Shown here: positions 1-64,000 of the stretch, in pieces
Layout of the letters: each line of letters starts with the position of its first letter
How positions within the stretch are numbered: the stretch's first letter is position 1
Source of the DNA: Patescibacteria group bacterium
GTDB lineage: Bacteria > Patescibacteriota > Minisyncoccia > Phycocordibacterales > JAKFXT01
Reading direction: 5' to 3'
Assembly: GCA_038063555.1 (NCBI GenBank)
Contig: JBBTUX010000010.1
Coordinates: forward strand, 22,936 to 86,935
DNA: 64,000 bases
The notes under the pieces: generated by a model
What the model was told of the DNA's origin: nothing
What the model saw: the letters and a program-made list of their open reading frames with translations, nothing else
The model's database searches: none
Position numbers and translations under genes: made by a program

Positions 1-1
1 T

Positions 2-643
2 TATGAATGCGGAATATTTAATCTAGACCCAAGAGTTATATCAATTCTAGGACGCCTACATTTCCGCACAAGTTATGGTCAAAATGTTTTACAACACTCA
101 ATTGAGATGGCTCATATTGCCGGTGTTATGGCGGAAGAACTTGGCGCCAATGTGGCGGTTGCTAAAGCGGGAGCCCTTTTACATGACATAGGCAAAGCCG
201 TGGACCACGAAGTGCAAGGAACACACGTTGAGATTGGTCGCCGAATCCTACAAAAATTTGGAGTCGGTGAGCAAATTATTATCGCCGTGTCTGCTCACCA
301 CGAGGAATACCCTTATGAAAATGTAGAGTCCATACTGGTACAAGTGGCTGATGCTATTTCTGGCGGTCGCCCTGGGGCTCGTCGTGACACCATAGAAAAT
401 TATATAAAACGCCTTGGCGATCTTGAAGCCATAGCCACCTCATTTCTTGGTGTTGAAAAGGCCTTTGCCATTCAAGCCGGTCGTGAAATGCGTGTTTTTG
501 TTAAACCCGACCAAATTTCCGACCTTGAAGCGCGTAAATTGGCCAAAGACATAGCCACTCGCATTGAACAAGAAATGAAATATCCAGGGGAAATCAAAGT
601 TAATGTTATTCGCGAAAGTCGTTCCATCGAATACGCTCGTTAA
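2..643 (+). CDS. rny: Ribonuclease Y, C-terminal part (5' end outside window); HD domain
   Basis: Frame open from position 2. Translation ...GRLHFRTSYGQNVLQHSIEMAHIAGVMAEELG...LLHDIGKA...SAHHEE matches the RNase Y KH/HD region. Ends TAA at 641-643. Confidence 0.8.
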   Translation, partial: YECGIFNLDPRVISILGRLHFRTSYGQNVLQHSIEMAHIAGVMAEELGANVAVAKAGALLHDIGKAVDHEVQGTHVEIGRRILQKFGVGEQIIIAVSAHHEEYPYENVESILVQVADAISGGRPGARRDTIENYIKRLGDLEAIATSFLGVEKAFAIQAGREMRVFVKPDQISDLEARKLAKDIATRIEQEMKYPGEIKVNVIRESRSIEYAR

Positions 644-750
644 TATGTTTTAGATTCCCATTTTTTGCGCTACTTGCACAAAAAATGGCCTATTATATAC
701 TTATTTCATTGGTCGAAAACAATAAACCCACTTCATTTTTAATAAATATG

Positions 751-1020
751 AATAAAGCAGGATTGGTTGATGCGGTACAAGGAGTTTTGGGTGGCACCAA
801 AGTGCAAGCAGAGCAAGCGGTTGAAACATTTATAGGCGGTATAGTTAATGAATTAAAAAAGGGCGGCGAAGTATCAATTGCTGGTCTTGGAATATTCACC
901 GTCAAACAACGCGCCGCTCGCACTGCCAGAAACCCACGCACAGGAGAAATGGTGCAGGTAAAAGCTATGAAAGTACCGAAATTCCGCGCCGCTAAAGCTT
1001 TGAAAGAAGCTGTTAAGTAA
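751..1020 (+). CDS. hup: HU family DNA-binding protein
   Basis: MNKAGLVDAV...GEVSIAGLGIFTVKQRAARTARNPRTGEMVQVKAMKVPKFRAAKALKEA is a classic HU/IHF fold, ~90 aa. Internal ATG 751 preferred over the 685 ORF start. Confidence 0.85.
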   Translation, partial: NKAGLVDAVQGVLGGTKVQAEQAVETFIGGIVNELKKGGEVSIAGLGIFTVKQRAARTARNPRTGEMVQVKAMKVPKFRAAKALKEAVK

Positions 1021-1051
1021 AATTCTTCAAACTTTTGGAGAAAAGAAAAAA

Positions 1052-1084
1052 GCCCCAGATTAGCACGGGGTTTTTTCTTTTTTT
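1052..1084 (+). terminator. Rho-independent terminator after hup (GC stem then T-rich run)
   Basis: agCCCCagattagcacGGGGttttttcttttttt. Confidence 0.5.
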
Positions 1085-1089
1085 AATTA

Positions 1090-1197
1090 AATAAAAGAAT
1101 CGCTCCTTACAGGAGCAGTCCCCTCATTGGATATTTTATTTCGCTTCACTCATAAAATCTGCTCAATGAGAATTCGATTCTCCCACGGAAGTGCTCC
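1090..1197 (-). ncRNA. Candidate structured small RNA X1, directly 3' of tRNA-Gly(TCC) on the minus strand
   Basis: Minus-strand read: GGAGCACUUCCGUGGGAGAAUCGAAUUCUC...GGGGACUGCUCCUGUAAGGAGCGAUUCUUUUAUUU. Terminal hairpin CUCCU-GUA-AGGAG plus U-tract. The 5' GAGAAUCG can pair with the 3' CGAUUCUU. No ORF. Paralog at 5167-5272 carries compensatory changes. Confidence 0.45.
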
Positions 1198-1371
1198 TGC
1201 ACTTCCTATCCTCGCATCGGCAATAACAAAAAATCTCTTCGCCAAAACGGAAGAGATTTTTTGTTAAAAGCCTTGTCCCACAATAATTCATTCTCCGTCG
1301 AGAATGAATTTTCCAGGCCCGGACTCGGCATTTTTTGTACTCAAAAAATATGCCTCCGTCTCACGCGAGTA

Positions 1372-1401
1372 CAAAAAAATCCCAAGCAGTTGGGATTTTT
1401 T
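1372..1401 (-). terminator. Hairpin + T/A runs between tRNA-Gly and downstream; bidirectional terminator-like
   Basis: aaaaaaatCCCAAgcagTTGGGattttttt. Confidence 0.5.
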
Positions 1402-1410
1402 TGTCTCTTG

Positions 1411-1481
1411 TGCGGGATGGGAGAATCGAACTCCCGACATCAGTTTGGAAAACTGAAGTTATACCATTTAACTAATCCCGC
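1411..1481 (-). tRNA. tRNA-Gly (anticodon TCC), no encoded CCA
   Basis: Reverse complement GCGGGAT-TA-GTTA-AATGGTA-TAAC-T-TCAGT-TTTCCAA-ACTGA-TGTC-GGGAG-TTCGATT-CTCCC-ATCCCGC-A folds as a cloverleaf. Anticodon loop is TT-TCC-AA. Confidence 0.85.
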
Positions 1482-1549
1482 AAATTCTTGCTTCGCTACT
1501 ATAGCAAAGCATTATCTTATCTTCAACAAAATAATGATAATATTAATTA

Positions 1550-2779
1550 ATGTTTTCTCTATTTGAAACTTTAATAAAAGTGGCTGCAGTTGGCTTCATT
1601 TCCCTTCTCGTTGCGGCAAACATCATTTCTCCCAACAAAACAAATACTTATGTTAAAGAAGATTTGAAAATAGCGACCACTACCCCATTAAACATAATTC
1701 TATCTACCTCTACAGAAGAAAAAATTGTCGAAATATCACAATCTTCATCCACTCCCGAAATAAAAACCATAACCAAAATTGAAAAAACCACAAAAATACC
1801 GAGCCCAAACACCCCAAACAAAACAAATGACCCCATAAAAGAAACTCTCGCCCCAATTGAAGAAAAATTAAACCTTTCCATTAAACAAATTGCAGAAACT
1901 CCGCAAGTAATTCCTAACGCCAATGAGGTCAATGTTTTGGTGAGAAAAGCCGCTGTAAACATCCTTTGTTATACCGAAGCTGGAAGTATTTTGAGACCAC
2001 TCACAGGAAGCGGGATCATTATAGATGAGAGAGGTGTTATTCTTACAAACGCTCACTTAGCTCAATACTTTCTTCTTAAAGATTTCCCAACCCCAAACAA
2101 CATCGATTGCATCATTAGAACGGGAAGCCCAGCGACAATAACTTACAGGGGGGAACTTTTATACATCTCCCCTCCTTGGGTTGAAGAAAATAAAAAAAAT
2201 ATAATTGAAGAAAATCCATTGGGGACAGGCGAACACGATTTTGGCCTCATTCTAATAACAAGTTCTGCCAATAAAGATATACCCCTACCCGTCACCTTTC
2301 CTTTTATCCCCTTTAATACTGAAGAACCCAATGAAAAAATGGCTCTTTCGGACTCTTATGTCGTCGTCGCCTACCCTGCTGGCTTTTTAGGCGGTCTCAC
2401 CGTTTTGCAAAATCTCTACATTTCTTCAACCGTTTCCAGCATTAAACAATTCTTTACTTTTAAAGACACAACCCTGGACTTAATGTCTTTAGGTGGCTCG
2501 ATTTTGGCCCAAAAAGGATCATCTGGGGGTGCTGTGGTAAATGTAAGAGAAAAGAAAGTCGTGGGAATTATTGTGACCACAACCACAGAGGGCACCACTT
2601 CAGCTAGAGACATGCGCGCCATTACCCTTTCGCATATAAACCGAAGCATTCAAGCCGTAACGAATCAGGGTTTAAGCGAATATCTTTCGGACAATTTAGT
2701 AAAAAAAGTTCTGGACTTTCGTCTAAGTAAATTTGATTATTTAAAAAACATTCTTGTTGGAGAATTAACGCACAACTAA
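1550..2779 (+). CDS. Membrane-anchored trypsin-like (S1 family) serine protease
   Basis: N-terminal TM segment. Catalytic-triad contexts GVILTNAHL (His), DFGLILI (Asp), GSSGGAVV (Ser). Confidence 0.7.
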   Translation: MFSLFETLIKVAAVGFISLLVAANIISPNKTNTYVKEDLKIATTTPLNIILSTSTEEKIVEISQSSSTPEIKTITKIEKTTKIPSPNTPNKTNDPIKETLAPIEEKLNLSIKQIAETPQVIPNANEVNVLVRKAAVNILCYTEAGSILRPLTGSGIIIDERGVILTNAHLAQYFLLKDFPTPNNIDCIIRTGSPATITYRGELLYISPPWVEENKKNIIEENPLGTGEHDFGLILITSSANKDIPLPVTFPFIPFNTEEPNEKMALSDSYVVVAYPAGFLGGLTVLQNLYISSTVSSIKQFFTFKDTTLDLMSLGGSILAQKGSSGGAVVNVREKKVVGIIVTTTTEGTTSARDMRAITLSHINRSIQAVTNQGLSEYLSDNLVKKVLDFRLSKFDYLKNILVGELTHN

Positions 2780-3087
2780 TTAAAGAACAACAGTAATCCT
2801 CCAATCGCTAGGATTATAAAAAAGAAAGTTACTAGAGTGTAAATAAAAAGTGACACCGCTTCCCTCTTTTTCCCCTCCATATACCAAAGTATTGGCTTAC
2901 CAAGCACAAGACCCGCAGTTACAGATGCTGAAAAAACAAAAAGTGACAACATAAAAATTGGTATCAAAATAAATGGCTCCTCTATTTGGAGACGCTTTGG
3001 GACAAAAAATAAAAAACTAGCAACAAGTGCAATATAAGCAACTGTCGCGAAGGCGTTAAAGATTGCGGTTTTAAGTATTGGGGTCAT
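2776..3087 (-). CDS. Small hypothetical membrane protein (3 predicted TM helices)
   Basis: 103-aa ORF, strongly hydrophobic, convergent with the protease gene. Confidence 0.45.
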   Translation of the reverse strand: MTPILKTAIFNAFATVAYIALVASFLFFVPKRLQIEEPFILIPIFMLSLFVFSASVTAGLVLGKPILWYMEGKKREAVSLFIYTLVTFFFIILAIGGLLLFFN

Positions 3088-3116
3088 ACAACTAAAACTG
3101 TCCTCGCTTCTCTAAG

Positions 3117-3746
3117 TCACTTTTTACTTTTTTCTAACTTTTCTAATCTATCTTTTATAGACTCTACCAAGTTTGCAAGTTCATTAAACTTTTTAGGAAA
3201 ATCAGAAATTTTATCAGATCCTTTTATCATGTGTTTTTGTTTACTTTTAAGGCTTTCGACCAAATATTGGATAATTTTGTCTCCTATTTTTATACCATTT
3301 TCACATTCATTTATGGTAAGTTTTTGGGCTGAAAACATCTTGTGTGCCAGAGCATCTCTTTTATCTTTGTAACTTTTAAGATCAGTAATCAAATTCAAAT
3401 CAGAATCATTTTGAGCACAAACATTCAAATAACTAATTAGGGCTCCGAGCTGTAATCTTTCTAATTCCTTCTCAAAATTACCAGTTGGGTTAAAAGATCT
3501 AAGAAAAATCAATTTTACCAGATAAAATTGAACTTCGTTCGTTTGAAGAATAAATCTGCCATACTTACTATTTTCTTTAATTTCATTTTGCTTAAAAACT
3601 TCTTCGACAAATTTTTTACGTAACCTTACATATTCTCGAGCTCTAGTTTCCTTATCTTTATTCACCATCTGACCATCTCTAACCAAACCAGCTAACTCAT
3701 GGTAACGCTTAAAAACAAGTTCTTTTGTTACTTCGGATTCATCCAT
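3117..3746 (-). CDS. Hypothetical protein with HEPN-like R-x4-H motif (possible Abi/HEPN RNase)
   Basis: 209-aa ORF. C-terminal segment KDKRDALAHKMF contains RDALAH, which fits the Rx4-6H HEPN signature. Adjacent to a tRNA with a duplicated 3' end. Confidence 0.35.
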   Translation of the reverse strand: MDESEVTKELVFKRYHELAGLVRDGQMVNKDKETRAREYVRLRKKFVEEVFKQNEIKENSKYGRFILQTNEVQFYLVKLIFLRSFNPTGNFEKELERLQLGALISYLNVCAQNDSDLNLITDLKSYKDKRDALAHKMFSAQKLTINECENGIKIGDKIIQYLVESLKSKQKHMIKGSDKISDFPKKFNELANLVESIKDRLEKLEKSKK

Positions 3747-3756
3747 ACTTTAGATT

Positions 3757-3800
3757 TTAAAGATTTTGAATTAAATTCTTCATAGTCGGGGCGCTGGGTG
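3757..3800 (-). repeat. Direct-repeat copy of the tRNA-Pro 3' end plus ~25 bp trailer (attL/attR-like)
   Basis: aaagattttgaattaaattcttcatagtcggggcgctggg repeats aaagattttttaaattaagttcatagtcggggcgctggg at 3946-3990. Confidence 0.6.
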
Positions 3801-3975
3801 AGAACGCGAAGCGTTCGCAAGACCTTGTGAGGTATTTTAGAACGGAGTTATAAAATATCCACAAGGTATAGAGCTTCTGTAAGAAGTCGAACCTTTCTAC
3901 TTAAATTTCTTATAGAAATTTCCGCAGAAGTATCCCATACTTCTGGTTAAAAGATTTTTTAAATTAAGTTCATAG

Positions 3976-4046
3976 TCGGGGCGCTGGGAATCGAACCCAG
4001 TCTACTTGATCCCAAATCAAGCGTACTACCGGTATACTACGCCCCG
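3976..4046 (-). tRNA. tRNA-Pro (anticodon TGG), no encoded CCA
   Basis: Reverse complement CGGGGCG-TA-GTAT-ACCGGTA-GTAC-G-CTTGA-TTTGGGA-TCAAG-TAGA-CTGGG-TTCGATT-CCCAG-CGCCCCG-A. Anticodon loop is TT-TGG-GA. Confidence 0.8.
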
Positions 4047-4199
4047 ACTATGAACTCAATATCTAAATTTCAAAAATCTTTTAACCCCAAATCAAACACT
4101 AGCAACACCTTCGGTGAGCAGTGCCGGCATATTCACCCGCCTAAATTTTGCTCGGCAAAACTTTGGCGGGCAAGCCCCGTAAAAACAAAAACAATACTA

Positions 4200-4240
4200 A
4201 CATTAAAAAGTGTAAATGTCTTAAAGGACATAAAAGACAT
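4200..4240 (-). terminator. Hairpin terminator downstream of yraN
   Basis: GATGTCTTaaaggacataAAGACATC stem (8 bp), followed on the minus strand by a U-rich run. Confidence 0.4.
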
Positions 4241-4627
4241 CTAGAAAATTCCCTCTATATACTTAACTTTAGCTTTTTTATTCTCCTTGTCCAAAATAAC
4301 CACTATCAAATCCATTTGCCAATCGCTCTCCCCTTCTCCTTTTTCTAATAAATAAGAGTTTATAGTCCTTTCAAGGCGCCTTAGCTTAAAAGGGTGCACA
4401 TTTTCCTCTGCTTTAAAGCCAGATGTTTCATGTGTAACGGTTTTAACCTCAATAAAGTAGAGATTATTCCCTTTCTTACAGATAATATCTATTTCACCCC
4501 AAGGTTTAAGATAGTTACGCTCTAACAATTTAAAACCCTTACTCTCTAAATACTTAATGGCAATGGATTCACCCAAATCCCCTATTTTTCTCTTTTCTGT
4601 CTTTTTTTTAGGTTTAAAATCTTTCAC
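4241..4627 (-). CDS. yraN: YraN family (UPF0102) endonuclease
   Basis: GDLGESIAIKYLESKGFKLLERNYLKPWGEIDIICKKGNNLYFIEVK is the typical YraN N-terminus. The start looks like GTG embedded in a CACGTGAAAG palindrome. Confidence 0.7.
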   Translation of the reverse strand: MKDFKPKKKTEKRKIGDLGESIAIKYLESKGFKLLERNYLKPWGEIDIICKKGNNLYFIEVKTVTHETSGFKAEENVHPFKLRRLERTINSYLLEKGEGESDWQMDLIVVILDKENKKAKVKYIEGIF

Positions 4628-4907
4628 GTGTAATCTTTTCTTTAATTTTTCTAGTGTTTCACGTGAAAACTATTATTTTATTTCACATGAAACTATTTAC
4701 TCTTAAAATGTCAAATAATGGCTTACTTTGGCTCTTTAATGACTTTTAGCACAGAAATTTACTTTTTTACAATTGTCTTTTATAAACACAATCCCCATTT
4801 TTATCCACAATTTTTATAATTTGGCTTAAATAAAGAGTTTTCTGGACTTTTTTTTGACATATTCAAATGTCCGTTATTATTTTCTGTCCTTTTAAGCTCT
4901 TTTTACC

Positions 4908-5047
4908 TATTTTAGTGCGAGTAGGGAGACGCTTCGCTATCGAACACCTTGGAAACCTCTCGGTTTTCCAACTCTCGCTTCGCTCGTTGCCTTCCTCCAC
5001 GGGAAACTTCCGTTTCCCGACCCCTTCCCAGTTCGATTCTCCCCATA
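4908..5047 (-). ncRNA. Candidate structured element Y, 3' of tRNA-Gly(GCC); contains two GNRA-capped hairpins and a T-arm antisense segment
   Basis: Minus-strand read: GGGGAGAAUCGAACUGGG...GGGAAAC-GGAA-GUUUCCC...GGAAACC-GAGA-GGUUUCC...GUUCGAU. The 5' GGGAGAAUCGAACU is the reverse complement of the adjacent tRNA-Gly T-arm. ORFs 4867..5235 and 4937..5128 over it are judged spurious. Confidence 0.35.
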
Positions 5048-5121
5048 TGGTGCGGGTAGGGAGAATCGAACTCCCATCATTTGATTGGCAACCAAATGTT
5101 CTACCATTGAACCATACCCGC
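5048..5121 (-). tRNA. tRNA-Gly (anticodon GCC), CCA encoded
   Basis: Reverse complement GCGGGTA-TG-GTTC-AATGGTA-GAAC-A-TTTGG-TTGCCAA-TCAAA-TGAT-GGGAG-TTCGATT-CTCCC-TACCCGC-A-CCA. Confidence 0.85.
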
Positions 5122-5166
5122 TATACAAACCTACTTGGGAATTCTAATATAAATATCCTATTTCTC

Positions 5167-5272
5167 CAAAAAATGGACTCGTTCCTTACAGGAACAGTAC
5201 CCCAATTGGATTTTTCTTACGCCTACGGCTTATAAAAATCTCAATCGGGCTTCGAGTCCCGCGGACACCTCC
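5167..5272 (-). ncRNA. Candidate structured small RNA X2 (paralog of X1), directly 3' of tRNA-Arg
   Basis: Minus-strand read: GGAGGUGUCCGCGGGACUCGAAGCCCGAUUGAG...GGGGUACUGUUCCUGUAAGGAACGAGUCCAUUUUUUGG. Terminator hairpin GUUCCU-GUA-AGGAAC carries compensatory changes relative to X1. The 5' GGACUCG pairs with the 3' CGAGUCC. The 5' segment is antisense to a tRNA-Arg-like T-arm. Confidence 0.45.
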
Positions 5273-5314
5273 TAAAAGCAAAATTACCATTGAAAAACAA
5301 TGCTAATTTTGCTT

Positions 5315-5389
5315 TGGCGCCCCCGGCAGGACTCGAACCCACAATAACAGTTCCGAAGACTGCTGTGATATCCATTTCACCACGGAGGC
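5315..5389 (-). tRNA. tRNA-Arg (anticodon TCG), CCA encoded
   Basis: Reverse complement GCCTCCG-TG-GTGA-AATGGATA-TCAC-A-GCAGT-CTTCGGA-ACTGT-TATT-GTGGG-TTCGAGT-CCTGC-CGGGGGC-G-CCA. The T-stem has two G-U pairs. Confidence 0.65.
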
Positions 5390-5391
5390 AA

Positions 5392-6066
5392 TTATCTCTT
5401 AACTTGATGATAATAGCTTAGAATAAGCTTTTTCCAAACATTAAGAGTGCGAATATTGTTGATACCGGATACAGAAATCTGTAAAAACCCTTTATTTGAG
5501 CCATTTTCTTTAGTTTTTTGCCTAGTTTTATATATCACCGGCTTTAGAAATTGCTTGTCATTTATAGCTATTTTACGAATCCAGGCGCTTTGTGCCTCTA
5601 AATGGGATATATTGTTATTTATATATATTCTACAGCGTGTAGCCGAAACTGGCACTCCCAGAAAGCGAATTAACCAATCTAGGAATATTTGCACCACCTC
5701 CTCATCACTCGAACTAAACTGCAAGTAAGAATTGCCGAAAGATCCATGCGAAAGATACATAGAAAGCCCCACCAAAAAGCGAGTGTCGGACTGAAACTTT
5801 TTAAAACTTTTTTGCCCCCCCACAAGCGCCTGTCTTTCGCCAAAAACTTTCTTCATTTGGCGACTCAATTTACTCTTATTTCGGGACCGTAAAATGACCT
5901 CTTTTTGATGCTTCAAGAGACCTTCTTTTTCCAAAGGAGAAAGAGTGATGCCTTGGAACCATTTTGAAAGTAGGCCTCTACTTAATTTCAATTTTAGAGA
6001 AATTTCAGAGTAAGTAGCCCCGTTTTTTCTCATTAAAAGCGCTTGTTCTTTAATTGAAACACTCAT
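5392..6066 (-). CDS. Hypothetical protein with N-terminal helix-turn-helix
   Basis: 224 aa. N-terminal ATYSEISLKLKLSRGLLSKW is HTH-like. The C-terminal half has a weak LxGLxxxxxHGSFG segment, possibly a degenerate LAGLIDADG-like motif (speculative). Abuts the tRNA cluster. Confidence 0.4.
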   Translation of the reverse strand: MSVSIKEQALLMRKNGATYSEISLKLKLSRGLLSKWFQGITLSPLEKEGLLKHQKEVILRSRNKSKLSRQMKKVFGERQALVGGQKSFKKFQSDTRFLVGLSMYLSHGSFGNSYLQFSSSDEEVVQIFLDWLIRFLGVPVSATRCRIYINNNISHLEAQSAWIRKIAINDKQFLKPVIYKTRQKTKENGSNKGFLQISVSGINNIRTLNVWKKLILSYYHQVKR

Positions 6067-6167
6067 ATACAGTTATATAACATATTATATATACAACCCT
6101 ATAAAAAACAAGGTTAAAGTGGAGTGTAAATAGCATAAAAGTTGTAAATTATGATACAATATTTCAC

Positions 6168-7652
6168 ATGAAACGAGCGTCATCAGAAGGAATTGAAATA
6201 CCAAAGGAAGTTCTTTCCGTTTCTTCCGATTTAGGAAAAGCGGGATTTGAAAACTATCTTATTGGTGGCTGTGTTCGCGACCTGCTTCGCGGTCAAAATC
6301 CCAAAGATTGGGACATTACGACCAATGCCACGCCGGAAGAAATTTTGAAGATTTTTCCCCACACTTTTTATACCAATACTTTTGGCACAGTTGGAGTGGT
6401 AAACAAAGAAACAAACAACGAATCCCTTAAAACAATTGAGGTCACAACTTACAGAGAAGAAGGAACTTATTCAAATGCAAGACACCCAGATGAAGTGAAG
6501 TTTAGTAAAAATATAAATGATGACTTGAAGCGTCGCGATTTCACCATTAACGCAATTGCTCTGGACCCCCACAATGGAAAAGTGATGGATCCATATGACG
6601 GTCAAAAGGACATAAAGGACAAAATCATACGCGCAGTGGGGAAAGCCGAGGACAGATTTGAGGAAGATGCTTTAAGAATACTCCGCGCTATACGACTTTC
6701 CTCTGAAATTGGCTTTATTATTGAGGCAAATACCGAAAAAGCCATACAAAATAAGGCTAAAACGCTAGAAAAGATATCCAAAGAACGTATTAGAGACGAG
6801 TTTTGCCGTATTCTAATGTCTCCCGAACCTATGAAAGGCCTTAATTTAGCCCTAAAATTGGGAGTTTTACGGTATGTTGCCAAAGATTTAGAGAGGGGAA
6901 TTGGCGTAAAGCAAAACCAGGCTCACAAATATGATGTTTTTGAGCATAATTTACGCACCCTACAACACGCGGCGGATAAAAAGTATGATTTGGACTTACG
7001 TCTTTCCTCGCTTTTTCATGATATTTCCAAACCAGAAACACGTCGCTTTTCACGTGAAAAGAATGATTATACCTTTCACGGTCATGACGTAGTCGGTGGC
7101 AAATTAGTCAAAAAAATCCTTACAGAGCTTAAATTCCCGTCCAACCGAGTTGAAAAGATAGGGAAGATGGTCCGTTGGCACATGTTCTTTTCAGACCCAG
7201 AACAAATCACACTTTCTGCGGTAAGACGACTCATTTCTAATGTTGGTAAAGAAGATGTTTGGGAGCTTATGAATTTGCGCATTTGCGACCGCATAGGCAC
7301 CGGCAGACCCAAAGAAAACCCTTATAGATTCAGAAAGTATAAATCTATGGTAGAAGAGGCGTTACAGGACGCCGTTTCCGTTGGAATGCTCAAAATAAAA
7401 GGGGATAGCATTATGAAAGTGCTCGGGGTACCACCCGGACCTAAAATCGGTTATATTTTACACGCTCTTTTTGAAGAGGTGTTGGATAAACCTGAATTAA
7501 ACACTTTAAAATACTTAGAAAAAAGAGCAGGAGAATTGAACAAACTTGGAATTGGCGAATTAGAGAAATTGGGTAAAAAGGGTAAAGAAAAAAAAGAACG
7601 AGAACAAGAGAAAAAAGTAAAAGAAATAAGAGGAAAGTATTTCGTAGAATGA
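6168..7652 (+). CDS. cca: CCA-adding tRNA nucleotidyltransferase with HD domain and Lys/Glu-rich C-terminal tail
   Basis: GGCVRDLLRG...DWD polymerase-beta-type head motif and an HD region. Start ATG sits inside a TTTCACATGAAAC palindrome. Confidence 0.8.
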   Translation: MKRASSEGIEIPKEVLSVSSDLGKAGFENYLIGGCVRDLLRGQNPKDWDITTNATPEEILKIFPHTFYTNTFGTVGVVNKETNNESLKTIEVTTYREEGTYSNARHPDEVKFSKNINDDLKRRDFTINAIALDPHNGKVMDPYDGQKDIKDKIIRAVGKAEDRFEEDALRILRAIRLSSEIGFIIEANTEKAIQNKAKTLEKISKERIRDEFCRILMSPEPMKGLNLALKLGVLRYVAKDLERGIGVKQNQAHKYDVFEHNLRTLQHAADKKYDLDLRLSSLFHDISKPETRRFSREKNDYTFHGHDVVGGKLVKKILTELKFPSNRVEKIGKMVRWHMFFSDPEQITLSAVRRLISNVGKEDVWELMNLRICDRIGTGRPKENPYRFRKYKSMVEEALQDAVSVGMLKIKGDSIMKVLGVPPGPKIGYILHALFEEVLDKPELNTLKYLEKRAGELNKLGIGELEKLGKKGKEKKEREQEKKVKEIRGKYFVE

Positions 7653-7655
7653 CGA

Positions 7656-7690
7656 CAACCCCATCAATCAAGGTCCGACCTTGATTATGA
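7656..7690 (+). terminator. Hairpin after cca (ATCAAGG-tccga-CCTTGAT)
   Basis: ccccatcaATCAAGGtccgaCCTTGATtatgat. Weak T-tract. Confidence 0.35.
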
Positions 7691-8199
7691 TAATTGAGGG
7701 AAATCAAAAAGGCCATCGAACAATTGTGACTGCGTCAAAGAACATGGCTTCTAATATTGAAGTGAGAAGAAGCCGAAAACTTAATGCAGTCGCATCTGTG
7801 GCGAATGGCCTTGTTTGCGCCCTTACAGGATATTCCCAGGTACTTGCCTAATTCGTTTAATCAATTACCCAAATTCCAATGAGATTCGGTGTAAAAAATC
7901 CTAAACTTTAAGATTCTCTATACCGAATCCCTTATATATTTGTGAGATAATGCGATATTTATAACGATTATTCTGGCCCAGAAAGTCCTCAGGCAGATCT
8001 TTTAAACGAGCGTTTAAAAGACAAGAGGAAGGAGAAGGCAAATTATCAGTGTGCCTTCATAAAAAATTGTACAAAGAACTTATTGCTTTTTACTGCTCTA
8101 GGACAATTATATTCTTTATAAAAGACATGTAAAGGACAAAGATGTGGATAATAAATTTATATCTTAAATACCTATACCCAACAAAATAGGGCAGTGGTC

Positions 8200-8967
8200 C
8201 TAAACATTGATTTCCATCAATATCGGACAATGGTCGGAACCATAAATCTCGTCTAATATAGCCACTTTTTTTACTTTTTTGACTAAATTATTGCCAATGA
8301 AAAAATAGTCAAGACGCCAACCGACATTTCTTTCTCGAGAAGCTGTTTTCACATCCCACCAAGTGTATTGAACTTTGTTGGGGTGCAGGTGGCGCCAAAT
8401 ATCTACATAGCCAGAGTATTCTAATTCATCTATCCAAGCTCTTTCTTCGGGAAGAAAGCCAATTTCACCTTCATTTTCTTTTGGGCGCGCCAAATCAATT
8501 GGCTCGTGCGCCACATTTACATCCCCGCAGAAAATTATTGAGTGTCCGCCTTTTCGTAAATTTTCAATATGTTCCAAAAACTGATCGTAGAAAGTTAATT
8601 TGTATTTGAGGCGATGAGGTTCACCTCCACCATTTGGAAAATAACAACCAATGACCACCAATTTGTTTGAATAATGCGCTTCAATATAGCGTCCCTCTTC
8701 ATCTTTTATTTTCTTAACATCATAAACCACCATTTCCGGTTTCACTTTACTATACAAGGCAACACCGGAATAACCATTTCTGCTTGTCGCAGAGTTAAAA
8801 TAGGCATAATAATTTTCCGGTTTTTGTAATTCTTCTGGAAGTTGCTCGGGGTGGGCCTTGGTTTCGTTTATAAAAAATATGTCTGGGTTCATTTTCCAAA
8901 TAGGGGAAAGTGCATCTTTTCTGTGTACGGCACGCAGACCATTAACGTTCCAAGAAATAATCCTCAT
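8200..8967 (-). CDS. xth: Exodeoxyribonuclease III (AP endonuclease)
   Basis: MRIISWNVNGLRA...FINETK...GDVNVAHEPIDLARP...WWD...SDHCPILMEI. Start at the internal Met (8967); the longer ORF N-terminus is non-homologous. Confidence 0.85.
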   Translation of the reverse strand: MRIISWNVNGLRAVHRKDALSPIWKMNPDIFFINETKAHPEQLPEELQKPENYYAYFNSATSRNGYSGVALYSKVKPEMVVYDVKKIKDEEGRYIEAHYSNKLVVIGCYFPNGGGEPHRLKYKLTFYDQFLEHIENLRKGGHSIIFCGDVNVAHEPIDLARPKENEGEIGFLPEERAWIDELEYSGYVDIWRHLHPNKVQYTWWDVKTASRERNVGWRLDYFFIGNNLVKKVKKVAILDEIYGSDHCPILMEINV

Positions 8968-9046
8968 ATTAAATTGGTTAATATTAACACATGAGGATAT
9001 GATTAATGTTAGTAGGTCATTCAACTCAACTTCGGGGAGAGTGTCC

Positions 9047-9439
9047 ATGAACATCGACATGACAGTCCGCATGAGGAAATCGCACGACGGAACACCTCTT
9101 CCTGTGTGGTTGACCGAGGGAGATGAAGTCTTCGTCAGCACGTGCAGGTTACTCAGAGGTGTTTGGGACGATGGCTACATTAAGGATCTAGAAGAATGGG
9201 GATTAAGTGTTTTACCCCATCAAAAAATCGCAATGGGCCCTCTTAACGAACACAGGTTCGCTCTCGCGATTCTGCCTATGACAGAGATCATCGAAGAGGC
9301 GAACCGTAAAAATCCGAAGAGGAATCCGGCAAGATTTTGGGTATACATAGTAAGAAACTATCTGACAGGATCGTACATCTATCGAGTGCTTGATCCCCAA
9401 GAGAGGAGAGCCTGTCTGATAAAAAGCATGCTAAACTGA
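9047..9439 (+). CDS. Hypothetical protein encoded in a GC-rich (~48%) island
   Basis: 131-aa ORF preceded by a GGGGAGAG SD with 5-nt spacing. Composition is distinct from the flanks. Followed by a strong terminator. Confidence 0.45.
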   Translation: MNIDMTVRMRKSHDGTPLPVWLTEGDEVFVSTCRLLRGVWDDGYIKDLEEWGLSVLPHQKIAMGPLNEHRFALAILPMTEIIEEANRKNPKRNPARFWVYIVRNYLTGSYIYRVLDPQERRACLIKSMLN

Positions 9440-9446
9440 TCGTCAG

Positions 9447-9486
9447 TGATCGGCGCGACTTGGGACGCGCCGATTTATTTTTTATT
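9447..9486. terminator. Bidirectional rho-independent terminator
   Basis: gATCGGCGCGacttgggaCGCGCCGATttattttttatt. Serves the 9047..9439 ORF (+) and the desaturase gene (-). Confidence 0.7.
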
Positions 9487-10267
9487 ATCTTTTCGGAATT
9501 TCGGCCAATTTGAACAGACACAAAATTTCTATAAAGGTTCCCGCCAAATCAAATTCAAACCATTTGTGGGAAAACTTAAATCTGTCTTGATAAGCATGAT
9601 GATTATTATGAAACTCTTCGCCAACCGCCAAACCAAAAGTTGGCACGTTTCTGGAGTCCCCAATTCTTTGAAATATTTTCCCTTCGGGACTCATTTCTCC
9701 TTCTTTGTATCTTTGTGTTCCCCAAACATGAGCCACACCGTTTATGAATCCCGCGGCAATTACCGGAATAACGAGCATTTGCAAAGGCCAAATAATTATG
9801 GCGGGAAGCCCAAAAAGAAATGTCTCAATAACAAAAGTGAGTCCAATTCCCAAATATCTTTTGTTATATAAATTATTTTCCAACCAATCATCTGGTGTCC
9901 CTTTGCCATATTCATCCAAAAGCGGTTTATTATCTCTTCCAACTTTGGTGTAAATATCTGCTCCTTCAAAAAATACTTTTTTAAGTCCCAAAAGGCGCGG
10001 AGAGTGCGGGTCCCCCTCAATGTCAGTAAAAGCATGGTGTTTTCGGTGAATTGCTACCCACTCTTTGGTAATCATTCCTGTAAAAACCCAAAGTATAAAA
10101 CGAAAAATATGATTTATAGGAGCGGCCAAAGTAACAGAACGATGAGTTTGCGAACGATGAAGAAAACAAGAAACTCCGAGTAGTGTCAGTAGGGAAGTAG
10201 CGATAAAAAATAATATTAAAAATATGGGAGTTGGATTTAAATATCCGTGTAATAGATATTGAATCAT
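9485..10267 (-). CDS. Membrane fatty-acid (acyl-CoA/lipid) desaturase
   Basis: His boxes HRKHHAFTD, HVWG and HNNHHA. Multiple TM segments. Confidence 0.75.
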   Translation of the reverse strand: MIQYLLHGYLNPTPIFLILFFIATSLLTLLGVSCFLHRSQTHRSVTLAAPINHIFRFILWVFTGMITKEWVAIHRKHHAFTDIEGDPHSPRLLGLKKVFFEGADIYTKVGRDNKPLLDEYGKGTPDDWLENNLYNKRYLGIGLTFVIETFLFGLPAIIIWPLQMLVIPVIAAGFINGVAHVWGTQRYKEGEMSPEGKIFQRIGDSRNVPTFGLAVGEEFHNNHHAYQDRFKFSHKWFEFDLAGTFIEILCLFKLAEIPKR

Positions 10268-10285
10268 ATATTTATATTATCATTT

Positions 10286-11056
10286 TTATTTAGCTATATT
10301 CCAAAGCATGTCGAAAAACTTTTTATAATTGTCCGCCACTATTTTTGATTTTATAACATAAACCAATGGGGGAGAGGCGAAGCTGTATATAGTTACGGTA
10401 TCAAAACGGACAACTGTATTCACAATAGTTTTCGGTAAGGTATTAAGTATCTTGTATTCAAAGTGTGGGTTCGCTTCTTTAGCAAGCTTAAGCCAATCTT
10501 CTTCTTCAGGACAACCAACGTATCTTGAGTGTAATTTCTGATCTTTGGCCAACCCGCTAAAATCTTTATATTGATCACCAAAAAACTTAATAAAGTGGTC
10601 GCTGGCACCTCCAATAATATATTGCTCGCTGTTTGATTTTAGTGTATTAACAACTTTTTCTTCAAAATCAAAAACTTGCCTTTCCCCCATATAAATTTCA
10701 AAATCTTGTTCCGCGCCAACATTTGAAATTAGTTTCAATTCTTTTTCTATTTCTTCTGCTTCATCAAGTTTTTTTCGCGCTAGTTTTGTTACCTGCAAAG
10801 GAGGGAGGGCTCTATACTTAAATCGTAATTTATCTCTAATTGACTCAATGAGTTTAAATTTTTCTAATTTCTTTAAAGAATTATAAACATACTGTCTGTG
10901 AAGACCTGTTGCTATAGATAATTTAGAACCGCTCATACTGTTACCTCTCTCCAAAAGATAAAGGTAGATCGTAGAGTCATTTGTGGTTAGTCCTACACTC
11001 TCAAGCATTACAGAAAGCTTTTTATTAATTAAATTATCTTCTTTTTTATTTGTCAT
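10286..11056 (-). CDS. TrmB-family transcriptional regulator (winged HTH)
   Basis: N-terminal ...TIYLYLLERGNSMSGSKLSIATGLHRQYVYNSLKKLEKFKLIE matches the TrmB-type HTH. Confidence 0.55.
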   Translation of the reverse strand: MTNKKEDNLINKKLSVMLESVGLTTNDSTIYLYLLERGNSMSGSKLSIATGLHRQYVYNSLKKLEKFKLIESIRDKLRFKYRALPPLQVTKLARKKLDEAEEIEKELKLISNVGAEQDFEIYMGERQVFDFEEKVVNTLKSNSEQYIIGGASDHFIKFFGDQYKDFSGLAKDQKLHSRYVGCPEEEDWLKLAKEANPHFEYKILNTLPKTIVNTVVRFDTVTIYSFASPPLVYVIKSKIVADNYKKFFDMLWNIAK

Positions 11057-11234
11057 AGTTATATATTACATACTATCATAATATCTATATTTTACAATGA
11101 TTTTTATCATTTATTTTTGACATAATCTATATTGACAAATATGTATAAAAATGTAATAATGTTTATTAGAAGCAGATCTTTAACCAAAAGCAAAGGAGAT
11201 TTCAGTGGAGCATAAACGTTTTCTGGAAATAGTC

Positions 11235-11639
11235 ATGTTGTTCTGGAAAGAAGTTCTAAGAAAATTTCCTAACAAAAAAGTCATATGCTTGCCCAATAAC
11301 AGGTGGAAGAGAGTAAGGAATGAAATCTTCCTTTCTTTGCTTCCTCTCTCTCCGAATGGGGAAATCACCCATACCACAGAAAAAGAGAGAGTCATCCGGG
11401 AAGGTTGGCTACCTTTCATCGAGCAAGTCGACAATCTTGACATTGTCGCTTTTGTTCCTGAAATAAAAACCTTCCTTCGCACAGGAAAGATTCCACCGAG
11501 GATGTATGGTTCCAACTACGGGCTAAGACTTTCAATCTCCTACTATGATCGGTGTTTGGAGAAATTGGATTTAAAAAGAAAAAAAATCTCCGAAAATATG
11601 AAGAGACAAGTAAGGAGAGATAGATGGAAGTCTCGGTAG
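11235..11639 (+). CDS. Hypothetical basic protein, cassette-like gene flanked by an 11-bp direct repeat
   Basis: ORF (alternate GTG start at 11205) bounded by GAGCATAAACG at 11208-11218 and 11639-11649. GC somewhat elevated. Terminator follows. Confidence 0.4.
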   Translation: MLFWKEVLRKFPNKKVICLPNNRWKRVRNEIFLSLLPLSPNGEITHTTEKERVIREGWLPFIEQVDNLDIVAFVPEIKTFLRTGKIPPRMYGSNYGLRLSISYYDRCLEKLDLKRKKISENMKRQVRRDRWKSR

Positions 11640-11650
11640 AGCATAAACGG

Positions 11651-11681
11651 CAAGGGCAACTTCGGTTGCCCTTTTTCTTTT
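11651..11681 (+). terminator. Rho-independent terminator
   Basis: aaGGGCAACttcgGTTGCCCtttttctttt. Confidence 0.6.
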
Positions 11682-11720
11682 CACAACATTCTAACGTTCT
11701 ATAGAATGTTGGAATGTTGT

Positions 11721-12644
11721 TTATTTCTTTTTACCGTGGAACCTTTTATGTATTTCTTTCAAATGCGCATCCGTAACATGAGTATATATTTGGGTGGTGC
11801 CAATGTTAGCGTGGCCTAAAAGGGCTTGCACCGAGCGTAAATCAGCCCCATTACTCAAAAGGTCTGTCGCAAAAGCGTGACGAATGGTATGGGGCGTAAC
11901 AACAGAAGAGATGCCGGCACGGGCAACATAGGATTTTAAATGCCTTTGCACATCTCGAGGAATAATGCGATGAAGTTTGTTTTCCCTGCCATCAACAAAA
12001 AGAGCTTCCTCCATATCTTTTCTTTCTTTTAAATATTGCCACGCCGCTTCTTTGGCAGAAGGGGAGAGAAAAACCACTCGGACTTTTTCTCCTTTACCCC
12101 GCACAGAAATTTCATCGCGAGAAAGATCAATATCATTGTTAAGCGCACAGAGCTCGGAAACACGAAGACCGGTTGAAAATAAAAGTTCAAGTATAGCCCC
12201 ATCTCGCAAAAACATTCTTTTTTTGTGAGGATTTTTTTCTTTCTCATATGCTTCCTTAGGAGCTTTGAGCAGACGCAGAAGCTCCGCGGGAGTTACCAAA
12301 TCAAGGTGGCGTTCAGGAAGTTTGGGCAATTCTATTTTTTCCGGAGAAACGGATTCTATGTCGCGCTTCCTTAAAAATTTTAGAAAAGCGCGAATGGCAA
12401 TAATGTAATAATTTTGCGTGCGACGCTTCATTGAATCTTTCCCCGTGCCGCTTTGCCTATTTAACCAAAGACGAAAATCGCGAATATTTTGCTCGCTAAT
12501 ATCACTGGCCTTTTTTATTTCCATTTGACCAAAATAGCGGGTCAAATATCTGTCGTAATTTTCAATTGTCTTAACGGCACGCCCCCTTTCTATTTCAATA
12601 TATTCCAAAAATTGTCTTTTTAGATTTTCAATTTCTGTTGCCAT
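11721..12644 (-). CDS. xerC: Tyrosine recombinase XerC/XerD family
   Basis: N-terminal core-binding domain. Catalytic region ...HTIRHAFATDLL...LGHANIGTTQIYTHV (R..HxxR..Y). Confidence 0.8.
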   Translation of the reverse strand: MATEIENLKRQFLEYIEIERGRAVKTIENYDRYLTRYFGQMEIKKASDISEQNIRDFRLWLNRQSGTGKDSMKRRTQNYYIIAIRAFLKFLRKRDIESVSPEKIELPKLPERHLDLVTPAELLRLLKAPKEAYEKEKNPHKKRMFLRDGAILELLFSTGLRVSELCALNNDIDLSRDEISVRGKGEKVRVVFLSPSAKEAAWQYLKERKDMEEALFVDGRENKLHRIIPRDVQRHLKSYVARAGISSVVTPHTIRHAFATDLLSNGADLRSVQALLGHANIGTTQIYTHVTDAHLKEIHKRFHGKKK

Positions 12645-12669
12645 ATAATTTCTAATAATAAATATTTAT

Positions 12670-13203
12670 TTAGCTCAATATCGAATTAATCATTTTTTGA
12701 ATCATAGGATGAAAGTGGTTTTTGTATTTTTCTTGAACACGAAAAATCTTCCAATCATTCTCTGTCAAAATACGTCGGCAATCTGGGGCCCCACAAGAAC
12801 AGCTGTCTTTGCTATCAGTGTAGCTACTGTCTTCAAAATTCCATGTCCCTTGATCTAAAGTTATTTCCTCATCATTTTCAATATCTTTTTTCGCAACCAA
12901 AGTTACCTCATCTTTAAGCCAGGTATTGGCATCACAGGAATGATTTAAGTTTTCATCCAAACTTTCTTCAGTGTCACTATTTGGTAGAGCCAGATACTTA
13001 TTCTCATTAACTATCCAAATTGAACGGCTTCTATAATTTCCCGACAAGGATTGTTCTTTCGAAATCAATTCGCCTCCAAATTCCATTATTTTTTCTCCTT
13101 TAATTATTCTATCCTTAGCCAAAAGGCCGTCGCCATGTATATCCGATTTGCCAGATTTGAGTTTGGGGCTAACCCAAGTACGACTTAAATAGGATTTTTG
13201 CAT
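12670..13203 (-). CDS. SET-domain protein (lysine methyltransferase-like)
   Basis: NHSCDAN (NHSCxPN motif), ELISKEQ region, C-terminal CSCGAPDCRR post-SET Cys cluster. Start at the internal Met (13203). Confidence 0.6.
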   Translation of the reverse strand: MQKSYLSRTWVSPKLKSGKSDIHGDGLLAKDRIIKGEKIMEFGGELISKEQSLSGNYRSRSIWIVNENKYLALPNSDTEESLDENLNHSCDANTWLKDEVTLVAKKDIENDEEITLDQGTWNFEDSSYTDSKDSCSCGAPDCRRILTENDWKIFRVQEKYKNHFHPMIQKMINSILS

Positions 13204-13351
13204 ATATTTGCAGTGTCGCACAATATTATACCTCCTATGTTGTAGACTTGACAAAATTCGTATATATGATACCATCTGAAAGTCAATCGGCGATTCGCGG
13301 CTCGAAAGACATGACCGTTACAGCGACTTTCTCAAAGGGCCGTTTCCCAGA

Positions 13352-13470
13352 CCCGAGAGGATGCAAACCTAGAAAGCACTGATAGGGATAGGCCCCCGCA
13401 ACGTCGCGCGGGAAGCTGAAAGAAGGCAGCCGGAGGACACTCCCATGATGGAGAAACGGTCCCGGCTTTT
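13352..13470 (+). ncRNA. ffs: GC-rich structured ncRNA candidate, possibly SRP (4.5S) RNA, with intrinsic terminator
   Basis: ~57% GC in an AT-rich genome with no ORF. Ends pair (GGGCCGUUUC with GAAACGGUCCC) to form a ~115-nt hairpin. Contains CCCGCAACG and GGGAAGCUGAAAGAAGGCAGCC, which resemble the SRP helix-8 motif GGAAGCAGCC. Followed by CCGGCUUUUUGUUUUC. Confidence 0.3.
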
Positions 13471-13524
13471 TGTTTTCAAAAAAACCCTTGTAAAAATAAG
13501 GGAAATGTGCTAGTGTATAGGGTA

Positions 13525-13791
13525 ATGCTTACCAAGCGAAAGAAGGAAAAAGCTGTTAAATTCGTGCAAAAGCACGATAAGGACACGGGGTCGCCCGAAG
13601 TCCAGATTTCCATATTAAGTAAGAGAATTGATGAATTGGCGGGTCATTTGAAGAAAAACCCTAAAGACAAGCATTCCCGCCGAGGACTTTTGCAAATGGT
13701 GGCGGATAGACGCACCCATATGGCATATTTAAAGAAGAAGAGCGAAAAACGCTACGCTTCTGTCGTCAAAAAACTAGAACTTAGTAAGTAA
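13525..13791 (+). CDS. rpsO: 30S ribosomal protein S15
   Basis: 89 aa: ...DTGSPEVQISILSKRIDELAGHLKKNPKDKHSRRGLLQMVADRRTHMAYLKKK. Alternative upstream ATG at 13507. Confidence 0.85.
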   Translation: MLTKRKKEKAVKFVQKHDKDTGSPEVQISILSKRIDELAGHLKKNPKDKHSRRGLLQMVADRRTHMAYLKKKSEKRYASVVKKLELSK

Positions 13792-13796
13792 GCATT

Positions 13797-13828
13797 TTCT
13801 GCAAAATTGTGCCTACAATTTTGCAGAA
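13797..13828 (+). terminator. Perfect 14-bp-stem hairpin after rpsO
   Basis: TTCTGCAAAATTGTgcctACAATTTTGCAGAA. No T-tract, so may be a processing site rather than a terminator. Confidence 0.4.
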
Positions 13829-13829
13829 T

Positions 13830-13900
13830 GAGTTATGAGCCAGGTGAGTTAGGAGTTATGAATTTAAAAATCGTAACTCATATCTCTTAACTCTTACCTC
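13830..13900. repeat. 'Empty' copy of the GAGTTAYGA inverted-repeat hairpin element
   Basis: Left arm gagttatgagccaggtgagttaggagttatga, loop atttaaaaa, right arm tcgtaactcatatctcttaactcttacctc (reverse-complement units). Confidence 0.6.
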
Positions 13901-13975
13901 GAAGGGGCCACTAGAAACGACAGACTTCGAAATATTTTATAAGTTTATTTTCGCGCTAAGTCGCGAACAAATTTT

Positions 13976-14587
13976 ATGAGTGTAATAAAACATAAGGAAC
14001 AGCGCGTTGGCATGTTTATTGATGCGCAAAATCTTTATCATAGCGCCAAAAATCTTTATCACGGTAAAGTAAATTTTGGACAAGTAGTGAAAGACGCTGT
14101 TTTTGGCCGTGAACTTATTCGCGTTATCGCTTATGTCATAACAACAGAAGCGGGAGATGAAACGGGTTTTTTTGAGGCCCTGACAAAAATGGGTATTGAG
14201 ATAAAAACAAAGGACCTGCAGATCTTTTGGGGCGGAGCCAAAAAAGCCGATTGGGATGTCGGGCTTGCGGTTGATGCAATTCGCATGGCACCCAAACTAG
14301 ACACAATTATTCTTGCAACGGGAGATGGCGATTTTGTCCCGCTAGTAGAATTCATGCGAAATAGTTTTGGTTGCCAAGTTGAAGTTGTTTCTTTTGGTAA
14401 ATCAACCTCAAGCGCTCTGAAAGAAGCGGCTGACGATTTCTTTGACCTCTGCGAGAACCCTAAAAAATATCTTTTAGGCGGTGGAGGGGGCGTAAGTAGA
14501 CGACCAAGAAAAGGATATCGCTCACCAGAAGAAATTCTTTCAGATGAAAAAGTAGAAGAACAAGAATTGGGGGAGAAAGATGAGTAA
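13976..14587 (+). CDS. NYN-domain (LabA-like, PIN-like) protein
   Basis: RVGMFIDAQNLYHSAK...ILATGDGDFVPLVEFMR are NYN/LabA hallmarks. Gly-rich, basic C-terminal tail. Confidence 0.65.
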   Translation: MSVIKHKEQRVGMFIDAQNLYHSAKNLYHGKVNFGQVVKDAVFGRELIRVIAYVITTEAGDETGFFEALTKMGIEIKTKDLQIFWGGAKKADWDVGLAVDAIRMAPKLDTIILATGDGDFVPLVEFMRNSFGCQVEVVSFGKSTSSALKEAADDFFDLCENPKKYLLGGGGGVSRRPRKGYRSPEEILSDEKVEEQELGEKDE

Positions 14588-14621
14588 AGCGAGCTTAAAG
14601 TTTTATAGCTTCTAGGTTTTT

Positions 14622-14649
14622 CCGCCAAAGGCGGATCCGCCTCAGGCGG
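14622..14649. repeat. GGCGG-family tandem palindromes (intergenic copy)
   Basis: CCGCCaaaGGCGGATCCGCCtcaGGCGG. A 19/20 match to the in-CDS copy at 56190-56209. Confidence 0.6.
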
Positions 14650-14686
14650 AAGCTTTAATACAAATACAAAAAATTCAGAGAGTTGC

Positions 14687-14724
14687 AAAACCCCTCCGCC
14701 TTAGGCGGAGGGGTTTTGTTTTTT
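14687..14724 (+). terminator. Rho-independent terminator built on the CTCCGCCTTAGGCGGAG palindrome
   Basis: aaaaCCCCTCCGCCttaGGCGGAGGGGttttgtttttt. Confidence 0.75.
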
Positions 14725-14795
14725 GACATATTCAAAAATAAGAGTAAGTTTTAAAAAGCTGATCGTACAAACCTTTCATTTTTTGTGAGGTAAAC

Positions 14796-15134
14796 ATGTC
14801 CTGGTACAAAAATCTTTCGCCGGTTGAACAAGAATTTTTTCGAATGCAAGAAGAAAAAAAAGAAGAGGAGGCATTATTCACAGCTGACTCCGAACTGACA
14901 GACGAGAAAAAGTCTCCTTTCTGCTTATGCGGAGAAAAACCACAAGCTGGCTATTACATCAGACAGAATGACGAGGGAGAAACTGGTGAACACAAGCGGT
15001 GGCGTTGCGCTTGTACAAATACCGAGTGTCCAATTCTCATGTGGGAGGGTTGGCACAACACCAAGGGTGAAGCGTTATCCGATTGGGCAAAGTTCATAAA
15101 AAACGAAAAAAATAAAAAACCCAAAAAGAAATAA
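14796..15134 (+). CDS. Small Cys-rich hypothetical protein (possible zinc-ribbon), cassette bracketed by GGCGG-type terminators
   Basis: 112 aa. CLCGEKP...RWRCACTNTECP Cys pairs. Lys-rich tail. Confidence 0.45.
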   Translation: MSWYKNLSPVEQEFFRMQEEKKEEEALFTADSELTDEKKSPFCLCGEKPQAGYYIRQNDEGETGEHKRWRCACTNTECPILMWEGWHNTKGEALSDWAKFIKNEKNKKPKKK

Positions 15135-15154
15135 TTCCGTCCGAACGACTCTTC

Positions 15155-15188
15155 AGCCCTCCGCCTTAGGCGGAGGGCTTTGCTTTTT
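15155..15188 (+). terminator. Rho-independent terminator, same palindrome family
   Basis: aGCCCTCCGCCttaGGCGGAGGGCtttgcttttt. Confidence 0.7.
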
Positions 15189-15331
15189 CACTTGAAATTA
15201 ATTAGAGTGGATTCACCCCATTAGATAACTCGAATTGTCTAATGGGGTGAATTATAAGTTAGCGAAGCTTTTAGATAGGCAGATCTGAAGAAAAATCTTC
15301 AGCGCTGAAATCTAAAAGTTTCTTTAGAAAA

Positions 15332-17518
15332 ATGGAAACAAAAAAATATTCTCTGGATTTTGCTGGAGAAACTTTAGTCGCAGAATTTAGCGACCTTGCC
15401 AATCAAGCCAATGGTTCAGTAATTTTGAGATATGGCAACACAACTGTTTTAGCAACAGCTGTAATGGGCAAACACGATAAAGAAAGTGATTATTTTCCCT
15501 TAACGGTAGATTATGAAGAAAAGTTTTATGCGTCCGGCGTGATAAAGGGCAGTCAGTATGTTCGTCGCGAAGGTAGGCCCGGGGATGATTCAATTTTGCG
15601 TGGTCGCATACTTGATAGAACAATTCGTCCACTTTTTGATCAATCAATTCGTCGCGAAATCCAAGTGGTAATAACGACTTTGGCGGTTGATAAACACGAC
15701 CAGGACATTCTGGCTGTTTTGGCGGGGTCTCTTTCAATTGCTACCTCTGACATTCCTTGGCATGGACCAGTGGGAAGTGTCAGAGTTTCTAGAAAAAAAG
15801 GCCTGCCTGCCGCGACGGGTACGGCGCAGGCAGGAAGTAAGGATTGGATATTAAATGCCACTTTTGCAGACAGAACAGAAGATACCTTGGACTTTGACAT
15901 GGTTGTTTGTGGCAAGGACGGACTCATAAATATGATAGAAGTTGAAGCTGGTGAAATATCAGAAGATGAAATGAAAGAAGCGTTAGAATTTGCTAGTAAA
16001 AATATTTCTATTCTTGAAGAGTTTCAGAAAAAAATAATCAAAGAAATTGGAAAAGAAAAACAAAAGTTTGAAAAAACTAATTTAAGCGAAATAGAGTTAA
16101 CTCTGTTTTATGGAATTGTGACTCCAAACTTAGACAAAGCGATATTTTCTGGCTCGGGAAAGGTGGGAATTTACGCCTTAAAAGAAACTTGGATGAATAA
16201 ATTTGCAGAAAATTTTCCAGAAGGAAAGTCTGCTCTTGCAGAAAATATATATGATGAAGCGATAAACGATTGTCTCCATAAAGAAACAATAGAAAAAGAA
16301 AGGCGGCCCGATGGGAGAAAACTAAACGAGTTACGATCTTTATTTGCTAAAGCTGGAGGAATATCCGACGTGTTGCACGGTTCAGGTATTTTTTATAGAG
16401 GTGAAACTCATATGTTTTCCGCGCTAACTTTAGGTGGACCAAAAGATTCGCAAACAATTGATTTTGTTGACGGATCAGAAAAGAAAAAAAGATTTTTACA
16501 TCATTATAATTTTCCGCCATTTTCTGTTGGTGAAGTGGGCAGAATGGGTGGAACAAACAGAAGAATGGTTGGGCACGGCGCTTTGGCGGAAAAATCCCTG
16601 CGCGCCGTAATTCCCCACAAAGATATTTTTCCTTACACCATAAGATTGGTTTCGGAAACCCTTTCTTCAAATGGTTCGAGTTCAATGGGAAGTGTTTGCG
16701 CCTCATCTTTAGCTTTGATGGACGGAGGCGTGCCAATTAAGAGAGCTGTTGCGGGAATTGCTATGGGTTTAATGTATAAAAATGAAAATGAATACAAAAT
16801 ACTAACGGACATTCAAGGCCCAGAGGATGAACATGGTGATATGGATTTTAAGGTAGCAGGAACCAGCGAGGGGATTACCGGCGTGCAACTTGATGTAAAG
16901 GTTTCTGGAATTTCTCTAAAAATATTGGGGGAGGCACTTACACAAAGCAAGAAAGCCCGATTGGAAATTATAGAAACATTAAACAAAGCGATTGAGAAAC
17001 CTAGAGATTCAATTTCACCGCGTGCACCAATGATTGTGGTAATAAAAATAAAACCAGATCAAATTGGACTCATTATTGGTTCTGGGGGCAAAACTATAAA
17101 TGAAATTCGTGAATTAACAGAAACAGAAATTGACATTGAAGATGACGGGTCTGTTTTCATAACAGGAAAGAATGGGGGAGCCGAAAAAGCAAAAAAAATA
17201 ATTGAGGAGATGACCCGCGAATACTTCAAGGGAGATCGTTTCAACGGCATGGTTGTAAAAATTTTGGATTTTGGCGCTTTTGTAAAAATTGGTCACAACA
17301 CTGAAGGACTGGTTCACATTTCGGAAATTGCACCCTTCCGCGTAGAAAAAGTTTCTGAAATTCTGAAAGAAGGAATGCTGGTTCCAGTTGTAGTAAAAGA
17401 GGTGGACGAAAGAGGTCGGGTTAATCTTTCCATCAAACAAGCAGATAAAGATTTTGCCGAGCGCCATGGAGCAAAGCCACCGCAAAACGCTAGTGGAGGT
17501 AGTGCCACAAAAGTGTAG
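15332..17518 (+). CDS. pnp: Polyribonucleotide nucleotidyltransferase (PNPase)
   Basis: Two RNase PH-like domains, a KH domain (...IKPDQIGLIIGSGGKTINEI...) and an S1 domain (...GDRFNGMVVKILDFGAFVKI...). Confidence 0.9.
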   Translation: METKKYSLDFAGETLVAEFSDLANQANGSVILRYGNTTVLATAVMGKHDKESDYFPLTVDYEEKFYASGVIKGSQYVRREGRPGDDSILRGRILDRTIRPLFDQSIRREIQVVITTLAVDKHDQDILAVLAGSLSIATSDIPWHGPVGSVRVSRKKGLPAATGTAQAGSKDWILNATFADRTEDTLDFDMVVCGKDGLINMIEVEAGEISEDEMKEALEFASKNISILEEFQKKIIKEIGKEKQKFEKTNLSEIELTLFYGIVTPNLDKAIFSGSGKVGIYALKETWMNKFAENFPEGKSALAENIYDEAINDCLHKETIEKERRPDGRKLNELRSLFAKAGGISDVLHGSGIFYRGETHMFSALTLGGPKDSQTIDFVDGSEKKKRFLHHYNFPPFSVGEVGRMGGTNRRMVGHGALAEKSLRAVIPHKDIFPYTIRLVSETLSSNGSSSMGSVCASSLALMDGGVPIKRAVAGIAMGLMYKNENEYKILTDIQGPEDEHGDMDFKVAGTSEGITGVQLDVKVSGISLKILGEALTQSKKARLEIIETLNKAIEKPRDSISPRAPMIVVIKIKPDQIGLIIGSGGKTINEIRELTETEIDIEDDGSVFITGKNGGAEKAKKIIEEMTREYFKGDRFNGMVVKILDFGAFVKIGHNTEGLVHISEIAPFRVEKVSEILKEGMLVPVVVKEVDERGRVNLSIKQADKDFAERHGAKPPQNASGGSATKV

Positions 17519-17568
17519 GCAGAATATAAAAAGATGCTATTAGCACCTCTCCCTGCCAGCAGAGAGAG

Positions 17569-18966
17569 ATGCTAATATATATTCAAATGAAAGATGATCT
17601 GCAAAAAATGATTGATGAGCAATTGCAGTCTGGTAAAGGTGACCCTAAAAAGGCCTTTTCCAAAGTAGAGATTGACAATATTATTTTAAATCCGGACGAA
17701 ACAAAAATACCAACCAATAATACTATCCCCCCAAAATCCACTGTAACAGAAACAGTCGAAACGGAAGATTCGGTTGAAAAAGAGCTCCCAGATCACGTAG
17801 TGGATCTTGATAAAGAGTTTGGAGTAATAAAACAAAAACCAATAGACGTAACTCCTATTGCTAAAACGAAAGCTCCGAAAACTATTGCCGAACTTCTTTC
17901 AATAGAAGCCAGTGTTGCCAAAAATCCTCCCAAAACTAGACCCCAATCATCTTCCGAATATTCTTATGAGAATACAAAAGAGGCTATTCCGCCATCTGGC
18001 ATAGATAAAGTAAAAGAAACCCTCAAACAAATTTCTTATACACCAAAAAGCAAATCGTCAACAATTATAAAAAAACTAAGAACCCTAGAGGGAGATATTG
18101 AGGAAGCAATGAGAAGCGGTAAAACCACTTTAACTTCCTTTGTAACATCAGAGTTAAGCCGTAAAACAACAGTCGTTGCTCCGGAGGGAATGGCTAAAGA
18201 GGTTGAGGAAAAAACTTCCAACAAAAACTCGGTTCCCCTAATAAAATTTGTTGCAATTTTTGTTGGACTAGCCCTTTTGGGAGGAGGAATATACGCTCTC
18301 TATTACATAATGGTGAAAGAAAAAGAACCAATAATAACCATTGATGCCTCCAAGGCTAGCGGCCCTATTGTTCCGGCACAATCTGAAGTAAAAGTTAGCG
18401 CAGATAAACACAATTCTTCCTACCTTCGGGCGGCAATCGCAACCGAAAGAAATCAAAGTCAGGGCAATTTGAATGAAATAAAAAATATTATTCTTACAAA
18501 AAATGGTCTTTTGGGAGACATTGCCTTGAGCACAGAAAGTTTTATGAAAATTCTTGAAATGCGCATACCACCAGAGCTTTTGCGCACCCTGGCTTCTTCC
18601 TATATGCTCGGGGTTCATAAATTCAGCGAAAATCAGTCCTTCATAATTTTAAAAACCGATTCATATGACACGGCAAGAGCCGGTATGCTTGACTGGGAAA
18701 AAAATCTTGAAGAAGATGTGGGAAAATTGATACGGTCTTCGGGCGATTTTACCTATGCCACTTCAAGTGACGCAACAACAAATAGACGCACTTTCAAAGA
18801 TGAAACCATAAAGAACCAAGATGCTCGAGTACTTTATGATGAGAATAATAATTTTCTCTTCCTATACACATTTCTTAAAGATAGGGAAACAATTGTTTTT
18901 GCTTCACACCCCGAAACCCTGGCTGAAATTATAAGCGGTCTTTCAGGAAGAAAAGTGGTTGAATAA
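17569..18966 (+). CDS. Hypothetical single-pass membrane protein
   Basis: 465 aa. Central TM (FVAIFVGLALLGGGIYALYYIMV). Start possibly at 17587. Confidence 0.4.
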   Translation: MLIYIQMKDDLQKMIDEQLQSGKGDPKKAFSKVEIDNIILNPDETKIPTNNTIPPKSTVTETVETEDSVEKELPDHVVDLDKEFGVIKQKPIDVTPIAKTKAPKTIAELLSIEASVAKNPPKTRPQSSSEYSYENTKEAIPPSGIDKVKETLKQISYTPKSKSSTIIKKLRTLEGDIEEAMRSGKTTLTSFVTSELSRKTTVVAPEGMAKEVEEKTSNKNSVPLIKFVAIFVGLALLGGGIYALYYIMVKEKEPIITIDASKASGPIVPAQSEVKVSADKHNSSYLRAAIATERNQSQGNLNEIKNIILTKNGLLGDIALSTESFMKILEMRIPPELLRTLASSYMLGVHKFSENQSFIILKTDSYDTARAGMLDWEKNLEEDVGKLIRSSGDFTYATSSDATTNRRTFKDETIKNQDARVLYDENNNFLFLYTFLKDRETIVFASHPETLAEIISGLSGRKVVE

Positions 18967-19033
18967 ACCCCATTAGATGACAGAGCTATCTAAACGGGGT
19001 AAAAAATTATCAAAAAAATGTATTAGTGTTAGT

Positions 19034-19432
19034 ATGTCCAATATGTCCATAGATACAAATCATTTTAAGAAAAGGTTGGAGGAAGAATTGCAGATTTTAG
19101 AAGGAGAATTAAAAAGTGTGGGACGTCGCAACCCTGATAATAAAAATGATTGGGAACCAACTCCCTCTGATTTAAAACCGGACATGGCTGATGATATGGA
19201 AGTTGCAGACTCCATTGAGGAATATGAAACTAACGCGGGGATTCTAAAACAATTAGAAATTCGCTATAACGATATCAAAAGCGCTTTAAAAAGAATCGCT
19301 GACGACACCTACGGAGTGTGTGAAATATCGGGAAAACCAATTGAAAAAGAGCGTCTTGAAGCAAATCCTGCCGCCCGTACTTCAATTGCTAATAAAGACA
19401 AAGAGGGAAAGTTGAGAGAAGAGGGTAAATAA
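19034..19432 (+). CDS. DksA/TraR-family C4 zinc-finger protein
   Basis: C-terminal ...YGVCEISGKPIEKERLEANPAARTSI is typical DksA/TraR. Start uncertain, 18977-19043. Confidence 0.55.
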   Translation: MSNMSIDTNHFKKRLEEELQILEGELKSVGRRNPDNKNDWEPTPSDLKPDMADDMEVADSIEEYETNAGILKQLEIRYNDIKSALKRIADDTYGVCEISGKPIEKERLEANPAARTSIANKDKEGKLREEGK

Positions 19433-19442
19433 CTTTTTACAA

Positions 19443-20975
19443 ATGAAGCACTTTGCCAAAGTTCATAGTGCTCAAACCCATTTAATAAATGGTTTTATTG
19501 TTGATGTTGAAATAGACCTATCCAAAGGGTTGCATTCTTTTTCTATTGTGGGACTGCCAGATAAAGCAAATGAAGAAGCCAAGGATAGAGTTTCGGCGGC
19601 TATAAAACACTCTGGGTTCAGCTCTCCAAAATCACATAATCAAAAAATAGTGGTTTCTCTTGCTCCAGCCAATCTAAAAAAGGAGGGTCCCCTTTTTGAT
19701 TTAGCAATTGCTCTTGCTTATTTACTAGCCAAAGAAGAAATAGATTTTGACACCACAGATAAAATTTTCATAGGCGAACTTTCTTTGGATGGAAAATTGC
19801 GAGGAGTTTCTGGGATACTGCCTTTGGTTGAAACAGCCAAGAAAAAAGGATTCAAGGAAGTTTATGTGGCCGAAGAAAATGCAGAGGAGGCGGCTCTTAT
19901 TCGTGACATAAAAATTTACGGGGCACCTTCACTTTCAAAGGTGGTGGAACATTTAATAAGTAAAACTCCGATACTAAAATCGCAAGAAGAAACAAAAATA
20001 GAAAAAGGTTTAAAAAATAATGAAAATCCTGAAACTGACTTTGTTGATATAAAAGGGCAAGAAACGGGAAAAAGGGGACTTCTAATCGCGGCTTCTGGCG
20101 GTCATAACATTGCCCTATATGGTCCAGCGGGAACTGGAAAAACAATGCTAGCAAGAGCTTTGCCAACAATTTTGCCAGAGCTTTCTTATGAAGAAATTTT
20201 GGAAGTTACTTCTATTCACTCTGTTGCCGGAGTGCTTCGCGAAAACTATATTTCTATTCCACCGTTCCGCTCCCCTCATCACACTTCCTCTTATGTTTCC
20301 TTAGTTGGCGGAGGAACATTTCCCAAACCGGGAGAAGTAACTCTTTCTCATAGAGGCGTTCTTTTTCTGGATGAATTCCCAGAATTTGAGAGACGTGCAA
20401 TTGACGCTTTGAGACAACCACTGGAAGACAAAACAATTTCAATTTCCAGAGTAAGGGGGAGCAGTGTGTTTCCAGCAAATTTTATTTTAATTGCCGCACT
20501 TAATCCCTGTCCTTGCGGAAATTTCGGAAGTACCAAAACTTGTAATTGCACTCCCAAAGATTTGGCGCGTTACAAAAAGAAAATATCAGGTCCTATAGCT
20601 GACAGAATTGACATGTGGATTGAAGTACCTCTAATTAAACACAAAGTTTTGGGAGAAAAATCTGGCGGAAAAAAGAGTTCTGAATTCAAAAAAGAAGTTA
20701 TTGCGGCAAGGACGCATCAAGAAAAAAGGTTTGCGAATAAAAAAAGAAAAACATTAAATTCAGATATGAGCGCTAAAGAGGTTGAAAATTTGGTTCCACT
20801 GAGTAAAGAGGTGAGAGAAATTCTAAATAATTCCGCCGAAAAATTGCAGCTCTCTGCAAGAAGCTATCACAAAATTATAAAGTTGGCGCGAACAATCGCC
20901 GATTTAGAACACGAAAGATTTGTGCTCCCCCAACATATCTTAGAAGCGCTTCAATATAGACAAAAAGAAATCTAG
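19443..20975 (+). CDS. comM: YifB/ComM-family Mg-chelatase-like AAA+ ATPase
   Basis: Lon-like N-terminal domain, Walker A GPAGTGKTMLARALP, ...VLFLDEFPEF... and a C-terminal ChlI region. Confidence 0.8.
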   Translation: MKHFAKVHSAQTHLINGFIVDVEIDLSKGLHSFSIVGLPDKANEEAKDRVSAAIKHSGFSSPKSHNQKIVVSLAPANLKKEGPLFDLAIALAYLLAKEEIDFDTTDKIFIGELSLDGKLRGVSGILPLVETAKKKGFKEVYVAEENAEEAALIRDIKIYGAPSLSKVVEHLISKTPILKSQEETKIEKGLKNNENPETDFVDIKGQETGKRGLLIAASGGHNIALYGPAGTGKTMLARALPTILPELSYEEILEVTSIHSVAGVLRENYISIPPFRSPHHTSSYVSLVGGGTFPKPGEVTLSHRGVLFLDEFPEFERRAIDALRQPLEDKTISISRVRGSSVFPANFILIAALNPCPCGNFGSTKTCNCTPKDLARYKKKISGPIADRIDMWIEVPLIKHKVLGEKSGGKKSSEFKKEVIAARTHQEKRFANKKRKTLNSDMSAKEVENLVPLSKEVREILNNSAEKLQLSARSYHKIIKLARTIADLEHERFVLPQHILEALQYRQKEI

Positions 20976-21862
20976 AAAGGATTAGCCGCACCGCGAATTT
21001 CAAAGTGAACATGCGTTCCCGTTGCTTTACCTGTGGCGCCCATTTCTCCAATTACTTGTCCTTGCACTACCCTCTCGCCCGGTGAAACCAAATTTTTACT
21101 TAAGTGAGCATATAAAGTTTGTGTGCCATTGCCATGTTGCACTACAATATATTGACCATAACCCGCATTCCAACCAGAAATTCTGCTTGTAAGGACTACA
21201 CCTGTAGCTGAAGCTATGACTGGCGCACCCCTGAAACTAGCCAAATCCACACCATTATATCCGTGAAGTCCTTGCGTTCTGATGCCACCAAGAATCGGCC
21301 TTAGGTAAAAGCCATCAATTTTTGGTCCACCGACACTTTTCCTCCAGGCGCTAGTAACAGCACTCACGCTTGGCGCAGTTGCGATTTCCCCATCTGGAAC
21401 CATGACTATTTCGCCAATAGCCAAAACAATATTTCCTTCAAAATTATTGAACTGCAAAATTTCTTTTTCATCAGCTTTATACTTTTTAGCAATTGATTTT
21501 ATAGTATCTCCTTTTACAACAGTGTGTTGAACCCCAGAAATCGGTAAAATAATAAGTGTTTGTCCTGGTTTAATAATGCCACCAGAAATATCATTGGCCC
21601 AGGCTATTGTATTTTTAGAAACACCAAAAAGTTTAGCAATTGAAGAAAGGCTGTCCCCAGATCTCACCACATACAAACTAATGTGACCCATAGCAATTTT
21701 CTCTTCAACGTCAAGTGCCGTTCCTTCTGGTCCGTCTTCCGAAAGAAGGGCGCTACCTGAAACAACCGTAATGTCGCCACCCCCCTTTGCAGGATTTGGG
21801 TCTGGGCTCACCGCCGCTTGAAGCAAACCCATTGTTTGCGTATTCATAGACCTTCTTTCCAT
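20972..21862 (-). CDS. LysM-domain M23-family peptidase
   Basis: Two LysM motifs (YVVRSGDSLSSIAKLFGVS, HTVVKGDTIKSIAKKYK). M23 signature ...HGYNGVDLA...GTHVHFEIR. Confidence 0.75.
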   Translation of the reverse strand: MERRSMNTQTMGLLQAAVSPDPNPAKGGGDITVVSGSALLSEDGPEGTALDVEEKIAMGHISLYVVRSGDSLSSIAKLFGVSKNTIAWANDISGGIIKPGQTLIILPISGVQHTVVKGDTIKSIAKKYKADEKEILQFNNFEGNIVLAIGEIVMVPDGEIATAPSVSAVTSAWRKSVGGPKIDGFYLRPILGGIRTQGLHGYNGVDLASFRGAPVIASATGVVLTSRISGWNAGYGQYIVVQHGNGTQTLYAHLSKNLVSPGERVVQGQVIGEMGATGKATGTHVHFEIRGAANPF

Positions 21863-22257
21863 GATTTCCTTTGGTTTTTCAAAAAAATCAGTAATAAGCG
21901 AGAAAAAACCAGCGTTCGCGGCGCTGGGTACAATAAAAAATAGAGCAAAAACGGCAAACAGAATGACTTGTTTTAGAAAAAACGATAAAAATCCACTACC
22001 ATTATGTGGCCCCCCGAGAACAGCTTCGGTGGAGCTTTGTTTTTGTTTTATTTTAATAAGCCCTAAAGGTTAAGCTAACTCCTCTCTTTTCTTTACCATT
22101 TTGGTGAATAATGGCTTTGTTAAGCCACTTTTATTAGCATCCTTCTCTTCCTATACATCTAATATACCCCCCTCAAACCGAGTGTCAACCTTTGGTTTTC
22201 TGGCATGTGGATAAGGTAAAAAATAAGAAAGTAGTCAAAAAATAACATTCGGTACGT

Positions 22258-24228
22258 ATGTTAAACTGCCAAATGAACAACGAAATGTCTCATCTTGAAG
22301 GATTAAACTCAAAACAAAGAGAAGCAGTTAAGGCCACAGAGGGTCCTCTTTTAATATTAGCGGGGGCGGGGGCGGGAAAAACCAAGACCATAACCCATAG
22401 AGTCCTAGAAATAATAAAAAAGGGGGTCTTTCCACATCAAATACTGGCTGTTACTTTCACCAATAAAGCGGCTAAGGAAATGCGCGAAAGAATTTTTAAC
22501 CTAATAGAGAAAGACCAGACCATAAATTTACCTATTTCGGAATTTACTCGACCCTTTATTTCTACTTTTCACTCATTGGGGGTGCACATTTTGCGAGAAA
22601 ATTCTTCTTTACTTAAAATCCCGCGCCATTTCACAATTTATGATAGAAGCGATTCTTTAAGCACCCTACGAAGTGCCATAAAAGAACTTTCATTGGACCC
22701 AAAACAATTTGAGCCAGCGAAATTTTTAGCAATAATTTCTAAACAAAAAGGAGAGGGTATTTCTTTATCATATTATGAAGAAAGGGCTAGTGAAAATTAC
22801 CTTGACCGCATTCTTCTTTCCATTTGGAAAAAATATGAAGAAAAACTTTTAAAGGATAAATCCTTTGACTTTGATGATTTGCTTTTGGTTACCAAGGATT
22901 TGTTGAAAAAAAATGAAAACGTGAGAAAACATTATCAAAATATTTGGCATTACATTCACATAGACGAATATCAAGATACCAATAAAGTTCAATATGAAAT
23001 TACCAAACTTTTAACTGGAAAAGAAAAAAATGTTTGTGTTGTCGGGGACATTGATCAAAGTATTTACAGTTGGCGTGGCGCTGATTTCAAAAACATTATG
23101 CGTTTTGAAAAAGATTATCCCGAAAGCAAAACGATTTTACTGGAACAAAACTATCGTTCCAGCAAAATAATATTGAAAGCGGCCAATTCTATTATTGAAA
23201 AAAATACTTTACGCAAAGACAAGAAACTTTTTACAGAAAATGCGGAAGGGGAGAAAATTTCTCTTTTCGGCTCTTATGATGAAGTGGGTGAAGCATTGTT
23301 TGTAGCCGAAAAAATAAAAAGTTTGTTGCGAGAGGGGAAAAAAACAAGAGATTTTGCCGTTTTGTATCGCGCCAATTTCCAATCTCGGATATTAGAGGAA
23401 ACTATGCTTAAAGAAAATATTCCTTATCAGGTGCTCGGCACAAAATTTTATGAAAGAAAGGAAGTAAAAGACATTATCAGTTATTTACGCGCTTCTCTTG
23501 ATGAAAATAATCTAAATGATTTCCGAAGGATTGTTAATACCCCTCCAAGAGGAATCGGCAAAACTACTTTGTTAAAAATTATAGAAAAGAAAGAAGGGGA
23601 ATTGCCAAATGCAACCAAAGAAAAAATATTTATGGTTAGAAAACTTCTAGCGGAAATAAAAAATATGGCTTTAAATAAGAAGTTATCGGAAACAATAATG
23701 TTTATTATAGAAAAAAGCGGTCTTAAAAAATATTATGAAGGTGAGGGGGATGTTGGGGTGGAAAGATTGGAAAATATGTTTGAATTAATTTCCGTATCTA
23801 GTAAATACGATTCATTTACAAGAGAAGAGGCCTTGGATTTATTTCTGACAGAGTGCGCACTTTCTAGTGACCAGGATGATTTGAAAGAAGAAAAAGAGGG
23901 AGTGCGATTAATGACGGTGCACGCCGCTAAAGGATTAGAATTTGATTATTGTTTTATTACAGGATTAGAAGAAGGGCTTTTCCCTCACGAAAAACCAGAA
24001 GGCAAAAAAAATCTCGAGGAAAAAGAAGAGGAAAGAAGGTTGTTTTATGTTGCCTTAACCCGCGCCCGCAAAAAACTATTTTTAACTTATTCATCTGTAA
24101 GGAGCCAATATGGCACGAGGACTATGAATATACCTTCCTCTTTTATAGATGATATAGCTCCAGAAATTTTAGAAAATGAATTTGGCGAAAACGATAGCGC
24201 CAAAGGAAAAGTAATTTATCTTGAATAA
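22258..24228 (+). CDS. pcrA: UvrD/PcrA-family ATP-dependent DNA helicase
   Basis: Walker A AGAGAGKTKTITHRV, DEYQDTN, and helicase motifs through ...VHAAKGLEFD...LFYVALTRARKKL. Confidence 0.85.
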   Translation: MLNCQMNNEMSHLEGLNSKQREAVKATEGPLLILAGAGAGKTKTITHRVLEIIKKGVFPHQILAVTFTNKAAKEMRERIFNLIEKDQTINLPISEFTRPFISTFHSLGVHILRENSSLLKIPRHFTIYDRSDSLSTLRSAIKELSLDPKQFEPAKFLAIISKQKGEGISLSYYEERASENYLDRILLSIWKKYEEKLLKDKSFDFDDLLLVTKDLLKKNENVRKHYQNIWHYIHIDEYQDTNKVQYEITKLLTGKEKNVCVVGDIDQSIYSWRGADFKNIMRFEKDYPESKTILLEQNYRSSKIILKAANSIIEKNTLRKDKKLFTENAEGEKISLFGSYDEVGEALFVAEKIKSLLREGKKTRDFAVLYRANFQSRILEETMLKENIPYQVLGTKFYERKEVKDIISYLRASLDENNLNDFRRIVNTPPRGIGKTTLLKIIEKKEGELPNATKEKIFMVRKLLAEIKNMALNKKLSETIMFIIEKSGLKKYYEGEGDVGVERLENMFELISVSSKYDSFTREEALDLFLTECALSSDQDDLKEEKEGVRLMTVHAAKGLEFDYCFITGLEEGLFPHEKPEGKKNLEEKEEERRLFYVALTRARKKLFLTYSSVRSQYGTRTMNIPSSFIDDIAPEILENEFGENDSAKGKVIYLE

Positions 24229-24310
24229 TGTCTCTTGAATAATTAAAAACTTAAAAATCAATCTAGTAACATAATTGGTGCATATACTCCTTTTATGTTA
24301 GTGTATAAAA

Positions 24311-24856
24311 ATGACTACAAAAAAAGAATTGTTCACTAAAATAATTTTGACAACTTTGATAGCCGGGACAGTAATAGCGAGTGTGGCTATCGCTCCAGGA
24401 CTTGGTCCCGTTCTTCGTTTATTTGACAATAAAAATAATAAGAGAAGGTTGGGTTTTTCGCGTGCCATTAAAAATTTGGAGGAAAAAAGAATGGTAAAAA
24501 TTTTTAATAAAGACGGAAATTTAATTATTAAAATAACAGATAAAGGAAAGGGGAGGGTTCTAAAATATAAATTTGATGAAATGAAAATTTATAACCCCAA
24601 AAAATGGGATGGGCTATGGAGAATTGTCATGTTTGATATTCCAACAAAAGACAACAAAAAACGAGATATTCTCCGTTTAAAATTAAAAGAAATGGGCTTT
24701 GAAATGACTCAAAGATCTGTTTTCGTTTATCCTTACCCAGCAAAAAACGAGATTGACTTTCTGGGAGAGTATTTGGGAATTAGAAAACATATTACCTGTA
24801 TTCTTGCAAAAGAAATGGAGGGGAGTAGGAATTATAAAAAACTTTTTAAACTTTAG
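24311..24856 (+). CDS. PaaX-like regulator / Cas2-fold domain protein with N-terminal TM segment
   Basis: C-terminal WDGLWRIVMFDIPTKDNKKRDILRLKLKEMGFEMTQRSVFVYP matches the PaaX_C / Cas2-like pattern (W.G.W..V.FdiP...R..LR..L...GF...Q.SVF). Gene flanked by an 11-bp inverted repeat GCATATACTCC (24280-24290) / GGAGTATATGC (24918-24928). Confidence 0.45.
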   Translation: MTTKKELFTKIILTTLIAGTVIASVAIAPGLGPVLRLFDNKNNKRRLGFSRAIKNLEEKRMVKIFNKDGNLIIKITDKGKGRVLKYKFDEMKIYNPKKWDGLWRIVMFDIPTKDNKKRDILRLKLKEMGFEMTQRSVFVYPYPAKNEIDFLGEYLGIRKHITCILAKEMEGSRNYKKLFKL

Positions 24857-24982
24857 TTTTTAAAAAATTAACCCTCTAGATTATAGATTTCTTGAAAAAA
24901 CTCTTAGCAACACAAACGGAGTATATGCTCTGTTTGTGTTAGTGGGGATTGTCTTAATTTAAAAAAGGTATAAGGTGACCTC

Positions 24983-25798
24983 ATGCCAAAGATAAAAAAC
25001 AATATAAGAATCAAGAAGTGGCCCAAGAAACAATTTGGGCAAAACTTTCTGACCAACAAAACAATCGTTAATAGAATGGTGAAAACTGCTCTAATAAAAG
25101 AAGCTGACATTGTTCTTGAAATAGGAGCGGGCAAGGGAGTTTTGACAGAAGAATTACTCAAAAGTGGAGCAAGAGTTTTGGCTGTTGAGAAAGATCGCGA
25201 CTTGATACCAGAATTGAAAGAAAGGTTTTCTGAAAAAATAAAAAATGAAAAATTAATTTTGATTGAAAAAGATATTCGCGACATTAATTTAAAAAATTAC
25301 AAATTTAAAAATGGTAAGTGGAAGTTGGTTGCCAACATTCCTTATTACATCACTGGAGAAATTCTAAGAAGATTTTTGGAAAATAAAATACAGCCATCTC
25401 TAATGGTCCTAATGGTGCAAAAAGAAGTCGGGCAAAGAATTGTGGCGCGAGATGGCAAAGAAAGCATTCTTTCAATTTCTGTAAAAGTATACGGCAAAGC
25501 AACTCTTGTTTCCTATGTTTCCCGTGGCAATTTTACCCCGTCGCCAAACGTTGATTCGGCTATTATAAGCATCTCAAATATCAACAAGAATTTTTTTAAA
25601 GGTTTCAGTGAGAAAAAATTCTTTGAAATACTGAGAACAGGCTTTGCTCATAAGAGAAAATTCCTTTTTTCTAATTTATCTATTCTTTTTTCTGTAGATA
25701 AACTGAGAAAATCTTTCAAAAAGGCAAATATACCCCTAAATATAAGGGGGGAAGACCTTTCTTTATCACAATGGGGTGAATTATCTCTGCTACTTTAG
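24983..25798 (+). CDS. rsmA: 16S rRNA (adenine1518/1519-N6)-dimethyltransferase
   Basis: ...KKQFGQNFL...VLEIGAGKGVLTEEL...NIPYYIT... are KsgA motifs. Confidence 0.85.
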   Translation: MPKIKNNIRIKKWPKKQFGQNFLTNKTIVNRMVKTALIKEADIVLEIGAGKGVLTEELLKSGARVLAVEKDRDLIPELKERFSEKIKNEKLILIEKDIRDINLKNYKFKNGKWKLVANIPYYITGEILRRFLENKIQPSLMVLMVQKEVGQRIVARDGKESILSISVKVYGKATLVSYVSRGNFTPSPNVDSAIISISNINKNFFKGFSEKKFFEILRTGFAHKRKFLFSNLSILFSVDKLRKSFKKANIPLNIRGEDLSLSQWGELSLLL

Positions 25799-25887
25799 AG
25801 AGTGGGGACGATCTTAAGGCCAAATATTGAAAACTATCCCCAAAGGTAGGTGTCTTTAAGGAATTAAGGGACATTTGTCTGATACAA

Positions 25888-26952
25888 TTGGTGGAGGCAA
25901 AGATGGAAAACTTTGCAAAAATACTGCCTAGCAGACGCTTTTCGGCCGTGTTGGGGTCGTTGGTATTTGTTATTGTCTTAGTTTGGGGAGCCAAAGCCCT
26001 TTCTATGTCAAAAAATTCTTCTGTTTCCATTGCCGATAGCCCCTCTCTCATTACAAGCAGTGAAATAGAACGTCTCTCTTTTGAAAAAGTAAATTTGATT
26101 GATAGCGATGAAGATGATCTGAAAGATTGGGAGGAAATTCTCTGGCAAACCGACCCTAAAAACCCCGACACTGATAGCGACGGAACAAACGATGGGGAAG
26201 AAATAAAGAAAAATAGAGACCCTAAAGTTAAGGGTCCTAGCGACACTTTGCATTTACCAGTTGGCACCGACCAAAGCACAGTAAATAAAGTTGAGGAAAA
26301 ATTAACAACCACAGATTTGGTGGCGCGAGATTTTTTCAGTAAATACCTCGCCGCAAAACAAAGTGGGCAACCTATAGACAGTAATATATCTGGCCAAATA
26401 GCTTCCTCTGTTTTAACGCAAACAAAAACTATAGGAATAGTCAGACTTTATAGCCAAGGCGATTTAATAATTGATAAAAACGACAACACCGAAAATTTAA
26501 AAAGTTATGGTGAAAAAATGGGAAGCATTATAAAAAATACACCTCCTTGGAAAGAAAGTGAGTTAGAAATTATTAAGCAAGCGCTTGAAAGAGAGGACGA
26601 GAGCATTTTGAAACGACTTGACCCTATTATAAATGGCTACACTTCAATGCGCGAACAAATGTTAAAAATTACTGTGCCAGAAAAAGCGATTCCTACTCAT
26701 TTGGATTTATTGAATGCTATGGAGAAAATAATTTCTTCACTAAAATCCGCTCAAAATGTTTTCAAAGACCCGGTAACAGCATTGACGATTTTTGGAAAAT
26801 ATTCAGAAACAATTACAGGGCTTCATAGAGTTTTTATTGATATACGAGGACTTTTCCAAAGAAATAACATTACCTATGACAGCTTAAAAAACGATGGATA
26901 TTACTATGCCAATTTTGCAGATTTAATTGAATTGAGCGCAAAAAAACAATGA
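25888..26952 (+). CDS. Hypothetical signal-anchored/secreted protein with acidic DTDSDGTNDGEE Ca-binding-like repeat
   Basis: 354 aa. N-terminal hydrophobic segment, DxDxDG motif. Confidence 0.45.
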   Translation: MVEAKMENFAKILPSRRFSAVLGSLVFVIVLVWGAKALSMSKNSSVSIADSPSLITSSEIERLSFEKVNLIDSDEDDLKDWEEILWQTDPKNPDTDSDGTNDGEEIKKNRDPKVKGPSDTLHLPVGTDQSTVNKVEEKLTTTDLVARDFFSKYLAAKQSGQPIDSNISGQIASSVLTQTKTIGIVRLYSQGDLIIDKNDNTENLKSYGEKMGSIIKNTPPWKESELEIIKQALEREDESILKRLDPIINGYTSMREQMLKITVPEKAIPTHLDLLNAMEKIISSLKSAQNVFKDPVTALTIFGKYSETITGLHRVFIDIRGLFQRNNITYDSLKNDGYYYANFADLIELSAKKQ

Positions 26953-28598
26953 TTATTTCTTCTTTGCAAAAGCAAAATAGGTTGATATTTAAGGCCGTTT
27001 CTGTGTTTGTAGTATTAGCGTTTTTATTTTCACCTATTCTACCTGCCAAAAAAGTCGAGGCGCTAGTTGTGAGTTGTCCAGTTTGTGAGGCCATACTTAC
27101 CACCATAAGCACTGTGTCGACCTACATAATTGGCGGTGGCATAGCGTTTTTGGTTACTAAAGAAAAAGTCCTAGACCCGATTTTCAAAATGATTGCGCGC
27201 ATGATTTTACGGGGCATAACACAAAGCATTATCCAATGGGCAGCTGGTGGCTTCCAAGGCAATCCATCTTTTATACAAAACCCCACACAATTTTTTGCCA
27301 ATGTGGCTGACCAGGCCATAGGACAAATAATTTATAACAACGCCGGCCTACAATGGATGTGTAGTCCATTCCGGCTTCAATTGAAACGCGCTCTTATTTA
27401 CAATCGCTCTTTTACCCAAAGGTCACAGTGTACCTTGACCGGCATAGTCGGAAACTATGAAGGATTCATAAGTGGAGTTAATAATGAACTTGGAACTTTG
27501 GGTGGTTGGAATGCCTGGAACGTAATGGCAACGCAACCAGAAAATAATCCCTATGGAGCATACGCACTTTTTAATCTTCAGGTTGAAGCCGCTATTACAA
27601 CTGACAAAACGCGCGAGCTCAATCTTCTAAATTGGGGTAAGGGATTTTTCTCTTGGAAAGAGCCTGGATGTGTTCAAAGGGCAATGGCAAATAAGCAAAT
27701 ACAAGATACAAGAGATGTTTACGAAGGTGAGGGAGGCGGAGCTCCACTTCCTCAAGTAGTAAGTGAGGACGCTGCGGGTAATGTGAATCTTTACGATCGA
27801 GTGCCAGAGAATACCAACCCAAACAAATGCGACACAATCACTCCCGGAAGCGTCATCGCTGACTCCGTCAACAAAGCTCTTGGTGCGGGGCAAGACGAAC
27901 TTATTGCGGCGGATGAAATCGGTGAGGTTTTGGGAGCCGTGCTTTATGGACTGGTTACCAATGTTTTGGGGGATGCTGGTTTGTTTGGCGCCGGCGGAGG
28001 GGGTGGCGTATATTCAAATGATTACGAGGCACAAGTAGAGCAAGAGGATAGAGAGGTTTTTCAAACAACTAAAAACGACACTGTTTCTCAAATAGTTTCT
28101 AGTGCAAACGATGAAAATAGTTATATTGCAACTAAAAATCAATCTATTGCTCGTATAGAAATTTCAGCCCAAAAAGTGCGTGACATTATAGGGTGCTATC
28201 AACAAAGAATTGCTCTTGCCGCAAGTAGCACAGAGCCGGTTAATATAGCTCTGTTCCAAAATGAAATTGCTAGCGCCTCAACCACGCTTGCTCAAGTTCT
28301 CTTAAGAAAAGCACCTCTTCAGAGGGACATATCAATAGGGGAAAACAACTTAAACAATTTAAATTCATTGGGCGACCGAATGAGTGCTTTGCCGTATGAA
28401 AGAAGAGATTCTTTCCGCTCCCTTGCAAATGAATTTGCAAACTTGCTTTCTCAAATACATTACCAAGGAGATGTGATACAGGCAGAATATGAACGCGATT
28501 TCACCATTCCTGAAAGTTTGAAAACAATAGATACTCAGAGTGATCAGAAGTTCCAACAATGTCAAAATCCGCCTGAAACAAACAATCAAGCAGTATGA
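26949..28598 (+). CDS. Hypothetical membrane-anchored large extracytoplasmic protein (first gene of T4SS-like cluster)
   Basis: 549 aa. N-terminal TM, Gly-rich GAGGGGGV segment. Overlapping start/stop with neighbours (operon). Confidence 0.45.
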   Translation: MIISSLQKQNRLIFKAVSVFVVLAFLFSPILPAKKVEALVVSCPVCEAILTTISTVSTYIIGGGIAFLVTKEKVLDPIFKMIARMILRGITQSIIQWAAGGFQGNPSFIQNPTQFFANVADQAIGQIIYNNAGLQWMCSPFRLQLKRALIYNRSFTQRSQCTLTGIVGNYEGFISGVNNELGTLGGWNAWNVMATQPENNPYGAYALFNLQVEAAITTDKTRELNLLNWGKGFFSWKEPGCVQRAMANKQIQDTRDVYEGEGGGAPLPQVVSEDAAGNVNLYDRVPENTNPNKCDTITPGSVIADSVNKALGAGQDELIAADEIGEVLGAVLYGLVTNVLGDAGLFGAGGGGGVYSNDYEAQVEQEDREVFQTTKNDTVSQIVSSANDENSYIATKNQSIARIEISAQKVRDIIGCYQQRIALAASSTEPVNIALFQNEIASASTTLAQVLLRKAPLQRDISIGENNLNNLNSLGDRMSALPYERRDSFRSLANEFANLLSQIHYQGDVIQAEYERDFTIPESLKTIDTQSDQKFQQCQNPPETNNQAV

Positions 28599-31021
28599 GA
28601 AAGAAATTTGAATACATAATAGTAATTTCAATAATTCTTCAAAGTATTTTTGGATTTGTTTTGCCGGCGCAGGCGCAAGAAAATGACAATGTAAGTGCCA
28701 CATTTAATGCCGAAAATGCCACACAAATAAATAATGCCAACACCACCATTCCCTCAGGAGGATTGGAAAACCCTGCAAACAATCCAAGCAATCCAAATGC
28801 TTACAGTCCTCAAGCCGCCGCACAAGAAGCGCAACAAAAACAAGAAGCCGCTAAAAATGCGAAAAAAACTGAAATTCCAGAATTATGCACTTGGAAAGAG
28901 AAAGTTACGTTAAACATATCGGAATGCGTGGGAAACCTTCTTTTAGTCATAGGAGGCGCTTTTGTGGGAATAACAGGAACATTTTTAAACTTCTCAATCG
29001 AGATTACAGTTTTACAAATGTCAAAATTTGTTAATGACGTTGGAGTTATTACCGCGGGATGGAAAACTTTCCGCGACCTTGCCAATATGTTTTTCATCTT
29101 TATATTAATTTATATTGCCATTGCCACAATTATAGGTGCTGCCAGTATGAATACCCGCAAATCGCTGGTAATGGTAATAATTGTAGCCCTTCTTATTAAC
29201 TTCAGTATGTTTTTCACTAAGGTAGTAATTGACGCATCAAATATTCTGGCCATTCAATTTTATAATTCTATAAGCAAAGGGCCTAGTTCTTCAAATAATG
29301 GTTTCTCTTGGGTTTTTATGAACGCTTCGCGTCTTACCACCCTTTACCCGACCGACAGTTCTGCGACTGATAGTGCTAAAGCTAAGGGGTATAAAGGATC
29401 AAATATTCTTCTAATTGGTTTCTTCGGGCTTATATTTGGGATTATTTTATCTTTTTGTTTTCTTGCTATAGGAATTTTATTTGTTATAAGATTTGTAGTT
29501 TTACTTTTCTTAATGATGCTTTCGCCAATTGCCCTTTTGGGTCTTGTTGTAAACAGAATGGGAGAAGTTTGGACTAAGTGGCTTAACACATTATTTAGAG
29601 AAGCCATTTTTGCTCCGACTATTATGGCCATGCTTTGGATTATTGCTTCAATAGTGAACAATACGGCCTTCATAAATGCAATAAACCGAAATGGTCAAAC
29701 AGATGGAGGATTTTATAATATCATTGGGGAAACAATCAAAGATTCCATGGCTGTGGCAGTTAATTTTGGAATTTTGATAGCAATGCTCATAGGAGCTCTC
29801 ATTATTTCAAAAAACTTCAGTGGTTCAGCCGGCGGCGCCGTCTTGGGCGCCGCCGAAAAGTGGTCCAGAAAAGCAGCTGGTGGCATGACTTTCGGCGCCG
29901 CCGGCTTTGCTGGAAGAAAAAGCTTTGGCTGGGCAGGAAACAAATTGGCTGAAAATAAGGGGCTTGAACGCTTTGCGGCTAGAAATCCTTTTGTTGGTGG
30001 AAATATTTTGAGAGCGGCAAAGGGAGTTGCGAGTTCTAGTTTTGACGCTCGTGGCGCAGGAATCAGTGCCTTGGGAGATGCCGGAGGGAAGGGTGGTTAC
30101 AGAGGCATACTTGAGGCGCAAGTTAAAGAACGCCAACGCAGAGCGACAGAACTTAAAGATGTAAAAATCTATTCTGATGAAAAAACTGAAACCGAAGCCA
30201 CAGGCAGAGAAGAAGCTATAAAAGGATATGACACTCGCATTGCTGAATTAAATAAAAAAGCCGCTGAATTGAGAATGGTAACACCGAAAGACGTGGCTGA
30301 TGGAGAGAGATTGGCGGCAGAAAGAGAAAATATTGAAAAACAAAGAGTGGGAACTATAAATCTAAGAAACGAAGCCCAAGCCAAACTAAAAGAAATTCAT
30401 ACAGATCAAGGCAGAACAAAAACAGGTGAGCAGGTTTATGGTGAGCAACTAATGCAAGGACCAATTGCTGCTGTCATGAAGAGGCTTTCAGCAGAACGTG
30501 AAAAGTCTTCCAAAAAGATAGACGAGCCATACGCCAAAGATCGATATAAACAAGAAACCAAATATGCCGATGATATTACTCTTAATAGACTCGATGCTCA
30601 AATAGAAGAGCTTAGGGCACAGCTAGAAAGGGGAGCGAAAGCGGGGGTCAATGCTTCAGAAGCTATCGCGCGACACACCGAAGAACTTTCTAAGGTTGCT
30701 GAGAAAATGTCTAAAGTGGATTCAGAGGTCAAGTGGGGTCGCGCTAGTAACGAAGAAAGAGAGGTCTTAAAAACTGAGAGTGAAAATCTTAAAAAGAAAA
30801 TCGATGAGATTCAAAAAAACTCAAGTCGAGCGGCTAATTTACAAAAAGAACTTTTAGAAAAACAAATAAGCGACCTTAAAAATCAAAAAAGTAAAATCAA
30901 AGGTAAAAGAGCAACAGAAAAATTCCGCGAAGTGGTAAAAGAGTTTGGGTATGATGAAGAAAAAAAACAAGAAAAACCAACACCTGAAGTAAAAAACGAT
31001 GGTGGGGAAGCGAAAACATAA
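28595..31021 (+). CDS. Polytopic membrane protein, TrbL/VirB6-like, with long Lys/Glu-rich coiled-coil C-terminal extension
   Basis: Signal peptide, then ≥6 TM helices, then a ~350-aa charged tail. Architecture and context (next to PrgI-like and VirB4-like genes) suggest VirB6/TrbL. Confidence 0.4.
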   Translation: MRKKFEYIIVISIILQSIFGFVLPAQAQENDNVSATFNAENATQINNANTTIPSGGLENPANNPSNPNAYSPQAAAQEAQQKQEAAKNAKKTEIPELCTWKEKVTLNISECVGNLLLVIGGAFVGITGTFLNFSIEITVLQMSKFVNDVGVITAGWKTFRDLANMFFIFILIYIAIATIIGAASMNTRKSLVMVIIVALLINFSMFFTKVVIDASNILAIQFYNSISKGPSSSNNGFSWVFMNASRLTTLYPTDSSATDSAKAKGYKGSNILLIGFFGLIFGIILSFCFLAIGILFVIRFVVLLFLMMLSPIALLGLVVNRMGEVWTKWLNTLFREAIFAPTIMAMLWIIASIVNNTAFINAINRNGQTDGGFYNIIGETIKDSMAVAVNFGILIAMLIGALIISKNFSGSAGGAVLGAAEKWSRKAAGGMTFGAAGFAGRKSFGWAGNKLAENKGLERFAARNPFVGGNILRAAKGVASSSFDARGAGISALGDAGGKGGYRGILEAQVKERQRRATELKDVKIYSDEKTETEATGREEAIKGYDTRIAELNKKAAELRMVTPKDVADGERLAAERENIEKQRVGTINLRNEAQAKLKEIHTDQGRTKTGEQVYGEQLMQGPIAAVMKRLSAEREKSSKKIDEPYAKDRYKQETKYADDITLNRLDAQIEELRAQLERGAKAGVNASEAIARHTEELSKVAEKMSKVDSEVKWGRASNEEREVLKTESENLKKKIDEIQKNSSRAANLQKELLEKQISDLKNQKSKIKGKRATEKFREVVKEFGYDEEKKQEKPTPEVKNDGGEAKT

Positions 31022-31042
31022 GATAGAATGTAAAATATAAAC

Positions 31043-31906
31043 ATGCACTATTCACCTGATGAGTTACAAAGAAAATTTGATTCTCTGCCTGAAGAACTAA
31101 GGGAAGCGATTACTTCTGTTGACTTTGCCAAGTCCCTGCAAGAAATTGGCAAAACGAGTGGCTTGCACTTAGACCAATTAGATCAACTTTTTGAAGAAGT
31201 CGGTTTTGTTTTACTTGGAATGACACACCCAAGCGAGTTTGGCAGAAAAATTGGTGTTTTATTTAATCTTCCAGAAGTTGCTAGAAACAGTTTGGTAAAA
31301 GAAGTTGATGAAAAAATATTTAAACCAATTAGAACGTCTTTAATGTCTCTTCACAGTAAAACACCAAAAACGACCAACGACTTACGACCAACGACTTACG
31401 ACAGACAAACAAATGAGGTCAAACCCCGAGAACAAGCAATTCCTCATGAAACTGACTATAGTATGTCGAGAGCTGATATATTGTCTGCAATTGAGAACCC
31501 TGTGACCAAAAAAGTTAACATCGATAACACTCCAAAAAGGAATGTAGAAACTAGTGACCCTCATCTATATTTGTCGGAGCATAATGAAATGATTCAAAAA
31601 ATGAAAATTGCTCCTTTAGCAGGAAACATAATTACTCCTAAAAAATCCTTGGCAGAAGAAGCTGTTTTGGTAGCCCAGAAAAAAGTGGAGGGTGACAAAA
31701 GGACTCCCTCTCCCGACAAATCGCAAAATCCCTCTCCAATAATAATTCAGAAAACGCCCCCCGCTCCACAAAATATTCAACCTTTAACAATAGCCACTTC
31801 TCCTTTGGAAAAATTGAGCAGTGTTGTCCGTATTCCCAGACAGTCTGTCAACATTACGACACCGCCTACAACAAAAGGTGTCGATCCTTATAGAGAGGTT
31901 GTTTAA
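31043..31906 (+). CDS. Hypothetical protein with in-frame tandem CGACCAACGACTTACGA repeats (PTTND/PTTYD) and Pro/Thr-rich C-terminus
   Basis: 287 aa. Repeats at 31371-31406. Confidence 0.45.
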   Translation: MHYSPDELQRKFDSLPEELREAITSVDFAKSLQEIGKTSGLHLDQLDQLFEEVGFVLLGMTHPSEFGRKIGVLFNLPEVARNSLVKEVDEKIFKPIRTSLMSLHSKTPKTTNDLRPTTYDRQTNEVKPREQAIPHETDYSMSRADILSAIENPVTKKVNIDNTPKRNVETSDPHLYLSEHNEMIQKMKIAPLAGNIITPKKSLAEEAVLVAQKKVEGDKRTPSPDKSQNPSPIIIQKTPPAPQNIQPLTIATSPLEKLSSVVRIPRQSVNITTPPTTKGVDPYREVV

Positions 31907-32340
31907 GAACCAACAACTGACGACTTACAACTAACAATGAGAAAATTCAAATTTCTTGACTGGCAGGTCTATAAAGACTCTCGGGACTTGTTTTCTGAAA
32001 TATTAAAAATTGTAAAAAAATTACCAAAAGAATATAGATTTGAATTGGGGAGTCAGGTTATTCGCTCGTCTCTTTCTATAACCCTGAACATAGCGGAAGG
32101 TAGCGGAAAAGAATCTGACAAAGAGCTTGTTCGTTTTATTGAGATAAGCCTGGGTTCTGCGTATGAAACATTGGCCTGTTTAGACTCAATGAGAAATAGC
32201 GAGTTGATAACCTTGGTAGAGTTTAACAATTTGCAAGAAAAAATTTCCTCTGTTTGTAATCAACTCGGCGGACTAAAGAAAAAAGTTGTCTTAACAGAGA
32301 AGTTGTAAGTTGTTGGTTGTTGGTTGTAAGTTATAATTAG
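31907..32340 (+). mobile_element. IVS-like inverted-repeat element carrying four-helix-bundle gene #1
   Basis: Left flank gaaccaacaactgacgacttacaactaaca. Right flank gttgtaagttgttggttgttggttgtaagtt (reverse-complement relationship). Located between two operon genes. Confidence 0.5.
31937..32308 (+). CDS. Four-helix-bundle protein (23S rRNA intervening-sequence protein family, TIGR02436/PF05635-like; Avd-like fold)
   Basis: 123 aa. ...SQVIRSSLSITLNIAEGSGKES...GSAYETLACLD is the family pattern (NIAEG..R/K). Confidence 0.7.
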   Translation: MRKFKFLDWQVYKDSRDLFSEILKIVKKLPKEYRFELGSQVIRSSLSITLNIAEGSGKESDKELVRFIEISLGSAYETLACLDSMRNSELITLVEFNNLQEKISSVCNQLGGLKKKVVLTEKL

Positions 32341-32343
32341 CTC

Positions 32344-32868
32344 ATGCAATATCAAGTTCCACAATTTATAGAGGTTGAGGACAAACTTTTCGGTCCACTC
32401 ACTTTAAAACAGTTTATTTACCTTGCTGGGGGGGTTGGCATCGCGGTTGTTCTCTATATTTTCATTCCCATTAAATTTATAGCCATAATTATAGCTGTTC
32501 CTTTTGTCGCTTTTGCTATAGCCCTTTCTTTTTATAAGATAAACAGCAAGCCGTTTATTTTCACACTGGAGGCAGCTGTTGGTTATTGGCTGAAAAACAA
32601 ACTATACATTTGGAAAAAAACAACAAAGAAGATTGAAGCCAAAAAAGAAATGGTTGATGAAGGTCCTTCCATAGAAACTCTTTTAGCCCCCCGTCTTTCT
32701 GACAGTCGTCTTAAAGATTTGGCCTGGAGTTTAGATGTTAAGGAGCGCCTTGATTCAAGCCCCTTGGCAAAATACAAAGAGAAAAAACTTTCATTTGAAG
32801 AAGAGGAGAAGGAGAGGGTCGAGTTCACTAAGAACTATGACCTGGGTGCAAAAGGTCATAGTTCTTAG
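32344..32868 (+). CDS. PrgI-family-like small membrane protein (VirB3 analogue of Gram-positive-type T4SS)
   Basis: MQYQVPQFIEVEDKLFGPLTLKQFIYLAGGVGIAVVLYIF..., then a second TM and a charged tail. Context upstream of VirB4. Confidence 0.4.
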   Translation: MQYQVPQFIEVEDKLFGPLTLKQFIYLAGGVGIAVVLYIFIPIKFIAIIIAVPFVAFAIALSFYKINSKPFIFTLEAAVGYWLKNKLYIWKKTTKKIEAKKEMVDEGPSIETLLAPRLSDSRLKDLAWSLDVKERLDSSPLAKYKEKKLSFEEEEKERVEFTKNYDLGAKGHSS

Positions 32869-33300
32869 AGTTAAGAGTTACGAGATATGAGTTATGAAAA
32901 AATTAAAGATTTTACCGACCTTAGAGTATGGCAAGAGAGTCACAAATTGGTTCTTTTGACATACTTATTAACTAAAAAGTTTCCTGCTGAAGAAAAATTC
33001 TCACTTACTAGCCAACTTCGTAGGGCAGTTGTATCTATAACTTCAAATGTTGCCGAGGGTTTCGGAAGACAAAGCTATAAAGAAAGGATACAATTTTATT
33101 ATATGGCTCAAGGTTCATTAATTGAAGTAAAAAATCAACTTTTAGTGGCAAGAGATATTGGATATCTTGACAAGATAAATTTTGAAAAAGTTATGGAACA
33201 ATCAAATGTCGCTCATCAATTATTGCAAGGATTAATTAGAAGTTCTAAAGAATATCTTACTCGTAACTCGTAACTCTTATCTCATAACTCATTTTATGGC
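32851..33300 (+). mobile_element. IVS-like inverted-repeat element (GAGTTAYGA units) carrying four-helix-bundle gene #2
   Basis: Left arm agagttaagagttacgagatatgagttatga overlaps the start codon. Right arm tcgtaactcgtaactcttatctcataactc overlaps the stop. Arms are reverse complements of each other. Confidence 0.55.
32887..33273 (+). CDS. Four-helix-bundle protein (23S rRNA IVS protein family) #2
   Basis: 128 aa. ...LRVWQESHKLVLLTYLLTKKFPAEEKFSLTSQLRRAVVSITSNVAEGFGRQSYKERIQFYYMAQGSLIEV is the canonical family sequence. Confidence 0.75.
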   Translation: MSYEKIKDFTDLRVWQESHKLVLLTYLLTKKFPAEEKFSLTSQLRRAVVSITSNVAEGFGRQSYKERIQFYYMAQGSLIEVKNQLLVARDIGYLDKINFEKVMEQSNVAHQLLQGLIRSSKEYLTRNS

Positions 33301-33928
33301 ACAACAACAAACAGGTTCTACGCAAGATTTTGTGCCTATAAAGGAGGTGCGTGATGGAGTTGTAATACTTAAAGATGGCGGTCTAAGAGCCATACTTTTG
33401 ACATCTTCCGTTAACTTCGCTCTAAAATCGCAAGACGAGCAGGGATCAATAATTTTTCAATTTCAAAACTTTTTAAACTCGCTTGAATTTCCTATTGAAA
33501 TATTTCTTCAGTCAAGAAAATTGGACATAAGACCATATCTTTCGCTTTTAGAAAATCGCTATCGCGAACAAGTGGTTGATTTGCTGAAAATACAAACTCG
33601 CGAATATATTGAATTCATAAAAAGTTTCACTGAAAGCGCCAACATTATGACTAAAAGTTTTTTTATAGTAATTCCTTACACTCCTCCAATTTTAACTTCT
33701 TCCTCGGTGGGAAACTTTTTCGGTGGCAATAAAAAACCTACCCCGCAAGATTTATCTAATCAATTTGAAGAACATCGAACTCAATTGGAGCAAAGAATCT
33801 CCGTTGTAGAACAGGGAATGGTGCGTACCGGAGTAAGGGTTGTGCAACTTGGCACAGAAGAAATAATCGAGCTTTACTATAAAATATTCAATCCGGGAGA
33901 GCAGGACAAACCAATGAAATTGTCGTAG
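33296..33928 (+). CDS. virB4: VirB4/TrbE-family N-terminal domain (gene split from the ATPase part)
   Basis: DFVPIKEVRDGVVILKDGGLRAILLTSSVNFALKS resembles N-termini of Gram-positive VirB4 proteins (PrgJ/TcpF type). 210 aa; 210 + 604 gives a typical VirB4 length. Ends in a perfect 18-bp hairpin. Confidence 0.5.
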   Translation: MAQQQTGSTQDFVPIKEVRDGVVILKDGGLRAILLTSSVNFALKSQDEQGSIIFQFQNFLNSLEFPIEIFLQSRKLDIRPYLSLLENRYREQVVDLLKIQTREYIEFIKSFTESANIMTKSFFIVIPYTPPILTSSSVGNFFGGNKKPTPQDLSNQFEEHRTQLEQRISVVEQGMVRTGVRVVQLGTEEIIELYYKIFNPGEQDKPMKLS

Positions 33929-33944
33929 ACAATTTCATTGGTTT
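33901..33944. repeat. Perfect 18-bp inverted repeat overlapping the stop codon of the VirB4 N-terminal ORF
   Basis: CAAACCAATGAAATTGTC-gta-GACAATTTCATTGGTTTG. Confidence 0.7.
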
Positions 33945-34095
33945 GGAGTTACGAGTTAAGAGACGCGAGTTACGAACAAGAAAGTCCCAAAAAATACTGA
34001 ATTTGGAGTATAATTTCAGTGTATGACAACAAATAACTTGTTGGGGTCTTTTGTTAATATCATTCTCATAACTCTTATCTCATAACTCTTCCCTT
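33945..34095. repeat. 'Empty' GAGTTAYGA hairpin element between the two virB4 ORFs
   Basis: Left arm ggagttacgagttaagagacgcgagttacga, ~95-bp core containing aatttcagtgtatg, right arm tcataactcttatctcataactc. No four-helix-bundle gene inside. Confidence 0.55.
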
Positions 34096-35910
34096 ATGGC
34101 TTTACTTGATTTTTTTAAATCCAAACCTAAAAACGAGCCGGGGTTAACGGCTATACTCCCTCAAGAGATTTATGAGTCCGGAGTGTTGGAGCTAAAGGAC
34201 GTTATAGCGCCTTCTGCTTTGAAGATTTCCCCGAAAGAAATAAATTTGGGAGAAAAAATCGTCAGAACTTTTTTTGTTATTTCTTACCCACGCTATTTGA
34301 CTGAAAGTTGGTTTGCTCCAATTATTAATCTTGATAAGGTTTTTGACGCATCTATTTTTATACACCCCATTGAAACTGCCAAAATTTTGCGACAATTCCA
34401 AAAAAAAGTGGCGGAGGTGCAGAGTCAAATACATGAGCGCGAAGAGAAGGGATTGGTTCGAGACCCCGTTCTTGATACGGCTTATCAAGACCTTGAGCAC
34501 TTGAGGGATTCTTTGCAACAAGCCCAGGAAAAAATTTTTGATGTTGGTCTTTATATTTCAATTTATGGCGATTCAAACCAAGAGTTGGACAAAGTGGAGT
34601 CCGAAGTTAAATCAATTCTTGAGTCAAAACTTGTTTATATGAAACCGGCTCTTTTTCAACAAGAGCAGGGTTTCCGAAGCGTTCTCCCCATTGGAACGGA
34701 TGAGCTTGGCGTTCATTCTAAATTAAATTCTTCTCCTCTTTCTAGCGTTTTTCCTTTTATTTCTTTTGACTTAACGTCGGACAAAGGGATTCTTTACGGT
34801 ATCAATCGCCACAACGCATCGTTAGTTCTTTTTGATAGATTTTCTCTTGAAAATTATAATTCCGTCACTTTTGCTAAATCTGGTTCGGGAAAATCTTATG
34901 CTACCAAGTTAGAGATTCTGCGAACGCTTATGTTTGACTCGGAAGTTATTGTGCTTGATCCAGAGAGAGAGTATGAGTATTTAGCCGAAGCTACAGGGGG
35001 ACGTTATTTTAATGTGTCATTAACGTCTGAACACCACATAAACCCATTTGATTTACCAATTCCAAGAGAAGATGAGTCAACGGCCGATGTTTTGCGCTCA
35101 AATATTGTTAATTTAGTTGGGCTGTTCCGTGTAATGATGGGAGGATTAAGTGCTGAAGAAGACGCTATTATTGACAGGGCAATTAGTGAAACTTATGCTC
35201 TCAAAGATATTACGCCGGATTCTGATTTTTCAAACATAGAGCCGCCTTTAATGTCCGACTTTGAATTAGTGCTGACAGGAATGGAGGGTGGTGAGAGTTT
35301 GGCGCAACGGCTTACCAAATACACCAAGGGAACTTGGGCCGGGTTTATAAATAGGCCGACAAATGTTGATATAAATAAAAAATTCGTGGTTTTTTCTGTG
35401 CGCGACATGGAAGATGAGTTGAAGCCCGTTGCCATGTATATTGTAATGCATTTTATTTGGAATGCTATAAGACGAGAACTCAAAAAACGTCTTTTGATAG
35501 TGGATGAGGCCTGGTGGATGATGAAATCCGAAGATACCGCTTCCTTTCTATACAGCTTGGTTAAAAGGGGGCGAAAATATTTCCTAGGAGTTGCCACAAT
35601 TACCCAAGACGTGGGAGATTTCTTAAAATCACCATACGGCATGCCCATTATTACCAACTCTTCACTTCAACTTCTTTTAAAACAATCACCATCCTCAATT
35701 GATGATGTGCAAAAAACATTTAACTTAACCGAGGAAGAAAAATATTTGTTGTTAGAAAGCGATGTGGGAGAGGGAATCTTCTTTGCCGGATTAAAACACG
35801 TGGCTATAAAAATAATCGCTTCTTATACTGAAGATCAAATTATAACGTCCGACCCTTCACAGATACTTTCTATTAGAAAAGCAAAAACCGAGCTTAGTTT
35901 GGCAAATTAA
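34096..35910 (+). CDS. virB4: VirB4/TrbE-family conjugal-transfer/T4SS ATPase, ATPase portion
   Basis: Walker A FAKSGSGKSYATK, ...VIVLDPEREY..., Walker B LLIVDEAWWM, and a C-terminal domain. Own ATG, in a different frame from the upstream ORF. Confidence 0.75.
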   Translation: MALLDFFKSKPKNEPGLTAILPQEIYESGVLELKDVIAPSALKISPKEINLGEKIVRTFFVISYPRYLTESWFAPIINLDKVFDASIFIHPIETAKILRQFQKKVAEVQSQIHEREEKGLVRDPVLDTAYQDLEHLRDSLQQAQEKIFDVGLYISIYGDSNQELDKVESEVKSILESKLVYMKPALFQQEQGFRSVLPIGTDELGVHSKLNSSPLSSVFPFISFDLTSDKGILYGINRHNASLVLFDRFSLENYNSVTFAKSGSGKSYATKLEILRTLMFDSEVIVLDPEREYEYLAEATGGRYFNVSLTSEHHINPFDLPIPREDESTADVLRSNIVNLVGLFRVMMGGLSAEEDAIIDRAISETYALKDITPDSDFSNIEPPLMSDFELVLTGMEGGESLAQRLTKYTKGTWAGFINRPTNVDINKKFVVFSVRDMEDELKPVAMYIVMHFIWNAIRRELKKRLLIVDEAWWMMKSEDTASFLYSLVKRGRKYFLGVATITQDVGDFLKSPYGMPIITNSSLQLLLKQSPSSIDDVQKTFNLTEEEKYLLLESDVGEGIFFAGLKHVAIKIIASYTEDQIITSDPSQILSIRKAKTELSLAN

Positions 35911-35911
35911 T

Positions 35912-36454
35912 ATGGAGCAAACTCAAAAAATAGATAGAATTCCAAACGTATGGGCTTTTTTTATGGTTTCTGTTGCTATTATATTTGACCTTTTAGGTTT
36001 TGGCCTTGCTTTTATTCCAGTTGCTGGCTGGCTTATGGCTTCTGCTGTTGGCGTTGTTGCTTTTTTAACTTTCTTTCTATGGTTTACCTTTCGTGGTGCT
36101 GGATATAACAGCACAAGAAAAGTTGCTATTTCAGGCGGCGGATTTCTTGTGGAATTCATACCTCTTTTAAACGCTCTGCCAGCTTGGACTCTTTCCACCT
36201 CACTAATGATTATGGTTGTGAAAGGAGAGGATTTATTTGAAAATCAAAAAAATAAATTAAAGTTGAAACCAAAATATTATGGTCAAAAACTGACAGTGAA
36301 GCCCGCCGCAAATGATAGAAATTATAAAAGTAATTACACTTCTCCCTCAACACCTTCTCCTGTAAATGCTAGACAAAACCCACCCCTAACAAATCGTGGT
36401 TTCAAAGGCATTGCCTCGTCAGATGACACCTCTCGTTTTATTAAAGCTGCATAA
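35912..36454 (+). CDS. Hypothetical membrane protein (T4SS-like cluster)
   Basis: 180 aa, 3-4 TM helices, Pro/Ser-rich tail. Confidence 0.4.
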   Translation: MEQTQKIDRIPNVWAFFMVSVAIIFDLLGFGLAFIPVAGWLMASAVGVVAFLTFFLWFTFRGAGYNSTRKVAISGGGFLVEFIPLLNALPAWTLSTSLMIMVVKGEDLFENQKNKLKLKPKYYGQKLTVKPAANDRNYKSNYTSPSTPSPVNARQNPPLTNRGFKGIASSDDTSRFIKAA

Positions 36455-36455
36455 A

Positions 36456-37463
36456 ATGACTATTTTTACCAAAAAAATTTTAGTGATACTTGCCCTAAGC
36501 TTTTTAAGTTTTTTACCAACCATTGCTTTGTCCCAAACAATAGATTCTTATAAAGATTCTTTGCGCACGGTTATCACTCCGCCAAACCCACAAGCCAATC
36601 AAACGATATCAATTCATCTTGAAAGCTCTCTCATTGACCTTTCTCTTTCCACTATAACTTGGAGTGTTGATGGGAAAGTGATACTTAAAGGAAAAGACCG
36701 TAGGGTATTGGAAACAAAACTTAAAGAAATTGGCAAAGAAACAAATATTTTGATTTCTGTTAACAGTCCCCTTTATGGCTCTTTTGACAAAGAAATAACT
36801 ATAAATCCGACCTCAATTAGCTTAATTTATGAAGCCAATACCTATACTCCTCCGTTTTATAAAGGAAAAGCTTTGCCTTCCTCTGAAAGCGTTGTTACGC
36901 TACTTGCTTTGCCACGCTTTATAAAAAACAATGGAACCCCAATTTCTTCTAAAGATTTAATTTTCACTTGGAAAAAAGAGGGTGTGGTGGACGGCGCCAA
37001 TTCTGGTTTGGGCAAAGACACTTATGTTTTTATAACGGGTAGATTACCGGAAGACACACCTTTAATTGAGGTTAGCGCTTTATTCCCCGAAGAAAGTCTG
37101 CGTGGCTACTCTTCAATTTTACTCCCTTCGTTTAACCCAGAAATTATTGTCTATGAAAATAATCCAATCCTTGGCGTTATTTTAAATAAAGCGATGTCTA
37201 ATGACAATCTTTTGTCAGGTAAAGAAATGTCACTTGTCGCTTACCCATATTTCTTTTCCGGAAAAAACAGAGAGTCAATCAATTTTGAATACGCGTGGTA
37301 TATTAACAATGAAAAAGTGGCTGATATTCCCCAAAACCAAAGCGGGCTAACCATAAGAAGCCCCGAGGGCAGCGGAACTTCCGCTTTGAGAGTGTCGCTT
37401 TCCAATATTAGAAAAATTTTCCAGGTCGCTTCAACAAATTTATTGGTAAAATATGGAGAATAA
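36456..37463 (+). CDS. Hypothetical secreted protein (signal peptide)
   Basis: MTIFTKKILVILALSFLSFLPTIALSQ is a signal peptide. Start placed at 36456, immediately after the upstream stop; the longer listed ORF overlaps the previous gene. Confidence 0.45.
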   Translation: MTIFTKKILVILALSFLSFLPTIALSQTIDSYKDSLRTVITPPNPQANQTISIHLESSLIDLSLSTITWSVDGKVILKGKDRRVLETKLKEIGKETNILISVNSPLYGSFDKEITINPTSISLIYEANTYTPPFYKGKALPSSESVVTLLALPRFIKNNGTPISSKDLIFTWKKEGVVDGANSGLGKDTYVFITGRLPEDTPLIEVSALFPEESLRGYSSILLPSFNPEIIVYENNPILGVILNKAMSNDNLLSGKEMSLVAYPYFFSGKNRESINFEYAWYINNEKVADIPQNQSGLTIRSPEGSGTSALRVSLSNIRKIFQVASTNLLVKYGE

Positions 37464-37501
37464 AAACAGCTTTTAGGTTTCAGCTTTCAGCTTCTAGCTT
37501 T

Positions 37502-38164
37502 ATGATAAAAAAATTAAGAAAAATCGTTGGGAAAACTTTTCTAATAGTTGTGGTTTTTTTCGTTATCTCCTCGCCATTAATTGTTTCGGCCGAACCAACG
37601 GCAAAATGCAACCCCGACCAAAAAGACACATATTGTTTGCTGGCGCCCATCCCTTTCTTTGGCGATAGCGGAGACACCTACAAAACCGGCGACATTGGTA
37701 AATATGTAAAAGCTATTATAAATCTTTCTATTGTCATTGCGGCTGTTTTGGCAGTTGTAATGATAACCATAGGCGGTTTTAAATATATGACCAGTGAGTC
37801 TATTGGGCTAAAAGAAGAAGGTAAAAAAAACATAAGAGATGCCTTCTTAGGACTTGTAATTTTGACTTCGTCTTTCTTAATTTTAAAAACCATAAATCCA
37901 GAGCTTCTTAAATTTAATTTAAACATTCAAACAATCGGCGTTCCAGGGAACACGGCTCAACCAAAAAGCACTAGTCCTCCACTAATATATACAGAGGAGC
38001 AAAACAGACAGGGTTTGTATGAAGTAATCCCAGGAGTAGATCTTAAATCGACCCCCAACCTAACACGCGATCAATTCTATACAAACTGTACAGCTAAAGG
38101 AGGGAAGCCTCGTCCAGAAGGACTAGGTCCAGAAAGTCAAGTTTATCGTTGTTACAATAAGTAA
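37502..38164 (+). CDS. Signal-peptide protein with two hydrophobic helices; possible VirB2/TrbC-like pilin
   Basis: Signal peptide, then ...YVKAIINLSIVIAAVLAVVMITIGGFKYM... and ...AFLGLVILTSSFLILKTI... The architecture is pilin-like. Inference only. Confidence 0.3.
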   Translation: MIKKLRKIVGKTFLIVVVFFVISSPLIVSAEPTAKCNPDQKDTYCLLAPIPFFGDSGDTYKTGDIGKYVKAIINLSIVIAAVLAVVMITIGGFKYMTSESIGLKEEGKKNIRDAFLGLVILTSSFLILKTINPELLKFNLNIQTIGVPGNTAQPKSTSPPLIYTEEQNRQGLYEVIPGVDLKSTPNLTRDQFYTNCTAKGGKPRPEGLGPESQVYRCYNK

Positions 38165-38166
38165 TT

Positions 38167-39390
38167 ATGTCTAAATCAACTGCCATCACAATTATTGTCG
38201 TCGTACTCTTGGCCATAAGCGGGGGCCTCGCTTGGTGGTATTTTTCATTGGGACAATCAGGAGTGGGGAACCAAAACAACGACAGTGGTGGAATAAATTT
38301 TTTCCCTTTTGGAAATAACAACGAACCAACGACCAACGACCAACAACTGACAACCGACAAAGAAAATCAAACGGAAAATGCTCCGGAAATTAGAGAGGTT
38401 TCGCGTTTGCCCGTTGCTGGGTTTTTACCACTTGTTGATAATTTAGGATTTCCTTTTGTTCGTTATGTTGACCAGGAAACTGGCAATTTATATGACGCCC
38501 CCCTTGAAATAGTTTCCAAAAAAAGAATAAGCAATACCACCATACCTAAAATCAGAGAAGTTCATTGGCTTTCTGGGGGAAATTCTTTTATTATGCGCTA
38601 CTTGGACGAAAAGGATTCTCTGCAAAGCTTTTATGCCACCCTAAAAGAAAATTCTTCCGCTGAAGGAAGTTTAACGGGACGCTTTCTATTAGAAAATATT
38701 TCTGACTTGAGTTTGTTTAGAACCAACAGTGCTTCAACAAAAATATTTTATTATTTAACAGAAAATTCCGTCGCCACAATGTTTTCCGCCGAAAGCGACG
38801 GTAGCAAGGCCACTCATGTTTACTCCTCCCCAATGAAAGATTGGTTACTTTATGGAATAAATGATTCTTTGGCTTATATTCAAACAAAGTCATCTGGTCT
38901 TGCCCCCTCCTTTGTTTTTTCTCTTAATATTAAAAATGGAACCGCAAACCCAACTCTTTCAAATTTTATTGGCCTTTCTATTCTTCCCAACAAAAAGGGG
39001 GACTTGATTTTATACTCCAGTACTCCTTTTGAATACCCTTTGCTATACATTTATGATGTAAACAAAAAAACTTCAACCCAAACCTCACTTAGAACTTTTG
39101 CTGACAAATGTCGCTGGAGTGAAAGTAATGTAAGTCGCATCATCTGCGCGGTGCCCACAAACATCCCGCGAGGAACTTACCCCGACGACTGGTATAAAGG
39201 CACAATATCTTTTAGTGATAATATTTGGGAAATTGATTCTGTTAGCGGAACGGCAAAGGAGTTGGTAAGTTTGTATAAAAATTCTTTCTTTTTTGACATT
39301 TCTTCTTTTTCTTTAAGCGACAAAGATAAATTTCTTATTTTGCAAGATAAAACAAACAACTCCCTTTGGAGCGTCCGCCTCAAACAATAA
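38167..39390 (+). CDS. Hypothetical membrane-anchored extracytoplasmic protein; contains in-frame CAACCAACGAC repeat
   Basis: 407 aa, N-terminal TM. Repeat at 38321-38358 encodes NEPTTNDQQLTTD. Confidence 0.45.
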   Translation: MSKSTAITIIVVVLLAISGGLAWWYFSLGQSGVGNQNNDSGGINFFPFGNNNEPTTNDQQLTTDKENQTENAPEIREVSRLPVAGFLPLVDNLGFPFVRYVDQETGNLYDAPLEIVSKKRISNTTIPKIREVHWLSGGNSFIMRYLDEKDSLQSFYATLKENSSAEGSLTGRFLLENISDLSLFRTNSASTKIFYYLTENSVATMFSAESDGSKATHVYSSPMKDWLLYGINDSLAYIQTKSSGLAPSFVFSLNIKNGTANPTLSNFIGLSILPNKKGDLILYSSTPFEYPLLYIYDVNKKTSTQTSLRTFADKCRWSESNVSRIICAVPTNIPRGTYPDDWYKGTISFSDNIWEIDSVSGTAKELVSLYKNSFFFDISSFSLSDKDKFLILQDKTNNSLWSVRLKQ

Positions 39391-39395
39391 GCCCC

Positions 39396-39452
39396 TACAG
39401 TATCCCAAACACAACCCCCATACCCCATAGGACTGTCCTATGGGGTATGGGG
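39396..39452. terminator. Long perfect hairpin between convergent genes
   Basis: CCCCCATACCCCATAGGactgtCCTATGGGGTATGGGGG (17-bp stem). Confidence 0.6.
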
Positions 39453-39459
39453 GTTGCGA

Positions 39460-39951
39460 CTAAATATTTAGATTACTTTCCTTCGCCAAAGAAAGTTCTT
39501 TTTGTTCTACATATTTTAAAATTACATGGCGAAACTTACCGAAACCCTCCGATTGCGTAACAATGTTCGGATGGTCTTGAAAAACAGAGTGGACTATTCT
39601 ACGCTCAAAAGAAGGCATGGGGTCCATTTCCACGCTGTGTTTAAAAGTTAAAGCCCTGTTTCCAAGCATTGAAGCTACCCCCTTGACTCTTTCTTCGGCT
39701 TTTTTCCTATAACCGTTAACGTCAACAATTACCCCCATATCAACCCCCCTCTTTTTTTCAATTATCTTACGCAAAATATGATTAAGGGCCGAGAGCGTTT
39801 CTCCAGAATTACCAATCAGAATTGGGCTGTCTTTTGACTCAATGGAAAGAATTACCCTTTCCAAACTGTTCTCAACAGAAATTTCAGAGAAAGCAATAGA
39901 AAGGTTATTTAAAATAATTTCTAACTCCTTTTTTATATCTTCGGTCTTCAT
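39460..39951 (-). CDS. jag: Jag/KhpB-like R3H RNA-binding protein
   Basis: KH-like N-terminal region and a C-terminal R3H region (...FERRIVHSVFQDHPNIVTQSEGFG...). Sits in the conserved yidC-jag arrangement. Confidence 0.7.
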   Translation of the reverse strand: MKTEDIKKELEIILNNLSIAFSEISVENSLERVILSIESKDSPILIGNSGETLSALNHILRKIIEKKRGVDMGVIVDVNGYRKKAEERVKGVASMLGNRALTFKHSVEMDPMPSFERRIVHSVFQDHPNIVTQSEGFGKFRHVILKYVEQKELSLAKESNLNI

Positions 39952-39965
39952 ATGACTTGCTCATT

Positions 39966-40688
39966 TTATACCGTGCGATGGCGCTTCAACGCAAGCTCTT
40001 GACCTATGGTAAAAATGTTGCTGACTACAAAATAAAGCGCCACCGCCGAAGACAAACTGTGACTAATTATTACAATTAGTATAGGAAAAAAATATTTCAT
40101 TTGAAACTGCATATTTCTAGCAAAGTCATCTTTAAAAGACGTTTTTTCACCGTCTTTTTTCGCTGGTGTGGCAGGAAAAGAAAGAATGGCCTGAATATAT
40201 TGAGTCACCCCAGCCAAAATAGCCAGAATCCAACTTTTTTGAGCCATGTCAAATATAAAAAACTTCATGGAAACAAACTCTGGAGACCCCACAAAAGAAT
40301 AAAGAATCTCTGGTTTTATAGAAGGGAGCCCTCCTTTATAAAAAATCCAATATAGGGCAATAACAACCGGTATTTGAATTACCAAAACAAGAATACTGGC
40401 AAAAGGGTTAACTTTTGCCTCCTTATACAAATCCAGAGTTGCCTTGCCTAGAGCCTGCCGATCGTCTTTAAACTTTTTCCTAATCTCCTCCATTTTTGGT
40501 TCTATACCCCTCATTTTTATTTGAGTCAAAAGAGCTTTTTTAGTCAAAGGAAAAAGAAGTAGTTTGACCAAAACCGTTGTCAAAATTACCGCCAAAGCCA
40601 CATTCCCCAACGGTAAAAGATCAATCAAAAAAACATTTAGATTATAAATGGGCTGATAGAATACAGTGAAAAAAATTCCTTCATTCAT
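39966..40688 (-). CDS. yidC: Membrane protein insertase YidC (short form)
   Basis: ...NVALAVILTTVLVKLLLFPLTKK...QIPVVIALYWIF... are YidC/Oxa1 core helices. Confidence 0.8.
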   Translation of the reverse strand: MNEGIFFTVFYQPIYNLNVFLIDLLPLGNVALAVILTTVLVKLLLFPLTKKALLTQIKMRGIEPKMEEIRKKFKDDRQALGKATLDLYKEAKVNPFASILVLVIQIPVVIALYWIFYKGGLPSIKPEILYSFVGSPEFVSMKFFIFDMAQKSWILAILAGVTQYIQAILSFPATPAKKDGEKTSFKDDFARNMQFQMKYFFPILIVIISHSLSSAVALYFVVSNIFTIGQELALKRHRTV

Positions 40689-40702
40689 TTTGTCATTTTA
40701 AC

Positions 40703-41062
40703 TTATTTACTACTCCTTGGAAAAGATTTTTTCATAGAAAGCACGTTCTCTTTTATTCTTTCGGATATCGTTTTATAGGACAAGGAACTTGCTTCTTTTT
40801 TAATAAAACAAATTATGTTCACATTTTCCGGAAAAAACTCTTTGCGGTTTTTAAGAATATGAGCTACCCGTCTTTTGGTTTTATTTCTAAGGGACTTTTT
40901 TTTCTGCCAGGCACCACCCAAAACAACAGAAAACTTTTGTCCTTTATCTTCTCTTAAGGACACCCTAAATGTGAAGTTTGGGAAGTGAAAAGACTTGCCT
41001 TTTTTATATATAGAAGAGAAATCCTTGCGAGAAATCCTCTCTTTTTTAGGAAACATAGACAA
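40703..41062 (-). CDS. rnpA: RNase P protein component
   Basis: Basic 119-aa protein ...RISRKDFSSIYKKGKSFHFPNFTFRV..., sitting between yidC and rpmH. Confidence 0.7.
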   Translation of the reverse strand: MSMFPKKERISRKDFSSIYKKGKSFHFPNFTFRVSLREDKGQKFSVVLGGAWQKKKSLRNKTKRRVAHILKNRKEFFPENVNIICFIKKEASSLSYKTISERIKENVLSMKKSFPRSSK

Positions 41063-41091
41063 TTTTCTTTAATTCCATCCAAGAGACAGAA

Positions 41092-41226
41092 TTAAACGCT
41101 GAGGCGTTTGCGCCTATTTCGACGACGACGAGTGATTGCCTTGCGACCACCTGAAGACCGGCTCCTTGCGAGAAATCCGTGCACCCTTGCTCTCTTTTTC
41201 TTTTTTGGTTGATATGTTTTGGACAT
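41092..41226 (-). CDS. rpmH: 50S ribosomal protein L34
   Basis: My own translation of the reverse complement is MSKTYQPKKKKRARVHGFLARSRSSGGRKAITRRRRNRRKRLSV*. It is below the ORF-track length cutoff, so it is not listed there. Confidence 0.9.
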   Translation of the reverse strand: MSKTYQPKKKKRARVHGFLARSRSSGGRKAITRRRRNRRKRLSV

Positions 41227-41397
41227 CGTGCGATTATAATCTTATTTTTTAACTTAATCAATCTTGGGTAAAGGTCTTTTTAAAAATAGAGGTTTCCACT
41301 ATTCACTCCTTTTCCACTTTTTATCACCACAAATCAAACGTTTTTGTAAGTGTTGCATTTTTTTCTCCTTTGTATAATGAATCTAATTTAAATAATT

Positions 41398-42738
41398 ATG
41401 TTTGACACCAAACAACTTTGGGAAACAGTTTTGGAAAACATTGAAACCGATGTTTCACAGGCAACTTTTAGCACTTGGTTTAAAGATACTGTCATTGTGA
41501 GAATAGAAGATGGCGTTGTTTTTCTTTCGGTTCCCAATCAATTTGTAAAAGAGTGGTTGGCAAACAAATATCACAAAGCCATACTAAAAAAACTGCGCGA
41601 AGGAGCTGAGCAAGTCAGAAATGTTGAGTATGTGGTTAGCAAAGAACCGCCCAAACAAGAAATTGCGAGTAAAAAAGTCAACAACCCAACAACCGAGATG
41701 CCTTTGGCTGATTTTTATGTGAACAAAGAAGACAACTTAAATCCTCGTTATACTTTTGATTCGTTTGTAGTTGGTTCTTTTAATGATTTGGCTTTTGCCT
41801 CGACCCAGGCTGTGATTAAAAAACCAGGAATCGCTTACAACCCACTTTTTATTTACGGAAACACTGGTTACGGCAAAACTCATCTGATTCAAGCGGTGGG
41901 AAATTATATTAAAAGCGTTTCTCCTAGTATGAAAGTTTATTATATAACTTCTGAAAATTACTATTTGGGGCTGGTGAATGCTATGCAAGAAAATAAAATA
42001 CCTCTTTTTAAAGAAAAATATAGAAAATATGATTTCCTTATAATGGACGATGTTCAGTTTTTATCCAACAAAGAAAAAACTCAGGATGAGCTTTTCCATT
42101 TATTTAATACTCTCTATGATAACAACAAACAAATAATTTTTTCTTCCGATAAACACATAAATCAAATACCGAATTTGGAAGACCGTATTCGTACCCGCTT
42201 TGGGGCAGGAATGATAGTGGATATTCAAGCCCCAGACTATGATGCCCGGGTCGCTATAATACAAAAAAAATGCCTTTCCCAAAACAACTCTGTTTCTCCA
42301 GAGATTGTTGAATATTTAGCCAGTTCTGATAATAGCATTCGTGAACTTGAGGGAGCCCTAAACACCATAACCTATCACATGCAGCTAAAAAACAGGATTA
42401 TTTCCTTGACGGAAATAAAAAATATTATAAGGGAAACCAGCAAACCCAAAAGGTCTTTTTCTGTTAAAGAGATTATCAAAACAATCGCTGATTTTTATGA
42501 TGTGCCAGAAAATAGTATTTATGAAAAAACCAGACGCAAAGAAGTGGTAAAGCCAAGGCAAATTATTATGTATATCTTAAGAGAGGACTTCAAAGTATCT
42601 TACCCTACCATAGGGGAGAAGTTAGGAGGTCGTGACCACACAACTGTGATTCACTCTTGTGAGAAAATAAAAAGGGAGTTAAAAACGGACACCACTTTAA
42701 TCGAAGAAATAGATTATATTAGGACAATGTTGAATTAA
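41398..42738 (+). CDS. dnaA: Chromosomal replication initiator DnaA
   Basis: Walker A GNTGYGKTHLIQA, ...FLIMDDVQFL..., and a C-terminal DNA-binding domain ...RDHTTVIHSCEKI... Confidence 0.9.
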   Translation: MFDTKQLWETVLENIETDVSQATFSTWFKDTVIVRIEDGVVFLSVPNQFVKEWLANKYHKAILKKLREGAEQVRNVEYVVSKEPPKQEIASKKVNNPTTEMPLADFYVNKEDNLNPRYTFDSFVVGSFNDLAFASTQAVIKKPGIAYNPLFIYGNTGYGKTHLIQAVGNYIKSVSPSMKVYYITSENYYLGLVNAMQENKIPLFKEKYRKYDFLIMDDVQFLSNKEKTQDELFHLFNTLYDNNKQIIFSSDKHINQIPNLEDRIRTRFGAGMIVDIQAPDYDARVAIIQKKCLSQNNSVSPEIVEYLASSDNSIRELEGALNTITYHMQLKNRIISLTEIKNIIRETSKPKRSFSVKEIIKTIADFYDVPENSIYEKTRRKEVVKPRQIIMYILREDFKVSYPTIGEKLGGRDHTTVIHSCEKIKRELKTDTTLIEEIDYIRTMLN

Positions 42739-42937
42739 AGTTGGGGAAAAGTTATGTATAAAAAGAAAAAACTTTGGGAAAAACACGTCACTTATCAACA
42801 TTTAATTTTTAAAAAATGAAAAATTACAAAAAAGAAAAAAGTAATAAAGGTGTTGTTATTTTAAAGAAATAAATTATAAGTAATAAAAATGGCTTTTTTT
42901 AGGTTTATTAAATAATAAACAGAACTATAATACTAAT
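42739..42937. promoter_or_regulatory. Candidate oriC region (dnaA-dnaN intergenic, AT-rich with a DnaA-box-like site)
   Basis: TTATCAACA, one mismatch from TTATCCACA, inside an 85-90% AT tract. The flanking rpmH-dnaA spacer (41227-41397) also has box-like TATCACCACA. Confidence 0.45.
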
Positions 42938-44038
42938 ATGTATATAGAATGTCAGAAAGATAAATTAAGTGAGTTTGTTATAAGAGCAGAGAAAATAGCG
43001 AATAAAAACGCCAGTCTGCCAATTTTAGCATGCCTTCTTTTGGTAGCGAAAGATAAAAATATTATCGGTAAGGCTACAAATCTAGAAATTGGCGTCGAAA
43101 TGTCTATCCCAGCCAAAGTTAATAAAGAGGGGGTTGTGGCTATTTCCGCCAATATTTTTTCCCAAGCTATAAATAATTTACAAGGAGGAAAAACAGTTTC
43201 TTTGGAGGAAAAAAATGGTTTTTTGGTTATAAAAAATGATATTTCAGAAATTCAATTAAAAACACAATCGCCACAAGACTTTCCTTTAATACCAAAAGGG
43301 GAGGATGGAGAGGTTGTTAATTTTAAAATAAAAGATTTTGTTTATGGTTTAAAGACGGTTATCTTCAGTTCCTCTCTCTCAAGTATAAAACCAGAGCTTG
43401 GCAGTGTCTATGTTTACCCAGAAAACCAAGAATTAGTTTTTGTTGCCACAGACTCATTTCGTTTATCTGAAAAAAGAATTGTTTCTAAACAGATAAATAA
43501 TTTTCCCTCAATACTTATTCCTCAAAAAAACTGCTTAGAATTGATAAGAGTTTTTGATGGGCTTAATGAAGACGCCAATCTTTTTTTTGGTAAAAATCAA
43601 ATTAACATAAGCACAAGCACAACGCACTTTACCTCAAGAATTGTAGACGGGTCCTTCCCTGACTATAAACAAATCATTCCTAAAAAAGGAGAAACAGTTA
43701 TACATTGTTTGAAACAAGACTTGTTTGACGGTCTAAAAGCTATAACAGTTGTTTTTGATAAATTCAATCAAGTTACTTTTGATACAAAAATAAAAGAAGG
43801 ATTTATTATTCTTTCTTCTAAAAACACAGACGTTGGGGAAGGTGAATGTAAATTAAAAATAAAAGGAGAGGGCGAAGATATTGTTATTAGTTTTAATCAA
43901 CAATATATCAAAGAGTCATTTAGCGGTTTTACTGATGATTCTATAACCCTAACTTTTGGGGGGCCACATAAACCACTTTTAATTGAAGGGGGAAAAAGTA
44001 GTTATTTTCGATACTTAGTTATGCCTATGAATAGATAA
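42938..44038 (+). CDS. dnaN: DNA polymerase III beta sliding clamp
   Basis: 366 aa, three-domain clamp, directly downstream of dnaA. Confidence 0.85.
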   Translation: MYIECQKDKLSEFVIRAEKIANKNASLPILACLLLVAKDKNIIGKATNLEIGVEMSIPAKVNKEGVVAISANIFSQAINNLQGGKTVSLEEKNGFLVIKNDISEIQLKTQSPQDFPLIPKGEDGEVVNFKIKDFVYGLKTVIFSSSLSSIKPELGSVYVYPENQELVFVATDSFRLSEKRIVSKQINNFPSILIPQKNCLELIRVFDGLNEDANLFFGKNQINISTSTTHFTSRIVDGSFPDYKQIIPKKGETVIHCLKQDLFDGLKAITVVFDKFNQVTFDTKIKEGFIILSSKNTDVGEGECKLKIKGEGEDIVISFNQQYIKESFSGFTDDSITLTFGGPHKPLLIEGGKSSYFRYLVMPMNR

Positions 44039-44042
44039 AAAA

Positions 44043-44297
44043 ATGAAATCCATAGCCGAAGTATTAAAGGGTTTCAAAATTCCCATACCACCAGAAAACA
44101 TAATTGAAAAACAAATAGAAGATTATATTTTTGACACCAAGAAAAGGAGAATAAAAGTAAAGATATCATTTCAAAATAAAATAATCTTTATTAAAACAGA
44201 CGCCTACTCCAAAAGAGAAATTTTAATTAAACAAAAAGAAATACTTGGAATAATTAAACAAAAATTTCCTAGAATACCAACAAAGACACTCAAATAA
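44043..44297 (+). CDS. Small hypothetical protein downstream of dnaN
   Basis: 84-aa basic ORF, tightly coupled to dnaN. Confidence 0.35.
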   Translation: MKSIAEVLKGFKIPIPPENIIEKQIEDYIFDTKKRRIKVKISFQNKIIFIKTDAYSKREILIKQKEILGIIKQKFPRIPTKTLK

Positions 44298-44300
44298 AAT

Positions 44301-46826
44301 TTAATTGAGTTTAAAATTTAGAGGGAAAAACCTCTCAACTTTTAAACCAGAGGCATTGTAACCGATAATTTTAAGCAAGTTTTCTTCTCTAATAATTCCA
44401 GCAATTTCTCTGTTATTAAAAGAAACATAAAAAGGACTGTTTTTGTATATTCCAATTAAATTATTATTTAGAAATATTTCAACTTTTGATAATCGCGAAG
44501 ATCCTGCGGAAACAACTGTGAAAGAAATTGGAGAAGAAGGTGCGTGTTCAGATTTTTCATCATAACCAATAACATCAAAAGAAACTTCACTCAAAGGGGC
44601 CGTTGAGAAAATGTTTGGTTTAATTGCATCAGTCCCGTACCCATTTGCTACGGCCCACTTTCTAACAGCAAACTCCCAATGAGAAAATTGAGAATCTTCG
44701 TTTGGGTCACTTGGCGGGATTCCGTTTTGTGGGTCATTTTTATTTATCCACTTTAAGATAGAGTGAACCGAGGGGACAATTTTTTCTTGCAACTTTTCTT
44801 CTGGGTAATTTTTATCAACTATAACTCCCGTGTATTTATCCACAAAGTAGGTTTCGCCACCCTGCCAAATCCCACGCAAAACAGGAGACAGACCATCTGT
44901 GTTAATAGGTGCCGCCTGGTGGAATCTTTCATCGGGAAGGGTGGAGATAGCATAAACCATAAATTCATGCCACATTGGGGCCACAATTTGCCCAGCCACT
45001 TTTTTTTCCATCGGTCTGTTATCGTTATTCCCCGCCCAAGAGCCAACCGCAAGTGAAGGGGTGTATCCTACCACCCAAGCGTCCCTATAATCGTTTGTGG
45101 TACCTGTTTTTGCCGCCACTTGGTGGTCGGGAAAATAAAGGGTGGAACGTTCTCCAAAGAGAGGTGAGCGAGCCTTATCATCAGATAAAATATCTGAAAC
45201 TATACGGGCAACATCGCTTGGCAAAGCGTTATTTTGTTGCGGTTCAAATGACTCCAGTATTTCACCGGAACCATTCTCTACCAACAAAATACCATTGGGC
45301 ACACTTTTTATACCGTCGTTTGCAAGGGCTCCGTAACCACCGGTCAATTGCAGAAGAGTTACTTCTCCACCTCCCAAAACCAAAGTTAATCCGTAACGGT
45401 CCGGATCATTAAGAGTGTTAATGCCAACGTCCTCGGCTGTTTGCAAAACATCTTTCATTCCAGAAAGATATAAAACTTTTACCGCGGGTATATTTAAGGA
45501 CTGAGCTAGAGCGTTCCGCAAAGAAACCGGGCCTCTAAATATTTGGTCATAATTTTCAGGGTTATAACAAATTGTTTCTGGGTCATCGCTAGTATAAAGC
45601 GGTTTACTCTCATCATCACAACGAGTAGAAAATTCAGTTTCAAGGTCAAAAACCATTGTGTCCGGGGTGTAACCTTTTTTGAAAGCGGTGGCATAAACAA
45701 AAGGTTTAAAAGAAGACCCGGGTTGTCTTTTGGCTAAAACCACATTAACATTGCCGTCTATTTCTTTGTCAAAATAATCGCGCGAACCAACCATTGCTAA
45801 AATTTGTCCTGTTTTGGGGTCAAGGGCTACCAGTCCAGCATTTTCTGCGTTAAATTTACCTTTGTTTAAAAGAGCGTATTTTTTTACAATTTCTTCCGCT
45901 TTTTGTTGCATGGGGACATCAATTGTGGTGATAATTTTTAAACCCTCTTCTTCCAAAGCCCGTTTACCATACTTTTCTTCCAGAATGCTTCTTAAATAAA
46001 AAACGAAGTGGGGAGCAACGATACCAATTCTTTGTGGTGGCTTAAACTCAACCTTTTCTTTTTGAGCGGAGAGATATTCCGTTTCGTTTATTAAATTATT
46101 TTCATACATTTTCCCTAACACCGAATTTTTTCTATCAGTCAATTCATCTCTGTGATTTCCGTAAGGTGAATAATAGCTTGGCGCCTGTGGCAGAGAAGCC
46201 AAGTAGGCCGATTGAGGAAGATTCAAGGAAGAAGCGCTAACACCAAAAAAAGCATGGCTAGCTTCTTCGGCTCCATAAATATTTCCCCCGTATGGGCTTT
46301 CGTTTAAATAGATCTCCAAAATTTGGTCTTTGGAAATAACCCGCTCAAGTTTTATTGCCAAAACCCACTCCTTCAACTTACGGGCAATGCTCTTGTCTCT
46401 GGTTAGAAGAGAATTTTTTACTACTTGTTGCGTAATGGTAGAACCGCCCTGAGAAAAACCCAAAGAAGTGGCGTTTACTAAAACGGCGCGAAGAAAAGAA
46501 AGAGGCCGTATCCCTTTGTGTTGGTAAAAAGTGTCATCTTCAATTGCCACAGTCGCTTTTTGTAAATAGGGGGATATTTCTGAAAGAGGGACTTCGCTTC
46601 GGCGCACATTTTCTTGTATGTTAAAAAGTAAAATTTTTCCCGTTCTGTCAAAAAACTTGGTTGATTGAGAAACTACGCGAGTATTAAAAGAATTCACGTC
46701 AGGAAGCTGCAATCTAGCCGCCCAAACAAGAATAAGTCCGGTGGTTAATAAACCCAAAGCAAAGATATTAAGCCAAATCTTTTTGGCAAGCCGTTTTTTG
46801 CTTTTTCGAACAACACGGTGATACAT
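44301..46826 (-). CDS. mrcA: Penicillin-binding protein 1A (bifunctional glycosyltransferase/transpeptidase)
   Basis: GT51 motifs EDDTFYQHKGI and GGSTITQQ, then a transpeptidase domain with a SxxK-type region. Confidence 0.85.
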   Translation of the reverse strand: MYHRVVRKSKKRLAKKIWLNIFALGLLTTGLILVWAARLQLPDVNSFNTRVVSQSTKFFDRTGKILLFNIQENVRRSEVPLSEISPYLQKATVAIEDDTFYQHKGIRPLSFLRAVLVNATSLGFSQGGSTITQQVVKNSLLTRDKSIARKLKEWVLAIKLERVISKDQILEIYLNESPYGGNIYGAEEASHAFFGVSASSLNLPQSAYLASLPQAPSYYSPYGNHRDELTDRKNSVLGKMYENNLINETEYLSAQKEKVEFKPPQRIGIVAPHFVFYLRSILEEKYGKRALEEEGLKIITTIDVPMQQKAEEIVKKYALLNKGKFNAENAGLVALDPKTGQILAMVGSRDYFDKEIDGNVNVVLAKRQPGSSFKPFVYATAFKKGYTPDTMVFDLETEFSTRCDDESKPLYTSDDPETICYNPENYDQIFRGPVSLRNALAQSLNIPAVKVLYLSGMKDVLQTAEDVGINTLNDPDRYGLTLVLGGGEVTLLQLTGGYGALANDGIKSVPNGILLVENGSGEILESFEPQQNNALPSDVARIVSDILSDDKARSPLFGERSTLYFPDHQVAAKTGTTNDYRDAWVVGYTPSLAVGSWAGNNDNRPMEKKVAGQIVAPMWHEFMVYAISTLPDERFHQAAPINTDGLSPVLRGIWQGGETYFVDKYTGVIVDKNYPEEKLQEKIVPSVHSILKWINKNDPQNGIPPSDPNEDSQFSHWEFAVRKWAVANGYGTDAIKPNIFSTAPLSEVSFDVIGYDEKSEHAPSSPISFTVVSAGSSRLSKVEIFLNNNLIGIYKNSPFYVSFNNREIAGIIREENLLKIIGYNASGLKVERFFPLNFKLN

Positions 46827-46900
46827 TTCATTAATCCTAGCAAAAAACAGCCCTCAAACAAGAGATTTTATAAATTCTGGCGACATGATAAAGTTATAGA

Positions 46901-48112
46901 ATGTTTGGTTTTGCCGCGAACAAAAAAGCCCTAATACCCAAAGAAAACGAGGTGGGTGAGTTTCTTTCCCGCGGAGTAGCCGAAGTTGTTGATAGAAACG
47001 AATTTAGAAAACTGCTTTTGGGTGGCAAGCCCCTGCGTATTAAATTGGGAATAGACCCGACCAGTCCGAATATTCATTTGGGGCGCGCCGCGGTGCTTTG
47101 GAAATTGAAAAAACTGCAAGATTGGGGGCATAAAATAGTTTTAATTGTGGGAGACTTTACCGGTGTTATTGGGGACTCATCTGATAAAGAAAGTGAAAGA
47201 CCAATGCTTTCTAAGGAAGAAGTGGAACAAAATATGAAAAATTATTTTTCCCAAATGGGGAAAATAATAAATTTGGCATCGGCTGAGCAGTACCACAATT
47301 CAAAATGGCTTTCCAGAATAACTTACGCTGAATTGGGTGCCCAAGCCGACAGGTTCTCTCTTTCTGATTTTATAGCAAGAGAAAATATAAAGCGCCGGCT
47401 TGATAAAGGAACAAGAGTTTCTCTGCGCGAACTCCTTTATCCCTTAATGCAAGGATACGATAGCGTGGCCGTCAAAGCCGACATTGAATTTGGCGGAACG
47501 GACCAACGCTTCAATCTTCTGTCGGGAAGAACATTACAAACTTATTACAAACAAAAACCGCAACAGCTCATGACACTAGAACTTTTGCCAGGGCTTGATG
47601 GCAGGAAAATGAGTTCTAGTTGGGGTAATACCATAAACATAAATGACAGTGCCGAAAACATGTATGGCAAAACAATGCGTCTCCCAGATAGTTTGGTGAA
47701 AATTTATTTTAAACTAGCAACAAATCTTCCAATGGATGAAATTGAAAGCGCGATGGCTTCCCTTAGAGAAAACAAAATACACCCAAAGGAAGTTAAAATG
47801 AAGTTAGCAAGAACCATAACGGCAATGTATTATGGCCAAAAAGTTGCGATTGAAACAGAGCAAAATTTTGTTAAAAAATTTACTGAAGGAGTAGAAGCAG
47901 AAAATATTCCAACAGAAAAACTTATTGGCAGTGAACTTTTGGTGGATGTTTTCTTGCGTGCCAAAGTAATTGAATCAAAATCAGAGTTTGCCAGACTAGT
48001 TTCAAGTGGTTCAATTGAAATTCTTGGCGGACCAAAAATTGTTAATGGTAAGGCTCCAGCTCTCCGCAAAACATACAGAATAGGAAAACACCGATTTCTT
48101 AAAATAATTTAA
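46901..48112 (+). CDS. tyrS: Tyrosyl-tRNA synthetase
   Basis: HIGH-like ...GIDPTSPNIHLGRA..., KMSKS-type KMSSSWG, and a C-terminal S4-like domain. Confidence 0.85.
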   Translation: MFGFAANKKALIPKENEVGEFLSRGVAEVVDRNEFRKLLLGGKPLRIKLGIDPTSPNIHLGRAAVLWKLKKLQDWGHKIVLIVGDFTGVIGDSSDKESERPMLSKEEVEQNMKNYFSQMGKIINLASAEQYHNSKWLSRITYAELGAQADRFSLSDFIARENIKRRLDKGTRVSLRELLYPLMQGYDSVAVKADIEFGGTDQRFNLLSGRTLQTYYKQKPQQLMTLELLPGLDGRKMSSSWGNTININDSAENMYGKTMRLPDSLVKIYFKLATNLPMDEIESAMASLRENKIHPKEVKMKLARTITAMYYGQKVAIETEQNFVKKFTEGVEAENIPTEKLIGSELLVDVFLRAKVIESKSEFARLVSSGSIEILGGPKIVNGKAPALRKTYRIGKHRFLKII

Positions 48113-48145
48113 AAACTCCTCTTTTGGAGGAGTTTTTAAATTTTA
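48113..48145. terminator. Bidirectional rho-independent terminator
   Basis: aaaaACTCCTCttttGGAGGAGTttttaaatttt. Confidence 0.7.
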
Positions 48146-48367
48146 GAGACAATCTTTTTCTTCGGGTTCAAAGTCCATTTTGTCAGCGTCCAATTCATCG
48201 TCGCTCAAAGCTCCCAAACCATCTGAAATACCCGTTTTTCCTTCTAAAGCAGGGTCTAATGTAACTCCCATAAGGTCGTCATCGTCAGGGTTTATTTTGG
48301 CATTTCCCACAATTTCTATATTTTCCTTTTTAAAATCCTCGTTGAGGTCGTCTTGATTTGAATCCAT
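48143..48367 (-). CDS. Small highly acidic hypothetical protein
   Basis: 74 aa, very Asp/Glu-rich. Confidence 0.35.
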   Translation of the reverse strand: MDSNQDDLNEDFKKENIEIVGNAKINPDDDDLMGVTLDPALEGKTGISDGLGALSDDELDADKMDFEPEEKDCL

Positions 48368-48442
48368 ACCTTTTAATTACTTGCATGCTACTTATATGCC
48401 CATTTTGTAACATAAGCGCTTTTTTTTGTAAATATTATTTTT

Positions 48443-48928
48443 TTAACCTGTGGATAATTGACGAAAAGAGGCAGAAGCCGTCAGGGCAACCGCAATAGCA
48501 TCATACTCATCATCAATCATTTTTCTTGCAGGGATTTTTATCAACTTTGAAATCATAAACTCCACTTGTCTTTTGTCGGCTCTGCCATAACCGATAATTG
48601 CGTTTTTGATTTGTAGCGGAGTGTACTCAACCACCCTCGCTTTATTTTTTTTAGCTATATATATAATTGCTCCGCGAACCTCGGCAACGCGCATAACCGT
48701 TTTTTGGTTTTTATTTAAAAAAAGGTTTTCTATGGATAAAAGATCTGGTTTATATTTATTAATTATCTTTTCCACTTTTTCCCCGATAAGGACCAATCTT
48801 TCCGCAAAAGGTAGCTTGGCAGAAGTTTTGAAGCACTCACTGTGTAATAATTTTTCTTCACCTCTTTTTCCTTGAATAACCGCAATTCCAAGTCGTTCAT
48901 ATCCTGGGTCAATGCCAAGTACTTTCAT
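48443..48928 (-). CDS. ruvC: Crossover junction endodeoxyribonuclease RuvC
   Basis: MKVLGIDPGYERLGIAVIQ... plus conserved acidic residues. Confidence 0.8.
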   Translation of the reverse strand: MKVLGIDPGYERLGIAVIQGKRGEEKLLHSECFKTSAKLPFAERLVLIGEKVEKIINKYKPDLLSIENLFLNKNQKTVMRVAEVRGAIIYIAKKNKARVVEYTPLQIKNAIIGYGRADKRQVEFMISKLIKIPARKMIDDEYDAIAVALTASASFRQLSTG

Positions 48929-48933
48929 AATAA

Positions 48934-49473
48934 TTATTCTTGCAGTTCTGCGTTGGTAAAAACTTCTTGTACTTCATCATTACTTTCCAATTTTTCCATT
49001 AAATTTATCAAAGAGGAGCTGGCTTCTTTTGAGAGAGATGTCATTATTGATGGTTCAAAACTATTTTCTGTTTTTTCAAACGCCCACATAGCGCTTCCTT
49101 TGGCTCCAAGAGAGCCCCCATTTTTAGAAAGAATATGTTTTATTTCTTGTGTCGCCTTATTTCTATTATCGGTCAAAACCTCAATTAAAAGTGCGGCACC
49201 GCCTGCGCCATAGGCTTCATAAGTTAAAGATTCCATTTCTGCGCTATTTACACTCACTCCTTTTTTGATGGCTCTTTCTATTGTGTCTTTGGGCATATTT
49301 TCTTTTTTGGCTTTTTCAATTGCCGCTCTTAATTCCGGTGCGTTCACATCACCTCTACATTTTTTGGAAGCTACAGCTAGAAAACGTCCCAGTTTACCGA
49401 ATAATTTAGAACGCGCCGAATCCGCCGCTCCTTTAGCTCTTTTTATTTGCGCCCATTTAGAGTGTCCTGCCAT
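48934..49473 (-). CDS. yebC: YebC/PmpR-family probable transcriptional regulator
   Basis: MAGHSKWAQIKRAKGAADSARSKLFGKL... is the canonical YebC N-terminus. Confidence 0.8.
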   Translation of the reverse strand: MAGHSKWAQIKRAKGAADSARSKLFGKLGRFLAVASKKCRGDVNAPELRAAIEKAKKENMPKDTIERAIKKGVSVNSAEMESLTYEAYGAGGAALLIEVLTDNRNKATQEIKHILSKNGGSLGAKGSAMWAFEKTENSFEPSIMTSLSKEASSSLINLMEKLESNDEVQEVFTNAELQE

Positions 49474-49577
49474 AATTAACAGTTTAACCGTCTAAATTTT
49501 GAAAAGCAAAATTTAAGAAGACGAAGAGAATCTGTTTTTCAGCAAGGTGGAGTTTGGAGCGCTAGTAAAAAACAATT

Positions 49578-49868
49578 TTATTTTCTTAAATGAAAAGAGG
49601 GAAGTGGAGAATGTCCCAAAGAATTGTGAATTGTAGTATGAATTTTATCCCCCCTAATTTCAAAATGTGGATGAAGCGAGGTTCCTTCTGGATGAAATTC
49701 GGTGCGATACACTTTATTGTTGCGCACTTCATACCAAGGTAAAACTTTCGCGCCGTCCTTATGATGAATAGTAGTAAAAATATGATTACCTCTCATTTCA
49801 AATTGTGGTGTGGCGCTGTGAACTCCGCCGGCTTCATGATCTAAAGAATGTAGGAAAGTTCGATCCAT
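49578..49868 (-). CDS. Small His-rich hypothetical protein with internal duplication
   Basis: PQFEMRGNHIFTTIHH repeats as PHFEIRGDKIHTTIHN. Occupies the position where ruvA is usually found. Confidence 0.4.
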   Translation of the reverse strand: MDRTFLHSLDHEAGGVHSATPQFEMRGNHIFTTIHHKDGAKVLPWYEVRNNKVYRTEFHPEGTSLHPHFEIRGDKIHTTIHNSLGHSPLPSFHLRK

Positions 49869-49872
49869 TTTT

Positions 49873-50886
49873 TTAGAGTAATTTATTTTGCGGGTTTATC
49901 GGCGGATTTTTTCCAAGATGTGTAAAACCGCGTTCCGTTACCACCCTGCCTCTTGGTGTTCTTTCTAAAAGTCCCAATTGCATCAAATATGGCTCATGCA
50001 CTTCTTCCACCGTTCCTTCGTCTTCGGAAAGTGCCGCGGCAATGGTTGTAAGTCCAACAGGGCCACCATTAAATTTATCAATTAGCATTGTTAAAAGGGA
50101 ACGGTCAGCGTTTTGTAGTCCCAATTTATCAACCCCCAAAAGTGAAAGTGCCTCATCGGCCATTTTTTTACTCAAAGATTCTTTTTGTACTTGAGCAAAA
50201 TCGCGACAACGTTTTAATAAATAATTGGCAACGCGCGGAGTGAAACGGCTACGTTTACCAATTTCCAAAACAGCCTCTTTTTCAGCGTTTATTCCCAAAA
50301 GTTTAGCTGAGCGCGTAATAATTTTTTCTATTTCTTCTTGTGTGTAAAATTCAAGACGAAAAACTCCTCCACCAAAACGACTTCTTAAAGGAGAGGAGAG
50401 GAGAGCCATACGAGTGGTTGCGGCAATTAGTGTAAAGGGAGGCAACTCAAGCTGTATAGTTCTTGCTGAAGGTCCTTTGCCGATAATGATATCCAAAACC
50501 CCAGATTCCATTGCTGGGTAGAGAACTTCTTCAATTGTTTTATTTAAGCGATGAATTTCGTCTATAAAGAGAACGTCTTTAGGGGTGAGGTTGGTAAGAA
50601 TTGAAGCAAGATCCCCCACTTTTTCAATTGCAGGGCCCGACGTAATTTTTATACCGCTGCCGATTTCTTTGGCTATTAAATGTGCCAAAGTTGTTTTACC
50701 AAGTCCCGGAGGTCCATAAAAAAGGAGGTGTTCCGGAGCATGATTACGTTCTTTAGCGGCAGAGAGTAAAATTTCTAAATTTCTCTTTATTTTTTCTTGG
50801 CCAACATACTCTTCAAAGGAAGAGGGACGTAGGGCCTGATCTAAATAAGTATCTTTTCCGCTTTGCCCTTCGTTTTTCTTATTCAT
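49873..50886 (-). CDS. ruvB: Holliday junction branch-migration helicase RuvB
   Basis: Walker A GPPGLGKTTLAHLIA, then ...LFIDEIHRL..., then a winged-helix C-terminus. Confidence 0.9.
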   Translation of the reverse strand: MNKKNEGQSGKDTYLDQALRPSSFEEYVGQEKIKRNLEILLSAAKERNHAPEHLLFYGPPGLGKTTLAHLIAKEIGSGIKITSGPAIEKVGDLASILTNLTPKDVLFIDEIHRLNKTIEEVLYPAMESGVLDIIIGKGPSARTIQLELPPFTLIAATTRMALLSSPLRSRFGGGVFRLEFYTQEEIEKIITRSAKLLGINAEKEAVLEIGKRSRFTPRVANYLLKRCRDFAQVQKESLSKKMADEALSLLGVDKLGLQNADRSLLTMLIDKFNGGPVGLTTIAAALSEDEGTVEEVHEPYLMQLGLLERTPRGRVVTERGFTHLGKNPPINPQNKLL

Positions 50887-51438
50887 AGTTTATTTTTTTG
50901 GAGTTATGGTCATTGTATCACGCAAAAAAGAGCCCCAAAAACTGCCCCCAAAGAGAAAAGATATGACCATAAAAAACCCTTGACAGCAAGGAGTCTTTAT
51001 GCTACACTTCTAAACAGCCCGTAAGTCTAAACCATGTCTTTTCTTTTATAAGAAAAGAGCCAAACTTACTAAATACAAGTCAAATCCAGTGCAGTATTCT
51101 CTAAGGAATTGGGTCCCCGGACCTACTGGTGTTTTCGCAAGGACGTTTTTGGTTTTTACTTTATGTAAAACACTGATTCTATCCTCAGGAAAATTCTTAA
51201 CTTTTAAAGCCTCGCTTTTAAAGTATCCCTTAGAGAATAATGAACTGGATTTGCTTGTCCTGTAGAAAATTTGGTGACCTAAATTTTCGTTAGGAGCTTT
51301 TTTTACTTTACGCTCACCGTAATTTTTTGGTAGTGGCGCTCTTTCGATTTTTACTTTGTAATTTCCTCGCCAAAATTTTTTGTTATATAAAAAAATAATA
51401 AAAAACTATATAGTTTAGAAAATTTTAGCGGACAGAGC

Positions 51439-53106
51439 CTAAATTTCAAGATCTACCACCCGAATGAGTTCATCCAAGGTTGTAACTCCTTGTAAAACTT
51501 TTACCATACCATCTTCTTTAAGATTCATTATTCCTTGAACGCGAGAAACTTTTTCTATTTCTGATTCTGATGGATTTTGATTTATTATTTTATCTATGGT
51601 GTCATCCATTTTTATAGCTTCATAAATTCCAATGCGTCCCTTGTAACCCAAACCGCTACACTTATCGCAACCCACCGCTTGCCAAATTTTTTCCGTTTGT
51701 AAGTTTTCTGGTCTATCTTTTATTTCAGAAATAATAGAATCTATTATTTTTTTCTGCTCTGCCGTTGCGGGGATTTCTTTGGCGCAATATTTACAAAGTT
51801 TCCTAAGGAGTCTTTGGGCTAAAACCAAATTAACAGTGGAACTTATAATTTTTGGATTAACGTCTAAATCAATAAGGCGTGGGAAAGCTCCCGCGGCGGA
51901 ATTAGTGTGCAAAGTAGAAAGCACAAAATGTCCGGTGTTTGCCGACTGAATTGCAATTTCGGCAGTTTCTGCGTCGCGTATTTCACCAACCATAATCACA
52001 TCGGGGTCTTGGCGCAAGGCGCTTCGCAGTCCCCCGGCAAAAGTGTATTGTTTGTGATCAACCTGCGTTTGCACCGTGCCCTTTAAGTGATATTCAATGG
52101 GGTCTTCAATAGTTATTATTTTTATTTCTGGATTATGTATGCGACGTAAAAACGCGTAAAGAGTGGTGGTTTTACCCGACCCGGTAGGACCCGTGGTTAA
52201 AAGCATCCCATTTGGTTTTTTTATTTCTTTATCAAGAATTTGGAAAAGTTTTTCTGGAATCCCCAATTCTTCCATAGGAACTTGTATGGATTTTGGGTTT
52301 AGTATGCGCATTACAACAGATTCGCTATAAGCGCCCGGCAAAAGGGAGGTGCGTATTTCAATTTCTTCGTTGGTTACTTTTATAGAAAAACGTCCATCTT
52401 GGGGAAGATTTTTGACATTAAGTTTTAAACGAGAAAGAAGTTTAATTCGCGAAAGCAAAAGTTGAAAAGTTTCTTTATCGAATCTTAGGATGTCCGTTAA
52501 TACCCCATCAAGTCTGTAACGAAGACGCGTATCAGTTTCTTCTGGCTCCACGTGCACATCTGACGCGCCGAGCGCGAGTGCGCCAGAGAGAACAATTTCT
52601 AAAATACGAGAAATTCTATAACTTTTATTTTGGTGTAATACCCCTTCAATAAGTTTCACAACATCATTTAAGGTATGAACTTTAGAAAGAAAGACTTCTA
52701 TTTCTTCATTTGATATGTCTAACACACCGGCTTTTGTTTCGGAGGCAAAAGAAATTTCTTTATAGCGTCCCCAGGCTCTTTCAAGAGAGGCCTTAGAAAC
52801 CATGTAAATTTCTAATTCATATCCCTTTCGTTTCAAATCGTCCAAAGCGCTTTTGGCGGAGTCATTTTCAGGGGAGAGAACAGCTACTTTTAGTTTTCTA
52901 TTGGTAATTTCAAAAATAGCTATTTTGGCGCGGCGGGACTCATCTTCCGGTAATAATCTCAAAGCATCAGTCTCTATTGAAATACGAGAAAGATCCAAGT
53001 ATTCCACCCCATACTTTTGGGAGAGTATTATTGCTAAATCCTCCTCCTCTTTTTTCAGAAGATCACTAACTTTTTTATGAGATTTATCTTCATCAAAGCT
53101 GATCAT
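51439..53106 (-). CDS. pilB: Type IV pilus / type II secretion assembly ATPase (PilB/GspE family)
   Basis: N-terminal GSPII-E domain. Walker A TGPTGSGKTTTLYAFL. Zinc-binding CxxC...CxxC region (CKYCAKE...CDKCSGLGYKGR). Confidence 0.85.
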   Translation of the reverse strand: MISFDEDKSHKKVSDLLKKEEEDLAIILSQKYGVEYLDLSRISIETDALRLLPEDESRRAKIAIFEITNRKLKVAVLSPENDSAKSALDDLKRKGYELEIYMVSKASLERAWGRYKEISFASETKAGVLDISNEEIEVFLSKVHTLNDVVKLIEGVLHQNKSYRISRILEIVLSGALALGASDVHVEPEETDTRLRYRLDGVLTDILRFDKETFQLLLSRIKLLSRLKLNVKNLPQDGRFSIKVTNEEIEIRTSLLPGAYSESVVMRILNPKSIQVPMEELGIPEKLFQILDKEIKKPNGMLLTTGPTGSGKTTTLYAFLRRIHNPEIKIITIEDPIEYHLKGTVQTQVDHKQYTFAGGLRSALRQDPDVIMVGEIRDAETAEIAIQSANTGHFVLSTLHTNSAAGAFPRLIDLDVNPKIISSTVNLVLAQRLLRKLCKYCAKEIPATAEQKKIIDSIISEIKDRPENLQTEKIWQAVGCDKCSGLGYKGRIGIYEAIKMDDTIDKIINQNPSESEIEKVSRVQGIMNLKEDGMVKVLQGVTTLDELIRVVDLEI

Positions 53107-53189
53107 TTATTCGTAATGATATCACAAAGCTCTAGGAAAACGGCTCAAAAAACGGCTAAGACAAGCCGTTTTCGGGGGAAGAGAATATC

Positions 53190-53218
53190 TTGACTTTTGT
53201 ATTTTTATGGTGTATAAT
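53190..53218 (+). promoter_or_regulatory. Consensus sigma70-type promoter (TTGACT-17-TATAAT)
   Basis: cTTGACTtttgtatttttatggtgTATAATtg, upstream of the GC-rich lipoprotein-like gene. Confidence 0.55.
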
Positions 53219-53295
53219 TGTGGGTAGGTAAGTTTGGGATTAAAACCCCTTCGAAATTCAACAATTCTGCCACAATGGCAGGGAAAGGAATTACC

Positions 53296-53763
53296 ATGAT
53301 TCGCATCCTTCTGGCCACTTTCGTGGTGGCGCTGCTACAAGGCTGTGCTGGAATGGGAGGGCTTAACGCCCCTGACTCCGGCACATACGGCTATTTCCAG
53401 AGTGACTTCTCAATAAGTGAGCCGAGTTGCCAAGCCGTTCGTGTCCAAAGTGGTTTTTGGGCCGCAACGGAATGCCAACGCGCTTACAACCAACGTGTGA
53501 TGTCCAACCGCCAAGCCTTAGCCGCGGATCAGCGCTCACAGGCATATCAGTGGGCAGAACTTTGCGCTGAACACGCGTGGGTTGGTCCCAACGGGTTTGT
53601 AATTTACCCGTCGCAATATTGTGTGCCACGCAACCCGTATGAGAGCCAGCTTCGCGATTATGCCCAAAATCTTGGGCGTGATCGTGCTTTCCAAAAAGCG
53701 CAGATGGACAGAGATCTTCGGGATCAGGCGGCGCGACGCACGGGGGACGCTTATGTCCGCTGA
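53296..53763 (+). CDS. Putative secreted/lipoprotein encoded in a GC-rich (~58%) island
   Basis: MIRILLATFVVALLQGCAG is a signal peptide with a lipobox-like LLQGC. AAAGGA sits 8 nt before the ATG. Composition is strongly atypical for this locus. Alternative start at 53275. Confidence 0.5.
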   Translation: MIRILLATFVVALLQGCAGMGGLNAPDSGTYGYFQSDFSISEPSCQAVRVQSGFWAATECQRAYNQRVMSNRQALAADQRSQAYQWAELCAEHAWVGPNGFVIYPSQYCVPRNPYESQLRDYAQNLGRDRAFQKAQMDRDLRDQAARRTGDAYVR

Positions 53764-53812
53764 AAGCGGACAGAAGCGGGGTCGGATGGGAGAAATTCCT
53801 CCGGCCTTTTTG
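53764..53812 (+). terminator. Hairpin(s) + T-tract terminator ending the GC-rich island
   Basis: GTCCGCTgaaaGCGGAC ... GGAGaaattCCTCCGGCCtttttgtttttc. Confidence 0.55.
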
Positions 53813-53841
53813 TTTTTCTTAATTAGAGGTAATATCGCAAA

Positions 53842-54279
53842 ATGGTACTAAAAATAGAAAGTTTAAAAGAGTTAAAAAATTTCTCTAAGAAATTTCTTAA
53901 AGAATTAAATCCAGTAAAAACTGGCGCCACTATTTTAGCGCTTCAGGGAAATTTAGGAAGCGGTAAAACTGCTTTTGTAAAAGTTTTGGGAAAGAATCTT
54001 GGTATTAAAAAAACCATAATTAGTCCCACTTTCATTATTATGAAACTGTACGATATATCGTACAAAAATTTTAAAAAACTGATTCATGTTGATGCGTACA
54101 GATTGGAAAAAGAAAAAGAGTTGGAAGTTTTGGGTTGGCAGGAAATTTTGAAAAACCCAGAGAATTTAATTGCTATTGAATGGCCAGAAAATGTTTCAAA
54201 AGTTATTCCCCAAAGTGCCAAAAAACTTAAATTTAAATTTGTTGATGAAAAGACACGAAGTGTAAAGTCCGAGATATGA
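53842..54279 (+). CDS. tsaE: tRNA threonylcarbamoyladenosine biosynthesis ATPase TsaE
   Basis: Walker A ILALQGNLGSGKTAFVK...HVDAYRL. The last codons lie within a GAGTTAYGA repeat arm. Confidence 0.7.
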   Translation: MVLKIESLKELKNFSKKFLKELNPVKTGATILALQGNLGSGKTAFVKVLGKNLGIKKTIISPTFIIMKLYDISYKNFKKLIHVDAYRLEKEKELEVLGWQEILKNPENLIAIEWPENVSKVIPQSAKKLKFKFVDEKTRSVKSEI

Positions 54280-54355
54280 GTTACGAGATATGAGTTATGA
54301 TAAAGGCATAAGAAGGTGAACAATTTTTAATATCGTAACTCCTAACTCATAACTC
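54270..54355. repeat. 'Empty' GAGTTAYGA hairpin element between tsaE and polA
   Basis: Left arm gagatatgagttacgagatatgagttatga, loop ~32 bp, right arm tcgtaactcctaactcataactc, then aaaatttcagtgtATG (the polA start). Confidence 0.6.
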
Positions 54356-54368
54356 AAAATTTCAGTGT

Positions 54369-56831
54369 ATGGCAAAAATCTCAAAAAAAGAAAAAGCTGA
54401 AAGTAGCGCCAAAGCCAAGCGTTTGGTTCTCCTTGACTCTCACGCTATTTTGCACCGTGCCTTTCACGCGCTTCCAGATTTTTCTACAGGGAAAGGTGAG
54501 CCAACAGGAGCCCTTTATGGACTTTCAGCCATGCTCATTAAAATAATCAATGATTTAAAGCCAGATTATGTTGCCGCTTGTTTTGATTTAGCGGGGCCAA
54601 CCTTTAGACACGACGCTTATGAAGGATACAAGGCGAAGCGCATAAAAACTGATGACAATTTAATTACGCAAATAAATAGAAGCCGAGATATTTTCAAAGC
54701 GTTCAGTATTCCAATTTATGAATACGCTGGTTTTGAAGCCGACGATATGCTCGGGACAATTGTAGAGCAAGTATCCGCCAAAGGCGGATTCGCCTCTGGC
54801 GGAAAAGAAATAGATGTAATTATTGCTTCAGGGGACATGGACACTATGCAATTAATTAATGATAAAAAAGTAAGGGTTTACACTCTCAAAAAAGGAATAA
54901 ATGACACTATAATTTATGATGAAAAAGCCGTAATAGAAAGGTTTGGTTTTCCACCCAAACTTTTGCCGGACTACAAAGGGCTTCGTGGAGACCCGTCGGA
55001 TAATATTATTGGTATTGCTGGAATTGGAGAAAAAACAGCCACGGATTTGATTGTTAATTTTGGCACAATTGAAAATATTTATAAAAAGTTAAAAAAAGAT
55101 AAAGAAGCATTTGTTAAAGTTGGTATTAAAGAAAGAATAATAAAGTTGCTTGAAGAGGGGGAAGAAGAGGCGGAGTTTAGCAAGGAATTGGCCACCATTA
55201 GAAAAGACGCGCCCATTGAGTATAAAATTCCAAACGAAGAGTGGACCAAGCAATTTAAAATTGAAGAAGCACTGTCTTTGTTTTCTGACTTGGAGTTTAG
55301 GGCCCTGTCTCGGCGCATAAAGGAGGTTTTTGGAAAAAATGTCCCGGCACCCGAAGAGACGCCTGAAGGGATCGGGACCTCCACCTCTGAAAGTATTCAG
55401 AGCGTCGGGGAGAGTGACATAAAGGAAGTTGGCCTTGCTCTTTGGGTTATTAATTCTAATTACACTAATCCGACACAGGACGACATTTATCATTACGCTA
55501 AAACAAATGAATTTGAAAAAGCCAAAAGTATTATTTTTGCCGAAATAAAAAAGCAAAAGCTGGATTTTATTTACGAAAAAATAGAAAAACCGCTTATTCC
55601 CATTTTGAAAAAAATGCACGAAAGAGGCATTCAGGTTGATACTAAATATTTAAAAGAACTTTCTAAGGAATATACTATTGAATTGCAAAAGTTTGAGAAA
55701 GTTATATATCGTCATGCTGGTTTTGAATTTAATATAAATTCTCCGAAACAACTTGGTGAAGCGCTTTTTGAAAAAATGGGATTGGGTTTAAAAAATCAAA
55801 AGAAAACTTCAACTGGGCAAAAATCCACGCGCGAGTCCGAGCTTGAAAAAATGAAGGAATTGCATCCAATAATTGCCGAGATTCTTTCTTACCGAGAATT
55901 ACAAAAACTCCTTTCAACTTACATAGACAATATTCCAGAGATGGTTGGCGTTGACGGTCGTTTGCATTGCGATTTCATTCCGACCGGCTCTACCACAGGA
56001 CGCTTTTCTTCGGCAAATCCCAATATGCAAAATATCCCAATAAAAACAGAGCTAGGAAGGAGAATCAGAAGCGCTTTTATTGCCGAAAGAGGATTTCTCT
56101 TGGCATCCTTTGACTATTCACAAATTGAACTTAAAGTTGCCGCTTTTCTTTCGGGGGACGAAAAATTGATTGAAATTTTTTCCTCCGAAGGCGGATCCGC
56201 CTCTGGCGGAAAAAGGGCAGATATTCATACATCGGTCGCAGCCCAGGTTTTTGGTGTGCCAGAGGAATTGGTGGACAAAGAAATGCGTCGCCAAGCTAAA
56301 GTGATAAACTTCGGAATTCTTTATGGAATGGGAGTGAATGCTTTAAAACAAAATCTAGGAACAAATAGAGCGGACGCCCAGAAATTCTATAATGATTATT
56401 TCAAAAATTTTTCAGGTATTGCCAATTATTTAAACAAAGTGAAAGCGGAGGCCTTTAGAAAAGGTTATACGGAAACATTTTTTGGCCGCCGCCGCTATTT
56501 TGAGGGAATTAAATCACCCCTTCCCTTTATTCGTGCGGCGGCGGAGCGTATGGCTATAAATGCGCCAATTCAAGGGACGCAAGCGGATATTATAAAAATT
56601 GCTATGAGTAGAATTGAAGAAATGATTAAAAAAGAAGGATTGGAAAAAGAGGTTTTTCCGCTTCTACAAATTCACGACGAACTTATTTATGAAATAAAAG
56701 AGGATTTAATTGAGAGTATTGCTCCCAAAATTCAGAAAATTATGGAAGATGTAATTTTACCCAAAGAAATTTATGGAATTAGGCTTAACGCCAGCTTCTC
56801 AAAAGGTAAAAATTGGGGGGAGATGTATTAG
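54369..56831 (+). CDS. polA: DNA polymerase I (5'-3' exonuclease + polymerase domains) with two in-frame palindromic-repeat insertions
   Basis: 5' nuclease motifs (...LLDSHAILHRAF..., GIAGIGEKTA). Polymerase motifs DYSQIELKVAAFLS, RRQAKVINFGILYG, QIHDELIYE. Inserted GGFASGGK (54783-54802) and GGSASGGKR (56190-56209). Confidence 0.9.
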   Translation: MAKISKKEKAESSAKAKRLVLLDSHAILHRAFHALPDFSTGKGEPTGALYGLSAMLIKIINDLKPDYVAACFDLAGPTFRHDAYEGYKAKRIKTDDNLITQINRSRDIFKAFSIPIYEYAGFEADDMLGTIVEQVSAKGGFASGGKEIDVIIASGDMDTMQLINDKKVRVYTLKKGINDTIIYDEKAVIERFGFPPKLLPDYKGLRGDPSDNIIGIAGIGEKTATDLIVNFGTIENIYKKLKKDKEAFVKVGIKERIIKLLEEGEEEAEFSKELATIRKDAPIEYKIPNEEWTKQFKIEEALSLFSDLEFRALSRRIKEVFGKNVPAPEETPEGIGTSTSESIQSVGESDIKEVGLALWVINSNYTNPTQDDIYHYAKTNEFEKAKSIIFAEIKKQKLDFIYEKIEKPLIPILKKMHERGIQVDTKYLKELSKEYTIELQKFEKVIYRHAGFEFNINSPKQLGEALFEKMGLGLKNQKKTSTGQKSTRESELEKMKELHPIIAEILSYRELQKLLSTYIDNIPEMVGVDGRLHCDFIPTGSTTGRFSSANPNMQNIPIKTELGRRIRSAFIAERGFLLASFDYSQIELKVAAFLSGDEKLIEIFSSEGGSASGGKRADIHTSVAAQVFGVPEELVDKEMRRQAKVINFGILYGMGVNALKQNLGTNRADAQKFYNDYFKNFSGIANYLNKVKAEAFRKGYTETFFGRRRYFEGIKSPLPFIRAAAERMAINAPIQGTQADIIKIAMSRIEEMIKKEGLEKEVFPLLQIHDELIYEIKEDLIESIAPKIQKIMEDVILPKEIYGIRLNASFSKGKNWGEMY

Positions 56832-56852
56832 TTGTTGTAATTACTGGAATAA

Positions 56853-57392
56853 GTGATAATAGAAAAAATATTTATGAAACAAAATGATTTTGCTGAAAGT
56901 ATGCTTAAAGGGCGTATGGCGGAAACTCTTTTTGAGGGATTAATGAAAGATTCAGGAAATAAAGTATATAGATTCGGCTATGAAGCAATTACTCAAAATC
57001 TTGTTCAGCTCGGAGAAAGTTTTGATAAATATGGGGAAGTAAGTGAAAAAATAAGAGCTATTCCGGACTTTATAGTCATTGATAAAAAGGGAAAACCACA
57101 ATTTGTTGAGGTAAAATTTAGATGGGAACCAAACGAACCACTTTACGATCAAAGTGTCGGTATTCTTAATCGCGTTGCGAAGTATTGGAACGCCCCCGTT
57201 GTTTTTATGAATTGTTGGGAACAACCATTTTTTCGAGTCAGTGTTCCTCCATATTTTGATAAAAATAAAAGATTAATATATAAACCAATAACATCAATTT
57301 CTGAATGGAGTATTGAGCAGAAGATTTACAACAAATATGAAAATTTGATCCACAAGTACTTAACCCCAACACTAGTTCCTCCCAAAAAATAA
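56853..57392 (+). CDS. Hypothetical protein, possible PD-(D/E)xK-type nuclease fold
   Basis: ...IPDFIVIDKKGKPQFVEVKFR... fits a D...E-x-K pattern. Start may be 56874. Confidence 0.3.
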   Translation: MIIEKIFMKQNDFAESMLKGRMAETLFEGLMKDSGNKVYRFGYEAITQNLVQLGESFDKYGEVSEKIRAIPDFIVIDKKGKPQFVEVKFRWEPNEPLYDQSVGILNRVAKYWNAPVVFMNCWEQPFFRVSVPPYFDKNKRLIYKPITSISEWSIEQKIYNKYENLIHKYLTPTLVPPKK

Positions 57393-57395
57393 AAC

Positions 57396-58085
57396 ATGCT
57401 CTACATTTTCTATGGAAACGATAGGTTGAGAGCTTTAAAAGCAACTGAGGCAGTTTTAGAAAAATCTAATTCCAGTAAAAGAATTTCCTTTGATGAAAGT
57501 TTGGAAAATCCAATAGAGCTTTTATCATTAGCTACGATTAATGATTTATTTGCCGAAAAAACTTTTATTAAATGTGATGGAGTTTTGGAAAGTGCTTATA
57601 AAGAAGAAGTACTTAAATACACAGAATCATTTCAAGAATCTCAAAACACCTTTGTTTTTTTGGAAAATGCTATAAAAGCAGACACGCTTAAGATTTTAAA
57701 AAAGCATTCGGAAAAAGTAGAAGAATTTAAAATAATTGATAAGAAGAAAGAAAAATTTAATATTTTTGAAGTTAGCGATGCCTTTGGTTTGCGCGATAAG
57801 AAAACTCTCTGGGTTTTATATACCAAAGCATTGGATGCTGGAAAAAGCGGAGAAGAAATTGTCGGCACTATCTTTTGGCAATTAAAATCAATGCTGCTCG
57901 TTTCAAAGGGCGATGCTTCAGGACTTAGTCCATTTGTGGCAAATAAGGCCAAACAATTTTTGAAAAATTACAAGAGCGAGGAAATAGAAAAAATGTCCTT
58001 TGATCTCTTAAAACGTTATCACGAATCTCGTCGCGGGCGTTATGATTTAGAAACCACCCTAGAAAGATTTATTCTTTCGGTTTAG
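57396..58085 (+). CDS. holA: DNA polymerase III delta subunit-like (HolA-like)
   Basis: N-terminal MLYIFYGNDRLRALKATEAV resembles HolA (lYGeD.f.l). Right size and context after polA. Moderate confidence only. Confidence 0.4.
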   Translation: MLYIFYGNDRLRALKATEAVLEKSNSSKRISFDESLENPIELLSLATINDLFAEKTFIKCDGVLESAYKEEVLKYTESFQESQNTFVFLENAIKADTLKILKKHSEKVEEFKIIDKKKEKFNIFEVSDAFGLRDKKTLWVLYTKALDAGKSGEEIVGTIFWQLKSMLLVSKGDASGLSPFVANKAKQFLKNYKSEEIEKMSFDLLKRYHESRRGRYDLETTLERFILSV

Positions 58086-58094
58086 AAAACAATA

Positions 58095-58125
58095 CCCCGC
58101 GCGAAGCGCGGGGCTTTGAAGCATG
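58095..58125. terminator. Bidirectional GC-hairpin terminator
   Basis: aataCCCCGCGCGaagCGCGGGGctttgaag. Confidence 0.6.
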
Positions 58126-58158
58126 GTGCAGTTAAGAGATGTCCCCTCCAGGTCTAGC

Positions 58159-58494
58159 TTAGGTTTTCGTGAGTGCCCCCTGAAGCTTTTGGATTGCTCC
58201 AGCCCGTATGGGCTCGGGCACATCCTCGAGAAGGCGAGCTAGTTCGGAGACGTGTTTGTCTACCTCACTGTTCAACCTGGACGCTTCTCTCGTTATCCTT
58301 TCGGTGATGTGCCCAGGAAGATCCTCAGCATTTTCCCATAGATCGATCGATGCGATAGTTCCGTTGCCGAACCCAGAGGCTCCCCGACCGAGCACCACTT
58401 TTTCGGCGAGATGCATGTTCGAGACATAACCCACAATTGATCTGTCGCGACCGTCTACACCGCAGTCCCAGCACTGAAAAATCGGTTTCATCAA
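58159..58494 (-). CDS. Hypothetical protein encoded in a GC-rich (~52%) island
   Basis: 111-aa ORF (MMKPIFQCWDCG...) with composition distinct from the flanks. Confidence 0.4.
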   Translation of the reverse strand: MMKPIFQCWDCGVDGRDRSIVGYVSNMHLAEKVVLGRGASGFGNGTIASIDLWENAEDLPGHITERITREASRLNSEVDKHVSELARLLEDVPEPIRAGAIQKLQGALTKT

Positions 58495-58571
58495 AGACTC
58501 CTACGTTTACGAGAAAAGACTCGCTCTGAAAGCTAGGTTACTCTTGCAAAAGAGAAAGTCAATTATTAATA

Positions 58572-59729
58572 CTAATTCCGGCTATTAAGCCAGAGTTTTT
58601 CGTAGAAGTAAGTTACTACCGCTCCAAATGAGATTAGCCAAATGAGAGCAAGTATTAACCAGCCCAAAATCGGAATAAAGCAAAGGAGAGAAAGGACTAG
58701 AGCGCCAATGGTTATTGTCTTCCAAGAGAGGTGAAGTGCCTCATCTCTTTTTACCCACTTTGCAATTAAAGATCCTGCTACAAGCGCAGTCGAGGCCTTG
58801 GATAGAATTATCAATAGGGCAAACACAGCAAGGACACCCCAACCTATAAACCAGCCCAAAATTGTTGCAAGAAGTATAATTCCCGCAATTGGCATAACGA
58901 TTGCCGTTATAAAACCGCGAAGCATTGATTGGCCGGTTTTTGTGAGAGAATTTGTTGTTACTTCATTTGCAAACTTTGGCATAAAGAAGAAAAGAAAAAG
59001 TGCGCCTATAAGCATCATTAGAAATGAAGTGGTGGCAAAACCGGCAATAAGAGCTCCAACCCAAGAGGCAGAATTCTTGTTTTCTTTTACGCCTCTGCCA
59101 GCTTTTTCTTCAAAGGTTACTTTGCCAGTAACTACTCCTGTAGGAATTTCCACTTCTTTTTTAGATTTATAATTTAAATTACCTTTTATTTTTGCGTCTG
59201 GTCCGAAAGAAAGTTTTTCATCCGCTTTTACAGAAACATCTCCGTTTATTGTGCCGTTTATAACAATTTCTCCACCTATTATGCGGGCTGTTTTTGCGGC
59301 AATTCCATCAAAAGTAACTATGCCGCCCGCTATAATCAGATCTCCGCCAATATTTGTTTTTGAAGAAATGGTGACGGTGCCTCCAGCCACCATCAAATCT
59401 TTAACAATTAAAGAGTTCACCAAAACATTACTTCCTGCAATACGAGCGTCCCCGCCAACTGCGCCAAGAAGAGAAACTGTGGCTCCTAGAAGCCAAGCGT
59501 CATCAGAGATATTTTCTGAAACCAAAACAGTGGCTCCAGCCGCAAGAGCGTCCCCAAAGATTATTTGTTGAATGGAAACGCTTTTTCCAGCCACATAAAC
59601 ATTTTCGCGAATTTCCGTGTCTCTCTTAACCGAAACATTCCCATCTTTTTCGTGCAAAAAGAGAGCGGCGTTTGTCGAAAGGGGGAGAAATAAGCCCAAG
59701 ACAAGAGAGGTCAAAAGAATCTTTTTCAT
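58572..59729 (-). CDS. Secreted beta-helix-repeat (bactofilin-like) protein with C-terminal polytopic membrane domain
   Basis: Signal peptide, then repetitive G-rich beta-strand repeats (...AGATVLVSEN...GATVSLLGAVGGDARIAGSNVLVN...AGGTVTISS...) typical of bactofilin-like (DUF583) folds, then 4-5 TM helices. Confidence 0.45.
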   Translation of the reverse strand: MKKILLTSLVLGLFLPLSTNAALFLHEKDGNVSVKRDTEIRENVYVAGKSVSIQQIIFGDALAAGATVLVSENISDDAWLLGATVSLLGAVGGDARIAGSNVLVNSLIVKDLMVAGGTVTISSKTNIGGDLIIAGGIVTFDGIAAKTARIIGGEIVINGTINGDVSVKADEKLSFGPDAKIKGNLNYKSKKEVEIPTGVVTGKVTFEEKAGRGVKENKNSASWVGALIAGFATTSFLMMLIGALFLFFFMPKFANEVTTNSLTKTGQSMLRGFITAIVMPIAGIILLATILGWFIGWGVLAVFALLIILSKASTALVAGSLIAKWVKRDEALHLSWKTITIGALVLSLLCFIPILGWLILALIWLISFGAVVTYFYEKLWLNSRN

Positions 59730-59902
59730 ATGTTTATAGAGTTATACTGCCTTTTAATAATAACATGTCGTCACAAGTTTTTTCTTGCTAGAAAAACTCG
59801 CGACCCGACAAGACAATATAGTGCCTAAGCACTTTTTGTCCGCGACCGCCACGCTCCGGCTCGGACAAGTTTTAAACTTTGTCCCACAAACTTTAAAACT
59901 TG

Positions 59903-59974
59903 TCCGCCCGGGAGGAATCGAACCTCCGACCAATTGCTTAAAAGGCAACTGCTCTACCCCTGAGCTACGGGCGG
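59903..59974 (-). tRNA. tRNA-Lys (anticodon TTT), no encoded CCA
   Basis: Reverse complement CCGCCCG-TA-GCTC-AGGGGTA-GAGC-A-GTTGC-CTTTTAA-GCAAT-TGGTC-GGAGG-TTCGATT-CCTCC-CGGGCGG-A. Followed on the minus strand by a palindromic hairpin at 59848-59902. Confidence 0.85.
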
Positions 59975-60023
59975 TTAATCAATAGTGTAGCAATTTACAA
60001 TAGAATTCCCCAAAAGAGAAGGT

Positions 60024-60431
60024 TTATAAAGGCAAATCAAGCGCAATAGCACCGGCGCCAAAATAGATTAAAGAAAAACAAACGGCGCCAAAGAGAACAA
60101 AGAAAAGAATACTTTCTTGTTCGGGGGATTCCTTTATAATTTTCATTGTAATTATAAGCACAGAAAGAACTCCCAAAATAAGGGCGGCAATTTGCGTAAA
60201 AAGTCCTATGATTAAAAGAATGCCGCAAACCAGTAAAATAAAACCAAAAATAAAAGAAAAGAATTTTCCAGGCATTAATTTAAACTTGGCAAATACCTCG
60301 CTATTGTGATTACGTTCTTTACCCAAAGCGCGACTAGCCAAAACTAAAGTAATTATGCCAATCACAATACGTAACACGGAAATAGTTACAAACCAATAAT
60401 TGAGTGCATTTTCAAAAACAGAAAATATCAT
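60024..60431 (-). CDS. DoxX-family membrane protein
   Basis: 135 aa, 4 TM. ...LRIVIGIITLVLASRALGK... is DoxX-like. Confidence 0.5.
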   Translation of the reverse strand: MIFSVFENALNYWFVTISVLRIVIGIITLVLASRALGKERNHNSEVFAKFKLMPGKFFSFIFGFILLVCGILLIIGLFTQIAALILGVLSVLIITMKIIKESPEQESILFFVLFGAVCFSLIYFGAGAIALDLPL

Positions 60432-60481
60432 TATGATATTCTAACATAATGATATAGAGCGTAGAACATGGAACATAAAAC

Positions 60482-60979
60482 ATGAAAAAGGAGATTTGTT
60501 TAATACTGGACAATATTAGAAGTGCAGAAAATGTGGGCTCCATTTTCCGCACCTCGGACGCTGTCGGAGTTTCTAAAATTTTTCTTATTGGCATAACGCC
60601 TTGCCCCATAGATAGATTTGGCAGAGAAAGAAAAGACATTGCTAAATCTGCTTTGGGAGCAGAAAAAACAATTGAATGGGAGTATCGCAAAAACGCTGTT
60701 CAACTTTTGCGGGAATTAAAGAAAAGAAAATTCTTAATAATTGCACTTGAACAAGATGAGAAAGCCCTGGATTACAAAAAAATATCCGCCAGAGGCGGAC
60801 CAGCCTATGGCTGGAAAGGGAGGACAGCTTTAATCATTGGCAATGAAGTCACGGGAATTTCCAAAGAAATATTAAAAATGAGTGATTGTGTAGTCGAAAT
60901 CCCAATGAAGGGCAAAAAAGAATCATTAAATGTTTCCGTTGCGACGGGTGTTGCCCTGTATCGTTTGCTCAAGATATAA
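60482..60979 (+). CDS. SpoU/TrmH-family RNA 2'-O-methyltransferase; contains an in-frame GGCGG-type palindrome
   Basis: ...ENVGSIFRTSDAVGV...LIIGNEVTGIS...VEIPMKGKKESLNVSVATGVALY. The palindrome CCGCCAGAGGCGG-ACCAGCCTATGGCTGG (60786-60814) encodes ARGGPAYGW. Confidence 0.75.
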   Translation: MKKEICLILDNIRSAENVGSIFRTSDAVGVSKIFLIGITPCPIDRFGRERKDIAKSALGAEKTIEWEYRKNAVQLLRELKKRKFLIIALEQDEKALDYKKISARGGPAYGWKGRTALIIGNEVTGISKEILKMSDCVVEIPMKGKKESLNVSVATGVALYRLLKI

Positions 60980-61024
60980 ACTATTCTGATATTCTGCAGA
61001 ATAGCAGAATAGTTTTAGCTCGGG

Positions 61025-61891
61025 TTAATACTCAAAATAGGCGACGGTCTGTTTATTTAAATCCTGAAGCAAAACAATTTCGCGTCTGGTATCCCAAAGG
61101 GGTTCATCATAATTTAAATATATCCACCACTGCTTACCGTAAAAATCCCTATCATTCCTGTGTTTTTTCAAACACTCGGAATAATTTATTTTGGTAGTTA
61201 CATATTGGGCGCAGTCATAGCCAAGGGAAAGCGAAGTTTCAAAATCAAGTGTCGGCACAGTACAAGAAGAAATACTGTCTATATAATCAAAACAAGTGTT
61301 TCTGTAAGTTGCTCCTATAAAAGGCAAAATTTCATCGCGCGGCGATGGACAAGAGGGAAGAGATGGATAATGATTGTATTGACCCAAATAGCCAACGCAC
61401 TTATTTTCCTTGAAAGAATAACCATTTGGCGAACGCCCTGTTATTAAATAAGCTCTGTCGCCTGGAGAAAGATAAATTGTTTCTTCTACATTCAGAACTC
61501 CGGTAAATGGCAGTATGGTCGCTTTTCTAATATCTGTTCCTCTGCCGGAAACGGCGCTTTTAATAGTAAAACCAGTGATATTTATTCTTGAGGGAGCATT
61601 ATTAGAAACCTCAATTTCCAAGTATTCATTTTTAGGGTCGCTACCGCCCAGAGACCCGGCGCGTAAAGATATGTATTCAGAAAGTGGAGAAAGTGTGCCT
61701 ATAGACTTTTTGTTTTCTACTTGCCGTTTTTCTTCTTGAGTTTGAGGGGTGTTGTTTTCAGAGGAGTTTTGATTATTGTTTCCATAATTTCCGCCCCCAC
61801 TTGGAGCTCCAGCACCTACCCAAGCCAAAGCAACAATACCTATTATTATTAAGAAAAAACCAAAATCATCCTTTGGGCCTTTGGACGCCAT
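61025..61891 (-). CDS. Hypothetical membrane-anchored Cys-rich extracytoplasmic protein
   Basis: 288 aa, N-terminal TM, Gly/Asn-rich linker, multiple Cys. Confidence 0.4.
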   Translation of the reverse strand: MASKGPKDDFGFFLIIIGIVALAWVGAGAPSGGGNYGNNNQNSSENNTPQTQEEKRQVENKKSIGTLSPLSEYISLRAGSLGGSDPKNEYLEIEVSNNAPSRINITGFTIKSAVSGRGTDIRKATILPFTGVLNVEETIYLSPGDRAYLITGRSPNGYSFKENKCVGYLGQYNHYPSLPSCPSPRDEILPFIGATYRNTCFDYIDSISSCTVPTLDFETSLSLGYDCAQYVTTKINYSECLKKHRNDRDFYGKQWWIYLNYDEPLWDTRREIVLLQDLNKQTVAYFEY

Positions 61892-61929
61892 GTGTGTTTA
61901 TAATATCAACAAATTGCCCAATTGTTGAA

Positions 61930-62862
61930 TTAGGAACAGAGAAGTTTTTGATGTTTAGAACAAAAGTGAGCACTTCGGCCATTTACTATTTTTCGTAAAA
62001 TTACTCCTTTGCATTGGTGTTTTTGACAGGGCTTACCTGTTTTTCTGTAGGCCATGTGTTTATTTTGGAATTTGCCTTTTTTGCCATCAACATTTCTATA
62101 GTCAGAGGTTGAATCTCCCCCAAAGTGAATACCGCCCTTTAGGGCTGGTTTGATTGCCCGAAAAACTTTTTGCAAAAGTTTTTCGGGTAAATTTCGCACT
62201 CTCTCTTCTGGATTAACCCCAGAATGAAAAAGAATTTCATCAGAGTAAATATTGCCAATTCCAGAAATCACAGTTTGATCCATCAAAGCTGTTTTTATTT
62301 TGGTGTTTTGGCGTTTAAAAATTCGCTCCCTAAAAATTTTATATGTAAAATTTTTAGGGAGGGGTTCGGGTCCCAAGTGCGCAAGGTGAGGGGAATGAAG
62401 AAGTTTGTCGGTTTCAATAAGAGCAATTTTCCCAAATTTTCTCGTGTCGCAAAAAACAAGATGTTTTCCATTACTAAGCGTAAAAACAGCATGAATGAAG
62501 CGATTAAACGGGTTACGGAGAGCCTCGTTCTTTTCTTTTTCGTGTGGTATCCAAACTTCCTTTTTCTTTTTGTTGGTTGTTGGTTGTAAGTCGTAGGTTT
62601 TTTTGTAATACCCAACCATTAAATGACCAGTCATTTTCATATGAATTAAGACCGTTTTATTACCCGAAAGATTTATCAATATATTTTTGGCACGTCTTTT
62701 AATAGAAATTACTTTTTTATTTAATATTTCTTTTTTAAATTTAGAAAAGGCAATGGAGTGAAACATTTTTTCGAAGTCCGTCCAAACATCTTTTATCGAA
62801 AGCTTGGGTAGGACTTTCTGTAGTCCAGAAACGGTTGTTTGTACCTCGGGTAATTCGGGCAT
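61930..62862 (-). CDS. mutM: Formamidopyrimidine-DNA glycosylase; contains in-frame CAACCAAC-type repeat insertion
   Basis: MPELPEVQTTV... N-terminus, H2TH region, and a C-terminal zinc finger (CQKHQC...C..C). Insertion ...YDLQPTTNKKKKE... is encoded by 62570-62597. Confidence 0.85.
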   Translation of the reverse strand: MPELPEVQTTVSGLQKVLPKLSIKDVWTDFEKMFHSIAFSKFKKEILNKKVISIKRRAKNILINLSGNKTVLIHMKMTGHLMVGYYKKTYDLQPTTNKKKKEVWIPHEKEKNEALRNPFNRFIHAVFTLSNGKHLVFCDTRKFGKIALIETDKLLHSPHLAHLGPEPLPKNFTYKIFRERIFKRQNTKIKTALMDQTVISGIGNIYSDEILFHSGVNPEERVRNLPEKLLQKVFRAIKPALKGGIHFGGDSTSDYRNVDGKKGKFQNKHMAYRKTGKPCQKHQCKGVILRKIVNGRSAHFCSKHQKLLCS

Positions 62863-62938
62863 GTATTAAACTTACAATAAGTAACCCACAACTAACAAGT
62901 TTTATAAAAAAATATCATTTTTTGATATAATTGAATCC

Positions 62939-64000
62939 TTGAAAAACACAATTTTGTTTTTTGTCGGTTTGAGCATGCTTCTTTCCATAACGCTTCTCTA
63001 CGCGGGGAGCGCTAATCGCATATTTTTGTCTTATGGGGAAATCACAGAGATGATGGCCTCATTGTTTTTTGCAAAAGGTATAACGACTGAAGAATTGCAA
63101 AATAGATACAATTCGGATAGCGGAGAATCAAAGAGTCTAAAAAAAGTAAAGATTCTCGTGGTGCCAGGACACTTCCCCAATAAAGGAGGAGGGGAGTTCG
63201 GTTCTGTCAAAGAAAGAAATATGGCAGTTTCTCTAGGTAAAAATCTGGTTTCTTTTTTGGAAGAAAACGAACGCTTTGAAGTGTTACTGGCAAGAGACGA
63301 TACAAGATTTATTAAAGAAATTGGTGAATATGTAATAAATAATAAAAAAGAGATTGAAAAATGGATCAGTGAGCACAAAAATGAAATGAACAGTTTGATT
63401 GAAAATGGCAAAGTCATTGATATAGATGGTCCGCCCCACAATACTATAAATCAGGAAGACGCCAACGATCTTTATGGAGTTAATAAATGGGCAAATGAAA
63501 ATGACGTGGCTTTAGTTATAAACATTCATTTTAATGATTATCCGCGTAAAAGCTCCACAACAATTGGCAAATATTATGGATTTACAGTTTATGTTCCGGA
63601 AAATCAATACGGGAACGCAGAAAGTTCGGGTGAGGTCGCGGATTATATAGCAAATCGTTTAGGTTTATTTTTGCCGACAAGTAATATGCCAAAGGAAAAA
63701 GGGGGAGTGGTGGAAGACCAAGACCTAATTGCTCTTGGCAGGTTTAATACTTCTAAAACCGCCAGCATACTAATTGAGTATGGCTATATTTATGAGCCAA
63801 TGTTTAGAACAAAAGAAACTAGAGAAGTTGTTTTGAGAGAAATGGCATATCAGACTTATTTAAGTATTGAAGAATTTTTCGGCGTTATTCATGAGGAGGT
63901 TTCATTTATTACAAATAAAGAAGATATGAAGATTTTTTCTGGAGCAGATACTCCAACGCCTGAAGCCCTGCGTTTACAGCTTGCTTTAATAGGAAACGGT
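62939..64000 (+). CDS. N-acetylmuramoyl-L-alanine amidase (Amidase_3 family), 3' end outside window
   Basis: Open frame to the window end, not in the ORF track because there is no in-window stop. ...KILVVPGHFPNKGGGEFGSVKERNMAVSLGKNL...ALVINIHFND... matches Amidase_3. N-terminal hydrophobic segment. Start TTG 62939 or ATG 62975. Confidence 0.6.
   Translation, partial: MKNTILFFVGLSMLLSITLLYAGSANRIFLSYGEITEMMASLFFAKGITTEELQNRYNSDSGESKSLKKVKILVVPGHFPNKGGGEFGSVKERNMAVSLGKNLVSFLEENERFEVLLARDDTRFIKEIGEYVINNKKEIEKWISEHKNEMNSLIENGKVIDIDGPPHNTINQEDANDLYGVNKWANENDVALVINIHFNDYPRKSSTTIGKYYGFTVYVPENQYGNAESSGEVADYIANRLGLFLPTSNMPKEKGGVVEDQDLIALGRFNTSKTASILIEYGYIYEPMFRTKETREVVLREMAYQTYLSIEEFFGVIHEEVSFITNKEDMKIFSGADTPTPEALRLQLALIGNG

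Follow-up and report, generated by a model that had tools for sequence, protein, structure and literature searches.

A chromosomal type IV secretion operon beside dnaA in a Patescibacterium, very probably a core system, interspersed with inverted-repeat cassettes

The 64,000-nt stretch of Patescibacteria DNA analyzed here (the window) carries an operon that encodes four components of a type IV secretion system (T4SS), namely PrgI/VirB3, a two-gene VirB4, a VirB6-like protein and a VirB2-type pilin, together with six envelope or uncharacterized proteins. The locus is very probably the core chromosomal T4SS of a Paceibacteria-class Patescibacterium, derived from monoderm (MPF-FATA) conjugation machinery minus its DNA-processing module. 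A first-pass annotation had proposed a minimal T4SS-like apparatus, possibly for DNA uptake or host interaction, rather than a conjugative element, and this interpretation is supported by profile HMM and fold matches, by the lack of a relaxase, coupling protein and VirB11 within 84 kb, by synteny at a fixed chromosomal site and because the locus matches the T4SS of Quinonero-Coronel et al. (2025, PMC12102498) and Wang et al. (2023, PMC10633639). The T4SS itself, a conserved non-conjugative system found near the origin of replication in tiny parasitic Patescibacteria, is already known from papers of 2023–2025. Beyond the published T4SS papers are the cassette nature of the PF05635 genes within the operon, an ORF-less copy in the VirB4 gap and the apparent cassette hotspot.

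All ORFs listed in the first-pass annotation were found on the + strand (the strand of all features below unless stated), with the tight or overlapping junctions expected of the contiguous operon-like cluster it described; successive junctions measure −4, −4, +21, +30, +35, +18, +22, +167, +1, +1 or −59, +38 and +2 nt. Between positions 26949 and 39390 we counted 12 ORFs of at least 60 aa, not the thirteen genes claimed earlier. The cluster is real, but it does not begin at 26949: the true operon start is one gene upstream, at a 354-aa ORF (g354, 25888–26952), as judged from synteny and from the 4 nt that the end of this ORF shares with the following one (g549). g354 has an N-terminal transmembrane (TM) anchor (residues 20–38), a DxDxDG Ca-binding-like motif and an alternative ATG start at 25903. 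It is kept at the same position in 45 loci, and a Pfam search gave no match.

The PrgI/VirB3-like protein (32344–32868) matches PF12666 (E 7.4e-11, 42.9 bits, cutoff 27) and has two TM segments (residues 19–37 and 45–63), as the earlier PrgI-like assignment required; its 77 orthologues show a median identity of 51%. The VirB4 ATPase is encoded in two pieces. The first (33296–33928) is a TrsD-like protein, corresponding to the VirB4 N-terminal domain as its own gene, that matches NCBIfam TrsD/TraD (E 1.9e-6) and aligns to positions 2–117 of the CD1110 model. The second (34096–35910) comprises the central and C-terminal P-loop part and matches the NCBIfam CD1110 family (E 8.6e-112, 374.8 bits, cutoff 325) and Pfam P-loop_TraG (E 8e-26), with Walker A (AKSGSGKS, 260–267) and Walker B (LLIVDE, 466–471) motifs. 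The two pieces noted in the first-pass annotation are therefore genuine, but as conserved separate genes: TrsD is a distinct ORF abutting VirB4 in 16/16 relatives inspected. As the pieces are separate ORFs in all of these, the split is ancestral and not damage, reflecting a conserved TrsD + VirB4 pair, and the only unusual feature at this junction is a 167-nt spacer.

The gene between g549 and g287 (g808, 28595–31021) encodes an extended, polytopic VirB6/TrbL-like membrane protein that has a signal peptide and approximately six TM helices, followed by ~300–350 aa of coiled-coil tail. It has no direct Pfam or NCBIfam match, and its earlier designation as TrbL/VirB6-like is borne out by its homologues, 14/64 of which match TrbL (PF04610). 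An AF2 model (pLDDT 76, > 90 in the TM core) was compared with the PDB using Foldseek, and the best six matches were all TrwI/VirB6 chains of R388, at weak scores (prob 0.82–1.0, E 0.014–0.12, TM 0.32–0.48). Its position relative to PrgI and VirB4 is that of the CD1112 VirB6 in the C. botulinum plasmid pCDC3875. Transitive HMM matches and weak fold scores thus support a VirB6-like identity for g808.

The predicted VirB2/TrbC-type pilin (37502–38164), the single pilin ORF of the window, carries a signal peptide and two hydrophobic helices; its C-terminal extension (~90 aa) is variable and contains Cys. It exceeds the PF18895 cutoff by just 0.7 bit (E 3.9e-6, 27.3 bits, cutoff 26.6); 42/43 orthologues likewise match this family, and five of them match TrbC (PF04956), in agreement with the first-pass assignment. 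Neither a VirB8-like nor a VirB1-like component was recognized among the operon genes.

The remaining proteins are mostly envelope-associated and diverged. g549 (26949–28598) is membrane-anchored and extracellular; its N-terminal domain is conserved and contains Cys, whereas the C-terminal part is helical. It is conserved in 53 loci and is a candidate surface or adhesion component. The C-terminal domains of its homologues vary, being lectin (F5/8 type C) or Ig-like, and one homologue matches DUF4141; the AF2 model of g549 was poor (pLDDT 59) and a fold search with it gave no match. g287 (31043–31906) is soluble, lacks a TM segment and has a Pro/Thr-rich C-terminus. In ~50 loci it is conserved, at ~27% identity, with the VirB6-like gene on one side and PrgI on the other, and it has no family match in Pfam or NCBIfam. 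g180 (35912–36454), a small polytopic membrane protein with three hydrophobic segments and no family match, lies directly 3′ of VirB4 in 39 loci. g355 (36396–37463; real start likely the ATG at 36456) is secreted or anchored through a signal/TM segment, beta-rich and probably Ig-like: among its 71 orthologues, 6/45 match BiPBP_C and 3/45 match Ig_3, and a PDB profile search gave only a weak match, to an Ig domain. The final gene, g407 (38167–39390; 58 orthologues), encodes an N-terminally anchored (TM residues 4–22), extracellular protein with probable beta-propeller repeats (weak TolB propeller profile match, E 0.0028).

The locus resembles the chromosomal T4SS of Patescibacteria in its separate TrsD-like gene (Quinonero-Coronel et al., 2025, PMC12102498; Southlakia SEML1_0006-0019, Wang et al., 2023, PMC10633639), in the PrgI/VirB3, VirB6 and VirB2-like pilin genes that adjoin virB4 without a relaxase, and in its site beside dnaA, rnpA and ksgA, as in the Paceibacteria systems (PMC12102498); in both, the set is of monoderm type, without outer-membrane core proteins. 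In contrast to these systems, the present operon lacks a peptidase or lysozyme gene immediately 3′ of virB4 and contains three cassettes, two with a PF05635 gene and one without an ORF, and it has one pilin gene where Southlakia has a 6-gene pilin array.

Similarity extends to the MPF-FATA systems of Firmicutes (CD1110/CD1112/CD1115 family), as VirB4 exceeds the equivalog cutoff of the CD1110 model, the order VirB6, PrgI, VirB4 is collinear with pCDC3875, and a separate gene for the TrsD N-terminal domain, recognized by the NCBIfam TrsD match, is shared with the pGO1 subclass (TrsD/TrsE; PMC12102498). However, VirB4 identity to these plasmids is just 28–35%, the plasmid systems lack a VirB2-like pilin, and pCDC3875 encodes a VirD4, an SLT hydrolase, an SSB and a MOBP relaxase, none of which is found at the locus, which is chromosomal and vertically inherited. 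The Mycoplasma ICE (Mbov_0397 VirB4, Mbov_0395) is likewise a minimal system of wall-less or monoderm cells with a pilin-like gene near virB4. The TrsD-like and VirB4 pieces match VirB4_plasma (E 3.8e-9 and 9.9e-80, respectively) and the pilin matches the NCBIfam Mbov_0395 pilin-like model (E 4.5e-6), all below the model cutoffs (268 vs 590 bits, 26 vs 40 bits); the Mycoplasma system, unlike the locus, belongs to a mobile ICE that also encodes a T4CP and a DDE transposase.

No relaxase, coupling protein (T4CP) or VirB11 was found among the window ORFs of at least 150 aa, as the first-pass annotation had stated, nor in the 10 kb past each end, where a relaxase or T4CP had been suggested as a sign of an ordinary element; the search spans 84 kb in total. 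The genome could hold a T4CP gene at another site; in the 2025 study, many VirD4 homologues lie distant from virB4 (PMC12102498). The PilB/GspE ATPase reported 12 kb from the cluster was recovered at 51439–53106 (−).

Absence of a relaxase and T4CP is also a feature of Helicobacter pylori ComB, a T4SS with a purpose other than conjugation, and the locus could accordingly be viewed as a DNA-uptake machine like ComB or archaeal Ced, importing nucleic acid from the environment or the host as a nucleotide source. We consider this reading unlikely; it overlaps with the one preferred here instead of competing with it. Patescibacteria lack nucleotide synthesis, and the T4SS has been put forward in reviews as a possible uptake route (PMC11665869). 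According to a 2026 preprint, a cultivated relative feeds on RNA of its host, and VirB4 is tied to macromolecule transfer. The C-terminal VirB4 part weakly matches NCBIfam CedB (E 3e-9) and CedD (0.009), far under the cutoffs. The ComB/Ced similarity is, however, a generic P-loop similarity, ComB is a diderm system (VirB2-4 + VirB6-10) with which the locus shows no specific sequence relationship, and sequence does not reveal in which direction transport runs. In Southlakia, according to the account of PMC10633639 given in PMC12857230, ComEC-dependent competence is separable from T4SS essentiality.

The genomic context bears on whether the system is mobile. The order uvrD-ksgA-g354-g549-g808-g287-PrgI-TrsD-VirB4-(g180)-g355-pilin-g407-yidC-rnpA-dnaA is conserved, as counted in ~45 long Paceibacteria loci, each from the representative of a different species, and this fixed position beside dnaA argues for a core chromosomal system and not an integrated element. 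Median identity falls from 81% for VirB4 and 62% for TrsD to 51% for PrgI, 37% for the pilin and 27–31% for the envelope proteins. VirB4 identity is 78–89% across 80 Patescibacteria loci (kept of 570 confirmed relatives), indicating vertical inheritance under strong purifying selection, whereas plasmid VirB4s reach at most 35%, the nearest being CD1110-family proteins of Firmicutes/Actinobacteria (28–35%). An integrated conjugative element or its decayed remnant, lying near dnaA by chance, would explain the collinearity with Gram-positive conjugative plasmids and the presence of a tyrosine recombinase gene (11721–12644), but that gene lies 14 kb off among housekeeping genes and looks XerC/D-like, no element-type boundary was found in the 84 kb, and the GC content of the operon (0.385) sets it apart in no way from its flanks (0.37–0.38). 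With the fixed synteny, the VirB4 identity and the lack of a relaxase or T4CP, this reading is largely refuted and highly improbable.

The operon is interrupted by inverted-repeat cassettes. Both four-helix-bundle cassettes of the first-pass annotation are confirmed as PF05635 (23S_rRNA_IVP) genes. Cassette 1 (31905–32331; ORF 31937–32308, E 4e-28) is bounded by inverted heptamer-repeat arms (31905–31932 and 32298–32331), of which 25 nt are 88% complementary and paired in the predicted MFE fold (z −3.9). Cassette 2 (32867–33290; ORF 32887–33273, E 2e-36) has arms of inverted GAGTTAN / NTAACTC heptamers in period-7 arrays, again 25 nt and 88% complementary and paired in the MFE fold (z −5.2). 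In the closest relative (L001) cassette 1 is missing and the cassette 2 site holds only a 5-nt spacer.

A third, ORF-less miniature cassette (33946–34090), with inverted heptamer arms around ~75 nt, explains the 167-nt VirB4 gap. Its arms (pairs I1/I3/I6) belong to the GAGTTA family, as in cassette 2, to whose right arm its direct repeat D1 is 96% identical, and the RNA fold has a z of −6.75. Adjacent to it, a perfect 18-bp hairpin spans the TrsD stop codon (33907–33945); its left half lies in native coding sequence, while the right half, an inverted copy of the left, is missing in L001, where the junction reads ‘taa tt ATG’. A full four-helix-bundle ORF occupies the TrsD/VirB4 junction in L005, L003, L024 and L034. 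Directly 5′ of the pilin start codon lies a solo array of five CAGCTTT heptamers (37467–37501) without a complementary partner within the window; it differs little from the left arm of the cassette in L005 and is possibly the leftover scar of a cassette arm.

Neither the PF05635 genes nor the 167-nt spacer belongs to the T4SS: they are independent inverted-repeat insertions in intergenic spacers and leave every T4SS ORF intact. In many metagenomes, related cassettes are found between operon genes of the same orientation, and T4SS operons appear to be a local hotspot for them. We found no description of inverted-repeat cassettes in operons in the literature, and a term search of PMC12102498 gave no mention of them. 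They resemble the 23S rRNA intervening sequences with S23p/PF05635 (Leptospira, Coxiella; CPR rRNA insertions, PMC11270868), in which inverted repeats enclose an ORF and can form a long stem, and which share the patchy presence among relatives and short ORF-less versions. In contrast to these, the present cassettes lie between protein genes of an operon, not in rRNA helices, and their arms are tandem heptamers. That the split VirB4 and the cassettes mark a pseudogenised, non-functional system is scarcely credible: VirB4 does occupy two ORFs 167 nt apart and three foreign elements break up the PrgI-VirB4 core, but the relatives examined all have the split with abutting ORFs, no ORF is disrupted and the Walker motifs are kept, each insertion sits precisely between the stop codon of one gene and the start codon of the next, TrsD has the same C-terminus as in relatives, and in other species up to six cassettes are tolerated in this operon (L103).

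For such a core chromosomal T4SS, T4SS biology and papers on other Patescibacteria suggest a mode of action. A cytoplasmic VirB4 motor (TrsD + VirB4) would dock at the membrane via PrgI/VirB3 and the extended VirB6-like channel protein and, driven by ATP, pull the VirB2-type pilin, the only one encoded, out of the membrane and polymerise it into a pilus or tube that crosses the cell wall. The wall-spanning and host-contact parts may be formed by g354, g549, g355 and g407, which are anchored or secreted and evolve fast. In Southlakia epibionticum the T4SS and its pilins are essential (PMC10633639), and tubular structures at the parasite-host interface may be T4SS pili (2026 preprint, 10.64898/2026.06.21.733656). 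The machine would not serve conjugation but the contact-dependent exchange of these epibionts with the host cell they depend on, be it protein delivery or the uptake of host macromolecules.

On the + strand between 25.9 and 39.4 kb, the window carries an unbroken run of open reading frames (ORFs), with junctions of -4 to +38 nt and a single exception, a spacer of 167 nt. The first-pass annotation had described a cluster of type IV secretion system (T4SS)-like genes opening at 26949; the run is real and most of its gene labels were borne out by family searches, but it begins earlier. An ORF of 354 aa at 25888–26952 (g354; ORFs of the operon are named here by their length in aa) shares 4 nt with the gene that follows and is positionally conserved, and we therefore place the start of the operon one gene upstream, at 25888. 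The cluster is flanked by uvrD, a PaaX-like gene and ksgA (24983–25798) on one side and by jag-yidC-rnpA-dnaA-dnaN on the other (yidC, rnpA and dnaA lie between 39966 and 42738), and thus adjoins the genes of the replication origin. A scan for VirB4 in one genome per species identified more than 570 relatives, of which 80 were kept; these are 78–89% identical and all belong to Patescibacteria, mostly to Paceibacteria-type groups. The gene order uvrD-ksgA-g354-g549-g808-g287-PrgI-TrsD-VirB4-(g180)-g355-pilin-g407-yidC-(rnpA)-dnaA recurs unchanged in the approximately 45 loci of sufficient length for this comparison, all of them from different species representatives.

Shortly before the operon, between uvrD and ksgA, lies the gene of the PaaX-like protein (24311–24856, + strand), which combines an N-terminal hydrophobic segment with a central domain resembling Cas2 (PF20803, E 5e-20). 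The PNPase gene (15332–17518, + strand) lies 8 kb upstream of the operon, a proximity that may be coincidental; PNPase and VirB4 have been linked to RNA-based parasitism in this phylum (2026 preprint). Upstream of rpsO, a stretch at 13270–13470 that is GC-rich by eye, lacks a long ORF and ends in a run of T may be a divergent small RNA gene; it has no Rfam match at E ≤ 1. A promoter scan was uninformative, with promoter-like sites no more frequent than in shuffled sequence, and terminator-like sites numbered 27 versus 15.6 ± 4.4 in the shuffles.

The labels VirB4, PrgI and pilin-like given to three of the genes are confirmed at the family level. The VirB4 ATPase (34096–35910, + strand) scores 374.8 bits against the NCBIfam CD1110 equivalog (cutoff 325) and matches Pfam P-loop_TraG (E 8e-26); its P-loop is intact, with the Walker A motif AKSGSGKS at residue 260 and the Walker B motif LLIVDE at residue 466. 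PrgI/VirB3 (32344–32868, + strand) contains two transmembrane segments and matches PF12666 with 42.9 bits (cutoff 27). The pilin (37502–38164, + strand), which has a signal peptide and two hydrophobic helices, belongs to the T4SS_pilin family PF18895, which is matched by 42 of its 43 orthologues (TrbC/VirB2 also by 5); the orthologues vary in their tails and range from approximately 140 to 500 aa. The PilB/GspE ATPase reported 12 kb downstream is likewise present (51439–53106, - strand).

VirB4 had been read as occurring in two pieces. There are indeed two ORFs, the first of which (TrsD-like; 33296–33928, + strand) aligns with the N-terminal ~120 positions of VirB4 models and with the TrsD/TraD family. 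As a TrsD-like ORF of 209–222 aa is separate from VirB4 in 16 out of 16 relatives inspected, the split represents an ancestral pair of TrsD and VirB4, and what sets this genome apart is the 167-nt spacer alone. TrsD abuts VirB4 within a few nt in most of these relatives and a few have short spacers; at one locus (L005) an ORF of the PF05635 four-helix-bundle (4HB) family lies between the two genes. The TrsD/TrsE pair of pGO1 also consists of two genes.

The protein labeled VirB6-like, g808 (28595–31021), has no direct match in Pfam or NCBIfam over its 808 aa; 14 of 64 homologues match TrbL/VirB6 (PF04610, best E 2.6e-7). An AF2 model of residues 1–520 has a pLDDT of 76, exceeding 90 through the membrane core, and the first six places among its PDB matches are taken by TrwI/VirB6 chains of the R388 T4SS (probability 0.82–1.0, E 0.014–0.12), with target-normalised TM-scores of only 0.32–0.48. 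The gene lies upstream of PrgI and VirB4, collinear with the CD1112 VirB6 gene in the C. botulinum plasmid pCDC3875. Homologue matches, fold matches and gene position are each modest and indirect, and together lead us to accept g808 as a probable VirB6/TrbL polytopic channel protein; with its long coiled-coil tail it would be an ‘extended VirB6’. A PDB profile search of the family returned coiled-coil and low-complexity noise only (huntingtin and similar), because the alignment took in the tails.

Median identity to the window proteins is 81% for VirB4, 62% for TrsD, 51% for PrgI and 37% for the pilin, and 27–31% for the anchored, secreted or unknown proteins of the operon, a gradient consistent with conservation of the motor in the cytoplasm and rapid evolution of whatever is exposed; the motor is under strong purifying selection, and the exposed parts have diverged. 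The C-terminal domains of g549 homologues, of lectin or Ig type, are variable. PDB profile searches of g355, g407, g354 and g549 gave weak hints (Ig, a TolB propeller, a Ca-binding motif, or nothing), and for these four proteins no HMM or PDB-profile match to a VirB8-like (NTF2-fold) bitopic protein was obtained. A Foldseek search with a poor AF2 model of the g549 N-domain (pLDDT 59, pTM 0.33) found nothing. The opposite (-) strand encodes, at 20972–21862 and thus 4 kb before the operon, an M23 peptidase that carries LysM repeats; this enzyme might take the place of the wall hydrolase of VirB1 type that is missing, and M23/LysM domains have been noted in VirB1-like proteins (PMC12102498).

A Patescibacteria-specific clade of VirB4, related to MPF-FATA, has been described (Quinonero-Coronel et al., 2025; PMC12102498). 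TrsD is the most abundant VirB4-associated component in this phylum, PrgI/VirB3, VirB6 and VirB2-like pilins are found near virB4, relaxases are near-absent, and in Paceibacteria virB4 is close to dnaA, dnaN, rnpA, ksgA and rpmH (PMC12102498). By identity, which is 78–89% to Patescibacteria genomes and at most 35% to plasmid VirB4s, the window VirB4 probably belongs to this clade. The window operon shows features reported for it, with a separate TrsD beside virB4, a VirB2-like pilin and the dnaA/rnpA/ksgA position, and like the published systems it is of the monoderm type with the pilin near virB4. Since component set and position match, the cluster has been correctly recognized as a known system.

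What is known of R388 and other VirB systems suggests how the machine might work. By analogy, VirB4 hexamers would dock onto VirB3 and VirB6 and drive the extraction and polymerization of pilin, the extracellular proteins would form the wall-spanning and host-contact part, and the whole would serve contact-dependent exchange with the host. Roles under discussion are effector delivery and nucleic-acid uptake (2025 review, PMC12857230; 2024 perspective, PMC11665869), and tubular structures seen at the host interface may be T4SS pili (2026 preprint). A dedicated role in nucleic-acid import we consider rather unlikely. As to ComB/Ced-type import, the similarity to CedB and CedD is that of a generic P-loop and falls far below their cutoffs.

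Family searches of window ORFs of at least 150 aa agree with the first-pass annotation that relaxase, coupling protein and VirB11 are missing from the window. All three are also missing from the 10 kb past either window end (of a 95.9-kb contig from Hainich groundwater), where a relaxase or coupling protein had been said to indicate an ordinary conjugative element, and no type IV coupling protein (VirD4/TcpA) is present in the 84 kb examined. Among plasmids, the VirB4s closest to that of the window reach 28–35% identity; they belong to the CD1110 family and come from Bacillota and Actinomycetota. A bona fide relative, pCDC3875, shares the VirB6-PrgI-VirB4 core with the window operon but additionally has VirD4, an SLT hydrolase, an SSB and a MOBP relaxase, and its VirB4 is fused. 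The operon equals its flanks in GC content, and neither variable location nor presence/absence was seen, the ~45 long loci sharing location as well as order. We conclude that the operon is not a mobile element; components, synteny and the lack of relaxase and coupling protein in the 84 kb support the earlier reading of a minimal T4SS-like apparatus. That it is the remnant of an integrative and conjugative element (ICE) is highly improbable. Degeneration of the locus is just as improbable.

The two four-helix-bundle cassettes reported within the gene run both encode PF05635 ORFs (‘23S rRNA intervening sequence’ family; 31937–32308 and 32887–33273, + strand). Cassette 1, between g287 and PrgI, is bounded by arms at 31905–31932 and 32298–32331, and cassette 2, between PrgI and TrsD, by arms at 32867–32892 and 33259–33290; both pairs are complementary at 88% over 25 nt, consist of inverted tandem heptamer arrays, and pair in predicted folds (z -3.9 and -5.2, respectively). 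The 167-nt spacer between TrsD and VirB4 contains a related element (33946–34090) in which GAGTTAN / NTAACTC arms surround approximately 75 nt without an ORF; its arm is 96% identical to the right arm of cassette 2, and its predicted fold has a z of -6.75. Further ORF-less elements with such arms lie directly after rpsO (13830–13900) and directly before polA (54271–54355), so that copies of the GAGTTAN arm family are scattered over this genome. Immediately before the start codon of the pilin gene is a lone array of five CAGCTTT heptamers (37467–37501), for which the window contains no complementary counterpart. Its sequence is almost that of the left arm of the L005 4HB cassette, and it may have been left behind by a cassette since lost. 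All of these elements are lacking in L001, the closest relative (VirB4 identity 89%), where the junctions are ‘tag aacat ATG’ and ‘taa tt ATG’. The intergenic elements gave only chance hairpin matches and no family in Rfam. With regard to a DGR/Avd role, matches of the 4HB ORFs to bAvd remain below cutoff, and we noticed no reverse transcriptase gene in the window.

Perfect hairpins lie directly upstream of three GAGTTA-type elements, at 32828–32868 (16 bp), at 33907–33945 (18 bp) and at about 13794–13829. In the first two, the left half belongs to the native 3' coding sequence (PrgI and TrsD, respectively), and the right half appears to be an inverted copy that arose on insertion; for TrsD this is suggested by its absence in L001. 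Hairpins of this kind stand ahead of 8% of cassettes versus 0.4% of control sites, a 20-fold enrichment.

Across the 80 genome loci and the window, all 16 4HB ORFs are on the operon strand and are confined to four spacers (g549|g808, g287|PrgI, PrgI|TrsD and TrsD|VirB4). A metagenomic T4SS operon from more distant Patescibacteria (contig Ga0265296_1000084, 7893–18419; VirB4 57% identical) has six 4HB ORFs, one a 76-aa fragment, between almost every pair of T4SS genes. Metagenomes were scanned with a 5-sequence 4HB subgroup, the 16-sequence alignment being too diverse, which yielded 80 loci carrying 88 scorable cassettes. Only ~4 of these 80 loci are in T4SS clusters, and an exclusive association of 4HB genes with the T4SS was rejected. 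Other cassettes sit exactly between PilB|PilC, SdhA|SdhB, GrpE|DnaK and LysS|DnaG, or at the junction of the large and small (B12-binding) subunits of methylmalonyl-CoA mutase; the upstream neighbor is nearly always co-directional and the downstream one usually (both are at L109, L159, L121, L147 and L115). An inverted-repeat score of at least 10 was found for 65 of the 88 cassettes (74%) versus 3% of control ORFs. The median arm is 26 nt, the left arm leaving ~5 nt to the start codon and the right arm following the stop codon directly. Cassette flanks show a sharp 7-nt periodicity (lag-7 identity 0.47 versus 0.27 in controls), and arm sequences vary between cassettes with complementarity kept. 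Mismatches of the G.U and A.C types number 57 and 55; given this lack of a G.U excess, which selection at the RNA level would predict, the arms are not demonstrated to act as sense RNA only.

PF05635 ORFs are known from rRNA insertions of CPR bacteria (PMC11270868). The window cassettes share with rRNA intervening sequences a PF05635 ORF bracketed by stem-forming inverted repeats but, unlike them, are located between protein-coding genes and not inside an rRNA gene. A limited literature search, which is not proof of novelty, found no description of operon-inserted, heptamer-armed PF05635 versions. We tentatively propose, as a possibility that we hold to be less than even, that the cassettes represent an element class undescribed for operons, which sits between stop and start codons, prefers T4SS genes, and alters subunit expression by cutting or folding the transcript. 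In this proposal inverted tandem-heptamer arrays, bracketing a PF05635 gene or no gene, would insert between co-directional operon genes, with patescibacterial T4SS operons, one of which has six copies, as an apparent preferred landing site. Like rRNA intervening sequences, the elements may cleave the polycistronic mRNA or make it fold, which would shift the expression of T4SS subunits relative to one another.

Transposon sequencing identified the T4SS cluster of Southlakia and its pilins as essential for epibiotic growth (Wang et al., 2023; PMC10633639), and few other patescibacterial machines have been shown, as the T4SS has in Saccharimonadia, to be required for life as an epibiont. The window locus adds no new principle to this but provides a clean 12-gene reference for Paceibacteria, in which the steady fall of identity from motor to surface points to the surface parts as determinants of host specificity. 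The cassettes could matter more than the T4SS itself: if they are mobile and RNA-processed, they would extend the phenomenon of rRNA intervening sequences to mRNA operons and would open a way to the function of PF05635, a very large and uncharacterized family.

Follow-up and report, generated by a model that had tools for sequence, protein, structure and literature searches.

Four-helix-bundle genes boxed by heptamer-built hairpins between the genes of a T4SS-like cluster in a Patescibacteria group bacterium

Our analysis of a 64,000-nucleotide stretch of DNA from a Patescibacteria group bacterium (the window) revealed two four-helix-bundle (FHB) genes, each boxed by inverted arms that consist of tandem 7-nt units, a build that recurs widely in other genomes. 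Each FHB gene is probably carried by a cassette of about 420 nt that is complete in itself and of the same kind as the ORF-bearing intervening sequence (IVS) of 23S rRNA, and our data suggest that such hairpin-boxed cassettes represent a widespread insertion element beyond rRNA. All features described below lie on the forward strand and are given in window coordinates.

The gene FHB1 (31937..32308) codes for a protein of 123 aa and FHB2 (32887..33273) for a protein of 128 aa. Assigned to the four-helix-bundle family from their letters alone in the initial annotation, both score far above the cut-offs of the two family models: FHB1 reaches 98.1 bits (E=4e-28) against PF05635 and 99.4 bits (E=1e-28) against TIGR02436, and FHB2 reaches 124.7 bits (E=2e-36) and 116.5 bits (E=6e-34), the cut-offs being 33.8 and 24 bits, respectively. 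Residues 12-117 of FHB2 match in sequence chain A of PDB 2gsc (E=1e-18), the solved structure of XCC0516, which is a homopentameric toroid of four-helix bundles. The GxxRxxxSxxxNxxE motif conserved in the PF05635/TIGR02436 family (PMC3936711) is present, R46, N54 and E57 being invariant and S50 nearly so across 15 aligned cassette proteins. Judging from dN/dS values of 0.06-0.10 in the two usable pairs (the remaining pairs were saturated), the FHB protein is under purifying selection. No further members of the PF05635/TIGR02436 family were detected in the 64-kb window, and no relative was found among viral contigs. A role in anti-phage defence was also considered and dropped, as the PADLOC models gave no hit at E <= 0.01.

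Both cassettes are located between protein-coding genes of a co-directional cluster, in which a VirB4-family ATPase is accompanied by a VirB3/PrgI-like protein, the combination that defines the cluster as T4SS-like. Between the cassettes lies the host gene of the PrgI family (VirB3-like; 32344..32868), which matches PF12666 with 42.9 bits (cut-off 27). Downstream of the second cassette follow the gene for a TraC-like VirB4 N-terminal fragment (33296..33928), which forms an ORF of its own in nearly all relatives, and the gene for a VirB4-like ATPase of the CD1110 family (34096..35910; 374.8 bits against NF045971, cut-off 325). The gene order of the cluster is kept in 80 related loci, and PrgI orthologues occur in 77 of these 80. 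The placement of both genes outside rRNA, as proposed initially, was borne out: Rfam models detected five tRNAs only and no rRNA in the 64-kb window, and the sites do not correspond to helix 25 or 45 of 23S rRNA. Promoter-like or terminator-like sites showed no excess across 26500-38500.

The arms closely enclose both genes. The left arm of cassette 1 (31907..31936; about four units, ACCAACA/ACTGACG/ACTTACA/ACTAACA) begins immediately 3' of the stop codon (31904-31906) of a 287-aa gene, and its right arm (32300..32336; AAGTTGT-type heptamers, 5.3 copies by TRF) overlaps the FHB1 stop codon and is followed by the PrgI start codon at 32344. In cassette 2 the left arm (32868..32897; 4.3 GAGTTAY heptamers) contains the FHB2 start codon (32887), and the right arm (33259..33292; 4.6 ACTCGTA heptamers) contains the FHB2 stop codon (33271-33273), the next start codon being located at 33296. 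The overlap of both codons with the arms of the second gene had thus been described correctly, as had the long imperfect inverted repeat around each gene, which extends over 25 nt with 88% complementarity both in cassette 1 (31908-31932/32301-32325) and in cassette 2 (32868-32892/33259-33283). The initial annotation had also regarded the arms as gene-specific, which does not hold as stated: with units such as GAGTTAY or CAACNAC, the arms belong to families of 7-nt units that are spread over the genome and are found in ORF-less hairpins as well. Compared with 1008 control ORFs of the related loci, the flank inverted-repeat scores of the two genes (16.5 and 17.5) rank among the top 0.6-0.8%, and the lag-7 autocorrelation of FHB flanks amounts to 0.43/0.48 vs 0.28 in controls. 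The minimum-free-energy RNA folds close both long-range stems over 24-25 bp (z = -3.9 and -4.7), none of 100 shuffles being equally stable, and in the cassette 1 stem all 24 of 24 positions are paired as RNA (21 Watson-Crick and 3 G·U pairs). With a total size of 418-423 nt, a long terminal stem, an ORF in the loop and heptamer arms as in Coxiella and Azospirillum, the cassettes have the IVS-like architecture proposed for them.

The arrangement of the arms is constant across elements: the FHB ORF starts at a median of 8 nt past the left arm and stops at a median of 3 nt before the right arm, and in 69 of 75 elements the sense strand of the left arm is poor in C. The unit period is 7 in 62 and 8 in 11 of the 75 elements. 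Shuffling of the unit order gave a median z of 1.8, with 9 of 63 elements individually significant, a low number since 3-5 units allow few permutations; these values weakly suggest a mirrored unit order in the two arms. A Shine-Dalgarno function was rejected as the cause of the purine-rich left arm, an SD-like 4-mer being found in 17 of 86 FHB genes and in 5% of long ORFs in the genomes examined.

The comparison of 81 VirB4-centred Paceibacteria loci shows the cassettes to be insertions into stop-start junctions of this conserved cluster. They are absent from the orthologous operons of 68 of 80 relatives, the closest relative, L001, included, where stop and start codons are tightly spaced at the empty junctions ('TAG aacat ATG'; 'TAA tt ATG'). 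All 16 FHB copies in the VirB4-centred loci belong to the cluster and run in its direction, and 15 of the 16 are surrounded by heptamer-array arms (the armless exception is L026). Four junctions are occupied overall, 15 of 16 insertions fall into three adjacent junction types (binomial P = 2e-8), and the same junction is occupied by different FHB clades; by these criteria the cassettes have recurred independently at three adjacent junctions. Neither a target-site duplication between filled and empty junctions nor a transposase or recombinase next to the cassettes was seen. The earlier proposal of a mobile cassette is upheld with regard to insertion; of recent transposition there is no sign, since in public assemblies the exact FHB1 and FHB2 proteins occur solely at the present site.

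Furthermore, sister strains (four assemblies) carry an FHB1 allele with a 168-nt in-frame internal deletion and intact arms. Together with the ORF-less hairpins of cassette-type units at four other places in the window, three of which are described below, this allele shows that cassettes decay via internal deletion to ORF-less hairpins, which have their unit family in common within one genome. One hairpin of the GAGTTAY family (33946..34090; arms 33946-33975/34064-34090, 88-nt loop, fold z = -4.5) occupies the whole gap that separates the gene of the VirB4 N-terminal fragment from that of the VirB4 ATPase, a gap of 2 nt in L001 (TAA tt ATG). Downstream of an rpsO-like gene, a 14-bp hairpin is followed by another ORF-less member of this family (13797..13900, the latter at 13830-13900; fold z = -6.4), and a third (54270..54356; fold z = -4.5) is placed between a 145-aa gene (53842..54279), the stop codon of which is overlapped by its left arm, and the DNA polymerase I gene. 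Several short ORF-less copies thus share their GAGTTAY ends with the arms of cassette 2, in the manner of MITEs and STRRs. Arm-like sites are about 6-fold enriched within the same genome (0.82 vs 0.13 per 10 kb).

A second type of hairpin abuts the left arms. The perfect 16-bp hairpin in front of cassette 2 (32828..32868; -24.7 kcal/mol, z = -6.8) consists of the last PrgI codons up to and including the stop codon, and the perfect 18-bp hairpin in front of the next left arm (33907..33945; -24.7 kcal/mol, z = -8.4) repeats in its 3' half, in inverted form, the final codons of the gene upstream. Both are missing in L001, the former at the empty site. Such hairpins accompany 11 of 78 elements on the left flank, compared with 3% on the right and 0.2% among controls.

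The same build was detected in other genomes. A metagenome scan, queried with an alignment of a 5-sequence subset of the 15 cassette proteins, revealed arms flanking the FHB gene in 60 of 70 relatives with 27-59% GC, about 10 of the 70 being without arms. Proximity to PrgI or VirB4 was seen in just 3 of 80 metagenomic relatives. Periodic inverted arms flank 64 ORFs, of which 54 are FHB genes and the remaining 10 host genes lying between two elements, with the polarity of the arms reversed. Heptamer-built arms also surround plasmid copies of Nostoc, Trichormus and Riemerella, as well as a true 23S rRNA IVS of Azospirillum lipoferum (469 nt). Family members thus reside within rRNA, and others separate cmr genes or RNR genes from one another; the Trichormus plasmid copy adjoins TrbI/VirB10, and some cyanobacterial copies are antisense to their neighbours.

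Among known systems, the 23S rRNA IVSs of Leptospira, Coxiella and the Xanthomonas-type S23p resemble the cassettes in the protein family carried in the loop, in the long terminal stem and in the tandem-heptamer arms with a purine-rich left arm (PMC4990558); their sizes, 428-444 nt for Coxiella (PMC4990558) and 469 nt for Azospirillum, are close to the 418-423 nt observed here. [quoted passage not shown] The cyanobacterial STRRs share the 7-bp units, the hairpin-forming inverted arrays, the intercistronic position, as exemplified by the 7-bp STRR hairpins between the cistrons hupS and hupL (PMC2670836), and unit families specific to each genome. The cyanobacterial PF05635 genes that we examined are flanked by STRR-type heptamer arrays. 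In contrast to STRRs, which are described without a gene in the literature that we found, the hairpins reported here occur in a CPR bacterium and are tied to gene-bearing cassettes by the deletion allele. Our literature search found no link between heptamer or STRR repeats and the IVS protein family. The Correia elements of Neisseria and other MITE-like intergenic hairpins such as ERIC, BOX/RUP and REP/BIME are likewise small inverted-repeat inserts between co-transcribed genes; they fold in mRNA, where RNase III can bind or cut them, with a change in the expression of neighbouring genes (PMC2649163). Correia elements, however, follow a fixed consensus, duplicate a TA target and lack an ORF, whereas cassette arms consist of short periodic units that differ between genomes, and most carry one protein family.

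If the whole cluster is transcribed as a unit, the arms would pair in RNA to a stem of 24-25 bp, the length that RNase III requires, and a cut at the cassette would sever the polycistronic mRNA. Such cleavage of the operon transcript is plausible by analogy with rRNA IVSs, including that of Coxiella, the tandem-heptamer stem of which is cut by RNase III (PMC4990558), and with the Correia hairpins of Neisseria, which are RNase III targets in mRNA (PMC2649163). The perfect hairpin that often lies just upstream of the left arm may then act as a cap that shields the 3' end of the fragment before it. As 18-35 nt separate stop from start codons on either side, the FHB ORF could also relay translational coupling across the insertion. 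The RNase III signature motif was not found by a motif scan of the window, a result that is uninformative for a single 64-kb piece. In Coxiella, S23p is presumed not to be produced (PMC4990558), which we count against our explanation, as we do the armless copies, the copies antisense to their neighbours and the failure to see a target-site duplication, transposase or recombinase.

A possible, if less favoured, interpretation places the element at the level of DNA only: the arrays would be terminal repeats or recombination sites for an enzyme encoded elsewhere, or would be kept complementary by template switching at palindromes, the RNA stem being incidental and the transcript not specifically processed. 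The stem mismatches point in this direction. In 25 stems, 27 G·U were counted vs 30 A·C (20 vs 18 in FHB stems, 7 vs 12 in ORF-less stems); as G·U is not in excess, the stems give no sign that selection acts on the sense RNA, and their complementarity may be maintained as DNA. ORF-less derivatives that share arm families per genome, like MITEs, and the inverted duplications of the target on the left flank, which resemble a by-product of DNA synthesis, agree with it. It is opposed by the RNase III cleavage of true rRNA IVSs of the same build (PMC4990558), by the constantly C-poor left arm, which points to a strand-specific constraint, and by the lack of a nearby transposase. That the heptamer hairpins are instead regulatory devices of the host, intercistronic mRNA stabilisers or attenuators of the sort proposed for cyanobacterial STRRs, in which the FHB gene is a chance passenger, we regard as unlikely. 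ORF-less hairpins do occupy the same kinds of junction, and an influence on transcript stability is assumed for the hupS-hupL STRR hairpins (PMC2670836); a chance passenger, however, would hardly account for the predominance of FHB among arm-flanked ORFs or for arms that hug the ORF so closely, the deletion allele gives the direction from FHB cassette to ORF-less hairpin, and the empty junctions of relatives work without a hairpin.

It is very improbable that the FHB proteins are retained because they serve the T4SS-like machine as accessory subunits or as regulators. The confinement of all 16 copies in the VirB4-centred loci to the cluster and its strand, the TrbI/VirB10 neighbour of the Trichormus plasmid copy and the purifying selection on the protein would fit such a role, yet the genes are missing from most orthologous clusters, the closest included, their position varies over four junctions with different clades sharing one of them, sister strains have the FHB1 deletion allele, and the metagenomic relatives near PrgI/VirB4 are few while the family extends to rRNA and to cmr and RNR genes. 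Scarcely credible is an origin as DGR remnants, Avd genes left without their reverse transcriptase and repeats. FHB and Avd proteins have the four-helix-bundle fold and a distant sequence similarity in common (23-27 bits against PF22296; 23.8 and 21.7 bits against NF033474), but these scores are far below the cut-offs of 40 and 80 bits, whereas those of PF05635 and TIGR02436 are far exceeded. The YxDD motif scan of long ORFs recovered no reverse transcriptase motif (one chance match, in a coiled-coil protein), and neither a template/variable pair nor a long direct repeat was found in 31800-33400, in agreement with the initial view that a complete DGR is unsupported. The heptamer-arm build is moreover common to rRNA IVSs that are not part of DGRs, and we know of no heptamer arrays that bracket Avd genes.

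Returning to the cassettes as IVS-like insertions, our working guess is that the FHB protein binds the arrays of repeat units. On a broader and speculative reading, rRNA IVSs, STRR hairpins and the operon inserts of CPR bacteria would form one very large unrecognised class of elements (>20,000 protein clusters), in which a pentameric FHB protein may read its own 7-8-nt units, about one per subunit and four to five per arm, and thereby control the folding, cleavage or copying of its cassette, acting as a maintenance or mobility factor and not as a passenger. These considerations touch on the function of the IVS protein, the origin of rRNA IVSs and the purpose of the cyanobacterial heptamer repeats, a question since the early 1990s. 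The unit of a gene plus a heptamer hairpin occurs in four settings, rRNA, a CPR secretion operon, CRISPR cmr genes and cyanobacterial plasmids, which ties these puzzles to one testable object, one protein together with one repeat array. Our findings further suggest that cut sites of the RNase III type, foreign in origin, are built into many operons of bacteria with small genomes, a point that bears on operon expression and on annotation, as exemplified here by the split-looking VirB4 gene and by extended C-terminal tails.

Two open reading frames, FHB1 (31937..32308, 123 aa) and FHB2 (32887..33273, 128 aa), sit among the genes of a PrgI/VirB4 cluster. As suggested by the initial annotation, which placed them in a T4SS-like operon and assigned them to the four-helix-bundle family of 23S rRNA intervening sequences (IVS) and DGR Avd proteins, both exceeded the curated cut-offs of PF05635 and TIGR02436 by a wide margin, and FHB2 matched the solved protein XCC0516 (2gsc) with E = 1e-18. 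The two are distant paralogues (phmmer E ~1e-14; 29% identity in the alignment). Each is bracketed by an inverted repeat of 25 nt that is 88% complementary, and RNA folding closed the long-range stems of both cassettes, i.e., gene plus flanking arms (z = -3.9 and -4.7). In RNA, the stem of cassette 1, which carries FHB1, comprises 24 bp, fully paired (21 Watson-Crick and 3 G·U), and that of cassette 2, which carries FHB2, pairs at 23 of 25 positions. The genes lie outside rRNA, as had been noted, and the window (38% GC, five tRNAs) contains no rRNA. Scores against Avd models fell far below cut-off, in agreement with the earlier view that a complete DGR is not supported; neither a role of the cassettes as DGR parts nor an identity of the genes as known defence genes was supported.

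The host cluster is co-directional on the + strand, from ~26949 to 38164, and includes a PrgI-family gene (32344..32868, +), an N-terminal VirB4 fragment, VirB4-N (33296..33928, +, 210 aa), and a VirB4-like ATPase gene, VirB4-C (34096..35910, +, 604 aa). Promoter-like and terminator-like sites show no excess over 26500-38500, which is consistent with a single transcript across the cluster. Scanning species-representative genomes with the VirB4 ATPase revealed 80 loci, every one in a Patescibacteria/Paceibacteria MAG (78-89% identity), with a conserved order of a 549-aa gene, an 808-aa gene, a 287-aa gene, PrgI, VirB4-N, VirB4-C and others. VirB4 is represented by two adjacent ORFs in the window and in nearly all 80 loci, usually with a gap of a few to ~20 nt, versus 167 nt occupied by a hairpin in the window; the split is ancestral to the group and is not caused by this hairpin. 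Across the 81 Paceibacteria loci, window included, Shine-Dalgarno-like 4-mers precede just ~5% of long ORFs. Neighbouring genes typically lie a few nucleotides apart, so that coupling, not Shine-Dalgarno pairing, probably drives translation in this lineage.

The closest relative (L001, 89% identity) has minimal junctions, 'TAG aacat ATG' at PrgI|VirB4-N and 'TAA tt ATG' at VirB4-N|VirB4-C. When all six-frame ORFs of the 81 sequences (1.4 Mb) were searched iteratively with an HMM, 16 family genes were recovered, all on the operon strand and within the cluster: seven at the 287-aa|PrgI junction, four each at PrgI|VirB4-N and VirB4-N|VirB4-C, and one at 549-aa|808-aa. The occurrence of 15 of the 16 in three junction types, against ~926 co-directional junctions, has a binomial P of 2e-8. 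The same junction holds proteins of different clades in different genomes, which favours a hot spot that was hit repeatedly by independent insertions. We show that the cassettes are inserted elements of IVS build at stop-start junctions.

Other insertions were observed at PrgI|VirB4-N. In another Paceibacteria genome (L032:8700-9240), a gene for a GxxExxY protein (TIGR04256, E = 2e-18) is flanked by inverted ATACGAA-type heptamer arrays; thus, heptamer-armed cassettes carry at least one second cargo family, which is usually grouped with PD-(D/E)XK nucleases. A 739-nt insert in a further locus (L006:8574-9313) contains broken opposite-strand ORFs that resemble a MazF/PemK-type toxin by eye and had no NCBIfam hit. 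FHB cassettes are apparently not the only small insertions to which this junction is prone.

Period-7 arrays detected by Tandem Repeats Finder coincide exactly with the arms: AAGTTGT x5.3 in the right arm of cassette 1 (32300-32336), GAGTTAT x4.3 in the left arm of cassette 2 (32868-32897) and ACTCGTA x4.6 in its right arm (33259-33290). Units of GAGTTAY also build three strongly folding hairpins devoid of an ORF (z = -4.5 to -6.4), downstream of an rpsO-like gene (13830-13900), between the two VirB4 genes (33946-34090) and upstream of polA (54270-54356). Hence the arms, which had been described as gene-specific, are members of genome-wide repeat families and do not belong to their gene alone.

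Several further arrays were found in the window. A/C-rich CAACNAC-type arrays, of the cassette 1 arm unit family, lie in-frame within coding regions (31369-31402, 38319-38360 and 62570-62600, one of them inside a 310-aa gene on the - strand, 61930..62862) and encode short PTT(N/Y)D-like inserts, reminiscent of the in-frame palindromic elements of Rickettsia. A third unit family, CAGCTTT x5 (37467-37501), fills the 38-nt junction of a 355-aa and a 220-aa gene; this solo arm, which lacks an inverted partner within 1.2 kb (best score 10), resembles the arms of a cassette in a related locus (L005). Complementarity also links the right arm of cassette 2 with the left arm of the ORF-less hairpin that follows (33946-33981, score 18.5), so that pairing-competent arms surround VirB4-N and alternative RNA pairings spanning whole genes would be possible; ten host genes at other loci show this arrangement too. 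The 14-nt string AATTTCAGTGTATG occurs in the loop of hairpin 33946-34090 (34012-34025) and just downstream of hairpin 54270-54356 (54358-54371), where it includes the start codon of polA; the shared string may have been left by recombination between elements.

The build is widespread in the family, of which a single-sequence search returned 21,550 cluster representatives. Inverted 7-nt-periodic arms flank 15 of the 16 operon copies, with unit sequences varying between genomes; their inverted-repeat scores rank in the top 0.3-5% against 1008 control ORFs, and lag-7 autocorrelation of the flanks was 0.43/0.48 versus 0.28 in controls. Such arms were also present in 60 of 70 evaluable metagenomic relatives (27-59% GC). 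Among 75 elements, the period was 7 in 62 and 8 in 11, the median arm length 27 nt, and the median distances 8 nt from left arm to ORF start and 3 nt from ORF stop to right arm; the sense strand of the left arm is C-poor (A 39, G 26, T 28, C 7%), with G exceeding C in 69. Arm-like sequences were six times commoner elsewhere in the same locus than in other loci. Conversely, 54 of 64 ORFs with periodic inverted arms were family members, the remaining 10 being host genes between two neighbouring elements, with reversed polarity. Only 3 of 80 metagenomic relatives of FHB2 adjoin PrgI/VirB4; thus, the family is not tied to this system.

Plasmids of cultured organisms carry the same build around family genes: Nostoc (TAGGGAG x5; GGGAAAA), Trichormus (CAGAATT..., beside TrbI/VirB10), Picosynechococcus (8-nt units, between cmr2 and cmr3) and Riemerella (GGTTTAA). 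A genuine rRNA IVS shares it too, since the Azospirillum lipoferum copy, which lies in a 23S rRNA gene at ~1150 nt from the gene start, is flanked by arms of 36 nt composed of CAGAGGA/CGGATGA heptamers. For the Coxiella IVS, tandem heptamers in the stem beside the start of the IVS protein S23p, a stem length of 28 bp and cleavage by RNase III have been reported independently (PMC4990558). The window cassettes differ from rRNA IVSs by location and have the IVS build in every other tested respect. Family members have been reported between cmr genes (PMC3936711) and in CPR rRNA insertions (PMC11270868), and heptamer STRR hairpins are found between cyanobacterial cistrons (PMC2670836); our literature search found no paper in which the family was tied to STRRs or, outside rRNA, to heptamer-armed cassettes.

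The exact FHB1 and FHB2 proteins were found at this site only, and the exact PrgI protein on 12 contigs. In four related-sample assemblies, FHB1 is shortened by a 168-nt in-frame internal deletion with an 11-nt overlap at its bounds; both arms are kept, and the downstream sequence is 100% identical throughout. FHB1 is therefore dispensable, and the allele illustrates how ORF-less hairpins can arise. Where intact, the protein is functional, as judged from dN/dS of 0.06-0.10 in two usable homologue pairs. In sister-strain assemblies (L162:1886-2829 versus window 31061-32004), identity rises from 97.6% upstream of the FHB1 deletion point to 100% downstream, which suggests a recombination boundary at cassette 1; in L162, the 808-aa and 287-aa genes are in addition separated by a 132-aa ORF that the window lacks.

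In the cluster transcript, the arms would pair into stems of the size needed by RNase III, and the enzyme may cleave the transcript at the cassettes. Mismatches pooled from 25 stems (27 G·U versus 30 A·C) bear no imprint of sense-RNA selection, and the arms could be kept complementary at the DNA level. In 11 of 78 elements, the left arm is directly preceded by a perfect hairpin of 10-22 bp; the corresponding frequencies are 0.2% for controls and 3% for the right side. This asymmetric feature fits the processing model, in which the hairpin could shield the upstream fragment at its 3' end. In the 3' half of the hairpin, the last codons of the preceding gene are repeated in inverted orientation (32828-32868, 33907-33945), and empty sites lack the hairpin; alternatively, it could have been left as a scar when the cassette was inserted. 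Returning to processing, RNase III cuts the homologous rRNA stems (PMC4990558), and in mRNAs of Neisseria it cuts MITE hairpins (PMC2649163); given these precedents and the stem size, cleavage at the cassettes would be the most likely consequence of their presence in the transcript, to which we assign roughly an even chance.

Follow-up and report, generated by a model that had tools for sequence, protein, structure and literature searches.

The window analysed here is a stretch of 64,000 nucleotides from the genome of a groundwater bacterium of the Paceibacteria lineage. It contains an intact polA gene (54369-56831, + strand, 820 aa) and a gene for a SpoU/TrmH-family methyltransferase (60482-60979, + strand, 165 aa, PF00588). 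The original prediction, made from the letters alone, described a family of near-identical GC-rich palindromic 20-mers, placed in frame twice in polA and once in trmH and found also in one spacer. All the sequences it quoted were found where stated, give or take one base, and 20-mer family matches occurred in the window at those four sites only (0 expected). The true unit, however, proved to be longer: a 30-nt twin hairpin, built of two abutting 15-nt GC-rich hairpins in inverted orientation, each with a stem of 6 bp and a loop of 3 nt. Its consensus is TCCGCC-NRA-GGCGGA followed directly by TCCGCC-TYN-GGCGGA, and CCGCCNNNGGCGG was counted 7 times in the window against an expectation of 0.02.

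The intergenic copy (14621-14650, with no strand assigned; TCCGCCAAAGGCGGA TCCGCCTCAGGCGGA) matches the consensus perfectly, lies 34 nt past the stop codon of a NYN-domain gene and, folded as single-stranded DNA, has an energy of -13.3 kcal/mol (z = -4.8). The first polA copy (54774-54803, + strand; TCCGCCAAAGGCGGA TTCGCCTCTGGCGGA) is located in the 5'-nuclease domain, has one stem mismatch (TTCGCC), is flanked by GTA and AAA, and reads S136-AKGGFASG-G145. The second (56181-56210, + strand; TCCTCCGAAGGCGGA TCCGCCTCTGGCGGA) lies between motifs A and B of the polymerase domain, also has one stem mismatch (TCCTCC), is flanked by TTT and AAA, and reads S605-SEGGSASG-G614. The trmH copy (60785-60814, + strand; TCCGCCAGAGGCGGA CCAGCCTATGGCTGG) is a variant reading SARGGPAYGW, in which the second hairpin is still paired by virtue of two compensatory base-pair changes and the twin-hairpin fold is the sole fold possible (-12.7 kcal/mol). 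All genic copies in the window share the reading frame that gives Ser-Ala-x-Gly-Gly twice, and the element contributes 10 codons. No further copies were found in the 8.4 kb upstream or the ~9 kb downstream of the window. Since this genome has 4 copies over ~81 kb, 3 of which are within 6 kb, local copying is as likely as genome-wide transposition.

The original prediction also assigned to this family two terminators that flank a small Cys-containing ORF (14796-15134, + strand, 112 aa), an ORFan whose only match in a database search was itself. The upstream hairpin (14685-14719, + strand) consists of one 15-nt unit (TCCGCCTTAGGCGGA) lengthened by G/C pairs, with a T-run behind it, and the downstream hairpin (15155-15179, + strand) has the same 19-nt core. 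The shared core stood, as the 19-mer CCTCCGCCTTAGGCGGAGG is identical at 14693-14711 and 15158-15176. Both structures have the GC-rich stem-loop and T-run of an intrinsic terminator, and because each has a single 15-nt hairpin and looks like an ordinary intrinsic terminator, membership of the twin-hairpin family is plausible but unproven. Twin hairpins proper are followed by A-rich sequence and therefore lack the T-run of an intrinsic terminator.

Both polA inserts were unique to this PolA among 120 homologues, and all three genic inserts were missing from the two nearest relatives, which are syntenic with the window (loci L001 and L251, with 81% and 74% PolA identity). The two insertions in polA and the one in trmH postdate the split from these closest sequenced relatives. 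Codon alignments to L001 gave the junctions TTT/AAA, GTA/AAA and ATA/AAA with the right flank intact; insertion was clean, at a T-rich/A-rich junction (TTY/RAA), and left no target-site duplication. Against the solved TrmH structures 1zjr and 1v2x, the TrmH of the window is longer by an insertion of 8 residues at the position of the copy. The original prediction had put each polA copy at about 8 codons; the element itself adds 10, the net length difference from orthologues being 8-9 codons and the net gain in alignments 7-9, since variable residues in the neighbouring loops differ as well. A consistent small deletion of the target at insertion was rejected, since the window copies keep their right flanks and the junction at an aaRS gene of another genome (L049) is an exact addition of 30 nt between TTT and GAA, with no slippage.

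In an AlphaFold model of PolA, the copy at 54774-54803 falls in coil between H124-140 and E148-153 (pLDDT <50 at residues 142-144), and on alignment to Taq it corresponds to the loop ahead of the ...ILTADKD strand. The copy at 56181-56210 falls in coil between H598-606 and H619-628 (pLDDT <50 at residues 609-614) and aligns with the 'VFQEG-RDIHT' loop of Taq. The predicted position of both PolA inserts is therefore in loops between secondary-structure elements. The ortholog comparisons of PolA and TrmH bear out the proposal that the inserts are hairpin-forming, in-frame and lineage-specific, in analogy to the RPEs of Rickettsia; occurrence of the same inserts in distant orthologues, which had been named as evidence to the contrary, was not seen among the 119 other PolA homologues. 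The polA sequence, inserts included, was identical in four independent assemblies of the species, which excludes an assembly artefact. As no filled/empty polymorphism within the species was seen across these four assemblies, the case for recent mobility comes from comparisons between species.

A scan of species-representative genomes yielded at least 120 loci from at least 107 metagenome-assembled genomes (MAGs), whose taxonomic labels were accepted as given. Recurrence was thus found mainly across genomes, and within this genome it came to only the four copies in ~81 kb. Among the matches listed, every one of which was a MAG, 61 loci were labelled Patescibacteria and 59 were labelled Omnitrophota, PVC phyla, Ignavibacteriota, Chloroflexota and others, so that the phenomenon is not confined to one lineage as had been supposed. 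Host genes among the matches listed were varied and included dnaG, uvrB, mfd, aaRS genes, atpD and dnaJ. The same 30-mer, with unrelated flanks, is present in unrelated housekeeping genes and in spacers of uncultured bacteria, more than 100 of them and belonging to many phyla, which gives it the look of a very small mobile element that has apparently not been described before. In the homologous aaRS genes of L018 and L049 the insertions are at different sites, each of which is empty in the other gene; in L113 and L123 an orthologous insertion has been retained in two proteins that are 78% identical; and in L011 a copy is nested within another, SRM-like repeat.

No match was detected in 5,426 E. 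coli genomes, and partial matches to PLSDB plasmids were at chance level only. A phage origin was rejected, with one match in 2.9 million IMG/VR contigs. Rfam has no family that covers the element, and its matches in the window were five tRNAs only. No account of it emerged when the literature was searched by sequence, by peptide and for in-frame palindromes of CPR bacteria; in the literature retrieved, GGCGGATCCGCC appeared only in contexts unrelated to bacterial repeats. Separately, a second, unrelated palindrome family was observed in pnp of the window, with metagenome matches at least as numerous as those listed.

Across the loci and the window (~1 Mb, among the matches listed), 115 perfect twin hairpins were found versus 0 in shuffles, and the doublet was the norm, single 15-nt units proper being rare among the matches listed. 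The NRA/TYN loop rule was obeyed by ~95% of 119 copies, in which only four loop positions vary freely (among the matches listed). Six variants with compensated stems (loci and window, among the matches listed) indicate that the pairing of each hairpin is maintained through compensatory changes. As single strands, canonical copies form very stable folds, of which the one of minimum energy is a long single hairpin, yet the compensated variants retain the twin-hairpin fold only, and the long hairpin was accordingly rejected as the conserved structure. The flank profile was T-rich at -3 to -1 and A-rich at +1 to +3, the flanks being otherwise unrelated; no GTAG/CGTC or GTCWY tag was present in the profile of 119 copies among the matches listed. 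The idea that loop bases are copied from the target, as a hidden duplication, was also discarded, since mutual information between loop and flank was at the null level.

Genic copies, defined as those in a stop-free frame of at least 150 codons, overwhelmingly occupy the frame that reads Ser-Ala-x-Gly-Gly twice. Among the matches listed, 79 of 119 copies were in long ORFs in any frame; 69 of these (58% of all 119) were in this frame, termed frame 0, and 10 were in other frames, while about one third of copies were intergenic. Frame 0 was found in 46 of 50 copies at loci with <50% GC (among the matches listed). The TTY/RAA motif alone would give an expectation of 46% for frame 0, and the excess was significant (p ~1e-14). 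This bias suggests that the insert is translated with the host protein.

Genes that might mobilise the element were sought around the copies. Clustering of ORFs in the loci revealed no recurrent neighbour family among the matches listed except small GIY-YIG genes, detected at 7 of 120 loci in a subsequent profile search. The 87 genes on either side of intergenic copies gave only housekeeping families when scanned with Pfam, and no RAYT/TnpA (Y1) transposase was present among the clustered neighbour ORFs or these 87 genes. Within the window, the ORF at 56853-57392 has a PD-(D/E)xK-like motif and no Pfam, NCBIfam or PDB match; it was rejected as a linked gene because the element-free relative L251 has it too. 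The NYN, UPF0102 and Xer-type genes of the window were likewise set aside, as they are not enriched near copies elsewhere, and so was the ORFan at 14796-15134.

We consider it likely that the element, with its four copies in the window, is a 30-bp, non-autonomous palindromic repeat that is mobilised in trans, similar to RPEs in behaviour and to REPs in size. The copying would be done in trans, by an enzyme able to recognise the hairpins into which single-stranded DNA folds; candidate agents are a hairpin-specific nuclease of the HUH/Y1 or GIY-YIG type, or the replication or repair machinery of the host at work on the hairpin. Insertion could occur in any frame and at any place, and selection would then purge the insertions, sparing those that give the protein surface one more short, flexible loop of small residues and those between genes. 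The inserted codons would be translated rather than removed. Several points count against this explanation: the lack of a mobilising gene near the copies among the matches listed, the lack of filled/empty polymorphism across the four assemblies, the small number and tight clustering of copies in this genome, and the identity of the stem in phyla as distant as Patescibacteria and Ignavibacteriota, for which it does not account.

An unlikely alternative is that no dedicated transposase is involved. Replication would be stalled by the hairpin, template switching or microhomology-mediated repair by the host would copy it into TTY/RAA sites, and genes bearing a copy, once acquired horizontally, would seed new genomes. 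The lack of any linked or recurrent mobiliser gene near the copies, among the matches listed, is consistent with this, as are the T-rich/A-rich microhomology that is all the flanks share, the clustering of three of the four copies of this genome and the very stable single-stranded fold of canonical copies. However, a microhomology of three bases is weak, the junction in L049 is exact, and the strict inverted NRA/TYN layout, together with identical stems across phyla, resembles specific recognition by a protein.

It is rather improbable that the element is instead a target or satellite of an Ssn system, in which a small GIY-YIG enzyme acts on single strands, and represents a divergent SRM- or NTS-like repeat. 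Ssn enzymes are described in many phyla as cleaving single-stranded DNA beside GC-rich hairpins (PMC11893778), small GIY-YIG genes are the sole recurrent neighbours of the element, and twin hairpins are situated beside or within SRM-like repeats in L010 and L011. The gene begins 19 nt past a cluster of hairpin units in L035 and ~170 nt past two copies in L007. (ARAGORN calls no tRNA in a tRNA-like sequence at L035.) On the other hand, the element has neither the GTCWY tag nor a match to the search motif published for SRMs, and the GIY-YIG genes are accompanied by their own, different SRM repeats. Such a gene is lacking from 113 of 120 loci among the matches listed, and neither the window nor ~17 kb of its flanks contains a small GIY-YIG (ssn-type) gene. 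The enzyme is described as a modulator of transformation, not as a transposase (PMC11893778), and co-location may merely reflect common 'repeat dump' spacers.

The strong SAxGG frame bias and the location of copies in loops could also be read as selection on the decapeptide itself, as a flexible linker of Gly, Ser and Ala or as a modification motif that was gained again and again, with the DNA palindrome as a by-product. We regard this as very improbable. All 127 of 127 SAxGGSAxGG matches in the loci (among the matches listed) are within one mismatch of the same DNA with invariant codons, and none uses synonymous codons that break the palindrome; about a third of copies are intergenic and 10 of the 79 genic copies are off-frame (among the matches listed). 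In the stems, nucleotide changes compensate each other even where the peptide is altered, as in PAYGW of trmH, and nothing at the level of the protein explains the NRA/TYN asymmetry. Least credible of all is the view that the sequence is an artefact of assembly, sequencing or library, or that it is ancestral in the host genes: the restriction of the matches listed to metagenome-assembled genomes would fit an artefact, but the sequence is the same in four independent assemblies of the species and is found, elsewhere, in short-read assemblies and megabase-scale contigs from many laboratories, in frame, in loops and with compensatory variants, and its absence from the 119 other PolA homologues argues against ancestry.

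Mobilisation in trans of a short palindromic repeat, the reading that we favour, invites comparison with known repeats. RPEs are palindromic repeats of ~150 bp, in ten families and in Rickettsia only, that lie in frame in many unrelated, often essential protein genes, the extra peptide fitting the fold (PMC10969869, a summary of Ogata et al. 2000, 2002). The twin hairpin shares with them in-frame insertion into unrelated, often essential genes, where it is presumably translated, and, as far as that summary goes, a linked transposase is known for neither. With 30 bp, a fixed-stem pair of minimal hairpins and hosts in many phyla, it differs from RPEs as they are described there, a distinction drawn from the description and not from sequence comparison.

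REPs and REPINs are imperfect palindromes of 20-40 bp that are non-autonomous, form hairpins on single strands, replicate as an inverted doublet and are served by RAYT transposases (PMC3116915, PMC3733652); REPs are extragenic and carry at one end a tetranucleotide tag, GTAG or CGTC (PMC3733652). The twin hairpin is of a similar size class, is likewise a non-autonomous inverted doublet and forms hairpins on single-stranded DNA, but it has no GTAG/CGTC tag, and 79 of 119 copies, among the matches listed, are not extragenic and lie in long ORFs. REP sequence classes are characteristically confined to related bacteria, whereas the stem of the twin hairpin is common to several phyla.

NTS/dRS3 and Ssn-related motifs (SRMs) are GC-rich hairpin repeats with very short loops, associated with SsnA GIY-YIG nucleases in many phyla, for which the search motif is HGTCWY-N(0-2)-YYVSBRH-N(0-5)-WNVSBRG-N(0-2)-RNCYNB; in the excerpted account they flank or surround genes, and in-frame insertion is not described there (PMC11893778). 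Like these repeats, the twin hairpin is GC-rich, short-looped and spread over many phyla, and it sometimes shares their spacers near small GIY-YIG genes; it does not match the motif, having no GTC tag and a TCCGCC/GGCGGA stem.

The double-hairpin elements and mobile GC clusters of fungal mitochondria are GC-rich pairs of adjacent hairpins in an AT-rich genome, which are mobile, with no mobiliser known, and are found in both coding regions and spacers. In this general description they resemble the twin hairpin; they are organellar, longer and lineage-specific in sequence. As in MITEs, the twin hairpin is short and non-autonomous and its halves are inverted repeats. MITEs have terminal inverted repeats with a target-site duplication and are usually 50-500 bp, whereas the twin hairpin is 30 bp and shows no target-site duplication at TTT/AAA, GTA/AAA, ATA/AAA or TTT/GAA. 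Palindrome-associated elements derived from IS200/IS605 have hairpin ends and insert 3' of a fixed short target that is not duplicated, with TnpA (Y1) acting in trans. The twin hairpin likewise shows no duplication, and T-T-Y is preferred on its 5' side; no TnpA was detected among the neighbouring genes analysed, and 30 bp leaves too little room for guide sequences like those of IS608.

In-frame selfish palindromes were previously seen as a peculiarity of Rickettsia, and a far smaller element does likewise in more than 100 genomes, including in genes for replication, repair and translation. It offers a concrete origin for the many short insertions in protein loops that are still unexplained in Patescibacteria and other uncultured lineages. 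It is also a natural experiment on where a protein can accept a flexible decapeptide, and its presence or absence can serve as a marker for fine-scale phylogeny. In annotation, masking or flagging the element avoids mistaking inserts for domain features or errors. It also poses a sharp problem, namely the enzyme that would recognise TCCGCC-NRA-GGCGGA hairpins and insert them at TTY/RAA; such a hairpin-specific single-strand DNA enzyme could serve as a tool. We see about an even chance that the twin hairpin ranks with the smallest mobile elements so far described for DNA, as a 'protein-coding palindrome' of 30 bp that spreads across bacterial phyla, in frame in essential genes, by means of an undiscovered hairpin-specific enzyme or of universal replication and repair, and that it is one of several families. 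If so, and if these families include the one in pnp, short palindromic insertions would be a general and overlooked source of loop insertions in the proteins of uncultured bacteria.

Re-inspection of the window showed that the four places named in the original prediction contained the sequences described, and window matches to the 20-mer family were confined to those places. The sequence CCGCCNNNGGCGG occurred seven times in the window (37-40% GC), against 0.02 expected. The repeat was indeed palindromic and GC-rich, but a hairpin scan revealed that the unit was not a 20-mer; it comprised 30 nt, arranged as a contiguous pair of 15-nt hairpins whose stems are 6 bp and loops 3 nt long (twin hairpin). 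A perfect copy was intergenic (14621-14650), two were in polA (site 1, 54774-54803; site 2, 56181-56210), and the fourth was in trmH (60785-60814), its second hairpin being CCAGCC-TAT-GGCTGG. All three genic copies were read as TCC GCC nnn GGC GGA, encoding Ser-Ala-x-Gly-Gly twice (SAxGG frame). A single unit, TCCGCCTTAGGCGGA, formed the core of two terminator-like hairpins which shared an identical 19-nt core and flanked the ORF at 14796-15134. Extending the search by 8.4 kb upstream and ~9 kb downstream revealed no further twin hairpins outside the window, and the ~81 kb of source genome contained only four, three of them within 6 kb (54774-60814).

The window derives from a Patescibacteria MAG of Paceibacteria type, obtained from Hainich groundwater, and polA, including both inserts, was identical across four independent assemblies. 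Alignment supported insertion in both genes. The two polA decapeptides were restricted to this protein among 120 PolA homologues, being absent from the other 119, and all three genic copies were absent from the syntenic relative L001 (81% PolA identity) and likewise from a second relative, L251 (74%). Codon alignment to L001 placed the insertion points at GTA|AAA, TTT|AAA and ATA|AAA and showed that the right flank was retained, and solved TrmH proteins (1zjr and 1v2x) showed a gap exactly at the position of the insert. Structure mapping placed both PolA inserts in loops: compared with Taq polymerase, site 1 mapped to the 5' nuclease, in the loop preceding the ASGDMD-type strand, and site 2 to the VFQEG-RDIHT loop, which lies between motifs A and B. 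In an AlphaFold model of PolA (mean pLDDT 83.7), both were predicted as coil between helices or strands, with pLDDT <50 at residues 142-144 and 609-614. Judged from these sequence comparisons, the two polA copies and the trmH copy are insertions. In L251, PolA carried a 10-residue insert, SRQNLEAKSQ, in the same loop as site 1 (~600-640); its DNA began TCCCGCCAAAA and included a tandem CCAAAACCTAGA. A decayed copy of the element or a duplication of independent origin could account for this insert. Directly 3' of polA, a 179-aa ORF (56853-57392) encoded a PD-(D/E)xK-like motif (IPDFIVID...VEVKF); it had no match in Pfam, NCBIfam or the PDB, and was missing from L001 and present in L251.

The element had been proposed to be confined to this lineage. 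Instead, a search with TCCNCCNNNGGCGGATNCGCCNNNGGCGGA, using one genome per species, returned at least 120 loci, those listed coming from 107 MAGs of many phyla, where 22 fixed bases searched over 596 Gb would give ~1 match by chance; recurrence was seen mainly across genomes rather than genome-wide in this one. The matches listed included 61 loci from Patescibacteria, 12 from Omnitrophota, 13 from PVC phyla, 4 from Ignavibacteriota/Bacteroidota, 11 labelled 'uncultured Gammaproteobacteria' and 11 unclassified, the others being from Elusimicrobia, Chloroflexota, Firmicutes, Margulisiibacteriota and Firestonebacteria. Local GC of the listed loci was 32-70%, and some contigs exceeded 1 Mb. IMG/VR viral contigs contained one match, the E. 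coli genome collection none, and the plasmid collection only partial matches at chance level. No published description of the twin hairpin was found in the literature searched.

Among the matches listed, the consensus was TCCGCC-NRA-GGCGGA-TCCGCC-TYN-GGCGGA, with variation at only four of the loop positions, NRA preceding TYN in ~95% of copies, and true single units rare. The two loops were mutually complementary in 21 of 119 copies. Flanks of the listed matches were unrelated except for T at -2 (83%), T/C at -1, and A at +1 (61%) and +2 (79%); loop positions carried no flank information. Perfect twin hairpins numbered 115 in the loci and window, as against 0 in shuffles, and six of these had other stems with fully compensated pairs. 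While the minimum-energy fold of canonical copies was a long hairpin, the compensated variants and the trmH copy could form the twin hairpin but not the long hairpin.

Of 119 listed copies, 79 lay inside frames that ran for at least 150 codons without a stop, and 69 of these 79 were in the SAxGG frame (46/50 for loci <50% GC). In the genes of the window, TTY|RAA fell on a codon boundary in just 46% of cases; target preference alone is therefore insufficient for the frame bias (p ~1e-14), and the simplest addition to it is selection at the level of the peptide. The same DNA encoded every SAxGGSAxGG in the listed loci, so the DNA, not the peptide, is the unit of inheritance. Host genes in these loci were diverse: dnaG, uvrB, mfd, pheT, cysS, class I and class II aaRS, lnt, arsA, ctpA, E2 acyltransferase, atpD, dnaJ, purA, GH57 and a solute-binding protein. 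Two homologous aaRS genes had insertions at differing sites, each empty in the other gene, and at one aaRS junction exactly 30 nt had been added, with TTT on one side and GAA on the other. An orthologous insertion was common to two proteins of 78% identity, with one GGA->GAA change. The PheT (PheRS beta) frame of database locus L023 (4444-6939) held two twin hairpins 1 kb apart; it also matched an NlpC/P60 domain in the interval separating B3_4 from B5.

Rickettsia palindromic elements (RPE) are nearest to the twin hairpin in behaviour (PMC10969869), but differ in size and host range. REP/REPIN repeats are nearest in size and doublet architecture, but are extragenic by definition, whereas the twin hairpin is mostly inside open frames; it also lacks the GTAG/CGTC tag which REPs carry (PMC3733652). 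The twin hairpin thus departs from defining features of both classes. Ssn-type GIY-YIG proteins have recently been shown to be site-specific single-strand DNA nucleases associated with their own hairpin repeats, NTS/SRM (PMC11893778). The twin hairpin falls outside the SRM motif, though SRM-like repeats adjoin some copies. At L011 (1400-1429) it was nested in such a repeat (gtcattgcg | element | agcgaagcgaagcaatct). In L010, from a Kiritimatiellae MAG, it lay within a ~180-bp mosaic intergenic repeat (4569-4752 and 6390-6572), which also held an SRM-like hairpin and was found repeatedly, flanks included, at several loci (also L007 and L063).

Clustering of 2,417 neighbouring ORFs yielded no recurrent family other than small GIY-YIG genes. 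By a subsequent profile search, 7 of the 120 listed loci contained such genes. They were of the Ssn type (L007, 4690-5124; L035, 7488-7781; L036, 3418-3900; also L067, L068, L088 and L096), and SRM-type repeats (GTCATTCC...GGAATC) accompanied them, within a few kb of the twin hairpins. The L035 gene starts 19 nt downstream of a run of hairpin units. The preceding segment (7385-7480) resembles the 5' half of a long-variable-arm tRNA (GGAGGGATGGCCGAGTGGTTTAAGGCGG...) and runs into 3-4 hairpin units; ARAGORN found no tRNA there. The window contained no GIY-YIG gene, and the Pfam families identified among 87 genes next to intergenic copies were all housekeeping. The main rival explanation, in which template switching by the host machinery copies the element, appears improbable. 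Given no linked gene, no SRM or REP signature and loops independent of the flanks, we infer that the twin hairpin is probably a non-autonomous element, mobilised in trans by an enzyme that recognises the hairpin, with no target duplication.

Other palindromes were present in coding sequence. One, CGGCGGCGCCGTCTTGGGCGCCGCCG (29830-29855; local peptide FSGSAGGAVLGAAEK), lay in an ORF (28595-31021) whose 808-aa protein matched nothing in Pfam or the PDB. In pnp (15332-17518) there was another, unrelated GC-rich palindrome of 33 nt, CCTGCCTGCCGCGACGGGTACGGCGCAGGCAGG (15802-15834), in frame as LPAATGTAQAG, exactly where the solved PNPase 5yjj shows a 13-residue gap. A metagenome scan for its arms (CCTGCCTGCCGCG-N7-CGGCGCAGGCAGG) gave at least 120 matches with unrelated flanks; those listed were on contigs mostly of 55-69% GC, with LPAAxxxAQAG and LPAPxxxRQAG as preferred readings. 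As the pnp palindrome likewise recurred with unrelated flanks, coding palindromes may form a broader class.
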